Positions 1 through 64,000 of a stretch of 64,000 nt of DNA are shown here, one piece after another; the first letter of the stretch is position 1, and each line of letters begins with the position of its first letter. Source of the DNA: Botryllus schlosseri (Eukaryota); the NCBI GenBank assembly GCA_051294905.1, contig CM119372.1, forward strand, positions 26,352,001-26,416,000, given 5' to 3'. The position numbers and the translations under genes were made by a program. The notes beneath the pieces were generated by a model, which saw nothing but the letters and a program-made list of their open reading frames with translations, had not been told where the DNA came from and did not search any database.

Positions 1-591
1 GTCAAACATATTCAAGTGTATTTCAACTTTTACCATGGACAGCTGCTGCTGATTACATGAATAGAATCATCACTGACGGCAGAATTACTATGTACTGTAA
101 GCACTCTCCGCAAAGTGATAATTTTAAGGATTGTTAATTCAGATTTTGCTAATCCAGACTTCTTGCACAACATGTTCACGGTGAACACTGAATCGTCATG
201 CGATAACCTGTCGATGTTGTTAACCATACCCCGAAAATGACATTATTAACCTTCAAATCTGCGCTCTCCTTGCCTGCCATGATGTCGTATCGCGATACAA
301 CCAGCAACGGATTTCGAAATTCACCAGGGTTGCCAGATATCTTCTGAGAAAAAGGGCCAAACAGCGACGGATAAGGGGACATATTGTTCAATACCGTAAC
401 GTTGATAAAGTTCCACAACTATACACTGGATCCAACTACAATACCTGTTACTATTTCAAGCCTTTTCCAACTGAATATAAAATCGTAAAATAAAACTTTT
501 TGTGCAATACTTTTTCGACCACCTGTTCACAAATCTGTATTTACAATTACAACACAGTCTACATACTACAAAAACAAATCTTCATCTTCTC

Positions 592-655
592 CAGTGGTTC
601 TCAACCTTTTAGTCTTCGCGGAACCCTTTCGGAACGTCACGGAAATCCCCCAAGT
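592..655 (+). mobile_element. Truncated hAT (Charlie/Buster-like) terminal fragment
   Basis: CAGTGGTTCTCAACCTT at 592-608 differs by one base from the TIR of the element at 25967 (CAGTGGTTCTTAACCTT). Repeated CGGAA(C) subterminal-like motifs follow it. No partner TIR is visible before the array. The end coordinate is approximate. Confidence 0.55.
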
Positions 656-739
656 TTTACTTCAAATCGTGCAATCGTCATCTCTGATTTGTGCAATAGG
701 CCTAAACAAGCTGCTAACCACCTACTAAAAGACGGACCT

Positions 740-823
740 ACGGGGCTCGTTCACTTTCGGACCAAAAACACATTTTCTCCGTAAGGCTGCAGTCAGTTTG
801 GTCCGAAAGTGAACGAGCCCCGT
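740..823. mobile_element. 84-bp MITE-like hairpin (perfect 27-bp inverted repeat)
   Basis: ACGGGGCTCGTTCACTTTCGGACCAAA (740-766) and its exact reverse complement (797-823) enclose a 30-nt spacer. CCT lies on both sides (737-739, 824-826), a possible 3-bp TSD. The inverted repeat is certain; the MITE call is inference. Confidence 0.6.
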
Positions 824-3800
824 CCTGTTCCGGTTTCGTCAAATTCCGATTTGAGATTACGCTGCATGATTCGCAAAATACCTATTTTGAAATGTTAGTA
901 ACCTTCATAGCTGTCATAAAAATGCACAGATACCTCAAATATGTGACTGGCGTACTCAACTTGAATAGTGCTTTCAGAACTACATTCATTGCAGTAGAAT
1001 TTATTACCTCGGTGACGGTGACGGGTTTCCTCTGAAAGTTAGACCGATTGCACGCAATAACTTTTCCCTGACTGTTGTACTTAGAGAGATATTGGCAAAT
1101 TTTGACATTTTGGGGGGTATGAAATTGACCTCGATTTCTCCATGTTCCCGAAGGCCTAGAACTACAATTCCGGTATCAGAGTGTCTAACTCTGAAAGTTA
1201 GACCGATTGCACGCAATAACTTTTCCCTGACTGTTGTACTTAGAGAGATATTGGCAAATTTTGACATTTTGGGGGGTATGAAATTGACCTCGATTTCTCC
1301 ATGTTCCCGAAGGCCTAGAACTACAATTCCGGTATCAGAGTGTCTAACTCTGAAAGTTAGACCGATTGCACGCAATAACTTTTCCCTGACTGTTGTACTT
1401 AGAGAGATATTGGCAAATTTTGACATTTTGGGGGGTATGAAATTGACCTCGATTTCTCCATGTTCCCGAAGGCCTAGAACTACAATTCCGGTATCAGAGT
1501 GTCTAACTCTGAAAGTTAGACCGATTGCACGCAATAACTTTTCCCTGACTGTTGTACTTAGAGAGATATTGGCAAATTTTGACATTTTGGGGGGTATGAA
1601 ATTGACCTCGATTTCTCCATGTTCCCGAAGGCCTAGAACTACAATTCCGGTATCAGAGTGTCTAACTCTGAAAGTTAGACCGATTGCACGCAATAACTTT
1701 TCCCTGACTGTTGTACTTAGAGAGATATTGGCAAATTTTGACATTTTGGGGGGTATGAAATTGACCTCGATTTCTCCATGTTCCCGAAGGCCTAGAACTA
1801 CAATTCCGGTATCAGAGTGTCTAACTCTGAAAGTTAGACCGATTGCACGCAATAACTTTTCCCTGACTGTTGTACTTAGAGAGATATTGGCAAATTTTGA
1901 CATTTTGGGGGGTATGAAATTGACCTCGATTTCTCCATGTTCCCGAAGGCCTAGAACTACAATTCCGGTATCAGAGTGTCTAACTCTGAAAGTTAGACCG
2001 ATTGCACGCAATAACTTTTCCCTGACTGTTGTACTTAGAGAGATATTGGCAAATTTTGACATTTTGGGGGGTATGAAATTGACCTCGATTTCTCCATGTT
2101 CCCGAAGGCCTAGAACTACAATTCCGGTATCAGAGTGTCTAACTCTGAAAGTTAGACCGATTGCACGCAATAACTTTTCCCTGACTGTTGTACTTAGAGA
2201 GATATTGGCAAATTTTGACATTTTGGGGGGTATGAAATTGACCTCGATTTCTCCATGTTCCCGAAGGCCTAGAACTACAATTCCGGTATCAGAGTGTCTA
2301 ACTCTGAAAGTTAGACCGATTGCACGCAATAACTTTTCCCTGACTGTTGTACTTAGAGAGATATTGGCAAATTTTGACATTTTGGGGGGTATGAAATTGA
2401 CCTCGATTTCTCCATGTTCCCGAAGGCCTAGAACTACAATTCCGGTATCAGAGTGTCTAACTCTGAAAGTTAGACCGATTGCACGCAATAACTTTTCCCT
2501 GACTGTTGTACTTAGAGAGATATTGGCAAATTTTGACATTTTGGGGGGTATGAAATTGACCTCGATTTCTCCATGTTCCCGAAGGCCTAGAACTACAATT
2601 CCGGTATCAGAGTGTCTAACTCTGAAAGTTAGACCGATTGCACGCAATAACTTTTCCCTGACTGTTGTACTTAGAGAGATATTGGCAAATTTTGACATTT
2701 TGGGGGGTATGAAATTGACCTCGATTTCTCCATGTTCCCGAAGGCCTAGAACTACAATTCCGGTATCAGAGTGTCTAACTCTGAAAGTTAGACCGATTGC
2801 ACGCAATAACTTTTCCCTGACTGTTGTACTTAGAGAGATATTGGCAAATTTTGACATTTTGGGGGGTATGAAATTGACCTCGATTTCTCCATGTTCCCGA
2901 AGGCCTAGAACTACAATTCCGGTATCAGAGTGTCTAACTCTGAAAGTTAGACCGATTGCACGCAATAACTTTTCCCTGACTGTTGTACTTAGAGAGATAT
3001 TGGCAAATTTTGACATTTTGGGGGGTATGAAATTGACCTCGATTTCTCCATGTTCCCGAAGGCCTAGAACTACAATTCCGGTATCAGAGTGTCTAACTCT
3101 GAAAGTTAGACCGATTGCACGCAATAACTTTTCCCTGACTGTTGTACTTAGAGAGATATTGGCAAATTTTGACATTTTGGGGGGTATGAAATTGACCTCG
3201 ATTTCTCCATGTTCCCGAAGGCCTAGAACTACAATTCCGGTATCAGAGTGTCTAACTCTGAAAGTTAGACCGATTGCACGCAATAACTTTTCCCTGACTG
3301 TTGTACTTAGAGAGATATTGGCAAATTTTGACATTTTGGGGGGTATGAAATTGACCTCGATTTCTCCATGTTCCCGAAGGCCTAGAACTACAATTCCGGT
3401 ATCAGAGTGTCTAACTCTGAAAGTTAGACCGATTGCACGCAATAACTTTTCCCTGACTGTTGTACTTAGAGAGATATTGGCAAATTTTGACATTTTGGGG
3501 GGTATGAAATTGACCTCGATTTCTCCATGTTCCCGAAGGCCTAGAACTACAATTCCGGTATCAGAGTGTCTAACTCTGAAAGTTAGACCGATTGCACGCA
3601 ATAACTTTTCCCTGACTGTTGTACTTAGAGAGATATTGGCAAATTTTGACATTTTGGGGGGTATGAAATTGACCTCGATTTCTCCATGTTCCCGAAGGCC
3701 TAGAACTACAATTCCGGTATCAGAGTGTCTAACTCTGAAAGTTAGACCGATTGCACGCAATAACTTTTCCCTGACTGTTGTACTTAGAGAGATATTGGCA

Positions 3801-6800
3801 AATTTTGACATTTTGGGGGGTATGAAATTGACCTCGATTTCTCCATGTTCCCGAAGGCCTAGAACTACAATTCCGGTATCAGAGTGTCTAACTCTGAAAG
3901 TTAGACCGATTGCACGCAATAACTTTTCCCTGACTGTTGTACTTAGAGAGATATTGGCAAATTTTGACATTTTGGGGGGTATGAAATTGACCTCGATTTC
4001 TCCATGTTCCCGAAGGCCTAGAACTACAATTCCGGTATCAGAGTGTCTAACTCTGAAAGTTAGACCGATTGCACGCAATAACTTTTCCCTGACTGTTGTA
4101 CTTAGAGAGATATTGGCAAATTTTGACATTTTGGGGGGTATGAAATTGACCTCGATTTCTCCATGTTCCCGAAGGCCTAGAACTACAATTCCGGTATCAG
4201 AGTGTCTAACTCTGAAAGTTAGACCGATTGCACGCAATAACTTTTCCCTGACTGTTGTACTTAGAGAGATATTGGCAAATTTTGACATTTTGGGGGGTAT
4301 GAAATTGACCTCGATTTCTCCATGTTCCCGAAGGCCTAGAACTACAATTCCGGTATCAGAGTGTCTAACTCTGAAAGTTAGACCGATTGCACGCAATAAC
4401 TTTTCCCTGACTGTTGTACTTAGAGAGATATTGGCAAATTTTGACATTTTGGGGGGTATGAAATTGACCTCGATTTCTCCATGTTCCCGAAGGCCTAGAA
4501 CTACAATTCCGGTATCAGAGTGTCTAACTCTGAAAGTTAGACCGATTGCACGCAATAACTTTTCCCTGACTGTTGTACTTAGAGAGATATTGGCAAATTT
4601 TGACATTTTGGGGGGTATGAAATTGACCTCGATTTCTCCATGTTCCCGAAGGCCTAGAACTACAATTCCGGTATCAGAGTGTCTAACTCTGAAAGTTAGA
4701 CCGATTGCACGCAATAACTTTTCCCTGACTGTTGTACTTAGAGAGATATTGGCAAATTTTGACATTTTGGGGGGTATGAAATTGACCTCGATTTCTCCAT
4801 GTTCCCGAAGGCCTAGAACTACAATTCCGGTATCAGAGTGTCTAACTCTGAAAGTTAGACCGATTGCACGCAATAACTTTTCCCTGACTGTTGTACTTAG
4901 AGAGATATTGGCAAATTTTGACATTTTGGGGGGTATGAAATTGACCTCGATTTCTCCATGTTCCCGAAGGCCTAGAACTACAATTCCGGTATCAGAGTGT
5001 CTAACTCTGAAAGTTAGACCGATTGCACGCAATAACTTTTCCCTGACTGTTGTACTTAGAGAGATATTGGCAAATTTTGACATTTTGGGGGGTATGAAAT
5101 TGACCTCGATTTCTCCATGTTCCCGAAGGCCTAGAACTACAATTCCGGTATCAGAGTGTCTAACTCTGAAAGTTAGACCGATTGCACGCAATAACTTTTC
5201 CCTGACTGTTGTACTTAGAGAGATATTGGCAAATTTTGACATTTTGGGGGGTATGAAATTGACCTCGATTTCTCCATGTTCCCGAAGGCCTAGAACTACA
5301 ATTCCGGTATCAGAGTGTCTAACTCTGAAAGTTAGACCGATTGCACGCAATAACTTTTCCCTGACTGTTGTACTTAGAGAGATATTGGCAAATTTTGACA
5401 TTTTGGGGGGTATGAAATTGACCTCGATTTCTCCATGTTCCCGAAGGCCTAGAACTACAATTCCGGTATCAGAGTGTCTAACTCTGAAAGTTAGACCGAT
5501 TGCACGCAATAACTTTTCCCTGACTGTTGTACTTAGAGAGATATTGGCAAATTTTGACATTTTGGGGGGTATGAAATTGACCTCGATTTCTCCATGTTCC
5601 CGAAGGCCTAGAACTACAATTCCGGTATCAGAGTGTCTAACTCTGAAAGTTAGACCGATTGCACGCAATAACTTTTCCCTGACTGTTGTACTTAGAGAGA
5701 TATTGGCAAATTTTGACATTTTGGGGGGTATGAAATTGACCTCGATTTCTCCATGTTCCCGAAGGCCTAGAACTACAATTCCGGTATCAGAGTGTCTAAC
5801 TCTGAAAGTTAGACCGATTGCACGCAATAACTTTTCCCTGACTGTTGTACTTAGAGAGATATTGGCAAATTTTGACATTTTGGGGGGTATGAAATTGACC
5901 TCGATTTCTCCATGTTCCCGAAGGCCTAGAACTACAATTCCGGTATCAGAGTGTCTAACTCTGAAAGTTAGACCGATTGCACGCAATAACTTTTCCCTGA
6001 CTGTTGTACTTAGAGAGATATTGGCAAATTTTGACATTTTGGGGGGTATGAAATTGACCTCGATTTCTCCATGTTCCCGAAGGCCTAGAACTACAATTCC
6101 GGTATCAGAGTGTCTAACTCTGAAAGTTAGACCGATTGCACGCAATAACTTTTCCCTGACTGTTGTACTTAGAGAGATATTGGCAAATTTTGACATTTTG
6201 GGGGGTATGAAATTGACCTCGATTTCTCCATGTTCCCGAAGGCCTAGAACTACAATTCCGGTATCAGAGTGTCTAACTCTGAAAGTTAGACCGATTGCAC
6301 GCAATAACTTTTCCCTGACTGTTGTACTTAGAGAGATATTGGCAAATTTTGACATTTTGGGGGGTATGAAATTGACCTCGATTTCTCCATGTTCCCGAAG
6401 GCCTAGAACTACAATTCCGGTATCAGAGTGTCTAACTCTGAAAGTTAGACCGATTGCACGCAATAACTTTTCCCTGACTGTTGTACTTAGAGAGATATTG
6501 GCAAATTTTGACATTTTGGGGGGTATGAAATTGACCTCGATTTCTCCATGTTCCCGAAGGCCTAGAACTACAATTCCGGTATCAGAGTGTCTAACTCTGA
6601 AAGTTAGACCGATTGCACGCAATAACTTTTCCCTGACTGTTGTACTTAGAGAGATATTGGCAAATTTTGACATTTTGGGGGGTATGAAATTGACCTCGAT
6701 TTCTCCATGTTCCCGAAGGCCTAGAACTACAATTCCGGTATCAGAGTGTCTAACTCTGAAAGTTAGACCGATTGCACGCAATAACTTTTCCCTGACTGTT

Positions 6801-9800
6801 GTACTTAGAGAGATATTGGCAAATTTTGACATTTTGGGGGGTATGAAATTGACCTCGATTTCTCCATGTTCCCGAAGGCCTAGAACTACAATTCCGGTAT
6901 CAGAGTGTCTAACTCTGAAAGTTAGACCGATTGCACGCAATAACTTTTCCCTGACTGTTGTACTTAGAGAGATATTGGCAAATTTTGACATTTTGGGGGG
7001 TATGAAATTGACCTCGATTTCTCCATGTTCCCGAAGGCCTAGAACTACAATTCCGGTATCAGAGTGTCTAACTCTGAAAGTTAGACCGATTGCACGCAAT
7101 AACTTTTCCCTGACTGTTGTACTTAGAGAGATATTGGCAAATTTTGACATTTTGGGGGGTATGAAATTGACCTCGATTTCTCCATGTTCCCGAAGGCCTA
7201 GAACTACAATTCCGGTATCAGAGTGTCTAACTCTGAAAGTTAGACCGATTGCACGCAATAACTTTTCCCTGACTGTTGTACTTAGAGAGATATTGGCAAA
7301 TTTTGACATTTTGGGGGGTATGAAATTGACCTCGATTTCTCCATGTTCCCGAAGGCCTAGAACTACAATTCCGGTATCAGAGTGTCTAACTCTGAAAGTT
7401 AGACCGATTGCACGCAATAACTTTTCCCTGACTGTTGTACTTAGAGAGATATTGGCAAATTTTGACATTTTGGGGGGTATGAAATTGACCTCGATTTCTC
7501 CATGTTCCCGAAGGCCTAGAACTACAATTCCGGTATCAGAGTGTCTAACTCTGAAAGTTAGACCGATTGCACGCAATAACTTTTCCCTGACTGTTGTACT
7601 TAGAGAGATATTGGCAAATTTTGACATTTTGGGGGGTATGAAATTGACCTCGATTTCTCCATGTTCCCGAAGGCCTAGAACTACAATTCCGGTATCAGAG
7701 TGTCTAACTCTGAAAGTTAGACCGATTGCACGCAATAACTTTTCCCTGACTGTTGTACTTAGAGAGATATTGGCAAATTTTGACATTTTGGGGGGTATGA
7801 AATTGACCTCGATTTCTCCATGTTCCCGAAGGCCTAGAACTACAATTCCGGTATCAGAGTGTCTAACTCTGAAAGTTAGACCGATTGCACGCAATAACTT
7901 TTCCCTGACTGTTGTACTTAGAGAGATATTGGCAAATTTTGACATTTTGGGGGGTATGAAATTGACCTCGATTTCTCCATGTTCCCGAAGGCCTAGAACT
8001 ACAATTCCGGTATCAGAGTGTCTAACTCTGAAAGTTAGACCGATTGCACGCAATAACTTTTCCCTGACTGTTGTACTTAGAGAGATATTGGCAAATTTTG
8101 ACATTTTGGGGGGTATGAAATTGACCTCGATTTCTCCATGTTCCCGAAGGCCTAGAACTACAATTCCGGTATCAGAGTGTCTAACTCTGAAAGTTAGACC
8201 GATTGCACGCAATAACTTTTCCCTGACTGTTGTACTTAGAGAGATATTGGCAAATTTTGACATTTTGGGGGGTATGAAATTGACCTCGATTTCTCCATGT
8301 TCCCGAAGGCCTAGAACTACAATTCCGGTATCAGAGTGTCTAACTCTGAAAGTTAGACCGATTGCACGCAATAACTTTTCCCTGACTGTTGTACTTAGAG
8401 AGATATTGGCAAATTTTGACATTTTGGGGGGTATGAAATTGACCTCGATTTCTCCATGTTCCCGAAGGCCTAGAACTACAATTCCGGTATCAGAGTGTCT
8501 AACTCTGAAAGTTAGACCGATTGCACGCAATAACTTTTCCCTGACTGTTGTACTTAGAGAGATATTGGCAAATTTTGACATTTTGGGGGGTATGAAATTG
8601 ACCTCGATTTCTCCATGTTCCCGAAGGCCTAGAACTACAATTCCGGTATCAGAGTGTCTAACTCTGAAAGTTAGACCGATTGCACGCAATAACTTTTCCC
8701 TGACTGTTGTACTTAGAGAGATATTGGCAAATTTTGACATTTTGGGGGGTATGAAATTGACCTCGATTTCTCCATGTTCCCGAAGGCCTAGAACTACAAT
8801 TCCGGTATCAGAGTGTCTAACTCTGAAAGTTAGACCGATTGCACGCAATAACTTTTCCCTGACTGTTGTACTTAGAGAGATATTGGCAAATTTTGACATT
8901 TTGGGGGGTATGAAATTGACCTCGATTTCTCCATGTTCCCGAAGGCCTAGAACTACAATTCCGGTATCAGACTGTCTAACTCTGAAAGTTAGACCGATTG
9001 CACGCAATAACTTTTCCCTGACTGTTGTACTTAGAGAGATATTGGCAAATTTTGACATTTTGGGGGGTATGAAATTGACCTCGATTTCTCCATGTTCCCG
9101 AAGGCCTAGAACTACAATTCCGGTATCAGAGTGTCTAACTCTGTAAGTTAGACCGATTGCACGCAATAACTTTTCCGTGACTGTTGTACTTAGAGAGATA
9201 TTGGCAAATTTTGACATTTTGGGGGGTATGAAATTGACCTCGATTTCTCCATGTTCCCGAAGGCCTAGAACTACAATTCCGGTATCAGAGTGTCTAACTC
9301 TGAAAGTTAGACCGATTGCACGCAATAACTTTTCCCTGACTGTTGTACTTAGAGAGATATTGGCAAATTTTGACATTTTGGGGGGTATGAGATTGACCTC
9401 GATTTCTCCATGTTCCCGAAGGCCTAGAACTACAATTCCGGTATCAGAGTGTCTAACTCTGAAAGTTAGACCGATTGCACGCAATAACTTTTCCCTGACT
9501 GTTGTACTTAGAGAGATATTGGCAAATTTTGACATTTTGGGGGGTATGAAATTGACCTCGATTTCTCCATGTTCCCGAAGGCCTAGAACTACAATTCCGG
9601 TATCAGAGTGTCTAACTCTGAAAGTTAGACCGATTGCACGCAATAACTTTTCCCTGACTGTTGTACTTAGAGAGATATTGGCAAATTTTGACATTTTGGG
9701 GGGTATGAAATTGACCTCGATTTCTCCATGTTCCCGAAGGCCTAGAACTACAATTCCGGTATCAGAGTGTCTAACTCTGAAAGTTAGACCGATTGCACGC

Positions 9801-12800
9801 AATAACTTTTCCCTGACTGTTGTACTTAGAGAGATATTGGCAAATTTTGACATTTTGGGGGGTATGAAATTGACCTCGATTTCTCCATGTTCCCGAAGGC
9901 CTAGAACTACAATTCCGGTATCAGAGTGTCTAACTCTGAAAGTTAGACCGATTGCACGCAATAACTTTTCCCTGACTGTTGTACTTAGAGAGATATTGGC
10001 AAATTTTGACATTTTGGGGGGTATGAAATTGACCTCGATTTCTCCATGTTCCCGAAGGCCTAGAACTACAATTCCGGTATCAGAGTGTCTAACTCTGAAA
10101 GTTAGACCGATTGCACGCAATAACTTTTCCCTGACTGTTGTACTTAGAGAGATATTGGCAAATTTTGACATTTTGGGGGGTATGAAATTGACCTCGATTT
10201 CTCCATGTTCCCGAAGGCCTAGAACTACAATTCCGGTATCAGAGTGTCTAACTCTGAAAGTTAGACCGATTGCACGCAATAACTTTTCCCTGACTGTTGT
10301 ACTTAGAGAGATATTGGCAAATTTTGACATTTTGGGGGGTATGAAATTGACCTCGATTTCTCCATGTTCCCGAAGGCCTAGAACTACAATTCCGGTATCA
10401 GAGTGTCTAACTCTGAAAGTTAGACCGATTGCACGCAATAACTTTTCCCTGACTGTTGTACTTAGAGAGATATTGGCAAATTTTGACATTTTGGGGGGTA
10501 TGAAATTGACCTCGATTTCTCCATGTTCCCGAAGGCCTAGAACTACAATTCCGGTATCAGAGTGTCTAACTCTGAAAGTTAGACCGATTGCACGCAATAA
10601 CTTTTCCCTGACTGTTGTACTTAGAGAGATATTGGCAAATTTTGACATTTTGGGGGGTATGAAATTGACCTCGATTTCTCCATGTTCCCGAAGGCCTAGA
10701 ACTACAATTCCGGTATCAGAGTGTCTAACTCTGAAAGTTAGACCGATTGCACGCAATAACTTTTCCCTGACTGTTGTACTTAGAGAGATATTGGCAAATT
10801 TTGACATTTTGGGGGGTATGAAATTGACCTCGATTTCTCCATGTTCCCGAAGGCCTAGAACTACAATTCCGGTATCAGAGTGTCTAACTCTGAAAGTTAG
10901 ACCGATTGCACGCAATAACTTTTCCCTGACTGTTGTACTTAGAGAGATATTGGCAAATTTTGACATTTTGGGGGGTATGAAATTGACCTCGATTTCTCCA
11001 TGTTCCCGAAGGCCTAGAACTACAATTCCGGTATCAGAGTGTCTAACTCTGAAAGTTAGACCGATTGCACGCAATAACTTTTCCCTGACTGTTGTACTTA
11101 GAGAGATATTGGCAAATTTTGACATTTTGGGGGGTATGAAATTGACCTCGATTTCTCCATGTTCCCGAAGGCCTAGAACTACAATTCCGGTATCAGAGTG
11201 TCTAACTCTGAAAGTTAGACCGATTGCACGCAATAACTTTTCCCTGACTGTTGTACTTAGAGAGATATTGGCAAATTTTGACATTTTGGGGGGTATGAAA
11301 TTGACCTCGATTTCTCCATGTTCCCGAAGGCCTAGAACTACAATTCCGGTATCAGAGTGTCTAACTCTGAAAGTTAGACCGATTGCACGCAATAACTTTT
11401 CCCTGACTGTTGTACTTAGAGAGATATTGGCAAATTTTGACATTTTGGGGGGTATGAAATTGACCTCGATTTCTCCATGTTCCCGAAGGCCTAGAACTAC
11501 AATTCCGGTATCAGAGTGTCTAACTCTGAAAGTTAGACCGATTGCACGCAATAACTTTTCCCTGACTGTTGTACTTAGAGAGATATTGGCAAATTTTGAC
11601 ATTTTGGGGGGTATGAAATTGACCTCGATTTCTCCATGTTCCCGAAGGCCTAGAACTACAATTCCGGTATCAGAGTGTCTAACTCTGAAAGTTAGACCGA
11701 TTGCACGCAATAACTTTTCCCTGACTGTTGTACTTAGAGAGATATTGGCAAATTTTGACATTTTGGGGGGTATGAAATTGACCTCGATTTCTCCATGTTC
11801 CCGAAGGCCTAGAACTACAATTCCGGTATCAGAGTGTCTAACTCTGAAAGTTAGACCGATTGCACGCAATAACTTTTCCCTGACTGTTGTACTTAGAGAG
11901 ATATTGGCAAATTTTGACATTTTGGGGGGTATGAAATTGACCTCGATTTCTCCATGTTCCCGAAGGCCTAGAACTACAATTCCGGTATCAGAGTGTCTAA
12001 CTCTGAAAGTTAGACCGATTGCACGCAATAACTTTTCCCTGACTGTTGTACTTAGAGAGATATTGGCAAATTTTGACATTTTGGGGGGTATGAAATTGAC
12101 CTCGATTTCTCCATGTTCCCGAAGGCCTAGAACTACAATTCCGGTATCAGAGTGTCTAACTCTGAAAGTTAGACCGATTGCACGCAATAACTTTTCCCTG
12201 ACTGTTGTACTTAGAGAGATATTGGCAAATTTTGACATTTTGGGGGGTATGAAATTGACCTCGATTTCTCCATGTTCCCGAAGGCCTAGAACTACAATTC
12301 CGGTATCAGAGTGTCTAACTCTGAAAGTTAGACCGATTGCACGCAATAACTTTTCCCTGACTGTTGTACTTAGAGAGATATTGGCAAATTTTGACATTTT
12401 GGGGGGTATGAAATTGACCTCGATTTCTCCATGTTCCCGAAGGCCTAGAACTACAATTCCGGTATCAGAGTGTCTAACTCTGAAAGTTAGACCGATTGCA
12501 CGCAATAACTTTTCCCTGACTGTTGTACTTAGAGAGATATTGGCAAATTTTGACATTTTGGGGGGTATGAAATTGACCTCGATTTCTCCATGTTCCCGAA
12601 GGCCTAGAACTACAATTCCGGTATCAGAGTGTCTAACTCTGAAAGTTAGACCGATTGCACGCAATAACTTTTCCCTGACTGTTGTACTTAGAGAGATATT
12701 GGCAAATTTTGACATTTTGGGGGGTATGAAATTGACCTCGATTTCTCCATGTTCCCGAAGGCCTAGAACTACAATTCCGGTATCAGAGTGTCTAACTCTG

Positions 12801-15800
12801 AAAGTTAGACCGATTGCACGCAATAACTTTTCCCTGACTGTTGTACTTAGAGAGATATTGGCAAATTTTGACATTTTGGGGGGTATGAAATTGACCTCGA
12901 TTTCTCCATGTTCCCGAAGGCCTAGAACTACAATTCCGGTATCAGAGTGTCTAACTCTGAAAGTTAGACCGATTGCACGCAATAACTTTTCCCTGACTGT
13001 TGTACTTAGAGAGATATTGGCAAATTTTGACATTTTGGGGGGTATGAAATTGACCTCGATTTCTCCATGTTCCCGAAGGCCTAGAACTACAATTCCGGTA
13101 TCAGAGTGTCTAACTCTGAAAGTTAGACCGATTGCACGCAATAACTTTTCCCTGACAGTTGTACTTAGAGAGATATTGGCAAATTTTGACATTTTGGGGG
13201 GTATGAAATTGACCTCGATTTCTCCATGTTCCCGAAGGCCTAGAACTACAATTCCGGTATCAGAGTGTCTAACTCTGAAAGTTAGACCGATTGCACGCAA
13301 TAACTTTTCCCTGACTGTTGTACTTAGAGAGATATTGGCAAATTTTGACATTTTGGGGGGTATGAAATTGACCTCGATTTCTCCATGTTCCCGAAGGCCT
13401 AGAACTACAATTCCGGTATCAGAGTGTCTAACTCTGAAAGTTAGACCGATTGCACGCAATAACTTTTCCCTGACTTGTTGTACTTAGAGAGATAATTGGC
13501 AAATTTTGACATTTTGGGGGGTATGAAATTGACCTCGATTTCTCCATGTTCCCGAAGGCCTAGAACTACAATTCCGGTATCAGAGTGTCTAACTCTGAAA
13601 GTTAGACCGATTGCACGCAATAACTTTTCCCTGACTGTTGTACTTAGAGAGATATTGGCAAATTTTGACATTTTGGGGGTATGAAATTGACCTCGATTTC
13701 TCCATGTTCCCGAAGGCCTAGAACTACAATTCCGGTATCAGAGTGTCTAACTCTGAAAGTTAGACCGATTGCACGCAATAACTTTTCCCTGACTGTTGTA
13801 CTTAGAGAGATATTGGCAAATTTTGACATTTTGGGGGGTATGAAATTGACCTCGATTTCTCCATGTTCCCGAAGGCCTAGAACTACAATTCCGGTATCAG
13901 AGTGTCTAACTCTGAAAGTTAGACCGATTGCACGCAATAACTTTTCCCTGACTGTTGTACTTAGAGAGATATTGGCAAATTTTGACATTTTGGGGGGTAT
14001 GAAATTGACCTCGATTTCTCCATGTTCCCGAAGGCCTAGAACTACAATTCCGGTATCAGAGTGTCTAACTCTGAAAGTTAGACCGATTGCACGCAATAAC
14101 TTTTCCCTGACTGTTGTACTTAGAGAGATATTGGCAAATTTTGACATTTTGGGGGGTATGAAATTGACCTCGATTTCTCCATGTTCCCGAAGGCCTAGAA
14201 CTACAATTCCGGTATCAGAGTGTCTAACTCTGAAAGTTAGACCGATTGCACGCAATAACTTTTCCCTGACTGTTGTACTTAGAGAGATATTGGCAAATTT
14301 TGACATTTTGGGGGGTATGAAATTGACCTCGATTTCTCCATGTTCCCGAAGGCCTAGAACTACAATTCCGGTATCAGAGTGTCTAACTCTGAAAGTTAGA
14401 CCGATTGCACGCAATAACTTTTCCCTGACTGTTGTACTTAGAGAGATATTGGCAAATTTTGACATTTTGGGGGGTATGAAATTGACCTCGATTTCTCCAT
14501 GTTCCCGAAGGCCTAGAACTACAATTCCGGTATCAGAGTGTCTAACTCTGAAAGTTAGACCGATTGCACGCAATAACTTTTCCCTGACTGTTGTACTTAG
14601 AGAGATATTGGCAAATTTTGACATTTTGGGGGGTATGAAATTGACCTCGATTTCTCCATGTTCCCGAAGGCCTAGAACTACAATTCCGGTATCAGAGTGT
14701 CTAACTCTGAAAGTTAGACCGATTGCACGCAATAACTTTTCCCTGACAGTTGTACTTAGAGAGATATTGGCAAATTTTGACATTTTGGGGGGTATGAAAT
14801 TGACCTCGATTTCTCCATGTTCCCGAAGGCCTAGAACTACAATTCCGGTATCAGAGTGTCTAACTCTGAAAGTTAGACCGATTGCACGCAATAACTTTTC
14901 CCTGACTGTTGTACTTAGAGAGATATTGGCAAATTTTGACATTTTGGGGGGTATGAAATTGACCTCGATTTCTCCATGTTCCCGAAGGCCTAGAACTACA
15001 ATTCCGGTATCAGAGTGTCTAACTCTGAAAGTTAGACCGATTGCACGCAATAACTTTTCCCTGACTGTTGTACTTAGAGAGATATTGGCAAATTTTGACA
15101 TTTTGGGGGGTATGAAATTGACCTCGATTTCTCCATGTTCCCGAAGGCCTAGAACTACAATTCCGGTATCAGAGTGTCTAACTCTGAAAGTTAGACCGAT
15201 TGCACGCAATAACTTTTCCCTGACTGTTGTACTTAGAGAGATATTGGCAAATTTTGACATTTTGGGGGGTATGAAATTGACCTCGATTTCTCCATGTTCC
15301 CGAAGGCCTAGAACTACAATTCCGGTATCAGAGTGTCTAACTCTGAAAGTTAGACCGATTGCACGCAATAACTTTTCCCTGACTGTTGTACTTAGAGAGA
15401 TATTGGCAAATTTTGACATTTTGGGGGGTATGAAATTGACCTCGATTTCTCCATGTTCCCGAAGGCCTAGAACTACAATTCCGGTATCAGAGTGTCTAAC
15501 TCTGAAAGTTAGACCGATTGCACGCAATAACTTTTCCCTGACTGTTGTACTTAGAGAGATATTGGCAAATTTTGACATTTTGGGGGGTATGAAATTGACC
15601 TCGATTTCTCCATGTTCCCGAAGGCCTAGAACTACAATTCCGGTATCAGAGTGTCTAACTCTGAAAGTTAGACCGATTGCACGCAATAACTTTTCCCTGA
15701 CTGTTGTACTTAGAGAGATATTGGCAAATTTTGACATTTTGGGGGGTATGAAATTGACCTCGATTTCTCCATGTTCCCGAAGGCCTAGAACTACAATTCC

Positions 15801-18800
15801 GGTATCAGAGTGTCTAACTCTGAAAGTTAGACCGATTGCACGCAATAACTTTTCCCTGACTGTTGTACTTAGAGAGATATTGGCAAATTTTGACATTTTG
15901 GGGGGTATGAAATTGACCTCGATTTCTCCATGTTCCCGAAGGCCTAGAACTACAATTCCGGTATCAGAGTGTCTAACTCTGAAAGTTAGACCGATTGCAC
16001 GCAATAACTTTTCCCTGACTGTTGTACTTAGAGAGATATTGGCAAATTTTGACATTTTGGGGGGTATGAAATTGACCTCGATTTCTCCATGTTCCCGAAG
16101 GCCTAGAACTACAATTCCGGTATCAGAGTGTCTAACTCTGAAAGTTAGACCGATTGCACGCAATAACTTTTCCCTGACTGTTGTACTTAGAGAGATATTG
16201 GCAAATTTTGACATTTTGGGGGGTATGAAATTGACCTCGATTTCTCCATGTTCCCGAAGGCCTAGAACTACAATTCCGGTATCAGAGTGTCTAACTCTGA
16301 AAGTTAGACCGATTGCACGCAATAACTTTTCCCTGACTGTTGTACTTAGAGAGATATTGGCAAATTTTGACATTTTGGGGGGTATGAAATTGACCTCGAT
16401 TTCTCCATGTTCCCGAAGGCCTAGAACTACAATTCCGGTATCAGAGTGTCTAACTCTGAAAGTTAGACCGATTGCACGCAATAACTTTTCCCTGACTGTT
16501 GTACTTAGAGAGATATTGGCAAATTTTGACATTTTGGGGGGTATGAAATTGACCTCGATTTCTCCATGTTCCCGAAGGCCTAGAACTACAATTCCGGTAT
16601 CAGAGTGTCTAACTCTGAAAGTTAGACCGATTGCACGCAATAACTTTTCCCTGACTGTTGTACTTAGAGAGATATTGGCAAATTTTGACATTTTGGGGGG
16701 TATGAAATTGACCTCGATTTCTCCATGTTCCCGAAGGCCTAGAACTACAATTCCGGTATCAGAGTGTCTAACTCTGAAAGTTAGACCGATTGCACGCAAT
16801 AACTTTTCCCTGACTGTTGTACTTAGAGAGATATTGGCAAATTTTGACATTTTGGGGGGTATGAAATTGACCTCGATTTCTCCATGTTCCCGAAGGCCTA
16901 GAACTACAATTCCGGTATCAGAGTGTCTAACTCTGAAAGTTAGACCGATTGCACGCAATAACTTTTCCCTGACTGTTGTACTTAGAGAGATATTGGCAAA
17001 TTTTGACATTTTGGGGGGTATGAAATTGACCTCGATTTCTCCATGTTCCCGAAGGCCTAGAACTACAATTCCGGTATCAGAGTGTCTAACTCTGAAAGTT
17101 AGACCGATTGCACGCAATAACTTTTCCCTGACTGTTGTACTTAGAGAGATATTGGCAAATTTTGACATTTTGGGGGGTATGAAATTGACCTCGATTTCTC
17201 CATGTTCCCGAAGGCCTAGAACTACAATTCCGGTATCAGAGTGTCTAACTCTGAAAGTTAGACCGATTGCACGCAATAACTTTTCCCTGACTGTTGTACT
17301 TAGAGAGATATTGGCAAATTTTGACATTTTGGGGGGTATGAAATTGACCTCGATTTCTCCATGTTCCCGAAGGCCTAGAACTACAATTCCGGTATCAGAG
17401 TGTCTAACTCTGAAAGTTAGACCGATTGCACGCAATAACTTTTCCCTGACTGTTGTACTTAGAGAGATATTGGCAAATTTTGACATTTTGGGGGGTATGA
17501 AATTGACCTCGATTTCTCCATGTTCCCGAAGGCCTAGAACTACAATTCCGGTATCAGAGTGTCTAACTCTGAAAGTTAGACCGATTGCACGCAATAACTT
17601 TTCCCTGACTGTTGTACTTAGAGAGATATTGGCAAATTTTGACATTTTGGGGGGTATGAAATTGACCTCGATTTCTCCATGTTCCCGAAGGCCTAGAACT
17701 ACAATTCCGGTATCAGAGTGTCTAACTCTGAAAGTTAGACCGATTGCACGCAATAACTTTTCCCTGACTGTTGTACTTAGAGAGATATTGGCAAATTTTG
17801 ACATTTTGGGGGGTATGAAATTGACCTCGATTTCTCCATGTTCCCGAAGGCCTAGAACTACAATTCCGGTATCAGAGTGTCTAACTCTGAAAGTTAGACC
17901 GATTGCACGCAATAACTTTTCCCTGACTGTTGTACTTAGAGAGATATTGGCAAATTTTGACATTTTGGGGGGTATGAAATTGACCTCGATTTCTCCATGT
18001 TCCCGAAGGCCTAGAACTACAATTCCGGTATCAGAGTGTCTAACTCTGAAAGTTAGACCGATTGCACGCAATAACTTTTCCCTGACTGTTGTACTTAGAG
18101 AGATATTGGCAAATTTTGACATTTTGGGGGGTATGAAATTGACCTCGATTTCTCCATGTTCCCGAAGGCCTAGAACTACAATTCCGGTATCAGAGTGTCT
18201 AACTCTGAAAGTTAGACCGATTGCACGCAATAACTTTTCCCTGACTGTTGTACTTAGAGAGATATTGGCAAATTTTGACATTTTGGGGGGTATGAAATTG
18301 ACCTCGATTTCTCCATGTTCCCGAAGGCCTAGAACTACAATTCCGGTATCAGAGTGTCTAACTCTGAAAGTTAGACCGATTGCACGCAATAACTTTTCCC
18401 TGACTGTTGTACTTAGAGAGATATTGGCAAATTTTGACATTTTGGGGGGTATGAAATTGACCTCGATTTCTCCATGTTCCCGAAGGCCTAGAACTACAAT
18501 TCCGGTATCAGAGTGTCTAACTCTGAAAGTTAGACCGATTGCACGCAATAACTTTTCCCTGACTGTTGTACTTAGAGAGATATTGGCAAATTTTGACATT
18601 TTGGGGGGTATGAAATTGACCTCGATTTCTCCATGTTCCCGAAGGCCTAGAACTACAATTCCGGTATCAGAGTGTCTAACTCTGAAAGTTAGACCGATTG
18701 CACGCAATAACTTTTCCCTGACTGTTGTACTTAGAGAGATATTGGCAAATTTTGACATTTTGGGGGGTATGAAATTGACCTCGATTTCTCCATGTTCCCG

Positions 18801-21800
18801 AAGGCCTAGAACTACAATTCCGGTATCAGAGTGTCTAACTCTGAAAGTTAGACCGATTGCACGCAATAACTTTTCCCTGACTGTTGTACTTAGAGAGATA
18901 TTGGCAAATTTTGACATTTTGGGGGGTATGAAATTGACCTCGATTTCTCCATGTTCCCGAAGGCCTAGAACTACAATTCCGGTATCAGAGTGTCTAACTC
19001 TGAAAGTTAGACCGATTGCACGCAATAACTTTTCCCTGACTGTTGTACTTAGAGAGATATTGGCAAATTTTGACATTTTGGGGGGTATGAAATTGACCTC
19101 GATTTCTCCATGTTCCCGAAGGCCTAGAACTACAATTCCGGTATCAGAGTGTCTAACTCTGAAAGTTAGACCGATTGCACGCAATAACTTTTCCCTGACT
19201 GTTGTACTTAGAGAGATATTGGCAAATTTTGACATTTTGGGGGGTATGAAATTGACCTCGATTTCTCCATGTTCCCGAAGGCCTAGAACTACAATTCCGG
19301 TATCAGAGTGTCTAACTCTGAAAGTTAGACCGATTGCACGCAATAACTTTTCCCTGACTGTTGTACTTAGAGAGATATTGGCAAATTTTGACATTTTGGG
19401 GGGTATGAAATTGACCTCGATTTCTCCATGTTCCCGAAGGCCTAGAACTACAATTCCGGTATCAGAGTGTCTAACTCTGAAAGTTAGACCGATTGCACGC
19501 AATAACTTTTCCCTGACTGTTGTACTTAGAGAGATATTGGCAAATTTTGACATTTTGGGGGGTATGAAATTGACCTCGATTTCTCCATGTTCCCGAAGGC
19601 CTAGAACTACAATTCCGGTATCAGAGTGTCTAACTCTGAAAGTTAGACCGATTGCACGCAATAACTTTTCCCTGACTGTTGTACTTAGAGAGATATTGGC
19701 AAATTTTGACATTTTGGGGGGTATGAAATTGACCTCGATTTCTCCATGTTCCCGAAGGCCTAGAACTACAATTCCGGTATCAGAGTGTCTAACTCTGAAA
19801 GTTAGACCGATTGCACGCAATAACTTTTCCCTGACTGTTGTACTTAGAGAGATATTGGCAAATTTTGACATTTTGGGGGGTATGAAATTGACCTCGATTT
19901 CTCCATGTTCCCGAAGGCCTAGAACTACAATTCCGGTATCAGAGTGTCTAACTCTGAAAGTTAGACCGATTGCACGCAATAACTTTTCCCTGACTGTTGT
20001 ACTTAGAGAGATATTGGCAAATTTTGACATTTTGGGGGGTATGAAATTGACCTCGATTTCTCCATGTTCCCGAAGGCCTAGAACTACAATTCCGGTATCA
20101 GAGTGTCTAACTCTGAAAGTTAGACCGATTGCACGCAATAACTTTTCCCTGACTGTTGTACTTAGAGAGATATTGGCAAATTTTGACATTTTGGGGGGTA
20201 TGAAATTGACCTCGATTTCTCCATGTTCCCGAAGGCCTAGAACTACAATTCCGGTATCAGAGTGTCTAACTCTGAAAGTTAGACCGATTGCACGCAATAA
20301 CTTTTCCCTGACTGTTGTACTTAGAGAGATATTGGCAAATTTTGACATTTTGGGGGGTATGAAATTGACCTCGATTTCTCCATGTTCCCGAAGGCCTAGA
20401 ACTACAATTCCGGTATCAGAGTGTCTAACTCTGAAAGTTAGACCGATTGCACGCAATAACTTTTCCCTGACTGTTGTACTTAGAGAGATATTGGCAAATT
20501 TTGACATTTTGGGGGGTATGAAATTGACCTCGATTTCTCCATGTTCCCGAAGGCCTAGAACTACAATTCCGGTATCAGAGTGTCTAACTCTGAAAGTTAG
20601 ACCGATTGCACGCAATAACTTTTCCCTGACTGTTGTACTTAGAGAGATATTGGCAAATTTTGACATTTTGGGGGGTATGAAATTGACCTCGATTTCTCCA
20701 TGTTCCCGAAGGCCTAGAACTACAATTCCGGTATCAGAGTGTCTAACTCTGAAAGTTAGACCGATTGCACGCAATAACTTTTCCCTGACTGTTGTACTTA
20801 GAGAGATATTGGCAAATTTTGACATTTTGGGGGGTATGAAATTGACCTCGATTTCTCCATGTTCCCGAAGGCCTAGAACTACAATTCCGGTATCAGAGTG
20901 TCTAACTCTGAAAGTTAGACCGATTGCACGCAATAACTTTTCCCTGACTGTTGTACTTAGAGAGATATTGGCAAATTTTGACATTTTGGGGGGTATGAAA
21001 TTGACCTCGATTTCTCCATGTTCCCGAAGGCCTAGAACTACAATTCCGGTATCAGAGTGTCTAACTCTGAAAGTTAGACCGATTGCACGCAATAACTTTT
21101 CCCTGACTGTTGTACTTAGAGAGATATTGGCAAATTTTGACATTTTGGGGGGTATGAAATTGACCTCGATTTCTCCATGTTCCCGAAGGCCTAGAACTAC
21201 AATTCCGGTATCAGAGTGTCTAACTCTGAAAGTTAGACCGATTGCACGCAATAACTTTTCCCTGACTGTTGTACTTAGAGAGATATTGGCAAATTTTGAC
21301 ATTTTGGGGGGTATGAAATTGACCTCGATTTCTCCATGTTCCCGAAGGCCTAGAACTACAATTCCGGTATCAGAGTGTCTAACTCTGAAAGTTAGACCGA
21401 TTGCACGCAATAACTTTTCCCTGACTGTTGTACTTAGAGAGATATTGGCAAATTTTGACATTTTGGGGGGTATGAAATTGACCTCGATTTCTCCATGTTC
21501 CCGAAGGCCTAGAACTACAATTCCGGTATCAGAGTGTCTAACTCTGAAAGTTAGACCGATTGCACGCAATAACTTTTCCCTGACTGTTGTACTTAGAGAG
21601 ATATTGGCAAATTTTGACATTTTGGGGGGTATGAAATTGACCTCGATTTCTCCATGTTCCCGAAGGCCTAGAACTACAATTCCGGTATCAGAGTGTCTAA
21701 CTCTGAAAGTTAGACCGATTGCACGCAATAACTTTTCCCTGACTGTTGTACTTAGAGAGATATTGGCAAATTTTGACATTTTGGGGGGTATGAAATTGAC

Positions 21801-24800
21801 CTCGATTTCTCCATGTTCCCGAAGGCCTAGAACTACAATTCCGGTATCAGAGTGTCTAACTCTGAAAGTTAGACCGATTGCACGCAATAACTTTTCCCTG
21901 ACTGTTGTACTTAGAGAGATATTGGCAAATTTTGACATTTTGGGGGGTATGAAATTGACCTCGATTTCTCCATGTTCCCGAAGGCCTAGAACTACAATTC
22001 CGGTATCAGAGTGTCTAACTCTGAAAGTTAGACCGATTGCACGCAATAACTTTTCCCTGACTGTTGTACTTAGAGAGATATTGGCAAATTTTGACATTTT
22101 GGGGGGTATGAAATTGACCTCGATTTCTCCATGTTCCCGAAGGCCTAGAACTACAATTCCGGTATCAGAGTGTCTAACTCTGAAAGTTAGACCGATTGCA
22201 CGCAATAACTTTTCCCTGACTGTTGTACTTAGAGAGATATTGGCAAATTTTGACATTTTGGGGGGTATGAAATTGACCTCGATTTCTCCATGTTCCCGAA
22301 GGCCTAGAACTACAATTCCGGTATCAGAGTGTCTAACTCTGAAAGTTAGACCGATTGCACGCAATAACTTTTCCCTGACTGTTGTACTTAGAGAGATATT
22401 GGCAAATTTTGACATTTTGGGGGGTATGAAATTGACCTCGATTTCTCCATGTTCCCGAAGGCCTAGAACTACAATTCCGGTATCAGAGTGTCTAACTCTG
22501 AAAGTTAGACCGATTGCACGCAATAACTTTTCCCTGACTGTTGTACTTAGAGAGATATTGGCAAATTTTGACATTTTGGGGGGTATGAAATTGACCTCGA
22601 TTTCTCCATGTTCCCGAAGGCCTAGAACTACAATTCCGGTATCAGAGTGTCTAACTCTGAAAGTTAGACCGATTGCACGCAATAACTTTTCCCTGACTGT
22701 TGTACTTAGAGAGATATTGGCAAATTTTGACATTTTGGGGGGTATGAAATTGACCTCGATTTCTCCATGTTCCCGAAGGCCTAGAACTACAATTCCGGTA
22801 TCAGAGTGTCTAACTCTGAAAGTTAGACCGATTGCACGCAATAACTTTTCCCTGACTGTTGTACTTAGAGAGATATTGGCAAATTTTGACATTTTGGGGG
22901 GTATGAAATTGACCTCGATTTCTCCATGTTCCCGAAGGCCTAGAACTACAATTCCGGTATCAGAGTGTCTAACTCTGAAAGTTAGACCGATTGCACGCAA
23001 TAACTTTTCCCTGACTGTTGTACTTAGAGAGATATTGGCAAATTTTGACATTTTGGGGGGTATGAAATTGACCTCGATTTCTCCATGTTCCCGAAGGCCT
23101 AGAACTACAATTCCGGTATCAGAGTGTCTAACTCTGAAAGTTAGACCGATTGCACGCAATAACTTTTCCCTGACTGTTGTACTTAGAGAGATATTGGCAA
23201 ATTTTGACATTTTGGGGGGTATGAAATTGACCTCGATTTCTCCATGTTCCCGAAGGCCTAGAACTACAATTCCGGTATCAGAGTGTCTAACTCTGAAAGT
23301 TAGACCGATTGCACGCAATAACTTTTCCCTGACTGTTGTACTTAGAGAGATATTGGCAAATTTTGACATTTTGGGGGGTATGAAATTGACCTCGATTTCT
23401 CCATGTTCCCGAAGGCCTAGAACTACAATTCCGGTATCAGAGTGTCTAACTCTGAAAGTTAGACCGATTGCACGCAATAACTTTTCCCTGACTGTTGTAC
23501 TTAGAGAGATATTGGCAAATTTTGACATTTTGGGGGGTATGAAATTGACCTCGATTTCTCCATGTTCCCGAAGGCCTAGAACTACAATTCCGGTATCAGA
23601 GTGTCTAACTCTGAAAGTTAGACCGATTGCACGCAATAACTTTTCCCTGACTGTTGTACTTAGAGAGATATTGGCAAATTTTGACATTTTGGGGGGTATG
23701 AAATTGACCTCGATTTCTCCATGTTCCCGAAGGCCTAGAACTACAATTCCGGTATCAGAGTGTCTAACTCTGAAAGTTAGACCGATTGCACGCAATAACT
23801 TTTCCCTGACTGTTGTACTTAGAGAGATATTGGCAAATTTTGACATTTTGGGGGGTATGAAATTGACCTCGATTTCTCCATGTTCCCGAAGGCCTAGAAC
23901 TACAATTCCGGTATCAGAGTGTCTAACTCTGAAAGTTAGACCGATTGCACGCAATAACTTTTCCCTGACTGTTGTACTTAGAGAGATATTGGCAAATTTT
24001 GACATTTTGGGGGGTATGAAATTGACCTCGATTTCTCCATGTTCCCGAAGGCCTAGAACTACAATTCCGGTATCAGAGTGTCTAACTCTGAAAGTTAGAC
24101 CGATTGCACGCAATAACTTTTCCCTGACTGTTGTACTTAGAGAGATATTGGCAAATTTTGACATTTTGGGGGGTATGAAATTGACCTCGATTTCTCCATG
24201 TTCCCGAAGGCCTAGAACTACAATTCCGGTATCAGAGTGTCTAACTCTGAAAGTTAGACCGATTGCACGCAATAACTTTTCCCTGACTGTTGTACTTAGA
24301 GAGATATTGGCAAATTTTGACATTTTGGGGGGTATGAAATTGACCTCGATTTCTCCATGTTCCCGAAGGCCTAGAACTACAATTCCGGTATCAGAGTGTC
24401 TAACTCTGAAAGTTAGACCGATTGCACGCAATAACTTTTCCCTGACTGTTGTACTTAGAGAGATATTGGCAAATTTTGACATTTTGGGGGGTATGAAATT
24501 GACCTCGATTTCTCCATGTTCCCGAAGGCCTAGAACTACAATTCCGGTATCAGAGTGTCTAACTCTGAAAGTTAGACCGATTGCACGCAATAACTTTTCC
24601 CTGACTGTTGTACTTAGAGAGATATTGGCAAATTTTGACATTTTGGGGGGTATGAAATTGACCTCGATTTCTCCATGTTCCCGAAGGCCTAGAACTACAA
24701 TTCCGGTATCAGAGTGTCTAACTCTGAAAGTTAGACCGATTGCACGCAATAACTTTTCCCTGACTGTTGTACTTAGAGAGATATTGGAAAATTTTGACAT

Positions 24801-26079
24801 TTTGGGGGGTATGAAATTGACCTCGATTTCTCCATGTTCCCGAAGGCCTAGAACTACAATTCCGGTATCAGAGTGTCTAACTCTGAAAGTTAGACCGATT
24901 GCACGCAATAACTTTTCCCTGACTGTTGTACTTAGAGAGATATTGGCAAATTTTGACATTTTGGGGGGTATGAAATTGACCTCGATTTCTCCATGTTCCC
25001 GAAGGCCTAGAACTACAATTCCGGTATCAGAGTGTCTAACTCTGAAAGTTAGACCGATTGCACGCAATAACTTTTCCCTGACTGTTGTACTTAGAGAGAT
25101 ATTGGCAAATTTTGACATTTTGGGGGGTATGAAATTGACCTCGATTTCTCCATGTTCCCGAAGGCCTAGAACTACAATTCCGGTATCAGAGTGTCTAACT
25201 CTGAAAGTTAGACCGATTGCACGCAATAACTTTTCCCTGACTGTTGTACTTAGAGAGATATTGGCAAATTTTGACATTTTGGGGGGTATGAAATTGACCT
25301 CGATTTCTCCATGTTCCCGAAGGCCTAGAACTACAATTCCGGTATCAGAGTGTCTAACTCTGAAAGTTAGACCGATTGCACGCAATAACTTTTCCCTGAC
25401 TGTTGTACTTAGAGAGATATTGGCAAATTTTGACATTTTGGGGGGTATGAAATTGACCTCGATTTCTCCATGTTCCCGAAGGCCTAGAACTACAATTCCG
25501 GTATCAGAGTGTCTAACTCTGAAAGTTAGACCGATTGCACGCAATAACTTTTCCCTGACTGTTGTACTTAGAGAGATATTGGCAAATTTTGACATTTTGG
25601 GGGGTATGAAATTGACCTCGATTTCTCCATGTTCCCGAAGGCCTAGAACTACAATTCCGGTATCAGAGTGTCTAACTCTGAAAGTTAGACCGATTGCACG
25701 CAATAACTTTTCCCTGACTGTTGTACTTAGAGAGATATTGGCAAATTTTGACATTTTGGGGGGTATGAAATTGACCTCGATTTCTCCATGTTCCCGAAGG
25801 CCTAGAACTACAATTCCGGTATCAGAGTGTCTAACTCTGAAAGTTAGACCGATTGCACGCAATAACTTTTCCCTGACTGTTGTACTTAGAGAGATATTGG
25901 CAAATTTTGACATTTTGGGGGGTATGAAATTGACCTCGATTTCTCCATGTTCCCGAAGGCCTAGAACAGTGGTTCTTAACCTTTTTTCGTCCAGCGCCCC
26001 CTTTCAAAAATTATCGTGCTCCAGCGCCCCCCTCAACTTCATATTGTAAGGAATGTAATAAAGACAATGAGTAAGAGGG

Positions 26080-26993
26080 AGGGCCGTAACAGCACTTCGT
26101 CAACCCCCCTAAAAACGATTGCCTTGCGCACCCATAGCGTGATAAACCGAACTTCTGAGGGCTTCGCCCCCAAGAACCCCATATCGTGATTTTGATGGTC
26201 AGCAAAGTTTGTGTGGCCTGGTCGCCCTAGGTACCAAAATTTGCTATAATGCATGGTAATTACATTTATAAGTCGCTATAAACTTTTTATCCTCTCAGCC
26301 CACGTAATCAGATTTACCAGTAGCACTGAGTGAGCTGTTGTATAGGAAAATAAGGGGCACGTAATTAATAATCAAACATATTCGGGCGTTCCCGCAGGTA
26401 CAATTATTCGTTACCAGGGCCGTAACAGCACTTCGTCAGCCCCCCTCCCCAAACATAAAACGTTGGTCCTGGGCCCCCATCGGGTGATAAACCAAACTTC
26501 CGGGGGACTTCGCTCCCAGACCCCCATTAGGCTGTCCGCTATTTGCTGATAGCCTATTAGGTCTCTACATTGGGTGTACATTTACTGAGGGAGCTATTCT
26601 CGCGTAGTCGCGCGAAGTGCGAAAAATTTCACTAATTAATGATTGAATTGGTCAATATCATCGGGAATTGCATGTAAATTGAGATCAATTTTTATCCGCT
26701 CTCTGCTCACGTAAACACATTTACCGGTAGAGCTGAGTTAGGTGCAATGTTCCCTCTAAGCTGCGCACGTGCGCAGTGCTGACACGGTCTCTGCGCACAG
26801 AAAATCTACGTTGCGCACAACAAATCCGGAGTAATTACCTTTTTTTAGTCGTTACGCACTGTTGTCCAAGGGTCAGCGCAGTGAGTTGTTGAGTGTGCGC
26901 AGACTCATCAAAACTTAAAGCGAACATTGTGAGGTTTCTTGGAAACTGTAGGGCCCGTTACCAATAATTAAACATATTCGGGCAGGCGATCCC
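26080..26993 (+). repeat. Diverged internal tandem duplication within hAT element 1
   Basis: AGGGCCGTAACAGCACTTCGTCA is identical at 26080 and 26416. Collinear shared blocks follow (GTGATAAACC.AACTTC, TTTTTATCC, CACGTAA, ATTTACC.GTAG, and AAACATATTCGGGC at 26374 and 26970). Confidence 0.8.
26745..26929. mobile_element. Nested 185-bp MITE (probably hAT) inside element 1
   Basis: TIRs CAATGTTCCCTCTAAG and CTTAAAGCGAACATTG match at 14/16. Internal TGCGCA repeats are present. Flanks are a degenerate duplication (GTTAGGTG vs GTGAGGTT). The segment is absent from the equivalent position of the first internal duplicate (about 26330). Confidence 0.75.
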
Positions 26994-28461
26994 GTTAGTA
27001 TGACCTCGTTGCATGATGTTATTTCATGACCCCCTGTCTGCAATATCAAAAAATATAGAATCGCTCAACGGGGATATCGCCCAACAGGAATATCCCTGTC
27101 GCCCAATCGTACTAAACTAAAAGACGCACACGATTTCAGATTGGTATTTCTTCACTGACATATAATTTTTCCCTGCCAGATGGAATTCGTCTTCTGCGGT
27201 TCAGATTTCCAAGACAGGAACATTCGGTGTCAGCCATTTAGGCGCCCATGGACAATTAAACCTATATGTATTTTGAAGGTTATATGTAACGAAGTTTTCG
27301 GTGTTAATTTGCTCTGAATACTCATTAAGGATATGTCCTATCACCACATCATCTACTGCGAAGCCATTTTTCTCCAGCGCCCCCCATACCGCCCCCCTGA
27401 GCCCAGCGCCCCCCATATCGCCCCCTGAGCGTTTCCGCCCCCCTTCAACATCGCCAGCGCCCCCCGGGGGGCGCTGGGGGCAAGGTTAAGAACCACTGGC
27501 CTAGAACTACAATTCCGGTATCAGAGTGTCTAACTCTGAAAGTTAGACCGATTGCACGCAATAACTTTTCCCTGACTGTTGTACTTAGAGAGATATTGGC
27601 AAATTTTGACATTTTGGGGGGTATGAAATTGACCTCGATTTCTCCATGTTCCCGAAGGCCTAGAACTACAATTCCGGTATCAGAGTGTCTAACTCTGAAA
27701 GTTAGACCGATTGCACGCAATAACTTTTCCCTGACTGTTGTACTTAGAGAGATATTGGCAAATTTTGACATTTTGGGGGGTATGAAATTGACCTCGATTT
27801 CTCCATGTTCCCGAAGGCCTAGAACTACAATTCCGGTATCAGAGTGTCTAACTCTGAAAGTTAGACCGATTGCACGCAATAACTTTTCCCTGACTGTTGT
27901 ACTTAGAGAGATATTGGCAAATTTTGACATTTTGGGGGGTATGAAATTGACCTCGATTTCTCCATGTTCCCGAAGGCCTAGAACTACAATTCCGGTATCA
28001 GAGTGTCTAACTCTGAAAGTTAGACCGATTGCACGCAATAACTTTTCCCTGACTGTTGTACTTAGAGAGATATTGGCAAATTTTGACATTTTGGGGGGTA
28101 TGAAATTGACCTCGATTTCTCCATGTTCCCGAAGGCCTAGAACTACAATTCCGGTATCAGAGTGTCTAACTCTGAAAGTTAGACCGATTGCACGCAATAA
28201 CTTTTCCCTGACTGTTGTACTTAGAGAGATATTGGCAAATTTTGACATTTTGGGGGGTATGAAATTGACCTCGATTTCTCCATGTTCCCGAAGGCCTAGA
28301 ACTACAATTCCGGTATCAGAGTGTCTAACTCTGAAAGTTAGACCGATTGCACGCAATAACTTTTCCCTGACTGTTGTACTTAGAGAGATATTGGCAAATT
28401 TTGACATTTTGGGGGGTATGAAATTGACCTCGATTTCTCCATGTTCCCGAAGGCCTAGAAC

Positions 28462-28561
28462 NNNNNNNNNNNNNNNNNNNNNNNNNNNNNNNNNNNNNNN
28501 NNNNNNNNNNNNNNNNNNNNNNNNNNNNNNNNNNNNNNNNNNNNNNNNNNNNNNNNNNNNN
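28462..28561. other. Assembly gap (100 N, placeholder of unknown size)
   Basis: Run of exactly 100 N with satellite on both sides in the same orientation. Confidence 0.99.
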
Positions 28562-31500
28562 ATGAAATTGACCTCGATTTCTCCATGTTCCCGAAGGCCT
28601 AGAACTACAATTCCGGTATCAGAGTGTCTAACTCTGAAAGTTAGACCGATTGCACGCAATAACTTTTCCCTGACTGTTGTACTTAGAGAGATATTGGCAA
28701 ATTTTGACATTTTGGGGGGTATGAAATTGACCTCGATTTCTCCATGTTCCCGAAGGCCTAGAACTACAATTCCGGTATCAGAGTGTCTAACTCTGAAAGT
28801 TAGACCGATTGCACGCAATAACTTTTCCCTGACTGTTGTACTTAGAGAGATATTGGCAAATTTTGACATTTTGGGGGGTATGAAATTGACCTCGATTTCT
28901 CCATGTTCCCGAAGGCCTAGAACTACAATTCCGGTATCAGAGTGTCTAACTCTGAAAGTTAGACCGATTGCACGCAATAACTTTTCCCTGACTGTTGTAC
29001 TTAGAGAGATATTGGCAAATTTTGACATTTTGGGGGGTATGAAATTGACCTCGATTTCTCCATGTTCCCGAAGGCCTAGAACTACAATTCCGGTATCAGA
29101 GTGTCTAACTCTGAAAGTTAGACCGATTGCACGCAATAACTTTTCCCTGACTGTTGTACTTAGAGAGATATTGGCAAATTTTGACATTTTGGGGGGTATG
29201 AAATTGACCTCGATTTCTCCATGTTCCCGAAGGCCTAGAACTACAATTCCGGTATCAGAGTGTCTAACTCTGAAAGTTAGACCGATTGCACGCAATAACT
29301 TTTCCCTGACAGTTGTACTTAGAGAGATATTGGCAAATTTTGACATTTTGGGGGGTATGAAATTGACCTCGATTTCTCCATGTTCCCGAAGGCCTAGAAC
29401 TACAATTCCGGTATCAGAGTGTCTAACTCTGAAAGTTAGACCGATTGCACGCAATAACTTTTCCCTGACTGTTGTACTTAGAGAGATATTGGCAAATTTT
29501 GACATTTTGGGGGGTATGAAATTGACCTCGATTTCTCCATGTTCCCGAAGGCCTAGAACTACAATTCCGGTATCAGAGTGTCTAACTCTGAAAGTTAGAC
29601 CGATTGCACGCAATAACTTTTCCCTGACTGTTGTACTTAGAGAGATATTGGCAAATTTTGACATTTTGGGGGGTATGAAATTGACCTCGATTTCTCCATG
29701 TTCCCGAAGGCCTAGAACTACAATTCCGGTATCAGAGTGTCTAACTCTGAAAGTTAGACCGATTGCACGCAATAACTTTTCCCTGACTGTTGTACTTAGA
29801 GAGATATTGGCAAATTTTGACATTTTGGGGGGTATGAAATTGACCTCGATTTCTCCATGTTCCCGAAGGCCTAGAACTACAATTCCGGTATCAGAGTGTC
29901 TAACTCTGAAAGTTAGACCGATTGCACGCAATAACTTTTCCCTGACTGTTGTACTTAGAGAGATATTGGCAAATTTTGACATTTTGGGGGGTATGAAATT
30001 GACCTCGATTTCTCCATGTTCCCGAAGGCCTAGAACTACAATTCCGGTATCAGAGTGTCTAACTCTGAAAGTTAGACCGATTGCACGCAATAACTTTTCC
30101 CTGACTGTTGTACTTAGAGAGATATTGGCAAATTTTGACATTTTGGGGGGTATGAAATTGACCTCGATTTCTCCATGTTCCCGAAGGCCTAGAACTACAA
30201 TTCCGGTATCAGAGTGTCTAACTCTGAAAGTTAGACCGATTGCACGCAATAACTTTTCCCTGACTGTTGTACTTAGAGAGATATTGGCAAATTTTGACAT
30301 TTTGGGGGGTATGAAATTGACCTCGATTTCTCCATGTTCCCGAAGGCCTAGAACTACAATTCCGGTATCAGAGTGTCTAACTCTGAAAGTTAGACCGATT
30401 GCACGCAATAACTTTTCCCTGACTGTTGTACTTAGAGAGATATTGGCAAATTTTGACATTTTGGGGGGTATGAAATTGACCTCGATTTCTCCATGTTCCC
30501 GAAGGCCTAGAACTACAATTCCGGTATCAGAGTGTCTAACTCTGAAAGTTAGACCGATTGCACGCAATAACTTTTCCCTGACTGTTGTACTTAGAGAGAT
30601 ATTGGCAAATTTTGACATTTTGGGGGGTATGAAATTGACCTCGATTTCTCCATGTTCCCGAAGGCCTAGAACTACAATTCCGGTATCAGAGTGTCTAACT
30701 CTGAAAGTTAGACCGATTGCACGCAATAACTTTTCCCTGACTGTTGTACTTAGAGAGATATTGGCAAATTTTGACATTTTGGGGGGTATGAAATTGACCT
30801 CGATTTCTCCATGTTCCCGAAGGCCTAGAACTACAATTCCGGTATCAGAGTGTCTAACTCTGAAAGTTAGACCGATTGCACGCAATAACTTTTCCCTGAC
30901 TGTTGTACTTAGAGAGATATTGGCAAATTTTGACATTTTGGGGGGTATGAAATTGACCTCGATTTCTCCATGTTCCCGAAGGCCTAGAACTACAATTCCG
31001 GTATCAGAGTGTCTAACTCTGAAAGTTAGACCGATTGCACGCAATAACTTTTCCCTGACTGTTGTACTTAGAGAGATATTGGCAAATTTTGACATTTTGG
31101 GGGGTATGAAATTGACCTCGATTTCTCCATGTTCCCGAAGGCCTAGAACTACAATTCCGGTATCAGAGTGTCTAACTCTGAAAGTTAGACCGATTGCACG
31201 CAATAACTTTTCCCTGACTGTTGTACTTAGAGAGATATTGGCAAATTTTGACATTTTGGGGGGTATGAAATTGACCTCGATTTCTCCATGTTCCCGAAGG
31301 CCTAGAACTACAATTCCGGTATCAGAGTGTCTAACTCTGAAAGTTAGACCGATTGCACGCAATAACTTTTCCCTGACTGTTGTACTTAGAGAGATATTGG
31401 CAAATTTTGACATTTTGGGGGGTATGAAATTGACCTCGATTTCTCCATGTTCCCGAAGGCCTAGAACTACAATTCCGGTATCAGAGTGTCTAACTCTGAA

Positions 31501-34500
31501 AGTTAGACCGATTGCACGCAATAACTTTTCCCTGACTGTTGTACTTAGAGAGATATTGGCAAATTTTGACATTTTGGGGGGTATGAAATTGACCTCGATT
31601 TCTCCATGTTCCCGAAGGCCTAGAACTACAATTCCGGTATCAGAGTGTCTAACTCTGAAAGTTAGACCGATTGCACGCAATAACTTTTCCCTGACTGTTG
31701 TACTTAGAGAGATATTGGCAAATTTTGACATTTTGGGGGGTATGAAATTGACCTCGATTTCTCCATGTTCCCGAAGGCCTAGAACTACAATTCCGGTATC
31801 AGAGTGTCTAACTCTGAAAGTTAGACCGATTGCACGCAATAACTTTTCCCTGACAGTTGTACTTAGAGAGATATTGGCAAATTTTAACATTTTGGGGGGT
31901 ATGAAATTGACCTCGATTTCTCCATGTTCCCGAAGGCCTAGAACTACAATTCCGGTATCAGAGTGTCTAACTCTGAAAGTTAGACCGATTGCACGCAATA
32001 ACTTTTCCCTGACTGTTGTACTTAGAGAGATATTGGCAAATTTTGACATTTTGGGGGGTATGAAATTGACCTCGATTTCTCCATGTTCCCGAAGGCCTAG
32101 AACTACAATTCCGGTATCAGAGTGTCTAACTCTGAAAGTTAGACCGATTGCACGCAATAACTTTTCCCTGACAGTTGTACTTAGAGAGATATTGACAAAT
32201 TTTGACATTTTGGGGGGTATGAAATTGACCTCGATTTCTCCATGTTCCCGAAGGCCTAGAACTACAATTCCGGTATCAGAGTGTTTACCTCTGATAGTTA
32301 GACCGATGGCACGCAATAACTTTTCCCTGACTGTTGTACTTAGAGAGATATTGGCAAATTTTGACATTTTGGGGGGTATGAAATTGACCTCGATTTCTCC
32401 ATGTTCCCGAAGGCCTAGAACTACAATTCCGGTATCAGAGTGTCTAACTCTGAAAGTTAGACCGATTGCACGCAATAACTTTTCCCTGACTGTTGTACTT
32501 AGAGAGATATTGGCAAATTTTGACATTTTGGGGGGTATGAAATTGACCTCGATTTCTCCATGTTCCCGAAGGCCTAGAACTACAATTCCGGTATCAGAGT
32601 GTCTAACTCTGAAAGTTAGACCGATTGCACGCAATAACTTTTCCCTGACTGTTGTACTTAGAGAGATATTGGCAAATTTTGACATTTTGGGGGGTATGAA
32701 ATTGACCTCGATTTCTCCATGTTCCCGAAGGCCTAGAACTACAATTCCGGTATCAGAGTGTCTAACTCTGAAAGTTAGACCGATTGCACGCAATAACTTT
32801 TCCCTGACTGTTGTACTTAGAGAGATATTGGCAAATTTTGACATTTTGGGGGGTATGAAATTGACCTCGATTTCTCCATGTTCCCGAAGGCCTAGAACTA
32901 CAATTCCGGTATCAGAGTGTCTAACTCTGAAAGTTAGACCGAATACACGCAATAACTTCTCCCTGACTGTTGTACTTAGAGAGATATTGGCAAATTTTGA
33001 CATTTTGGGGGGTATGAAATTGACCTCGATTTCTCCATGTTCCCGAAGGCCTAGAACTACAATTCCGGTATCAGAGTGTCTAACTCTGAAAGTTAGACCG
33101 ATTGCACGCAATAACTTTTCCCTGACTGTTGTACTTAGAGAGATATTGGCAAATTTTGACATTTTGGGGGGTATGAAATTGACCTCGATTTCTCCATGTT
33201 CCCGAAGGCCTAGAACTACAATTCCGGTATCAGAGTGTCTAACTCTGAAAGTTAGACCGATTGCACGCAATAACTTTTCCCTGACTGTTGTACTTAGAGA
33301 GATATTGGCAAATTTTGACATTTTGGGGGGTATGAAATTGACCTCGATTTCTCCATGTTCCCGAAGGCCTAGAACTACAATTCCGGTATCAGAGTGTCTA
33401 ACTCTGAAAGTTAGACCGATTGCACGCAATAACTTTTCCCTGACTGTTGTACTTAGAGAGATATTGGCAAATTTTGACATTTTGGGGGGTATGAAATTGA
33501 CCTCGATTTCTCCATGTTCCCGAAGGCCTAGAACTACAATTCCGGTATCAGAGTGTCTAACTCTGAAAGTTAGACCGATTGCACGCAATAACTTTTCCCT
33601 GACTGTTGTACTTAGAGAGATATTGGCAAATTTTGACATTTTGGGGGGTATGAAATTGACCTCGATTTCTCCATGTTCCCGAAGGCCTAGAACTACAATT
33701 CCGGTATCAGAGTGTCTAACTCTGAAAGTTAGACCGATTGCACGCAATAACTTTTCCCTGACTGTTGTACTTAGAGAGATATTGGCAAATTTTGACATTT
33801 TGGGGGGTATGAAATTGACCTCGATTTCTCCATGTTCCCGAAGGCCTAGAACTACAATTCCGGTATCAGAGTGTCTAACTCTGAAAGTTAGACCGATTGC
33901 ACGCAATAACTTTTCCCTGACTGTTGTACTTAGAGAGATATTGGCAAATTTTGACATTTTGGGGGGTATGAAATTGACCTCGATTTCTCCATGTTCCCGA
34001 AGGCCTAGAACTACAATTCCGGTATCAGAGTGTCTAACTCTGAAAGTTAGACCGATTGCACGCAATAACTTTTCCCTGACTGTTGTACTTAGAGAGATAT
34101 TGGCAAATTTTGACATTTTGGGGGGTATGAAATTGACCTCGATTTCTCCATGTTCCCGAAGGCCTAGAACTACAATTCCGGTATCAGAGTGTCTAACTCT
34201 GAAAGTTAGACCGATTGCACGCAATAACTTTTCCCTGACTGTTGTACTTAGAGAGATATTGGCAAATTTTGACATTTTGGGGGGTATGAAATTGACCTCG
34301 ATTTCTCCATGTTCCCGAAGGCCTAGAACTACAATTCCGGTATCAGAGTGTCTAACTCTGAAAGTTAGACCGATTGCACGCAATAACTTTTCCCTGACTG
34401 TTGTACTTAGAGAGATATTGGCAAATTTTGACATTTTGGGGGGTATGAAATTGACCTCGATTTCTCCATGTTCCCGAAGGCCTAGAACTACAATTCCGGT

Positions 34501-37348
34501 ATCAGAGTGTCTAACTCTGAAAGTTAGACCGATTGCACGCAATAACTTTTCCCTGACTGTTGTACTTAGAGAGATATTGGCAAATTTTGACATTTTGGGG
34601 GGTATGAAATTGACCTCGATTTCTCCATGTTCCCGAAGGCCTAGAACTACAATTCCGGTATCAGAGTGTCTAACTCTGAAAGTTAGACCGATTGCACGCA
34701 ATAACTTTTCCCTGACTGTTGTACTTAAAGAGATATTGGCAAATTTTGACATTTTGGGGGGTATGAAATTGACCTCGATTTCTCCATGTTCCCGAAGGCC
34801 TAGAACTACAATTCCGGTATCAGAGTGTCTAACTCTGAAAGTTAGACCGATTGCACGCAATAACTTTTCCCTGACTGTTGTACTTAGAGAGATATTGGCA
34901 AATTTTGACATTTTGGGGGGTATGAAATTGACCTCGATTTCTCCATGTTCCCGAAGGCCTAGAACTACAATTCCGGTATCAGAGTGTCTAACTCTGAAAG
35001 TTAGACCGATTGCACGCAATAACTTTTCCCTGACTGTTGTACTTAGAGAGATATTGGCAAATTTTGACATTTTGGGGGGTATGAAATTGACCTCGATTTC
35101 TCCATGTTCCCGAAGGCCTAGAACTACAATTCCGGTATCAGAGTGTCTAACTCTGAAAGTTAGACCGATTGCATGCAATAACTTTTCCCTGACTGTTGTA
35201 CTTAGAGAGATATTGGCAAATTTTGACATTTTGGGGGGTATGAAATTGACCTCGATTTCTCCATGTTCCCGAAGGCCTAGAACTACAATTCCGGTATCAG
35301 AGTGTCTAACTCTGAAAGTTAGACCGATTGCACGCAATAACTTTTCCCTGACTGTTGTACTTAGAGAGATATTGGCAAATTTTGACATTTTGGGGGGTAT
35401 GAAATTGACCTCGATTTCTCCATGTTCCCGAAGGCCTAGAACTACAATTCCGGTATCAGAGTGTCTAACTCTGAAAGTTAGACCGATTGCACGCAATAAC
35501 TTTTCCCTGACTGTTGTACTTAGAGAGATATTGGCAAATTTTGACATTTTGGGGGGTATGAAATTGACCTCGATTTCTCCATGTTCCCGAAGGCCTAGAA
35601 CTACAATTCCGGTATCAGAGTGTCTAACTCTGAAAGTTAGACCGATTGCACGCAATAACTTTTCCCTGACTGTTGTACTTAGAGAGATATTGGCAAATTT
35701 TGACATTTTGGGGGGTATGAAATTGACCTCGATTTCTCCATGTTCCCGAAGGCCTAGAACTACAATTCCGGTATCAGAGTGTCTAACTCTGAAAGTTAGA
35801 CCGATTGCACGCAATAACTTTTCCCTGACTGTTGTACTTAGAGAGATATTGGCAAATTTTGACATTTTGGGGGGTATGAAATTGACCTCGATTTCTCCAT
35901 GTTCCCGAAGGCCTAGAACTACAATTCCGGTATCAGAGTGTCTAACTCTGAAAGTTAGACCGATTGCACGCAATAACTTTTCCCTGACTGTTGTACTTAG
36001 AGAGATATTGGCAAATTTTGACATTTTGGGGGGTATGAAATTGACCTCGATTTCTCCATGTTCCCGAAGGCCTAGAACTACAATTCCGGTATCAGAGTGT
36101 CTAACTCTGAAAGTTAGACCGATTGCACGCAATAACTTTTCCCTGACTGTTGTACTTAGAGAGATATTGGCAAATTTTGACATTTTGGGGGGTATGAAAT
36201 TGACCTCGATTTCTCCATGTTCCCGAAGGCCTAGAACTACAATTCCGGTATCAGAGTGTCTAACTCTGAAAGTTAGACCGATTGCACGCAATAACTTTTC
36301 CCTGACTGTTGTACTTAAAGAGATATTGGCAAATTTTGACATTTTGGGGGGTATGAAATTGACCTCGATTTCTCCATGTTCCCGAAGGCCTAGAACTACA
36401 ATTCCGGTATCAGAGTGTCTAACTCTGAAAGTTAGACCGATTGCACGCAATAACTTTTCCCTGACTGTTGTACTTAAAGAGATATTGGCAAATTTTGACA
36501 TTTTGGGGGGTATGAAATTGACCTCGATTTCTCCATGTTCCCGAAGGCCTAGAACTACAATTCCGGTATCAGAGTGTCTAACTCTGAAAGTTAGACCGAT
36601 TGCACGCAATAACTTTTCCCTGACTGTTGTACTTAGAGAGATATTGGCAAATTTTGACATTTTGGGGGGTATGAAATTGACCTCGATTTCTCCATGTTCC
36701 CGAAGGCCTAGAACTACAATTCCGGTATCAGAGTGTCTAACTCTGAAAGTCAGACCGATTGCACGCAATAACTTTTCCCTGACTGTTGTACTTAGAGAGA
36801 TATTGGCAAATTTTGACATTTTGGGGGGTATGAAATTGACCTCGATTTCTCCATGTTCCCGAAGGCCTAGAACTACAATTCCGGTATCAGAGTGTCTAAC
36901 TCTGAAAGTTAGACCGATTGCACGCAATAACTTTTCCCTGACTGTTGTACTTAGAGAGATATTGGCAAATTTTGACATTTTGGGGGGTATGAAATTGACC
37001 TCGATTTCTCCATGTTCCCGAAGGCCTAGAACTACAATTCCGGTATCAGAGTGTCTAACTCTGAAAGTTAGACCGATTGCACGCAATAACTTTTCCCTGA
37101 CTGTTGTACTTAGAGAGATATTGGCAAATTTTGACATTTTGGGGGTATGAAATTGATCTCGATTTCTCCATGTTCCCGAAGGCCTAGAACTACAATTCCG
37201 GTATCAGAGTGTCTAACTCTGAAAGTTAGACCGATTGCACGCAATAACTTTTCCCTGACTGTTGTACTTAGAGAGATATTGGCAAATTTTGACATTTTGG
37301 GGGGTATGAAATTGACCTCGATTTCTCCATGTTCCCGAAGGCCTAGAA

Positions 37349-39061
37349 CAGAGGTCTCAAACACGCGGCCCGCGGGCCGCATGCGGCCCGGGAGACCATT
37401 TTGTGCGGCCCGCGACGGCATTTTGGAATTTCAAGTATTCACCAATATATTCAAGTGCCGTATATCTTTTTTAGATATAAGAACTTAAAGTTCACGCTAA
37501 AACTACTACAAAATAACCGAAATCTCAACAAACTTCACTATCACATCTCTTTTAAAAGCTACCATGCTATGGAAGATCGGCTTATTACGTTTCATTATAA
37601 GTTTATAATGATAAGACATGACCCGTTGATGAATCGTGACTGAATATTGTGATTTGGTTTGATGCGACCTTTTCGTTACTCGATTTCGGATGGACTGGGT
37701 GATTAAATTAAAATGACTCGAGTTGAGTCGAATCAAACGTCAAAATCAGAGAAGGACTTGCGACTCGGAACGGTGACTTGTTTGGTAATCCTACGGACGC
37801 AACAATCTATGAAACCGTCATGGGGAATGGTAATATATCAAAAGGTTGTAGCTTGCGTTGGGTGGGGTACATGGCTATCTAATCAGGTCAGAATGGCAGC
37901 CATTGGTATTCTGTGACCCCCGTGACGTATAGTTGAATATATGCTACGTGTTGTTTGTGCTCTTTATCCATGTTATTATCGTTGGCGAGTAAGGTAGTAT
38001 TTCGCTCTCAAGCTGTAACACCAATGAATTCTTCGCCGATTGGACATTTCAATTCCAGGGGTTCTTAACCAGCAGGGTCCGTAGACTACATCGGGGTACC
38101 AAGCACCACATCAGGGTGTACGAGATACATGGTGGAATTAGTCCAATATGCTGTGGAATATTTTCTTGGCCAATTGATTCAACTGGAAAATATTCCCCGC
38201 GCTTCCCAAATGACTTGTAAGCCGCAACAACTTTGGCATTCGATATTATGACGTCACTTTCAATGGTTACGTCGCAAATTATAATTATAATTAATTATTT
38301 ATGTCTCGATTCGATGAAATAGTGTTACGCACGATTTCAAGTGAATGGTCTTTCTGATTTTAATATAGGTAGAAGTACCATCAGAAACTGTGGTGTAAAT
38401 GGACAGGGGCTACGAGAAATCTTATTGAAAGCACAAGGGGTACGATCGCTAAAAAGGTTAGGAAGCAATGCTATTACTATTGCTCAATAATGATTATATT
38501 TAAGTTGCTATTGGTTATTGATATATTCCAATATAAATCGAAGGCAAAATCTAACGCTGATTTAGTTTGACTTTGGTAATGACAGAAACAACAGCCGATA
38601 CTTATCACGACTGTATCAAAACCAGGATTAGGCTACACCGCTCAAATGCTCTGATATCAGATCAATCTTCAGTAGATTTTAAAATATTTTACATAGAATT
38701 GTGGCACGTTAAATGTCCACTAGCTGCAATATTATAACCCGACAGTCTTACGATGTCATGAGGCATGCTCTCGTATGATATCTATATATAATAATAATAT
38801 ATATAATTAAAAAGATTATGCCCGGTAAAAAATCAATTTTATTGAAATACTTCACAATGTGTTATTTTCGTGTCAAGAGTGAATAATGCAATAGTAAATT
38901 ACATTACCACGATGTTTGTGGAATGCCTGTCTGCAAGGTCCCGTCAAATAAGGCCTATTTTGAAATTATACATTGAATATCCCTAAGAGTGGTGCTGCGG
39001 CCCGCGGCGTCATCAAAAACTGGGAAATGGCCCGCGAGCACATTTGAGTTTGAGACCTCTG
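37349..39061 (+). mobile_element. Non-autonomous hAT (Charlie/Buster-like) DNA transposon, family 2, 1713 bp
   Basis: TIRs CAGAGGTCTCAAAC (37349-37362 and 39048-39061) are perfect over 14 bp and 15/16 when extended. Perfect 8-bp TSD GCCTAGAA (37341-37348 and 39062-39069). Subterminal GCGGCCCGC motifs at both ends. AT-rich interior with no transposase ORF. Strand is assigned by analogy only. Confidence 0.93.
38056..38470 (+). mobile_element. Degenerate nested hAT-like MITE (about 415 bp) inside element 2
   Basis: The left end CAGGGGTTCTTAACC and the right end AAAAAGGTTAGGAAGCAATG form an 11/15 inverted match. GGGGTAC(G)-like subterminal motifs occur near both ends (about 38093, 38114, 38406, 38437). 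No recognisable TSD. Confidence 0.55.
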
Positions 39062-41299
39062 GCCTAGAACTACAATTCCGGTATCAGAGTGTCTAACTCT
39101 GAAAGTTAGACCGATTGCACGCAATAACTTTTCCCTGACTGTTGTACTTAGAGAGATATTGGCAAATTTTGACATTTTGGGGGGTATGAAATTGACCTCG
39201 ATTTCTCCATGTTCCCGAAGGCCTAGAACTACAATTCCGATATCAGAGTGTCTAACTCTGAAAGTTAGACCGATTGCACGCAATAACTTCTCCCTGACTG
39301 TTGTACTTAGAGAGATATTGGCAAATTTTGACATTTTGGGGGGTATGAAATTGACCTCGATTTCTCCATGTTCCCGAAGGCCTAGAACTACAATTCCGGT
39401 ATCAGAGTGTCTAACTCTGAAAGTTAGACCGATTGCACGCAATAACTTTTCCCTGACTGTTGTACTTAGAGAGATATTGGCAAATTTTGACATTTTGGGG
39501 GGTATGAAATTGACCTCGATTTCTCCATGTTCCCGAATGCCTAGAACTACAATTCCGGTATCAGAGTGTCTAACTCTGAAAGTTAGACCGATTGCACGCA
39601 ATAACTTTTCCCTGACTGTTGTACTTAGAGAGATATTGGCAAATTTTGACATTTTGGGGGGTATGAAATTGACCTCGATTTCTCCATGTTCCCGAAGGCC
39701 TAGAACTACAATTCCGGTATCAGAGTGTCTAACTCTGAAAGTTAGACCGATTGCACGCAATAACTTTTCCCTGACTGTTGTACTTAGAGAGATATTGGCA
39801 AATTTTGACATTTTGGGGGGTATGAAATTGACCTCGATTTCTCCATGTTCCCGAAGGCCTAGAACTACAATTCCGGTATCAGAGTGTCTAACTCTGAAAG
39901 TTAGACCGATTGCACGCAATAACTTTTCCCTGACAGTTGTACTTAGAGAGATATTGGCAAATTTTGACATTTTGGGGGGGTATGAAATTGACCTCGATTT
40001 CTCCATGTTCCCGAAGGCCTAGAACTACAATTCCGGTATCAGAGTGTCTAACTCTGAAAGTTAGACCGATTGCACGCAATAACTTTTCTCTGACTGTTGT
40101 ACTTAGAGAGATATTGGCAAATTTTGACATTTTGGGGGGTATGAAATTGACCTCGATTTCTCCATGTTCCCGAAGGCCTAGCACTACAATTCCGGTATCA
40201 GAGTGTCTAACTCTGAAAGTTAGACCGATTGCACGCAATAACTTCTCCCTGACTGTTGTACTTAGAGAGATATTGGCAAATTTTGACATTTTGGGGGGTA
40301 TGAAATTGACCTCGATTTCTCCATGTTCCCGAAGGCCTAGAACTACAATTCCGGTATCAGAGTGTCTAACTCTGAAAGTTAGACCGATTGCACGCAATAA
40401 CTTTTCCCTGACTGTTGTACTTAGAGAGATATTGGCAAATTTTGACATTTTGGGGGGTATGAAATTGACCTCGATTTCTCCATGTTCCCGAAGGCCTAGA
40501 ACTACAATTCCGGTATCAGAGTGTCTAACTCTGAAAGTTAGACCGATTGCACGCAATAACTTTTCCCTGACTGTTGTACTTAGAGAGATATTGGCAAATT
40601 TTGACATTTTGGGGGGTATGAAATTGACCTCGATTTCTCCATGTTCCCGAAGGCCTAGAACTACAATTCCGGTATCAGAGTGTCTAACTCTGAAAGTTAG
40701 ACCGATTGCACGCAATAACTTTTCCCTGACTGTTGTACTTAGAGAGATATTGGCAAATTTTGACATTTTGGGGGTATGAAATTGACCTCGATTTCTCCAT
40801 GTTCCCGAAGGCCTAGAACTACAATTCCGGTATCAGAGTGTCTAACTCTGAAAGTTAGACCGATTGCACGCAATAACTTTTCCCTGACAGTTGTACTTAG
40901 AGAGATATTGGCAAATTTTGACATTTTGGGGGGTATGAAATTGACCTCGATTTCTCCATGTTCCCGAAGGCCTAGAACTACAATTCCGGTATCAGAGTGT
41001 CTAACTCTGAAAGTTAGACCGATTGCACGCAATAACTTTTCCCTGACTGTTGTACTTAGAGAGATATTGGCAAATTTTGACATTTTGGTTGTATGAAATT
41101 GACCTCGATTTCTCCATGTTCCCGAAGGCCTAGAACTACAATTCCGGTATCAGAGTGTCTAACTCTGAAAGTTAGACCGATTGCACGCAATAACTTTTCC
41201 CTGACTGTTGTACTTAGAGAGATATTGGCAAATTTTGACATTTTGGGGGGTATGAAATTGACCTCGATTTCTCCATGTTCCCGAAGGCCTAGAACTACA

Positions 41300-44160
41300 A
41301 TTCCGGTATCAGAGTGTCTAACTCTGAAAGTTAGACCGATTGCACGCAATAACTTTTCCCTGACAGTTGTACTTAGAGAGATATTGGCAAATTTTAACAT
41401 TTTGGGGGGTATGAAATTGACCTCGATTTCTCCATGTTCCCGAAGGCCTAGAACTACAATTCCGGTATCAGAGTGTCTAACTCTGAAAGTTAGACCGATT
41501 GCACGCAATAACTTTTCCCTGACAGTTGTACTTAGAGAGATATTGGCAAATTTTGACATTTTGGGGGTTATGAAATTGACCTCGATTTCTCCATGTTCCC
41601 GAAGGCCTAGAACTACAATTCCGGTATCAGAGTGTCTAACTCTGAAAGTTAGACCGATTGCACGCAATAACTTTTCCCTGACTGTTGTACTTAGAGAGAT
41701 ATTGGCAAATTTTGACATTTTGGGGGGTATGAAATTGACCTCGATTTCTCCATGTTCCCGAAGGCCTAGAACTACAATTCCGGTATCAGAGTGTCTAACT
41801 CTGAAAGTTAGAACGATTGCACGCAATAACTTTTCCCTGACTGTTGTACTTAGAGAGATATTGGCAAATTTTGACATTTTGGGGGGTATGAAATTGACCT
41901 CGATTTCTCCATGTTCCCGAAGGCCTAGAACTACAATTCCGGTATCAGAGTGTCTAACTCTGAAAGTTAGACCGATTGCACGCAATAACTTTTCCCTTAC
42001 AGTTGTACTTAGAGAGATATTGGCAAATTTTGACATTTTGGGGGGTATGAAATTGACCTCGATTTCTCCATGTTCCCGAAGGCCTAGAACTACAATTCCG
42101 GTATCAGAGTGTCTAACTCTGAAAGTTAGACCGATTGCACGCAATAACTTTTCCCTGACTGTTGTACTTAGAGAGATATTGGCAAATTTTGACATTTTTG
42201 GGGGTATGAAATTGACCTCGATTTCTCCATGTTCCCGAAGGCCTAGAACTACAATTCCGGTATCCGAGTGTCTAACTCTGAAAGTTAGACCGATTGCACG
42301 CAATAACTTTTCCCTGACTGTTGTACTTGGAGAGATATTGGCAAATTTTGACATTTTGGGGGGTATGAAATTGACCTCGATTTCTCCATGTTCCCGAAGG
42401 CCTAGAACTACAATTCCGGTATCAGAGTGTCTAACTCTGAAAGTTAGACCGATTGCACGCAATAACTTTTCCCTGACTGTTGTACTTAGATAGATATTGG
42501 CAAATTTTGACATTTTGGGGGGTATGAAATTGACCTCGATTTCTCCATGTTCCCGAAGGCCTAGAACTACAATTCCGGTATCAGAGTGTCTAACTCTGAA
42601 AGTTAGACCGATTGCACGCGATAACTTTTCCCTGACTGTTGTACTTAGAGAGATATTGGCAAATTTTGACATTTTGGGGGGTATGAAATTGACCTCGATT
42701 TCTCCATGTTCCCGAAGGCCTAGAACTACAATTCCGGTATCAGAGTGTCTAACTCTGAAAGTTAGACCGATTGCACGCAATAACTTTTCCCTGACAGTTG
42801 TACTTAGAGAGATATTGGCAAATTTTAACATTTTGGGGGGTATGAAATTGACCTCGATTTCTCCATGTTCCCGAAGGCCTAGAACTACAATTCCGGTATC
42901 AGAGTGTCTAACTCTGAAAGTTAGACCGATTGCACGCAATAACTTTTCCCTGACAGTTGTACTTAGAGAGATATTGGCAAATTTTGACATTTTGGGGGGT
43001 ATGAAATTGACCTCGATTTCTCCATGTTCCCGAAGGCCTAGAACTACAATTCCGGTATCAGAGTGTCTAACTCTGAAAGTTAGACCGATTGCACGCAATA
43101 ACTTTTCCCTGACTGTTGTACTTAGAGAGATATTGGCAAATTTTGACATTTTGGGGGGTATGAAATTGACCTCGATTTCTCCATGTTCCCGAAGGCCTAG
43201 AACTACAATTCCGGTATCAGAGTGTCTAACTCTGAAAGTTAGAACGATTGCACGCAATAACTTTTCCCTGACTGTTGTACTTAGAGAGATATTGGCAAAT
43301 TTTGACATTTTGGGGGGTATGAAATTGACCTCGATTTCTCCATGTTCCCGAAGGCCTAGAACTACAATTCCGGTATCAGAGTGTCTAACTCTGAAAGTTA
43401 GACCGATTGCACGCAATAACTTTTCCCTTACAGTTGTACTTAGAGAGATATTGGCAAATTTTGACATTTTGGGGGGTATGAAATTGACCTCGATTTCTCC
43501 ATGTTCCCGAAGGCCTAGAACTACAATTCCGGTATCAGAGTGTCTAACTCTGAAAGTTAGACCGATTGCACGCAATAACTTTTCCCTGACTGTTGTACTT
43601 AGAGAGATATTGGCAAATTTTGACATTTTTGGGGGTATGAAATTGACCTCGATTTCTCCATGTTCCCGAAGGCCTAGAACTACAATTCCGGTATCCGAGT
43701 GTCTAACTCTGAAAGTTAGACCGATTGCACGCAATAACTTTTCCCTGACTGTTGTACTTAGAGAGATATTGGCAAATTTTGACATTTTGGGGGGTATGAA
43801 ATTGACCTCGATTTCTCCATGTTCCCGAAGGCCTAGAACTACAATTCCGGTATCAGAGTGTCTAACTCTGAAAGTTAGACCGATTGCACGCAATAACTTT
43901 TCCCTGACAGTTGTACTTAGAGAGATATTGGCAAATTTTGACATTTTGGGGGGTATGAAATTGACCTCGATTTCTCCATGTTCCCGAAGGCCTAGAACTA
44001 CAATTCCGGTATCAGAGTGTCTAACTCTGAAAGTTAGACCGATTGCACGCAATAACTTTTCCCTTACAGTTGTACTTAGAATGATATTGGCAAATTTTGA
44101 CATTTTGGGGGGTATGAAATTGACCTCGATTTCTCCATGTTCCCGAAGGCCTAGAACTAC
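41300..44160 (+). repeat. 9-monomer (1431-bp) higher-order duplication in subfamily A
   Basis: Five private variants recur exactly 1431 bp apart: ATTTTAACA 41391/42822, GAACGATT 41811/43242, TTTCCCTTACAG 41991/43422, GACATTTTTG 42191/43622 and TATCCGAG 42261/43692. Boundaries are approximate. Confidence 0.85.
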
Positions 44161-47100
44161 AATTCCGGTATCAGAGTGTCTAACTCTGAAAGTTAGAACG
44201 ATTGCACGCAATAACTTTTCTCTGACTGTTGTACTTAGAGAGATATTGGCAAATTTTGACATTTTGGGGGGTATGAAATTGACCTCGATTTCTCCATGTT
44301 CCCGAAGGCCTAGAACTACAATTCCGGTATCAGAGTGTCTAACTCTGAAAGTTAGACCGATTGCACGCAATAACTTTTCCCTGACTGTTGTACTTAGAGA
44401 GATATTGGCAAATTTTGACATTTTGGGGGGTATGAAATTGACCTCGATTTCTCCATGTTCCCGAAGGCCTAGAACTACAATTCCGGTATCAGAGTGTCTA
44501 ACTCTGAAAGTTAGAACGATTGCACGCAATAACTTTTCCCTGACTGTTGTACTTAGAGAGATATTGGCAAATTTTGACATTTTGGGGGGTATGAAATTGA
44601 CCTCGATTTTTCCATGTTCCCGAAGGCCTAGAACTACAATTCCGGTATCAGAGTGTCTAACTCTGAAAGTTAGACCGATTGCACGCAATAACTTTTCCCT
44701 TACAGTTGTACTTAGAGAGATATTGGCAAATTTTGACATTTTGGGGGGTATGAAATTGACCTCGATTTCTCCATGTTCCCGAAGGCCTAGAACTACAATT
44801 CCGGTATCAGAGTGTCTAACTCTGAAAGTTAGACCGATTGCACGCAATAACTTTTCCCTGACTGTTGTACTTAGAGAGATATTGGCAAATTTTGACATTT
44901 TTGGGGGTATGAAATTGACCTCGATTTCTCCATGTTCCCGAAGGCCTAGAACTACAATTCCGGTATCAGAGTGTCTAACTCTGAAAGTTAGACCGATTGC
45001 ACGCAATAACTTTTCCCTGACTGTTGTACTTAGAGAGATATTGGCAAATTTTGACATTTTGGAGGGTATGAAATTGACCTCGATTTCTCCATGTTCCCGA
45101 AGGCCTAGAACTACAATTCCGGTATCAGAGCGTCTAACTCTGAAAGTTAGACCGATTGCACGCAATAACTTTTCCCTGACAGTTGTACTTAGAGAGATAT
45201 TGGCAAATTTTGACATTTTGGGGGGTATGAAATTGACCTCGATTTCTCCATGTTCCCGAAGGCCTAGAACTACAATTCCGGTATCAGAGTGTCTAACTCT
45301 GAAAGTTAGACCGATTGCACGCAATAACTTTTCCCTTACAGTTGTACTTAGAGAGATATTGGCAAATTTTGACATTTTGGGGGGTATGAAATTGACCTCG
45401 ATTTCTCCATGTTCCCGAAGGCCTAGAACTACAATTCCGGTATCAGAGTGTCTAACTCTGAAAGTTAGACCGATTGCACGCAATAACTTTTCCCTGACTG
45501 TTGTACTTAGAGAGATATTGGCAAATTTTGACATTTTGGGGGGTATGAAATTGACCTCGATTTCTCCATGTTCCCGAAGGCCTAGAACTACAATTCCGGT
45601 ATCAGAGTGTCTAACTCTGAAAGTTAGACCGATTGCACGCAATAACTTTTCCCTGACTGTTGTACTTAGAGAGATATTGGCAAATTTTGACATTTTGGGG
45701 GGTATGAAATTGACCTCGATTTCTCCATGTTCCCGAAGGCCTAGAACTACAATTCCGGTATCAGAGTGTCTAACTCTGAAAGTTAGACCGATTGCACGCA
45801 ATAACTTTTCCCTGACTGTTGTACTTAGAGAGATATTGGCAAATTTTGACATTTTGGGGCGTATGAAATTGACCTCGATTTCTCCATGTTCCCGAAGGCC
45901 TAGAACTACAATTCCGGTATCAGAGTGTCTAACTCTGAAAGTTAGACCGATTGCACGCAATAACTTTTCCCTGACTGTTGTACTTAGAGAGATATTGGCA
46001 AATTTTGACATTTTGGGGGTATGAAATTGACCTCGATTTCTCCATGTTCCCGAAGGCCTAGAACTACAATTCCGGTATCAGAGTGTCTAACTCTGAAAGT
46101 TAGACCGATTGCACGCAATAACTTTTCCCTGACTGTTGTACTTAGAGAGATATTGGCAAATTTTGACATTTTGAGGGGTATGAAATTGACCTCGATTTCT
46201 CCATGTTCCCGGAGGCCTAGAACTACAATTCCGGTATCAGAGTGTCTAACTCTGAAAGTTAGACCGATTGCACGCAATAACTTTTCCCTGACAGTTGTAC
46301 TTAGAGAGATATTGGCAAATTTTGACATTTTGGGGGGTATGAAATTGACCTCGATTTCTCCATGTTCCCGAAGGCCTAGAACTACAATTCCGGTATCAGA
46401 GTGTCTAACTCTGAAAGTTAGACCGATTGCACGCAATAACTTTTCCCTTACAGTTGTACTTAGAGAGATATTGGCAAATTTTGACATTTTGGGGGGTATG
46501 AAATTGACCTCGATTTCTCCATGTTCCCGAAGGCCTAGATCCACAATTCCGGTATCAGAGTGTCTAACTCTGAAAGTTAGACCGATTGCACGCAATAACT
46601 TTTCCCTGACTGTTGTACTTAGAGAGATATTGGCAAATTTTGACATTTTGGGGGGTATGAAATTGACCTCGATTTCTCCATGTTCCCGAAGGCCTAGAAC
46701 TACAATTCCGGTATCAGAGTGTCTAACTCTGAAAGTTAGAACGATTGCACGCAATAACTTTTCCCTGACTGTTGTACTTAGAGAGATATTGGCAAATTTT
46801 GACATTTTGGGGGGTATGAAATTGACCTCGATTTCTCCATGTTCCCGAAGGCCTAGAACTACAATTCCGGTATCAGAGTGTCTAACTCTGAAAGTTAGAC
46901 CGATTGCACGCAATAACTTTTCCCTGACTGTTGTACTTAGAGAGATATTGGCAAATTTTGACATTTTGGGGGGTATGAAATTGACCTCGATTTCTCCATG
47001 TTCCCGAAGGCCTAGAACTACAATTCCGGTATCAGAGTGTCTAACTCTGAAAGTTAGACCGATTGCACGCAATAACTTTTCCCTGACTGTTGTACTTAGA

Positions 47101-50100
47101 GAGATATTGGCAAATTTTGACATTTTGGGGGGTATGAAATTGACCTCGATTTCTCCATGTTCCCGAAGGCCTAGAACTACAATTCCGGTATCAGAGTGTC
47201 TAACTCTGAAAGTTAGACCGATTGCACGCAATAACTTTTCCCTGACTGTTGTACTTAGAGAGATATTGGCAAATTTTGACATTTTGGGGGGTATGAAATT
47301 GACCTCGATTTCTCCATGTTCCCGAAGGCCTAGAACTACAATTCCGGTATCAGAGTGTCTAACTCTGAAAGTTAGACCGATTGCACGCAATAACTTTTCC
47401 CTGACTGTTGTACTTAGAGAGATATTGGCAAATTTTGACATTTTGGGGGGTATGAAATTGACCTCGATTTCTCCATGTTCCCGAAGGCCTAGAACTACAA
47501 TTCCGGTATCAGAGTGTCTAACTCTGAAAGTTAGACCGATTGCACGCAATAACTTTTCCCTGACTGTTGTACTTAGAGAGATATTGGCAAATTTTGACAT
47601 TTTGGGGGGTATGAAATTGACCTCGATTTCTCCATGTTCCCGAAGGCCTAGAACTACAATTCCGGTATCAGAGTGTCTAACTCTGAAAGTTAGACCGATT
47701 GCACGCAATAACTTTTCCCTGACTGTTGTACTTAGAGAGATATTGGCAAATTTTGACATTTTGGGGGGTATGAAATTGACCTCGATTTCTCCATGTTCCC
47801 GAAGGCCTAGAACTACAATTCCGGTATCAGAGTGTCTAACTCTGAAAGTTAGACCGATTGCACGCAATAACTTTTCCCTGACTGTTGTACTTAGAGAGAT
47901 ATTGGCAAATTTTGACATTTTGGGGGGTATGAAATTGACCTCGATTTCTCCATGTTCCCGAAGGCCTAGAACTACAATTCCGGTATCAGAGTGTCTAACT
48001 CTGAAAGTTAGACCGATTGCACGCAATAACTTTTCCCTGACTGTTGTACTTAGAGAGATATTGGCAAATTTTGACATTTTGGGGGGTATGAAATTGACCT
48101 CGATTTCTCCATGTTCCCGAAGGCCTAGAACTACAATTCCGGTATCAGAGTGTCTAACTCTGAAAGTTAGACCGATTGCACGCAATAACTTTTCCCTGAC
48201 TGTTGTACTTAGAGAGATATTGGCAAATTTTGACATTTTGGGGGGTATGAAATTGACCTCGATTTCTCCATGTTCCCGAAGGCCTAGAACTACAATTCCG
48301 GTATCAGAGTGTCTAACTCTGAAAGTTAGACCGATTGCACGCAATAACTTTTCCCTGACTGTTGTACTTAGAGAGATATTGGCAAATTTTGACATTTTGG
48401 GGGGTATGAAATTGACCTCGATTTCTCCATGTTCCCGAAGGCCTAGAACTACAATTCCGGTATCAGAGTGTCTAACTCTGAAAGTTAGACCGATTGCACG
48501 CAATAACTTTTCCCTGACTGTTGTACTTAGAGAGATATTGGCAAATTTTGACATTTTGGGGGGTATGAAATTGACCTCGATTTCTCCATGTTCCCGAAGG
48601 CCTAGAACTACAATTCCGGTATCAGAGTGTCTAACTCTGAAAGTTAGACCGATTGCACGCAATAACTTTTCCCTGACTGTTGTACTTAGAGAGATATTGG
48701 CAAATTTTGACATTTTGGGGGGTATGAAATTGACCTCGATTTCTCCATGTTCCCGAAGGCCTAGAACTACAATTCCGGTATCAGAGTGTCTAACTCTGAA
48801 AGTTAGACCGATTGCACGCAATAACTTTTCCCTGACTGTTGTACTTAGAGAGATATTGGCAAATTTTGACATTTTGGGGGGTATGAAATTGACCTCGATT
48901 TCTCCATGTTCCCGAAGGCCTAGAACTACAATTCCGGTATCAGAGTGTCTAACTCTGAAAGTTAGACCGATTGCACGCAATAACTTTTCCCTGACTGTTG
49001 TACTTAGAGAGATATTGGCAAATTTTGACATTTTGGGGGGTATGAAATTGACCTCGATTTCTCCATGTTCCCGAAGGCCTAGAACTACAATTCCGGTATC
49101 AGAGTGTCTAACTCTGAAAGTTAGACCGATTGCACGCAATAACTTTTCCCTGACTGTTGTACTTAGAGAGATATTGGCAAATTTTGACATTTTGGGGGGT
49201 ATGAAATTGACCTCGATTTCTCCATGTTCCCGAAGGCCTAGAACTACAATTCCGGTATCAGAGTGTCTAACTCTGAAAGTTAGACCGATTGCACGCAATA
49301 ACTTTTCCCTGACTGTTGTACTTAGAGAGATATTGGCAAATTTTGACATTTTGGGGGGTATGAAATTGACCTCGATTTCTCCATGTTCCCGAAGGCCTAG
49401 AACTACAATTCCGGTATCAGAGTGTCTAACTCTGAAAGTTAGACCGATTGCACGCAATAACTTTTCCCTGACTGTTGTACTTAGAGAGATATTGGCAAAT
49501 TTTGACATTTTGGGGGGTATGAAATTGACCTCGATTTCTCCATGTTCCCGAAGGCCTAGAACTACAATTCCGGTATCAGAGTGTCTAACTCTGAAAGTTA
49601 GACCGATTGCACGCAATAACTTTTCCCTGACTGTTGTACTTAGAGAGATATTGGCAAATTTTGACATTTTGGGGGGTATGAAATTGACCTCGATTTCTCC
49701 ATGTTCCCGAAGGCCTAGAACTACAATTCCGGTATCAGAGTGTCTAACTCTGAAAGTTAGACCGATTGCACGCAATAACTTTTCCCTGACTGTTGTACTT
49801 AGAGAGATATTGGCAAATTTTGACATTTTGGGGGGTATGAAATTGACCTCGATTTCTCCATGTTCCCGAAGGCCTAGAACTACAATTCCGGTATCAGAGT
49901 GTCTAACTCTGAAAGTTAGACCGATTGCACGCAATAACTTTTCCCTGACTGTTGTACTTAGAGAGATATTGGCAAATTTTGACATTTTGGGGGGTATGAA
50001 ATTGACCTCGATTTCTCCATGTTCCCGAAGGCCTAGAACTACAATTCCGGTATCAGAGTGTCTAACTCTGAAAGTTAGACCGATTGCACGCAATAACTTT

Positions 50101-52540
50101 TCCCTGACTGTTGTACTTAGAGAGATATTGGCAAATTTTGACATTTTGGGGGGTATGAAATTGACCTCGATTTCTCCATGTTCCCGAAGGCCTAGAACTA
50201 CAATTCCGGTATCAGAGTGTCTAACTCTGAAAGTTAGACCGATTGCACGCAATAACTTTTCCCTGACTGTTGTACTTAGAGAGATATTGGCAAATTTTGA
50301 CATTTTGGGGGGTATGAAATTGACCTCGATTTCTCCATGTTCCCGAAGGCCTAGAACTACAATTCCGGTATCAGAGTGTCTAACTCTGAAAGTTAGACCG
50401 ATTGCACGCAATAACTTTTCCCTGACTGTTGTACTTAGAGAGATATTGGCAAATTTTGACATTTTGGGGGGTATGAAATTGACCTCGATTTCTCCATGTT
50501 CCCGAAGGCCTAGAACTACAATTCCGGTATCAGAGTGTCTAACTCTGAAAGTTAGACCGATTGCACGCAATAACTTTTCCCTGACTGTTGTACTTAGAGA
50601 GATATTGGCAAATTTTGACATTTTGGGGGGTATGAAATTGACCTCGATTTCTCCATGTTCCCGAAGGCCTAGAACTACAATTCCGGTATCAGAGTGTCTA
50701 ACTCTGAAAGTTAGACCGATTGCACGCAATAACTTTTCCCTGACTGTTGTACTTAGAGAGATATTGGCAAATTTTGACATTTTGGGGGGTATGAAATTGA
50801 CCTCGATTTCTCCATGTTCCCGAAGGCCTAGAACTACAATTCCGGTATCAGAGTGTCTAACTCTGAAAGTTAGACCGATTGCACGCAATAACTTTTCCCT
50901 GACTGTTGTACTTAGAGAGATATTGGCAAATTTTGACATTTTGGGGGGTATGAAATTGACCTCGATTTCTCCATGTTCCCGAAGGCCTAGAACTACAATT
51001 CCGGTATCAGAGTGTCTAACTCTGAAAGTTAGACCGATTGCACGCAATAACTTTTCCCTGACTGTTGTACTTAGAGAGATATTGGCAAATTTTGACATTT
51101 TGGGGGGTATGAAATTGACCTCGATTTCTCCATGTTCCCGAAGGCCTAGAACTACAATTCCGGTATCAGAGTGTCTAACTCTGAAAGTTAGACCGATTGC
51201 ACGCAATAACTTTTCCCTGACTGTTGTACTTAGAGAGATATTGGCAAATTTTGACATTTTGGGGGGTATGAAATTGACATCGATTTCTCCATGTTCCCGA
51301 AGGCCTAGAACTACAATTCCGGTATCAGAGTGTCTAACTCTGAAAGTTAGACCGATTGCACGCAATAACTTTTCCCTGACTGTTGTACTTAGAGAGATAT
51401 TGGCAAATTTTGACATTTTGGGGGGTATGAAATTGACCTCGATTTCTCCATGTTCCCGAAGGCCTAGAACTACAATTCCGGTATCAGAGTGTCTAACTCT
51501 GAAAGTTAGACCGATTGCACGCAATAACTTTTCCCTGACTGTTGTACTTAGAGAGATATTGGCAATTGACATTTTGGGGGGTATGAAATTTACCAAGATT
51601 TCTCTATGTTCCCGAAGGCCTAGAACTACAATTCCGGTATCAGAGTGTCTAACTCTGAAAGTTAGACCGATTGCACGCAATAACTTTTCCTGGCTATTGT
51701 ACTTAGAGGGATATTGGCATACTTTGACATTTTGGGGGTATGAAATTTACCAAGATTTCTCTATGTTCCCGAAGGCCTAGAACTACAATTCCGGTATCAG
51801 AGTGTCTAACTCTGAAAGTTACACCGATTGCACGCAATAACTTTTCCCTGGCTATTGTACTTAGAGAGATATTGCATACTTTGACATTTTGGGGGGTATG
51901 AAATTTACAAGATTTCTCTATGTTCCAGAAGGCCTAGAACTACAATTCCGGAATCAGAGTGTCTAACTCTGAAAGTTAGACCGATTGCACGCAATAACTT
52001 TACCCTGGCTATTGTACTTAGAGAGATATTGGCATACTTTGACATTTTGGGGGGTATGAAATTTACCAAGATTTCTCTATGTTCCCGAAGGCCTAGAACT
52101 ACAATTCCGGTATCATAGTGTCTAACTCTGAAAGTTACACCGATTGCACGCAAAACCTTTTCCCTGGCTATTGTACTTAGAGAGATATTGGCATACTTTG
52201 ACATTTTGGGGGGTATGAAATTTACCAAGATTTCTCTATGTTCCCGAAGGCGTAGAACTACAATTCCGGTATCAGAGTGTCTAACTCTGAAAGTTACACC
52301 GATTGCACGCAATAACTTTTCCCTGGCTATTGTACTTAGAGAGATATTGGCATACTTTGACATTTTGGGGGGTATGAAATTTACCAAGATTTCTCTATGT
52401 TCCCGAAGGCCTAGAACTACAATTCCGGTATCAGAGTGTCTAACTCTGAAACTTACATCGATTGCACGCAATAACTTTTCCCAGGCTATTGTACTTAGAG
52501 AGATATTGGCATACTTTGACATTTTGGGGGGTATGAAATT

Positions 52541-52970
52541 GACCTCGATTTCTCCATGTTCCCGAAGGCCTAGAACTACAATTCCGGTATCAGAGTGTCT
52601 AACTCTGAAAGTTAGACCGATTGCACGCAATAACTTTTCCCTGACTGTTGTACTTAGAGAGATATTGGCAAATTTTGACATTTTGGGGGGTTTGAAATTG
52701 ACCTCGATTTCTCCATGTTCCCGAAGGCCTAGAACTACAATTCCGGTATCAGAGTGTCTAACTCTGAAAGTTAGACCGATTGCACGCAATAACTTTTCCC
52801 TGACTGTTGTACTTAGAGAGATATTGGCAAATTTTGACATTTTGGGGGGTATGAAATTGACCTCGATTTCTCCATGTTCCCGAAGGCCTAGAACTACAAT
52901 TCCGGTATCAGAGTGTCTAACTCTGAAAGTTACTCCGATTGCACGCAATAACTTTTCCCTGACTGTTGTA
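52541..52970 (+). repeat. Island of about 3 subfamily-A monomers inside B
   Basis: A-diagnostic words reappear from 52541 to about 52970. B words resume by 52989. Confidence 0.9.
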
Positions 52971-55900
52971 CTTAGAGAGATATTGGCATACTTTGACATT
53001 TTGGGGGGTATGAAATTTACCAAGATTTCTCTATGTTCCCGAAGGCCTAGAACTACAATTCCGGTATCAGAGTGTCTATCTCTAAAAGTTACACCGATTG
53101 CACGCAATAACTTTTCCCTGGCTATTGTACTTAGAGAGATATTGGCATACTTTGACATTTTGGGGGGTATGAAATTTACCAAGATTTCTCTATGTTCCCG
53201 AAGGCCTAGAACTACAATTCCGGTATCAGAGTGTCTAACTCTGAAAGTTAGACCGATTGCACGCAATAACTTTTCCCTGGCTATTGTACTTAGAGGGATA
53301 TTGGCATACTTTGACATTTTGGGGGGTATGAAATTTACCAAGATTTCTCTATGTTCCCGAAGGCCTAGAACTACAATTCCGGTATCAGAGTGTCTAACTC
53401 TGAAAGTTACACCGATTGCACGCAATAACTTTTCCCTGGCTATTGTACTTAGAGAGATATTGGCATACTTTGACATTTTGGGGGGTATGAAATTTACCAA
53501 GATTTCTCTATGTTCCAGAAGGCCTAGAACTACAATTCCGGAATCAGAGTGTCTAACTCTGAAAGTTAGACCGATTGCACGCAATAACTTTACCCTGGCT
53601 ATTGTACTTAGAGAGTATTGGCATACTTTGACATTTTGGGGGGTATGAAATTTACCAAGATTTCTCTATGTTCCCGAAGGCCTAGAACTACAATTCCGGT
53701 ATCATAGTGTCTAACTCTGAAAGTTACACCGATTGTACGCAAAACCTTTTCCCTGGCTATTGTACTTAGAGAGATATTGGCATACTTTGACATTTTGGGG
53801 GGTATGAAATTTACCAAGATTTCTCTATGTTCCCGAAGGCCTAGAACTACAATTCCGGTATCAGAGTGTCTAACTCTGAAAGTTACACCGATTGCACGCA
53901 ATAACTTTTCCCTGGCTATTGTACTTAGAGAGATATTGGCATACTTTGACATTTTGGGGGGTATGAAATTTACCAAGATTTCTCTATGTTCCCGAAGGCC
54001 TAGAACTACAATTCCGGTATCAGAGTGTCTAACTCTGAAACTTACATCGATTGCACGCAATAACTTTTCCCAGGCTATTGTACTTAGAGAGATATTGGCA
54101 TACTTTGACATTTTGGGGGTATGAAATTTACCAAGATTTCTCTATGTTCCCGAAGGCCTAGAACTACAATTCCGGATCAGAGTGTCTAACTCTGAAAGTT
54201 AGACCGATTGCACGCAATAACTTTACCCTGGCTATTGTACTTAGAGAGATATTGGCATACTTTGACATTTTGGGGGTATGAAATTTACCAAGATTTCTCT
54301 ATGTTCCCGAAGGCCTAGAACTACAATTCCGGTATCATAGTGTCTAACTCTGAAAGTTACACCGATTGCACGCAATAACTTTTCCCTGGCTATTGTACTT
54401 AGAGAGATATTGGCATACTTTGACATTTGGGGGGGTATGAAATTTACCAAGATTTCTCTATGTTCCCGAAGGCCTAGAACTACAATTCCGGTATCAGAGT
54501 GTCTATCTCTGAAAGTTACACCGATTGCACGCAATAACTTTTCCCTGGCTATTGTACTTAGAGAGATATTGGCATACTTTGACATTTTGGGGGGTATGAA
54601 ATTTACCAAGATTTCTCTACGTTCCCGAAGGCCTAGAACTACAATTCCGGTATCAGAGTGTCTAACTCTGAAAGTTAGACCGATTGCACGACAATAACTT
54701 TTCCCTGGCTATTGTACTTAGAGAGATATTGGCATACTTTGACATTTTGGGGGGTATGAAATTTACCAAGATTTCTCTATGTTCCCGAAGGCCTAGAACT
54801 ACAATTCCGGTATCAGAGTGTCTAACTCTGAAAGTTACACCGATTGCACGCAATAATTTTTCCCTGGCTATTGTACTTAGAGAGATATTGGCATACTTTG
54901 ACATTTTGGGGGGTATGAAATTTACCAAGATTTCTCTATGATCCCGAAGGCCTAGAACTACAATTCCGGTATCAGAGTGTCTAACTCTGAAAGTTAGACC
55001 GATTGCACGCAATAACTTTTCCCTGGCTATTGTACTTAGAGGGATATTGGCATACTTTGACATTTTGGGGGGTATGAAATTTACCAAGATTTCTCTATGT
55101 TCCCGAAGGCCTAGAACTACAATTCCGGTATCAGAGTGTCTAACTCTGAAAGTTACACCGATTGCACGCAATAACTTTTCCCTGGCTATTGTACTTAGAG
55201 AGATATTGGCATACTTTGACATTTTGGGGGGTATGAAATTTACCAAGATTTCTCTATGTTCCCGAAGGCCTAAATCTACAATTCCGGTATCAGAGTGTCC
55301 AACTCTGAAAGTTAGACCGATTGCACGCAATAGCTTTTCCCTGGCTATTGTACTTAGAGAGATATTGGCATACTTTGACATTTTGGGGGGTATGAAATTT
55401 ACCAAGATTTCTCTATGTTCCCGAAGGCCTAGAACTACAATTCCGGTATCAGAGTGTCTAACTCTGAAAGTTAGACGGATTGCACGCAATAACTTTTCCT
55501 GGCTATTGTACTTAGAGAGATATTGGCATACTTTGACATTTTGGGGGTATGAAATTTACCAAGATTTCTCTATGTTCCCGAAGGCCTAGAACTACAATTC
55601 CGGTATCAGAGTGTCTAACTCTGAAAGTTAGACCGATTGCACGCAATAACTTTTCCCTGGCTATTGTACTTAGAGAGATATTGGCATAACTTTGACATTT
55701 TGGGGGGTATGAAATTTACGAAGATTTCTCTATGTTCCGAAGGCCTAGAACTACAATTCCGGTATCAGAGTGTCTAACTCTGAAAGTTACACCGATTGCA
55801 CGCAATAACTTTTCCCTGGCTATTGTACTTAGAGAGATATTGGCATACTTTGACATTTTGGGGGGTATGAAATTTACCAAGATTTCTCTATGTTCCCGAA

Positions 55901-58900
55901 GGCCTAGAACTACAATTCCGGTATCAGAGTGTCTAACTCTGAAAGTTAGACCGATTGCACGCAATAACTTTTCCCTGGCTATTGTACTTAGAGAGATATT
56001 GGCATACTTTGACATTTTGGGGGGTATGAAATTTACCAAGATTTCTCTATGTTCCCGAAGGCCTAGAACTACAATTCCGGTATCAGAGTGTCTAACTCTG
56101 AAAGTTACACCGATTGCACGCAATAATTTTTCCCTGGCCATTGTACTTAGAGAGATATTGGCATACTTTGACATTTTGGGGGGTATGAAATTTACCAAGA
56201 TTTCTCTATGATCCCGAAGGCCTAGAACTACAATTCCGGTATCAGAGTGTCTAACTCTGAAAGTTAGACCGATTGCACGCAATAACTTTTCCCTGGCTAT
56301 TGTACTTAGAGGGATATTGGCATACTTTGACATTTTGGGGGGTATGAAATTTACCAAGATTTCTCTATGTTCCCGAAGGCCTAGAACTACAATTCCGGTA
56401 TCAGAGTGTCTAACTCTGAAAGTTACACCGATTGCACGCAATAACTTTTCCCTGGCTATTGTATTTAGAGAGATATTGGCATACTTTGACATTTTGGGGG
56501 GTATGAAATTTACCAAGATTTCTCTATGTTCCCGAAGGCCTAGAACTACAATTCCGGTATCAGAGTGTCTAACTCTGAAAGTTACATCGATTGCACGCAA
56601 TAACTTTTCCCAGGCTATTGTACTTAGAGAGATATTGGCATACTTTGACATTTTGGGGGGTATGAAATTTACCAAGATTTCTCTATGTTCCCGAAGGCCT
56701 AGAACTACAATTCCGGAATCAGAGTGTCTAACTCTGAAAGTTAGACCGATTGCACGCAATAACTTTTCCCTGGCTATTGTACTTAGAGAGATATTGGCAT
56801 ACTTTGACATTTTGGGGGGTATGAAATTTACCAAGATTTCTCTATGTTCCCGAAGGCCTAGAACTACAATTCCGGTATCATAGTGTCTAACTCTGAAAGT
56901 TACACCGATTGCACGCAATAACTTTTCCCTGGCTATTGTACTTAGAGAGATATTGGCATACTTTGACATTTTGGGGGGTATGAAATTTACCAAGATTTCT
57001 CTATGTTCCCGAAGGCCTAGAACTACAATTCCGGTATCAGAGTGTCTAACTCTGAAAGTTACACCGATTGCACGCAATAACTTTTCCCTGGCTATTGTAC
57101 TTAGAGAGATATTGGCATACTTTGACATTTTTGGGGGTATGAAATTTACCAAGATTTCTCTATGTTCCCGAAGGCCTAGAACTACAATTCCGGTATCAGA
57201 GTGTCTAACTCTGAAAGTTAGACCGATTGCACGCAATAACTTTTCCCTGGCTATTGTACTTAGAGAGATATTGGCATACTTTGACATTTTGGGGGGTATG
57301 AAATTTACCAAGATTTCTCTATGTTCCCGAAGGCCTAGAACTACAATTCCGGTATCAGAGTGTCTAACTCTGAAAGTTACACCGATTGCACGCAGTAATT
57401 TTTCCCTGGCTATTGTACTTAGAGAGATATTGGCATACTTTGACATTTTGGGGGGTATGAAATTTACCAAGATTTCTCTATGATCCCGAAGGCCTAGAAC
57501 TACAATTCCGGTATCAGAGTGTCTAACTCTGAAAGTTAGACCGATTGCACGCAATAACTTTTCCCTGGCTATTGTACTTAGAGGGATATTGGCATACTTT
57601 GACATTTTGGGGGGTATGAAATTTACCAAGATTTCTCTATGTTCCCGAAGGCCTAGAACTACAATTCCGGTATCAGAGTGTCTAACTCTGAAAGTTACAC
57701 CGATTGCACGCAATAACTTTTCCCTGGCTATTGTACTTAGAGAGATATTGGCATACTTTGACATTTTGGGGGGTATGAAATTTACCAAGATTTCTCTATG
57801 TTCCCGAAGGCCTAGAACTACAATTCCGGTATCAGAGTGTCTAACTCTGAAAGTTACACCGATTGCACGCAATAACTTTTCCCTGGCTATTGTACTTAGA
57901 GAGATATTGGCATACTTTGACATTTTGGGGGGTATGAAATTTACCAAGATTTCTCTATGTTCCCGAAGGCCTAGAACTACAATTCCGGTATCAGAGTGTC
58001 TAACTCTGGAAGTTACACCGATTGCACGCAATAACTTTTCCCTGGCTATTGTACTTAGAGAGATATTGGCATACTTTGACATTTTGGGGGGTTTGAAATT
58101 TACCAAGATTTCTCTATGTTCCCGAAGGCCTAGAACTACAATTCCGGTATCATAGTGTCTAACTCTGAAAGTTACACCGATTGCACGCAATAACTTTTCC
58201 CTGGCTATTGTACTTAGAGAGATATTGGCATACTTTGACATTTTGGGGGGTATGAAATTTACCAAGATTTCTCTATGTTCCCGAAGGCCTAGAACTACAA
58301 TTCCGGTATCAGAGTGTCTAACTCTGAAAGTTACACCGATTGCACGCAATAACTTCTCCCTGGCTATTGTACTTAGAGAGATATTGGCATACTTTGACAT
58401 TTTGGGGGGTATGAAATTTACCAAGATTTCTCTATGTTCCCGAAGGCCTAGAACTACAATTCCGGTATCCGAGTGTCTAACTCTGAAAATTACACCGATT
58501 GCACGCAATAACTTTTCCCTGACTATTGTACTTAGAGAGATATTGGCATACTTTGACATTTTGGGGGGTATGAAATTTACCAAGATTTCTCTATGTTCCC
58601 GAAGGCCTAGAACTACAATTCCGGTATCAGAGTGTCTAACTCTGAAAGTTACACCGATTGCACGCAATAACTTTTCCCTGGCTATTGTACTTAGAGAGAT
58701 ATTGGCATACTTTGACATTTTGGGGGGTATGAAATTTACCAAGATTTCTCTATGTTCCCGAAGGCCTAGAACTACAATTCCGGTATCAGAGTGTCTAACT
58801 CTGAAAGTTACACCGATTGCACGCAATAACTTTTCCCTGGCTATTGTACTTAGAGAGATATTGGCATACTTTGACATTTTGGGGGGTATGAAATTTACCA

Positions 58901-60326
58901 AGATTTCTCTATGTTCCCGAAGGCCTAGAACTACAATTCCGGTATCAGAGTGTCTAACTCTGGAAGTTACACCGATTGCACGCAATAACTTTTCCCTGGC
59001 TATTGTACTTAGAGAGATATTGGCATACTTTGACATTTTGGGGGGTATGAAATTTACCAAGATTTCTCTATGTTCCCGAAGGCCTAGAACTACAATTCCG
59101 GTATCAGAGTGTCTAACTCTGAAAGTTACACCGATTGCACGCAATAACTTTTCCCTGGCTATTGTACTTAGAGAGATATTGGCATACTTTGACATTTTGG
59201 GGGGTATGAAATTTACCAAGATTTCTCTATGTTCCCGAAGGCCTAGAACTACAATTCCGGTATCCGAGTGTCTAACTCTGAAAATTACACCGATTGCACG
59301 CAATAACTTTTCCCTGACTATTGTACTTAGAGAGATATTGGCATACATTGACATTTTGGGGGGTATGAAATTTACCAAGATTTCTCTATGTTCCCGAAGG
59401 CCTAGAACTACAATTCCGGTATCAGAGTGTCTAACTCTGAAAGTTACACCGATTGCACGCAATAACTTTTGCCTGGCTATTGTACTTAGAGGGATATTGG
59501 CATACTTTGACATTTTGGGGGGTATGAAATTTACCAAGATTTCTCTATGTTCCCGAAGGCCTGGAACTACAATTCCGGTATCAGAGTGTCTAACTCTGAA
59601 AGTTACACCGATTGCACGCAATAACTTTTCCCTGGCTATTGTACTTAGAGAGATATTGGCATACTTTGACATTTTGAGGGGTATGAAATTTACCAAGATT
59701 TCTCTATGTTCCCGAAGGCCTAGAACTACAATTCCGGTATCAGAGTGTCTAACTCTGAAAGTTACACCGATTGCACGCAATAACTTTTCCCTGGCTATTG
59801 TACTTAGAGAGATATTGGCATACTTTGACATTTTGGGGGGTATGAAATTTACCAAGATTTCTCTATGTTCCCGAAGGCCTAGAACTACAATTCCGCTATC
59901 AGAGTGTCTAACTCTGGAAGTTACACCGATTGCACGCAATAACTTTTCCCTGGCTATTGTACTTAGAGAGATATTGGCATACTTTGACATTTTGGGGGGT
60001 ATGAAATTTACAAAGATTTCTCTATGTTCCCGAAGGCCTAGAACTACAATTCCGGTATCAGAGTGTCTAACTCTGAAAGTTACACCGATTTCACGCAATA
60101 ACTTTTCCCTGGCTATTGTACTTAGAGAGATATTGGCAGACTTTGACATTTTGGGGGGTATGAAATTTACCAAGATTTCTCTATGTTCCCGAAGGCCTAG
60201 AACTACAATTCCGGTATCAGAGTGTCTAACTCTGAAAGTTACACCGATTGCACGCAATAACTTTTCCCTGGCTATTGTACTTAGAGGGATATTGGCATAC
60301 TTTGACATTTTGGGGGGTATGAAATT

Positions 60327-61770
60327 GACCTCGATTTCTCCATGTTCCCGAAGGCCTAGAACTACAATTCCGGTATCAGAGTGTCTAACTCTGAAAGTTA
60401 GACCGATTGCACGCAATAACTTTTCCCTGACTGTTGTACTTAGAGAGATATTGGCAAATTTTGACATTTTGGGGGGTATGAAATTGACCTCGATATCTCC
60501 ATGTTCCCGAAGGCCTAGAACTACAATTCCGGTATCAGAGTGTCTAACTCTGAAAGTTAGACCGATTGCACGCAATAACTTTTCCCTGACTGTTGTACTT
60601 AGAGAGATATTGGCAAATTTTGACATTTTGGGGGGTATGAAATTGACCTCGATTTCTCCATGTTCCCGAAGGCCTAGAACTACAATTCCGGTATCAGAGT
60701 GTCTAACTCTGAAAGTTAGACCGATTGCACGCAATAACTTTTCCCTGACTGTTGTACTTAGAGAGATATTGGCAAATTTTGACATTTTGGGGGGTATGAA
60801 ATTGACCTCGATTTCTCCATGTTCCCGAAGGCCTAGAATTACAATTCCGGTATCAGAGTGTCTAACTCTGAAAGTTAGACCGATTGCACGCAATAACTTT
60901 TCCCTGACTGTTGTACTTAGAGAGATATTGGCAAATTTTGACATTTTGGGGGGTATGAAATTGACCTCGATTTCTCCATGTTCCCGAAGGCCTAGAACTA
61001 CAATTCCGGTATCAGAGTGTCTAACTCTGAAAGTTAGACCGATTGCACGCAATAACTTTTCCCTGACTGTTGTACTTAGAGAGATATTGGCAAATTTTGA
61101 CATTTTGGGGGGTATGAAATTGACCTCGATTTCTCCATGTTCCCGAAGGCCTAGAACTACAATTCCGGTATCAGAGTGTCTAACTCTGAAAGTTAGACCG
61201 ATTGCACGCAATAACTTTTCCCTGACTGTTGTACTTAGAGAGATATTGGCAAATTTTGACATTTTGGGGGGTATGAAATTGACCTCGATTTCTCCATGTT
61301 CCCGAAGGCCTAGAACTACAATTCCGGTATCAGAGTGTCTAACTCTGAAAGTTAGACCGATTGCACGCAATAACTTTTCCCTGACTGTTGTACTTAGAGA
61401 GATATTGGCAAATTTTGACATTTTGGGGGGTATGAAATTGACCTCGATTTCTCCATGTTCCCGAAGGCCTAGAACTACAATTCCGGTATCAGAGTGTCTA
61501 ACTCTGAAAGTTAGACCGATTGCACGCAATAACTTTTCCCTGACTGTTGTACTTAGAGAGATATTGGCAAATTTTGACATTTTGGGGGGTATGAAATTGA
61601 CCTCGATTTCTCCATGTTCCCGAAGGCCTAGAACTACAATTCCGGTATCAGAGTGTCTAACTCTGAAAGTTAGACCGATTGCACGCAATAACTTTTCCCT
61701 GACTGTTGTACTTAGAGAGATATTGGCAAATTTTGACATTTTGGGGGGTATGAAATTGACCTCGATTTCT
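60327..61770 (+). repeat. Island of about 9 subfamily-A monomers inside B
   Basis: A-diagnostic words run from 60327. A hybrid monomer (TTGACCTCGATTTCTCTATG) at about 61756-61775 marks the switch back to B. Confidence 0.9.
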
Positions 61771-61799
61771 CTATGTTCCCGAAGGCCTAGAACTACAAT

Positions 61800-64000
61800 T
61801 CCGGAATCAGAGTGTCTAACTCTGAAAGTTAGACCGATTGCACGCAATAACTTTGTCCTGTCTATTGTGCTTAGAGAGATATTGGCATACTTTGACATTT
61901 TGGGGGGTATGAAATTTACCAAGATTTCTTTATGTTCCCGAAGGCCTAGAACTACAATTCCGGTATCAGAGTGTCTAACTCTGAAAGTTACATCGATTGC
62001 ACGCAATAACTTTTCCCAGGCTATTGTACTTAGAGAGATATTGGCATACTTTGACATTTTGGGGGGTATGAAATTTACCAAGATTTCTCTATGTTCCCGA
62101 AGGCCTAGAACTACAATTCCGGAATCAGAGTGTCTAACTCTGAAAGTTAGACCGATTGCACGCAATAACTTTTCCCTGGCTATTGTACTTAGAGAGATAT
62201 TGGCATACTTTGACATTTTGGGGGGTATGAAATTTACCAAGATTTCGCTATGTTCCCGAAGGCCTAGAACTACAATTCCGGTATCATAGTGTCTAACTCT
62301 GAAAGTTACACCGATTGCACGCAATAACTTTTCCCTGGCTATTGTACTTAGAGAGATATTGGCATACTTTGACATTTTGGGGGGTATGAAATTTACCAAG
62401 ATTTCTCTATGTTCCCGAAGGCCTAGAACTACAATTCCGGTATCAGAGTGTCTAACTCTGAAAGTTACACCGATTGCACGCAATAACTTTTCCCTGGCTA
62501 TTGTACTTAGAGAGATATTGGCATACTTTGACATTTTGGGGGGTATGAAATTTACCAAGATTTCTCTATGTTCCCGAAAGCCTAGAACTACAATTCCGGT
62601 ATCAGAGTGTCTAACTCTGAAAGTTACACCGATTGCACGCAATAACTTTTCCCTGGCTATTGTACTTAGAGAGATATTGGCATACTTTGACATTTTGTGG
62701 GGTATGAAATTTACCAAGATTTCTCTATGTTCCCGAAGGCCTAGAACTACAATTCCGGTATCAGAGTGTCTAACTCTGAAAGTTACACCGATTGCACGCA
62801 ATAACTTTTCCCTGGCTATTGTACTTAGAGAGATATTGGCATACTTTGACATTTTGGGGGGTATGAAATTTACCAAGATTTCTCTGTGTTCCCGAAGGCC
62901 TAGAACTACAATTCCGGTATCAGAGTGTCTAACTCTGAAAGTTAGACCGATTGCACGCAATAACTTTTCCCTGGCTATTGTACTTAGAGAGATATTGGCA
63001 TACTTTGACATTTTGGGGGGTATGAAATTTACCAAGATTTCTCTATGTTCCCGAAGGCCTAGAACTACAATTCCGGTATCAGAGTGTCTAACTCTGAAAG
63101 TTACAACGATTGCACGCAATAACTTTTCCCTGGCTATTGTACTTAGAGAGATATTGGCATACTTTGACATTTTGGGGGGTATGAAATTTACCAAGATTTC
63201 TCTATGTTCCCGAAGGCCTAGAACTACAATTCCGGTATCAGAGTGTCTAACTCTGAAAGTTAGACCGATTGCACGCAATAACTTTGTCCTGTCTATTGTG
63301 CTTAGAGAGATATTGGCATACTTTGACATTTTGGGGGGTATGAAATTTACCAAGATTTCTCTATGTTCCCGAAGGCCTAGAACTACAATTCCGGTATCAG
63401 AGTGTCTAACTCTGAAAGTTACATCGATTGCACGCAATAACTTTTCCCAGGCTATTGTACTTAGAGAGATATTGGCATACTTTGACATTTTGGGGGGTAT
63501 GAAATTTACCAAGATTTCTCTATGTTCCCGAAGGCCTAGAACTACAATTCCGGAATCAGAGTGTCTAACTCTGAAAGTTAGACCGATTGCACGCAATAAC
63601 TTTTCCCTGGCTATTGTACTTAGAGAGATATTGGCATACTTTGACATTTTGGGGGGTATGAAATTTACCAAGATTTCTCTATGTTCCCGAAGGCCTAGAA
63701 CTACAATTCCGGTATCATAGTGTCTAACTCTGAAAGTTACACCGATTGCACGCAATAACTTTTCCCTGGCTATTGTACTTAGAGAGATATTGGCATACTT
63801 TGACATTTTGGGGGGTATGAAATTTACCAAGATTTCTCTATGTTCCCGAAGGCCTAGAACTACAATTCCGGTATCAGAGTGTCTAACTCTGAAAGTTACA
63901 CCGATTGCACGCAATAACTTCTCCCTGGCTATTGTACTTAGAGAGATATTGGCATACTTTGACATTTTGGGGGGTATGAAATTTACCAAGATTTCTCTAT
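61800..64000 (+). repeat. 9-monomer (1431-bp) higher-order duplication in subfamily B
   Basis: Variants recur 1431 bp apart: CTTTGTCCTGTCTATTGTGC 61851/63282, CATCGATT 61991/63422, GGAATCAG 62121/63552 and GTATCATAG 62281/63712. Confidence 0.85.

Follow-up and report, generated by a model that had tools for sequence, protein, structure and literature searches.

Two different hAT transposons interrupt an array of a 159-bp satellite in the window, the stretch of 64,000 nucleotides analysed here, and both are inserted at the identical nucleotide of the satellite monomer (Table 1). This raises the question of whether the satellite is targeted by these transposons or whether their shared phase has a more ordinary origin. 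The first-pass annotation of this DNA had proposed a satellite- or centromere-targeting hAT system, and had also noted that a sequence preference for TA-centred targets may explain the phase. We found that the shared phase very probably reflects an ordinary 14-bp palindromic target preference of hATs and not satellite targeting.

Table 1 Satellite blocks, hAT elements and associated features in the window (positions count from its first nucleotide).
Feature	Position	Strand	Detail
hAT-like fragment adjoining the first satellite unit	593..1029	.	TIR-like CAGTGGTTCTCAACCTTTT starts at 593
159-bp satellite, whole span	1030-63997	+	TRF
Satellite block 1	1030..25958	+	TRF period 159, 156.8 copies, 99% matches
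Element 1 TSD GCCTAGAA, left copy	25959..25966	.	Read directly
Element 1, non-autonomous hAT, 1,532 bp	25967..27498	.	17-bp perfect TIRs, CCAGCGCCCCC subterminal repeats
Element 1 TIRs	25967-25983 and 27482-27498		CAGTGGTTCTTAACCTT / AAGGTTAAGAACCACTG, 17/17 match
Element 1 TSD GCCTAGAA, right copy	27499..27506	.	Read directly
Satellite block 2, including the assembly gap	27507..37340	+	TRF
Assembly gap between elements 1 and 2	28462..28561		100 N
Element 2 TSD GCCTAGAA, left copy	37341..37348	.	Read directly
Element 2, non-autonomous hAT, 1,713 bp	37349..39061	.	14-bp perfect TIRs, GGCCCGCG subterminal repeats
Element 2 TIRs	37349-37362 and 39048-39061		CAGAGGTCTCAAAC / GTTTGAGACCTCTG, 14/14 match
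Element 2 TSD GCCTAGAA, right copy	39062..39069	.	Read directly
Satellite block 3	39070..63997	+	TRF; diverged subtype from ~52 kb

The satellite makes up 0.2% of the assembly. A 40-kb fetch showed that the array extends past the window to G000:C2:26454613, with a total length of ~100 kb, roughly 600 monomers and three interruptions in all, each at the site aag-GCCTAGAA-cta, denoted site a. Across the 372 copies of the 8-mer in the window, the array is broken on a large scale only twice, by elements 1 and 2. Each 159-bp monomer contains TA ten times and CTAG once, and the one CTAG lies in GCCTAGAA, as had been annotated. The array had also been described as very young. This description holds up to ~52 kb, where monomers are 0-1.2 bases off the consensus (0-0.16 bases in block 1, 1030..25958), but not for 52-64 kb, where they are 6-10 bases off.

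Both elements have the hallmarks of hATs, namely an 8-bp TSD and short TIRs with CAG at the start and CTG at the end; hATs typically have CAG-type ends. The length of the duplication is formally ambiguous (8-10 bp) because the first C and the last G of the element also match the monomer, and 8 bp is the hAT reading. TSDs of 8 bp were also found at 14 further complete insertions. Direct reading and the repeat finder confirmed that both elements carry perfect TIRs and share the TSD GCCTAGAA and its phase within the unit. Their TIRs differ, as do their subterminal motifs (CCAGCGCCCCC in element 1 and GGCCCGCG in element 2, from the repeat finder), and their interiors are unrelated (best blastn match 15 nt, E 0.25), all of which agrees with the annotation. 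The interior of element 1 contains no ORF longer than 94 aa and that of element 2 none longer than 98 aa. A dispersed copy (L004) aligns with element 1 over 1,524 bp at 98.95% identity. The view that the insertions of elements 1 and 2 were independent and recent is thus supported. The two elements are unrelated, recently active non-autonomous hATs of the Buster/Charlie target type, Charlie elements being members of the Buster group. Their transposases would be encoded elsewhere and would read the target motif directly.

The shared phase could also be an artefact, either of one insertion copied by array amplification or of a misassembled scaffold join. The 100-N gap (28462-28561) lies between the two elements, so that their true spacing may differ from that in the assembly, and tandem copying is real elsewhere in the genome, where hAT-plus-monomer units were amplified as higher-order repeats, for example to 10 tandem copies (contig C101) and 11 (C68). 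However, both elements are embedded in continuous satellite with their TIRs and TSDs intact, and since they have no interior sequence in common, neither was copied from the other. Insertions of different families at site a were also found on at least 13 contigs. Of all the explanations considered here, we regard an artefact as the least probable, and hardly credible.

The target motif was tallied by hand from the flanks of genomic copies. The tally used 85 of 88 element-1 rows (leaving out the window's own and two with duplicate flanks) and 97 of the 100 listed element-2 rows (leaving out three with duplicate flanks); the element-1 tally includes one duplicate pair (C7, C16) and one row from a 177-bp satellite (C90:18916). 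Of 182 dispersed sites, 173 had TA at TSD positions 4-5 (80/85 for the element-1 family and 93/97 for the element-2 family), and 175 had an A or T at the third base beyond the TSD. The counts are palindromic: visual inspection of the first 29 distinct rows for the right end of element 2 showed the mirrored preference on that side in 26. The motif is a 14-bp palindrome made up of the 8-bp TSD and 3 bp on each side, approximately W-Y-S / G-T-C-T-A-G-A-C / S-R-W.

This motif can be compared with those of known systems. The target consensus of the Ac group is nTnnnnAn. TcBuster has 8-bp TSDs with the consensus nnnTAnnn according to excerpts of PMC3499496, and the hand tallies of both families fit this Buster-group pattern. 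The 8-bp TSD with its central TA likens both families to Buster-type hATs such as TcBuster; unlike TcBuster, the window elements are non-autonomous, and the likeness is one of targets. The excerpted text of PMC3276498 (Linheiro and Bergman 2012) describes the target motifs of TIR elements as palindromes reaching at most 3 bp past the TSD, with a 14-bp motif for hobo, for which NTNNNNAN is given. The layout is the same here, the TSD being extended by 3 bp on either side, but the sequence differs, the consensus in those excerpts being GTNCGNAC for hobo and the motif here resembling GTCTAGAC, with W at positions plus and minus 3. A further difference is that the motif here meets a tandem repeat, in which a weak preference becomes a sharp hot spot of phase.

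In the mechanism that we propose, elements 1 and 2 would have inserted independently into the ~100-kb array, and the hAT transposases of the genome would select their targets by the 14-bp palindromic motif, which would give both elements the same phase. Site a is the only very good match to the motif in the monomer, so that every hAT insertion into the satellite would be funnelled to one phase. We computed the odds of each site against a background of 39.8% GC, using matrices from the two families only and a right flank modelled as the mirrored left. Site a received 0.87-0.91 of the monomer odds with the element-1 matrix, 0.79-0.81 with the element-2 matrix and 0.85-0.88 with the pooled matrix, and the second-best site, ACTTAGAG, received 0.06-0.07; the background sample behind these odds comprised only 20.6 kb, with mean odds of 0.62-0.80 where 1 is expected. 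The probability that two independent insertions coincide at one site is ~0.69 under the motif model, as opposed to 1/159 = 0.006 if insertion were uniform.

These shares were compared with a genome-wide search in which 23 nt of satellite flank were joined to CAGNGGT, allowing at most 2 mismatches. The search returned 50 matches at site a and one at ACTTAGAG, none at AGTTAGAC and no true hits at GTCTAACT, where the two matches were satellite variants. Intact sites in the genome numbered 5,988 for site a and 4,944 for ACTTAGAG. The predicted ratio between these two sites was 16-17:1 and the observed ratio was ~16:1 in events, which we grouped from the hits ourselves (P of at least 16 of 17 = 0.73-0.75). 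The good fit depends on the three flanking positions, the mirrored right flank and the hand-tallied matrices of two families. A model limited to the 8-bp TSD gave site a a share of 0.31-0.45. We had considered a true excess at site a, given a share of 0.31 from the 8-bp matrix vs counts of 50, 1, 0 and 0, and rejected it, as the excess was gone once flanks and denominators were included. The dispersed-site motif and the site shares together uphold the annotation's suggestion that a preference for TA-centred targets explains the phase.

The use of site a is not restricted to the families of elements 1 and 2. Based on junctions and all-against-all blastn, we identified ~16 independent insertions at site a across the genome, from ~11 hAT families. 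Some of these are in opposite orientations, and some have different TSD variants on both sides. So many families and events at one phase, with further hits at the homologous phase of the 177-bp sister satellite, would be in keeping with a dedicated satellite- or centromere-targeting hAT system, in which transposases are tethered to the satellite as a preferred landing pad. The one autonomous hAT found in the satellite belongs to another family (family D) and lies at the same site, with a 639-aa ORF that contains Dimer_Tnp_hAT (E 8e-7) and zf-C2H2_12 domains, both above the cut-off, and a DUF4371 match of 23.1 bits, below the cut-off of 32.1. These are only the usual hAT domains, which argues against a tethered transposase. 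The 639-aa transposase had no PDB or NCBIfam match; its Atlas look-alikes are GTF2IRD2-, FAM200- and ZBED5-like (scores 0.97-0.98) and serve as a lead only.

The distribution of copies also argues against a targeting system. With up to 2 mismatches allowed, the 23-nt end of element 1 matches the genome at 2,246 places; the left and right ends of element 2 have 2,001 and 2,102 matches, and its first 30 nt have 440 exact occurrences. Among the 88 exact element-1 termini, 86 were located outside the satellite, one was the window's own and one was in the 177-bp sister satellite. All 100 of the element-2 termini among the matches listed (the first 100 of 2,001) were outside the satellite. The satellite holds 2 of 2,246 copies of the element-1 family and 1 of ~2,668 copies of the element-2 family, which in both cases is at or below its 0.2% share of the genome. 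We also compared occupancy per site. The 8-mer GCCTAGAA occurs 16,614 times in the genome, with 3,696-6,454 of these in the satellite, and GCCTAGAA followed by CAGNGGT occurs 80 times, 19 in the satellite (6 events) and 61 elsewhere. In the satellite, CAGNGGT-type ends therefore occupy 0.29-0.51% of the GCCTAGAA sites when copies are counted and 0.09-0.16% when events are counted, vs 0.47-0.60% outside it. The annotation had named two observations that would speak against its own proposal, namely that most copies lie in ordinary dispersed sites and that the rate per site is no higher in the satellite than elsewhere, and both were made. A site-specific transposon, with most of its copies in the repeat and a higher rate per site there, is not what we found, and a dedicated targeting system is very improbable.

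The satellite as a whole is not a preferred hAT target. Its hAT copy number is below the sequence-based prediction, and something beyond sequence also acts on this number, be it array age, chromatin or the collapse of arrays in the assembly.

We applied the motif model to the 177-bp sister satellite as well. The predicted shares were 0.48-0.51 for GCCTACAG, 0.30-0.37 for GTTTAGGA, 0.06-0.09 for AGTTACAT and 0.01-0.03 for ATTTATGA, and the observed hits, as search counts, were 40, 7, 0 and 0. The model thus gives the right order of sites but not the right proportions, with a ~3-4-fold excess at the homologue of site a. A matrix without background correction had given the wrong order of these sites and was discarded; division by background frequencies corrected the order.

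This excess bears on the possibility that a fixed feature of chromatin or DNA shape, such as a positioned nucleosome or a bound protein, adds to the sequence preference and concentrates insertions at site a. The unit length of 159-177 bp is near the nucleosome repeat, conservation between the two satellites lies in the left flank TGTTCCCGARGGCCTA, and the 177-bp homologue has 40 hits vs 7 at a site of similar odds, with nearly equal intact-site denominators (43,241 and 45,154). However, the sequence model alone gives the observed 16:1 in the 159-bp satellite, and rates between the satellites follow the odds: the event rate per intact site was ~0.27% for site a in the 159-bp satellite and ~0.07% for its 177-bp homologue, a ratio of ~3.9 where the predicted odds ratio is 4.1-4.8. 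The 177-bp excess is confined to the TIR classes CAGGGGT, CAAGGGT and TAGGGCT, and the motif matrices cover other families. CAGTGGT ends, the TIR class with a measured motif, gave 8 vs 7 hits, near the prediction. A contribution of chromatin or DNA shape thus seems unlikely, though less so than a targeting system.

These hATs can also be compared with classical site-specific elements. R1 and R2 in rDNA and Pokey in 28S rDNA live almost only in their target repeat. Like them, the hATs described here have made many independent insertions at one nucleotide of a tandem unit; unlike them, more than 97% of the examined copies are elsewhere and the repeat is not enriched. In a tandem repeat, a weak palindromic preference can thus pass for precise site-specific targeting. 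This calls for caution with claims of satellite- or centromere-targeting DNA transposons, which need dispersed-copy motifs, denominators and background correction. A literature search, conducted mostly at the level of listings and abstracts, returned no publication describing a hot spot for hAT insertion within a satellite monomer.

The by-products of these insertions bear on satellite evolution, as transposon-plus-monomer units can give rise to higher-order repeats. If every insertion were at one phase, neighbouring elements would bracket whole monomers exactly, and macrotransposons carrying an exact monomer can arise from phase-locked insertions. Macrotransposons of Ac/Ds are known in maize. 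At G000:C2:7229070-7235895, we found two hAT copies of the same family (family C), in direct orientation, enclosing exactly one satellite monomer and flanked by a common outer 8-bp TSD, TACTAGCC. From its sequence, this pair reads as a macrotransposon with a cargo of exactly one monomer. It resembles the Ac/Ds macrotransposons in having two same-family copies with a common outer TSD around cargo, and differs from them in that the cargo is a single satellite unit with the hot-spot site at both bounds. Whether phase-locked hAT pairs moving as macrotransposons are a main route of satellite spread, seeding new arrays and higher-order repeats, is doubtful in our view; if they were, hAT activity would move satellite units to new chromosomal locations on a regular basis.

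The idea that the whole array in the window lies inside a macrotransposon was rejected, as its right border does not resemble family C. On the left side, the array starts mid-monomer at 1030, and positions 731-1016 of the adjoining hAT-like fragment resemble the interior of family C, with 87-88% identity over 291 bp (blastn).

In the satellite array of the window, which covers G000:C2:26352001-26416000, the 8-mer GCCTAGAA occurs 372 times, spaced at exactly 159 bp in 348 of 371 intervals, and only two large interruptions were found (8-mer spacings of 1,540 and 1,721 bp). The first-pass annotation had reported that two unrelated hAT elements, here elements 1 and 2, lie at the same satellite nucleotides and that each monomer has a single CTAG. 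The CTAG count was confirmed as one per 159-bp unit. The elements are both flanked by GCCTAGAA, their subterminal repeats differ and blastn found no similarity between them longer than 15 nt, which confirms two unrelated insertions. No ORF longer than 98 aa belongs to either element. The family of element 1 is young, because a copy on contig C1 is 98.95% identical to it over 1,524 bp and two further copies are 96-97.6% identical. The first-pass annotation had missed that the distance between elements 1 and 2 spans a 100-N gap, which makes the assembled unit count between them provisional.

Coordinates of the satellite, hAT elements and associated features (plain numbers are window positions; L, extracted genomic locus; C, contig).
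Feature	Position	Size or structure	Context
159-bp satellite	1030-63997		Fills window from 1030
Left border of array	593-1029	hAT-like fragment; end CAGTGGTTCTCAACCTTTT at 593	Adjoins first satellite unit directly
Element 1	25967-27498	17-bp perfect TIRs	GCCTAGAA on either side
Assembly gap	28462-28561	100 N	Inside satellite, between elements 1 and 2; 956 bp past right TSD of element 1
Element 2	37349-39061	14-bp perfect TIRs	GCCTAGAA on either side
Family D element	L034 3932-7515 (G000:C11, ~11.53 Mb)	3,584 bp; 639-aa ORF	At site a
Macrotransposon	G000:C2:7229070-7235895 (L041, L031)	Two family C copies, 2,576 and 4,067 bp	Copies in same orientation

We searched the eukaryotic assembly (495.5 Mb, 219 contigs) for further insertions at GCCTAGAA with its flanks in the monomer (site a), using 23 nt of satellite ending in GCCTAGAA followed by CAGNGGT and allowing up to two mismatches. 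This search uncovered 50 matches on 13 contigs. Sixteen regions covering every match group were extracted, the junctions were inspected and the inserts were compared all against all, which identified about 11 hAT families at site a. The element-1 family has two copies there; the second (1,171 bp, 92.4% identical) lies in opposite orientation in the same array, ~23 kb past the window. Element 2 occurs once. Of the further families, C was found on contigs C101, C208 and C10, D (3.1-3.6 kb) on C141 and, in opposite orientation, on C11, and E on C68/C88 and C12. Family F has two copies with TSDs GCCTAGAT and GCCTAGAG, each duplicated on both sides of its copy, and five families have a single occurrence. 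Two more inserts at site a fall outside the search pattern, with three mismatches (L034 2436-3129 and L035 5225-6300). By our count, these represent 15-17 independent insertion events. The same search design gave one match at the monomer site ACTTAGAG, none genome-wide at AGTTAGAC, and no insertion at GTCTAACT, where both matches were satellite variants. Separately, the inserts at L026 5572-7495 and at L030 523-2736 and 3775-5988 have site a as left flank and the second-best site as right flank, either ACTTAGAG or GTTTAGGA of a related 177-bp sister satellite. This suggests recombination between copies at both sites, or deletions.

To characterize the target motif, we tallied by hand the flanks of 85 element-1-family and 97 element-2-family dispersed sites. 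A palindrome, GTCTAGAC, emerged as the TSD consensus. Of the 182 sites, 173 have TA as bases 4-5 of the TSD and 175 have A or T at the third base outside it; for the right flank, inspection by eye of the first 29 distinct element-2 right-end matches showed the mirrored bias in 26. This layout is that described in PMC3276498 for TIR elements, whose palindromic target motifs are given there as reaching up to 3 bp past the TSD (14 bp for hobo), and the TA center is that given for TcBuster in PMC3499496. When the motif was applied to the monomer, site a took a share of 0.31 from the eight TSD positions only and 0.82 with flanks. Dividing by background frequencies (39.8% GC, 20.6 kb of non-satellite DNA), which yields a rate per available site, gave shares of 0.85-0.88 for site a, 0.06-0.07 for ACTTAGAG and 0.02 for AGTTAGAC. 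The odds of site a were 154-339, against a background 99.9th percentile of 93-125. Under the model, elements 1 and 2 would land at the same site with a probability of 0.69, versus 0.006 under uniform choice. With 5,988 intact contexts of site a and 4,944 of ACTTAGAG, the predicted insertion ratio is 16-17:1, and ~16:1 was observed in events (50:1 in copies). The more modest reading in the first-pass annotation, that target-sequence preference may explain the shared phase, is supported.

We then applied the model to the 177-bp sister satellite, which is related to the 159-bp unit, was found at the border of one extracted region (L023 1-4306) and comprises ~44,000 units. The out-of-sample test was passed only in part. 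The model predicted 0.48-0.51 for the site-a homologue GCCTACAG, 0.30-0.37 for GTTTAGGA, 0.06-0.09 for AGTTACAT and 0.01-0.03 for ATTTATGA; in the same order, 40 (from 48, after removing 8 in which the site takes the GCCTAGAG form), 7, 0 and 0 hAT matches were observed. The site order was correctly predicted and both poor sites were empty. Events per intact site, ~0.27% in the 159-bp and ~0.07% in the 177-bp satellite, were in line with the predicted odds ratio of 4.1-4.8. With equal denominators, GCCTACAG was 3-4x over-represented relative to GTTTAGGA, as might be expected if chromatin or wider context also affected site choice. We consider such an added effect improbable, and it is kept in view because of this residual excess. 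The excess was confined to the TIR classes CAGGGGT, CAAGGGT and TAGGGCT, while the model motifs come from other families; CAGTGGT ends were found 8 times at GCCTACAG and 7 times at GTTTAGGA.

The first-pass annotation had further raised a possible satellite- or centromere-targeting hAT system, and the genome-wide distribution of both families speaks against it. Genome matches to the 23-nt left end of element 1 number 2,246 (up to two mismatches). Among 88 exact matches with flank, 86 have unrelated flanks, spread over 17 chromosome-size contigs, and the remaining two are the window's own copy and one in the 177-bp satellite (contig C90). Element 2 has 2,001 left-end and 2,102 right-end matches, with its first 30 nt matching exactly 440 times; no satellite flank was found among 100 listed of the 2,001 left-end matches. 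The 159-bp satellite comprises 6,454 units (35-mer, up to three mismatches), ~1.03 Mb in total and 0.2% of the assembly, and holds 2 of 2,246 element-1-family ends and 1 of ~2,668 element-2-family ends (2,001 x 4/3, scaled for the excluded flank base). These shares are at or below proportionality, and the copies held are well below the 1.8-3x background rate per bp that the sequence odds predict for the satellite. We counted 80 instances of GCCTAGAA followed by CAGNGGT, of which 19 (6 events) belong to the satellite and 61 lie elsewhere, that is, at places not matching the site-a search pattern. GCCTAGAA itself occurs 16,614 times, of which 3,696-6,454 are satellite units, so that its occupancy in the satellite is 0.29-0.51% by copies and 0.09-0.16% by events, versus 0.47-0.60% elsewhere. 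The 159-bp satellite is not preferred by these hATs. We attribute the hot spot to the palindromic target motif that Buster-type hAT transposases ordinarily use, here encountered in a tandem repeat, and not to a satellite-targeting system.

Many chromosome-size contigs carry arrays of the satellite family, each in one or a few places. We found that one hAT with one to a few monomers had been tandemly amplified as higher-order repeats (L011-L020, L024, L025, L028, L030, L033 and L034), mostly at spacings of 2.3-8.2 kb. Such units number 10 on C101 (commonest periods 2,293 and 2,453 bp), 11 on C68, 7 on C11, 4 on C208, 3 on C10, and 2 each on C65 and C141. The family D element on C11 was amplified seven times along with the satellite. 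Its ORF has Dimer_Tnp_hAT and zf-C2H2_12 above Pfam cut-offs and a weak DUF4371 below cut-off, and the element is apparently autonomous. Atlas look-alikes of the protein are GTF2IRD2-, FAM200- and ZBED5-like, a lead only. Over 2,331 bp, the two family C copies of the macrotransposon have 99.7% identity; enclosed between them as cargo is exactly one 159-bp unit, running from GCCTAGAG to GCCTAGAA. On the outside, both ends are bounded by the same 8-bp duplication, TACTAGCC, in non-satellite DNA.

The full array extends from 1030 to C2:26454613, ~101.6 kb plus the gap, and has three interruptions in total, all at site a. The first satellite unit begins mid-monomer; within the adjoining fragment, 291 bp are 87-88% like the family C interior, and no relation was found between this fragment and the right border. 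The ORF listing shows frames of 3,000-4,100 aa because the unit equals 53 codons and is stop-free in several frames on both strands (1030-63997); these long frames are no evidence of a gene. Unit lengths become more irregular in the final 12 kb of the window (52000-63997), where each unit differs from the consensus at 6-10 positions and the satellite forms a diverged subtype, a change that the first-pass annotation had missed. In L037 (G000:C2:26416001-26426000), ~1 kb of satellite matches is inverted, while the rest of the array runs in one direction.
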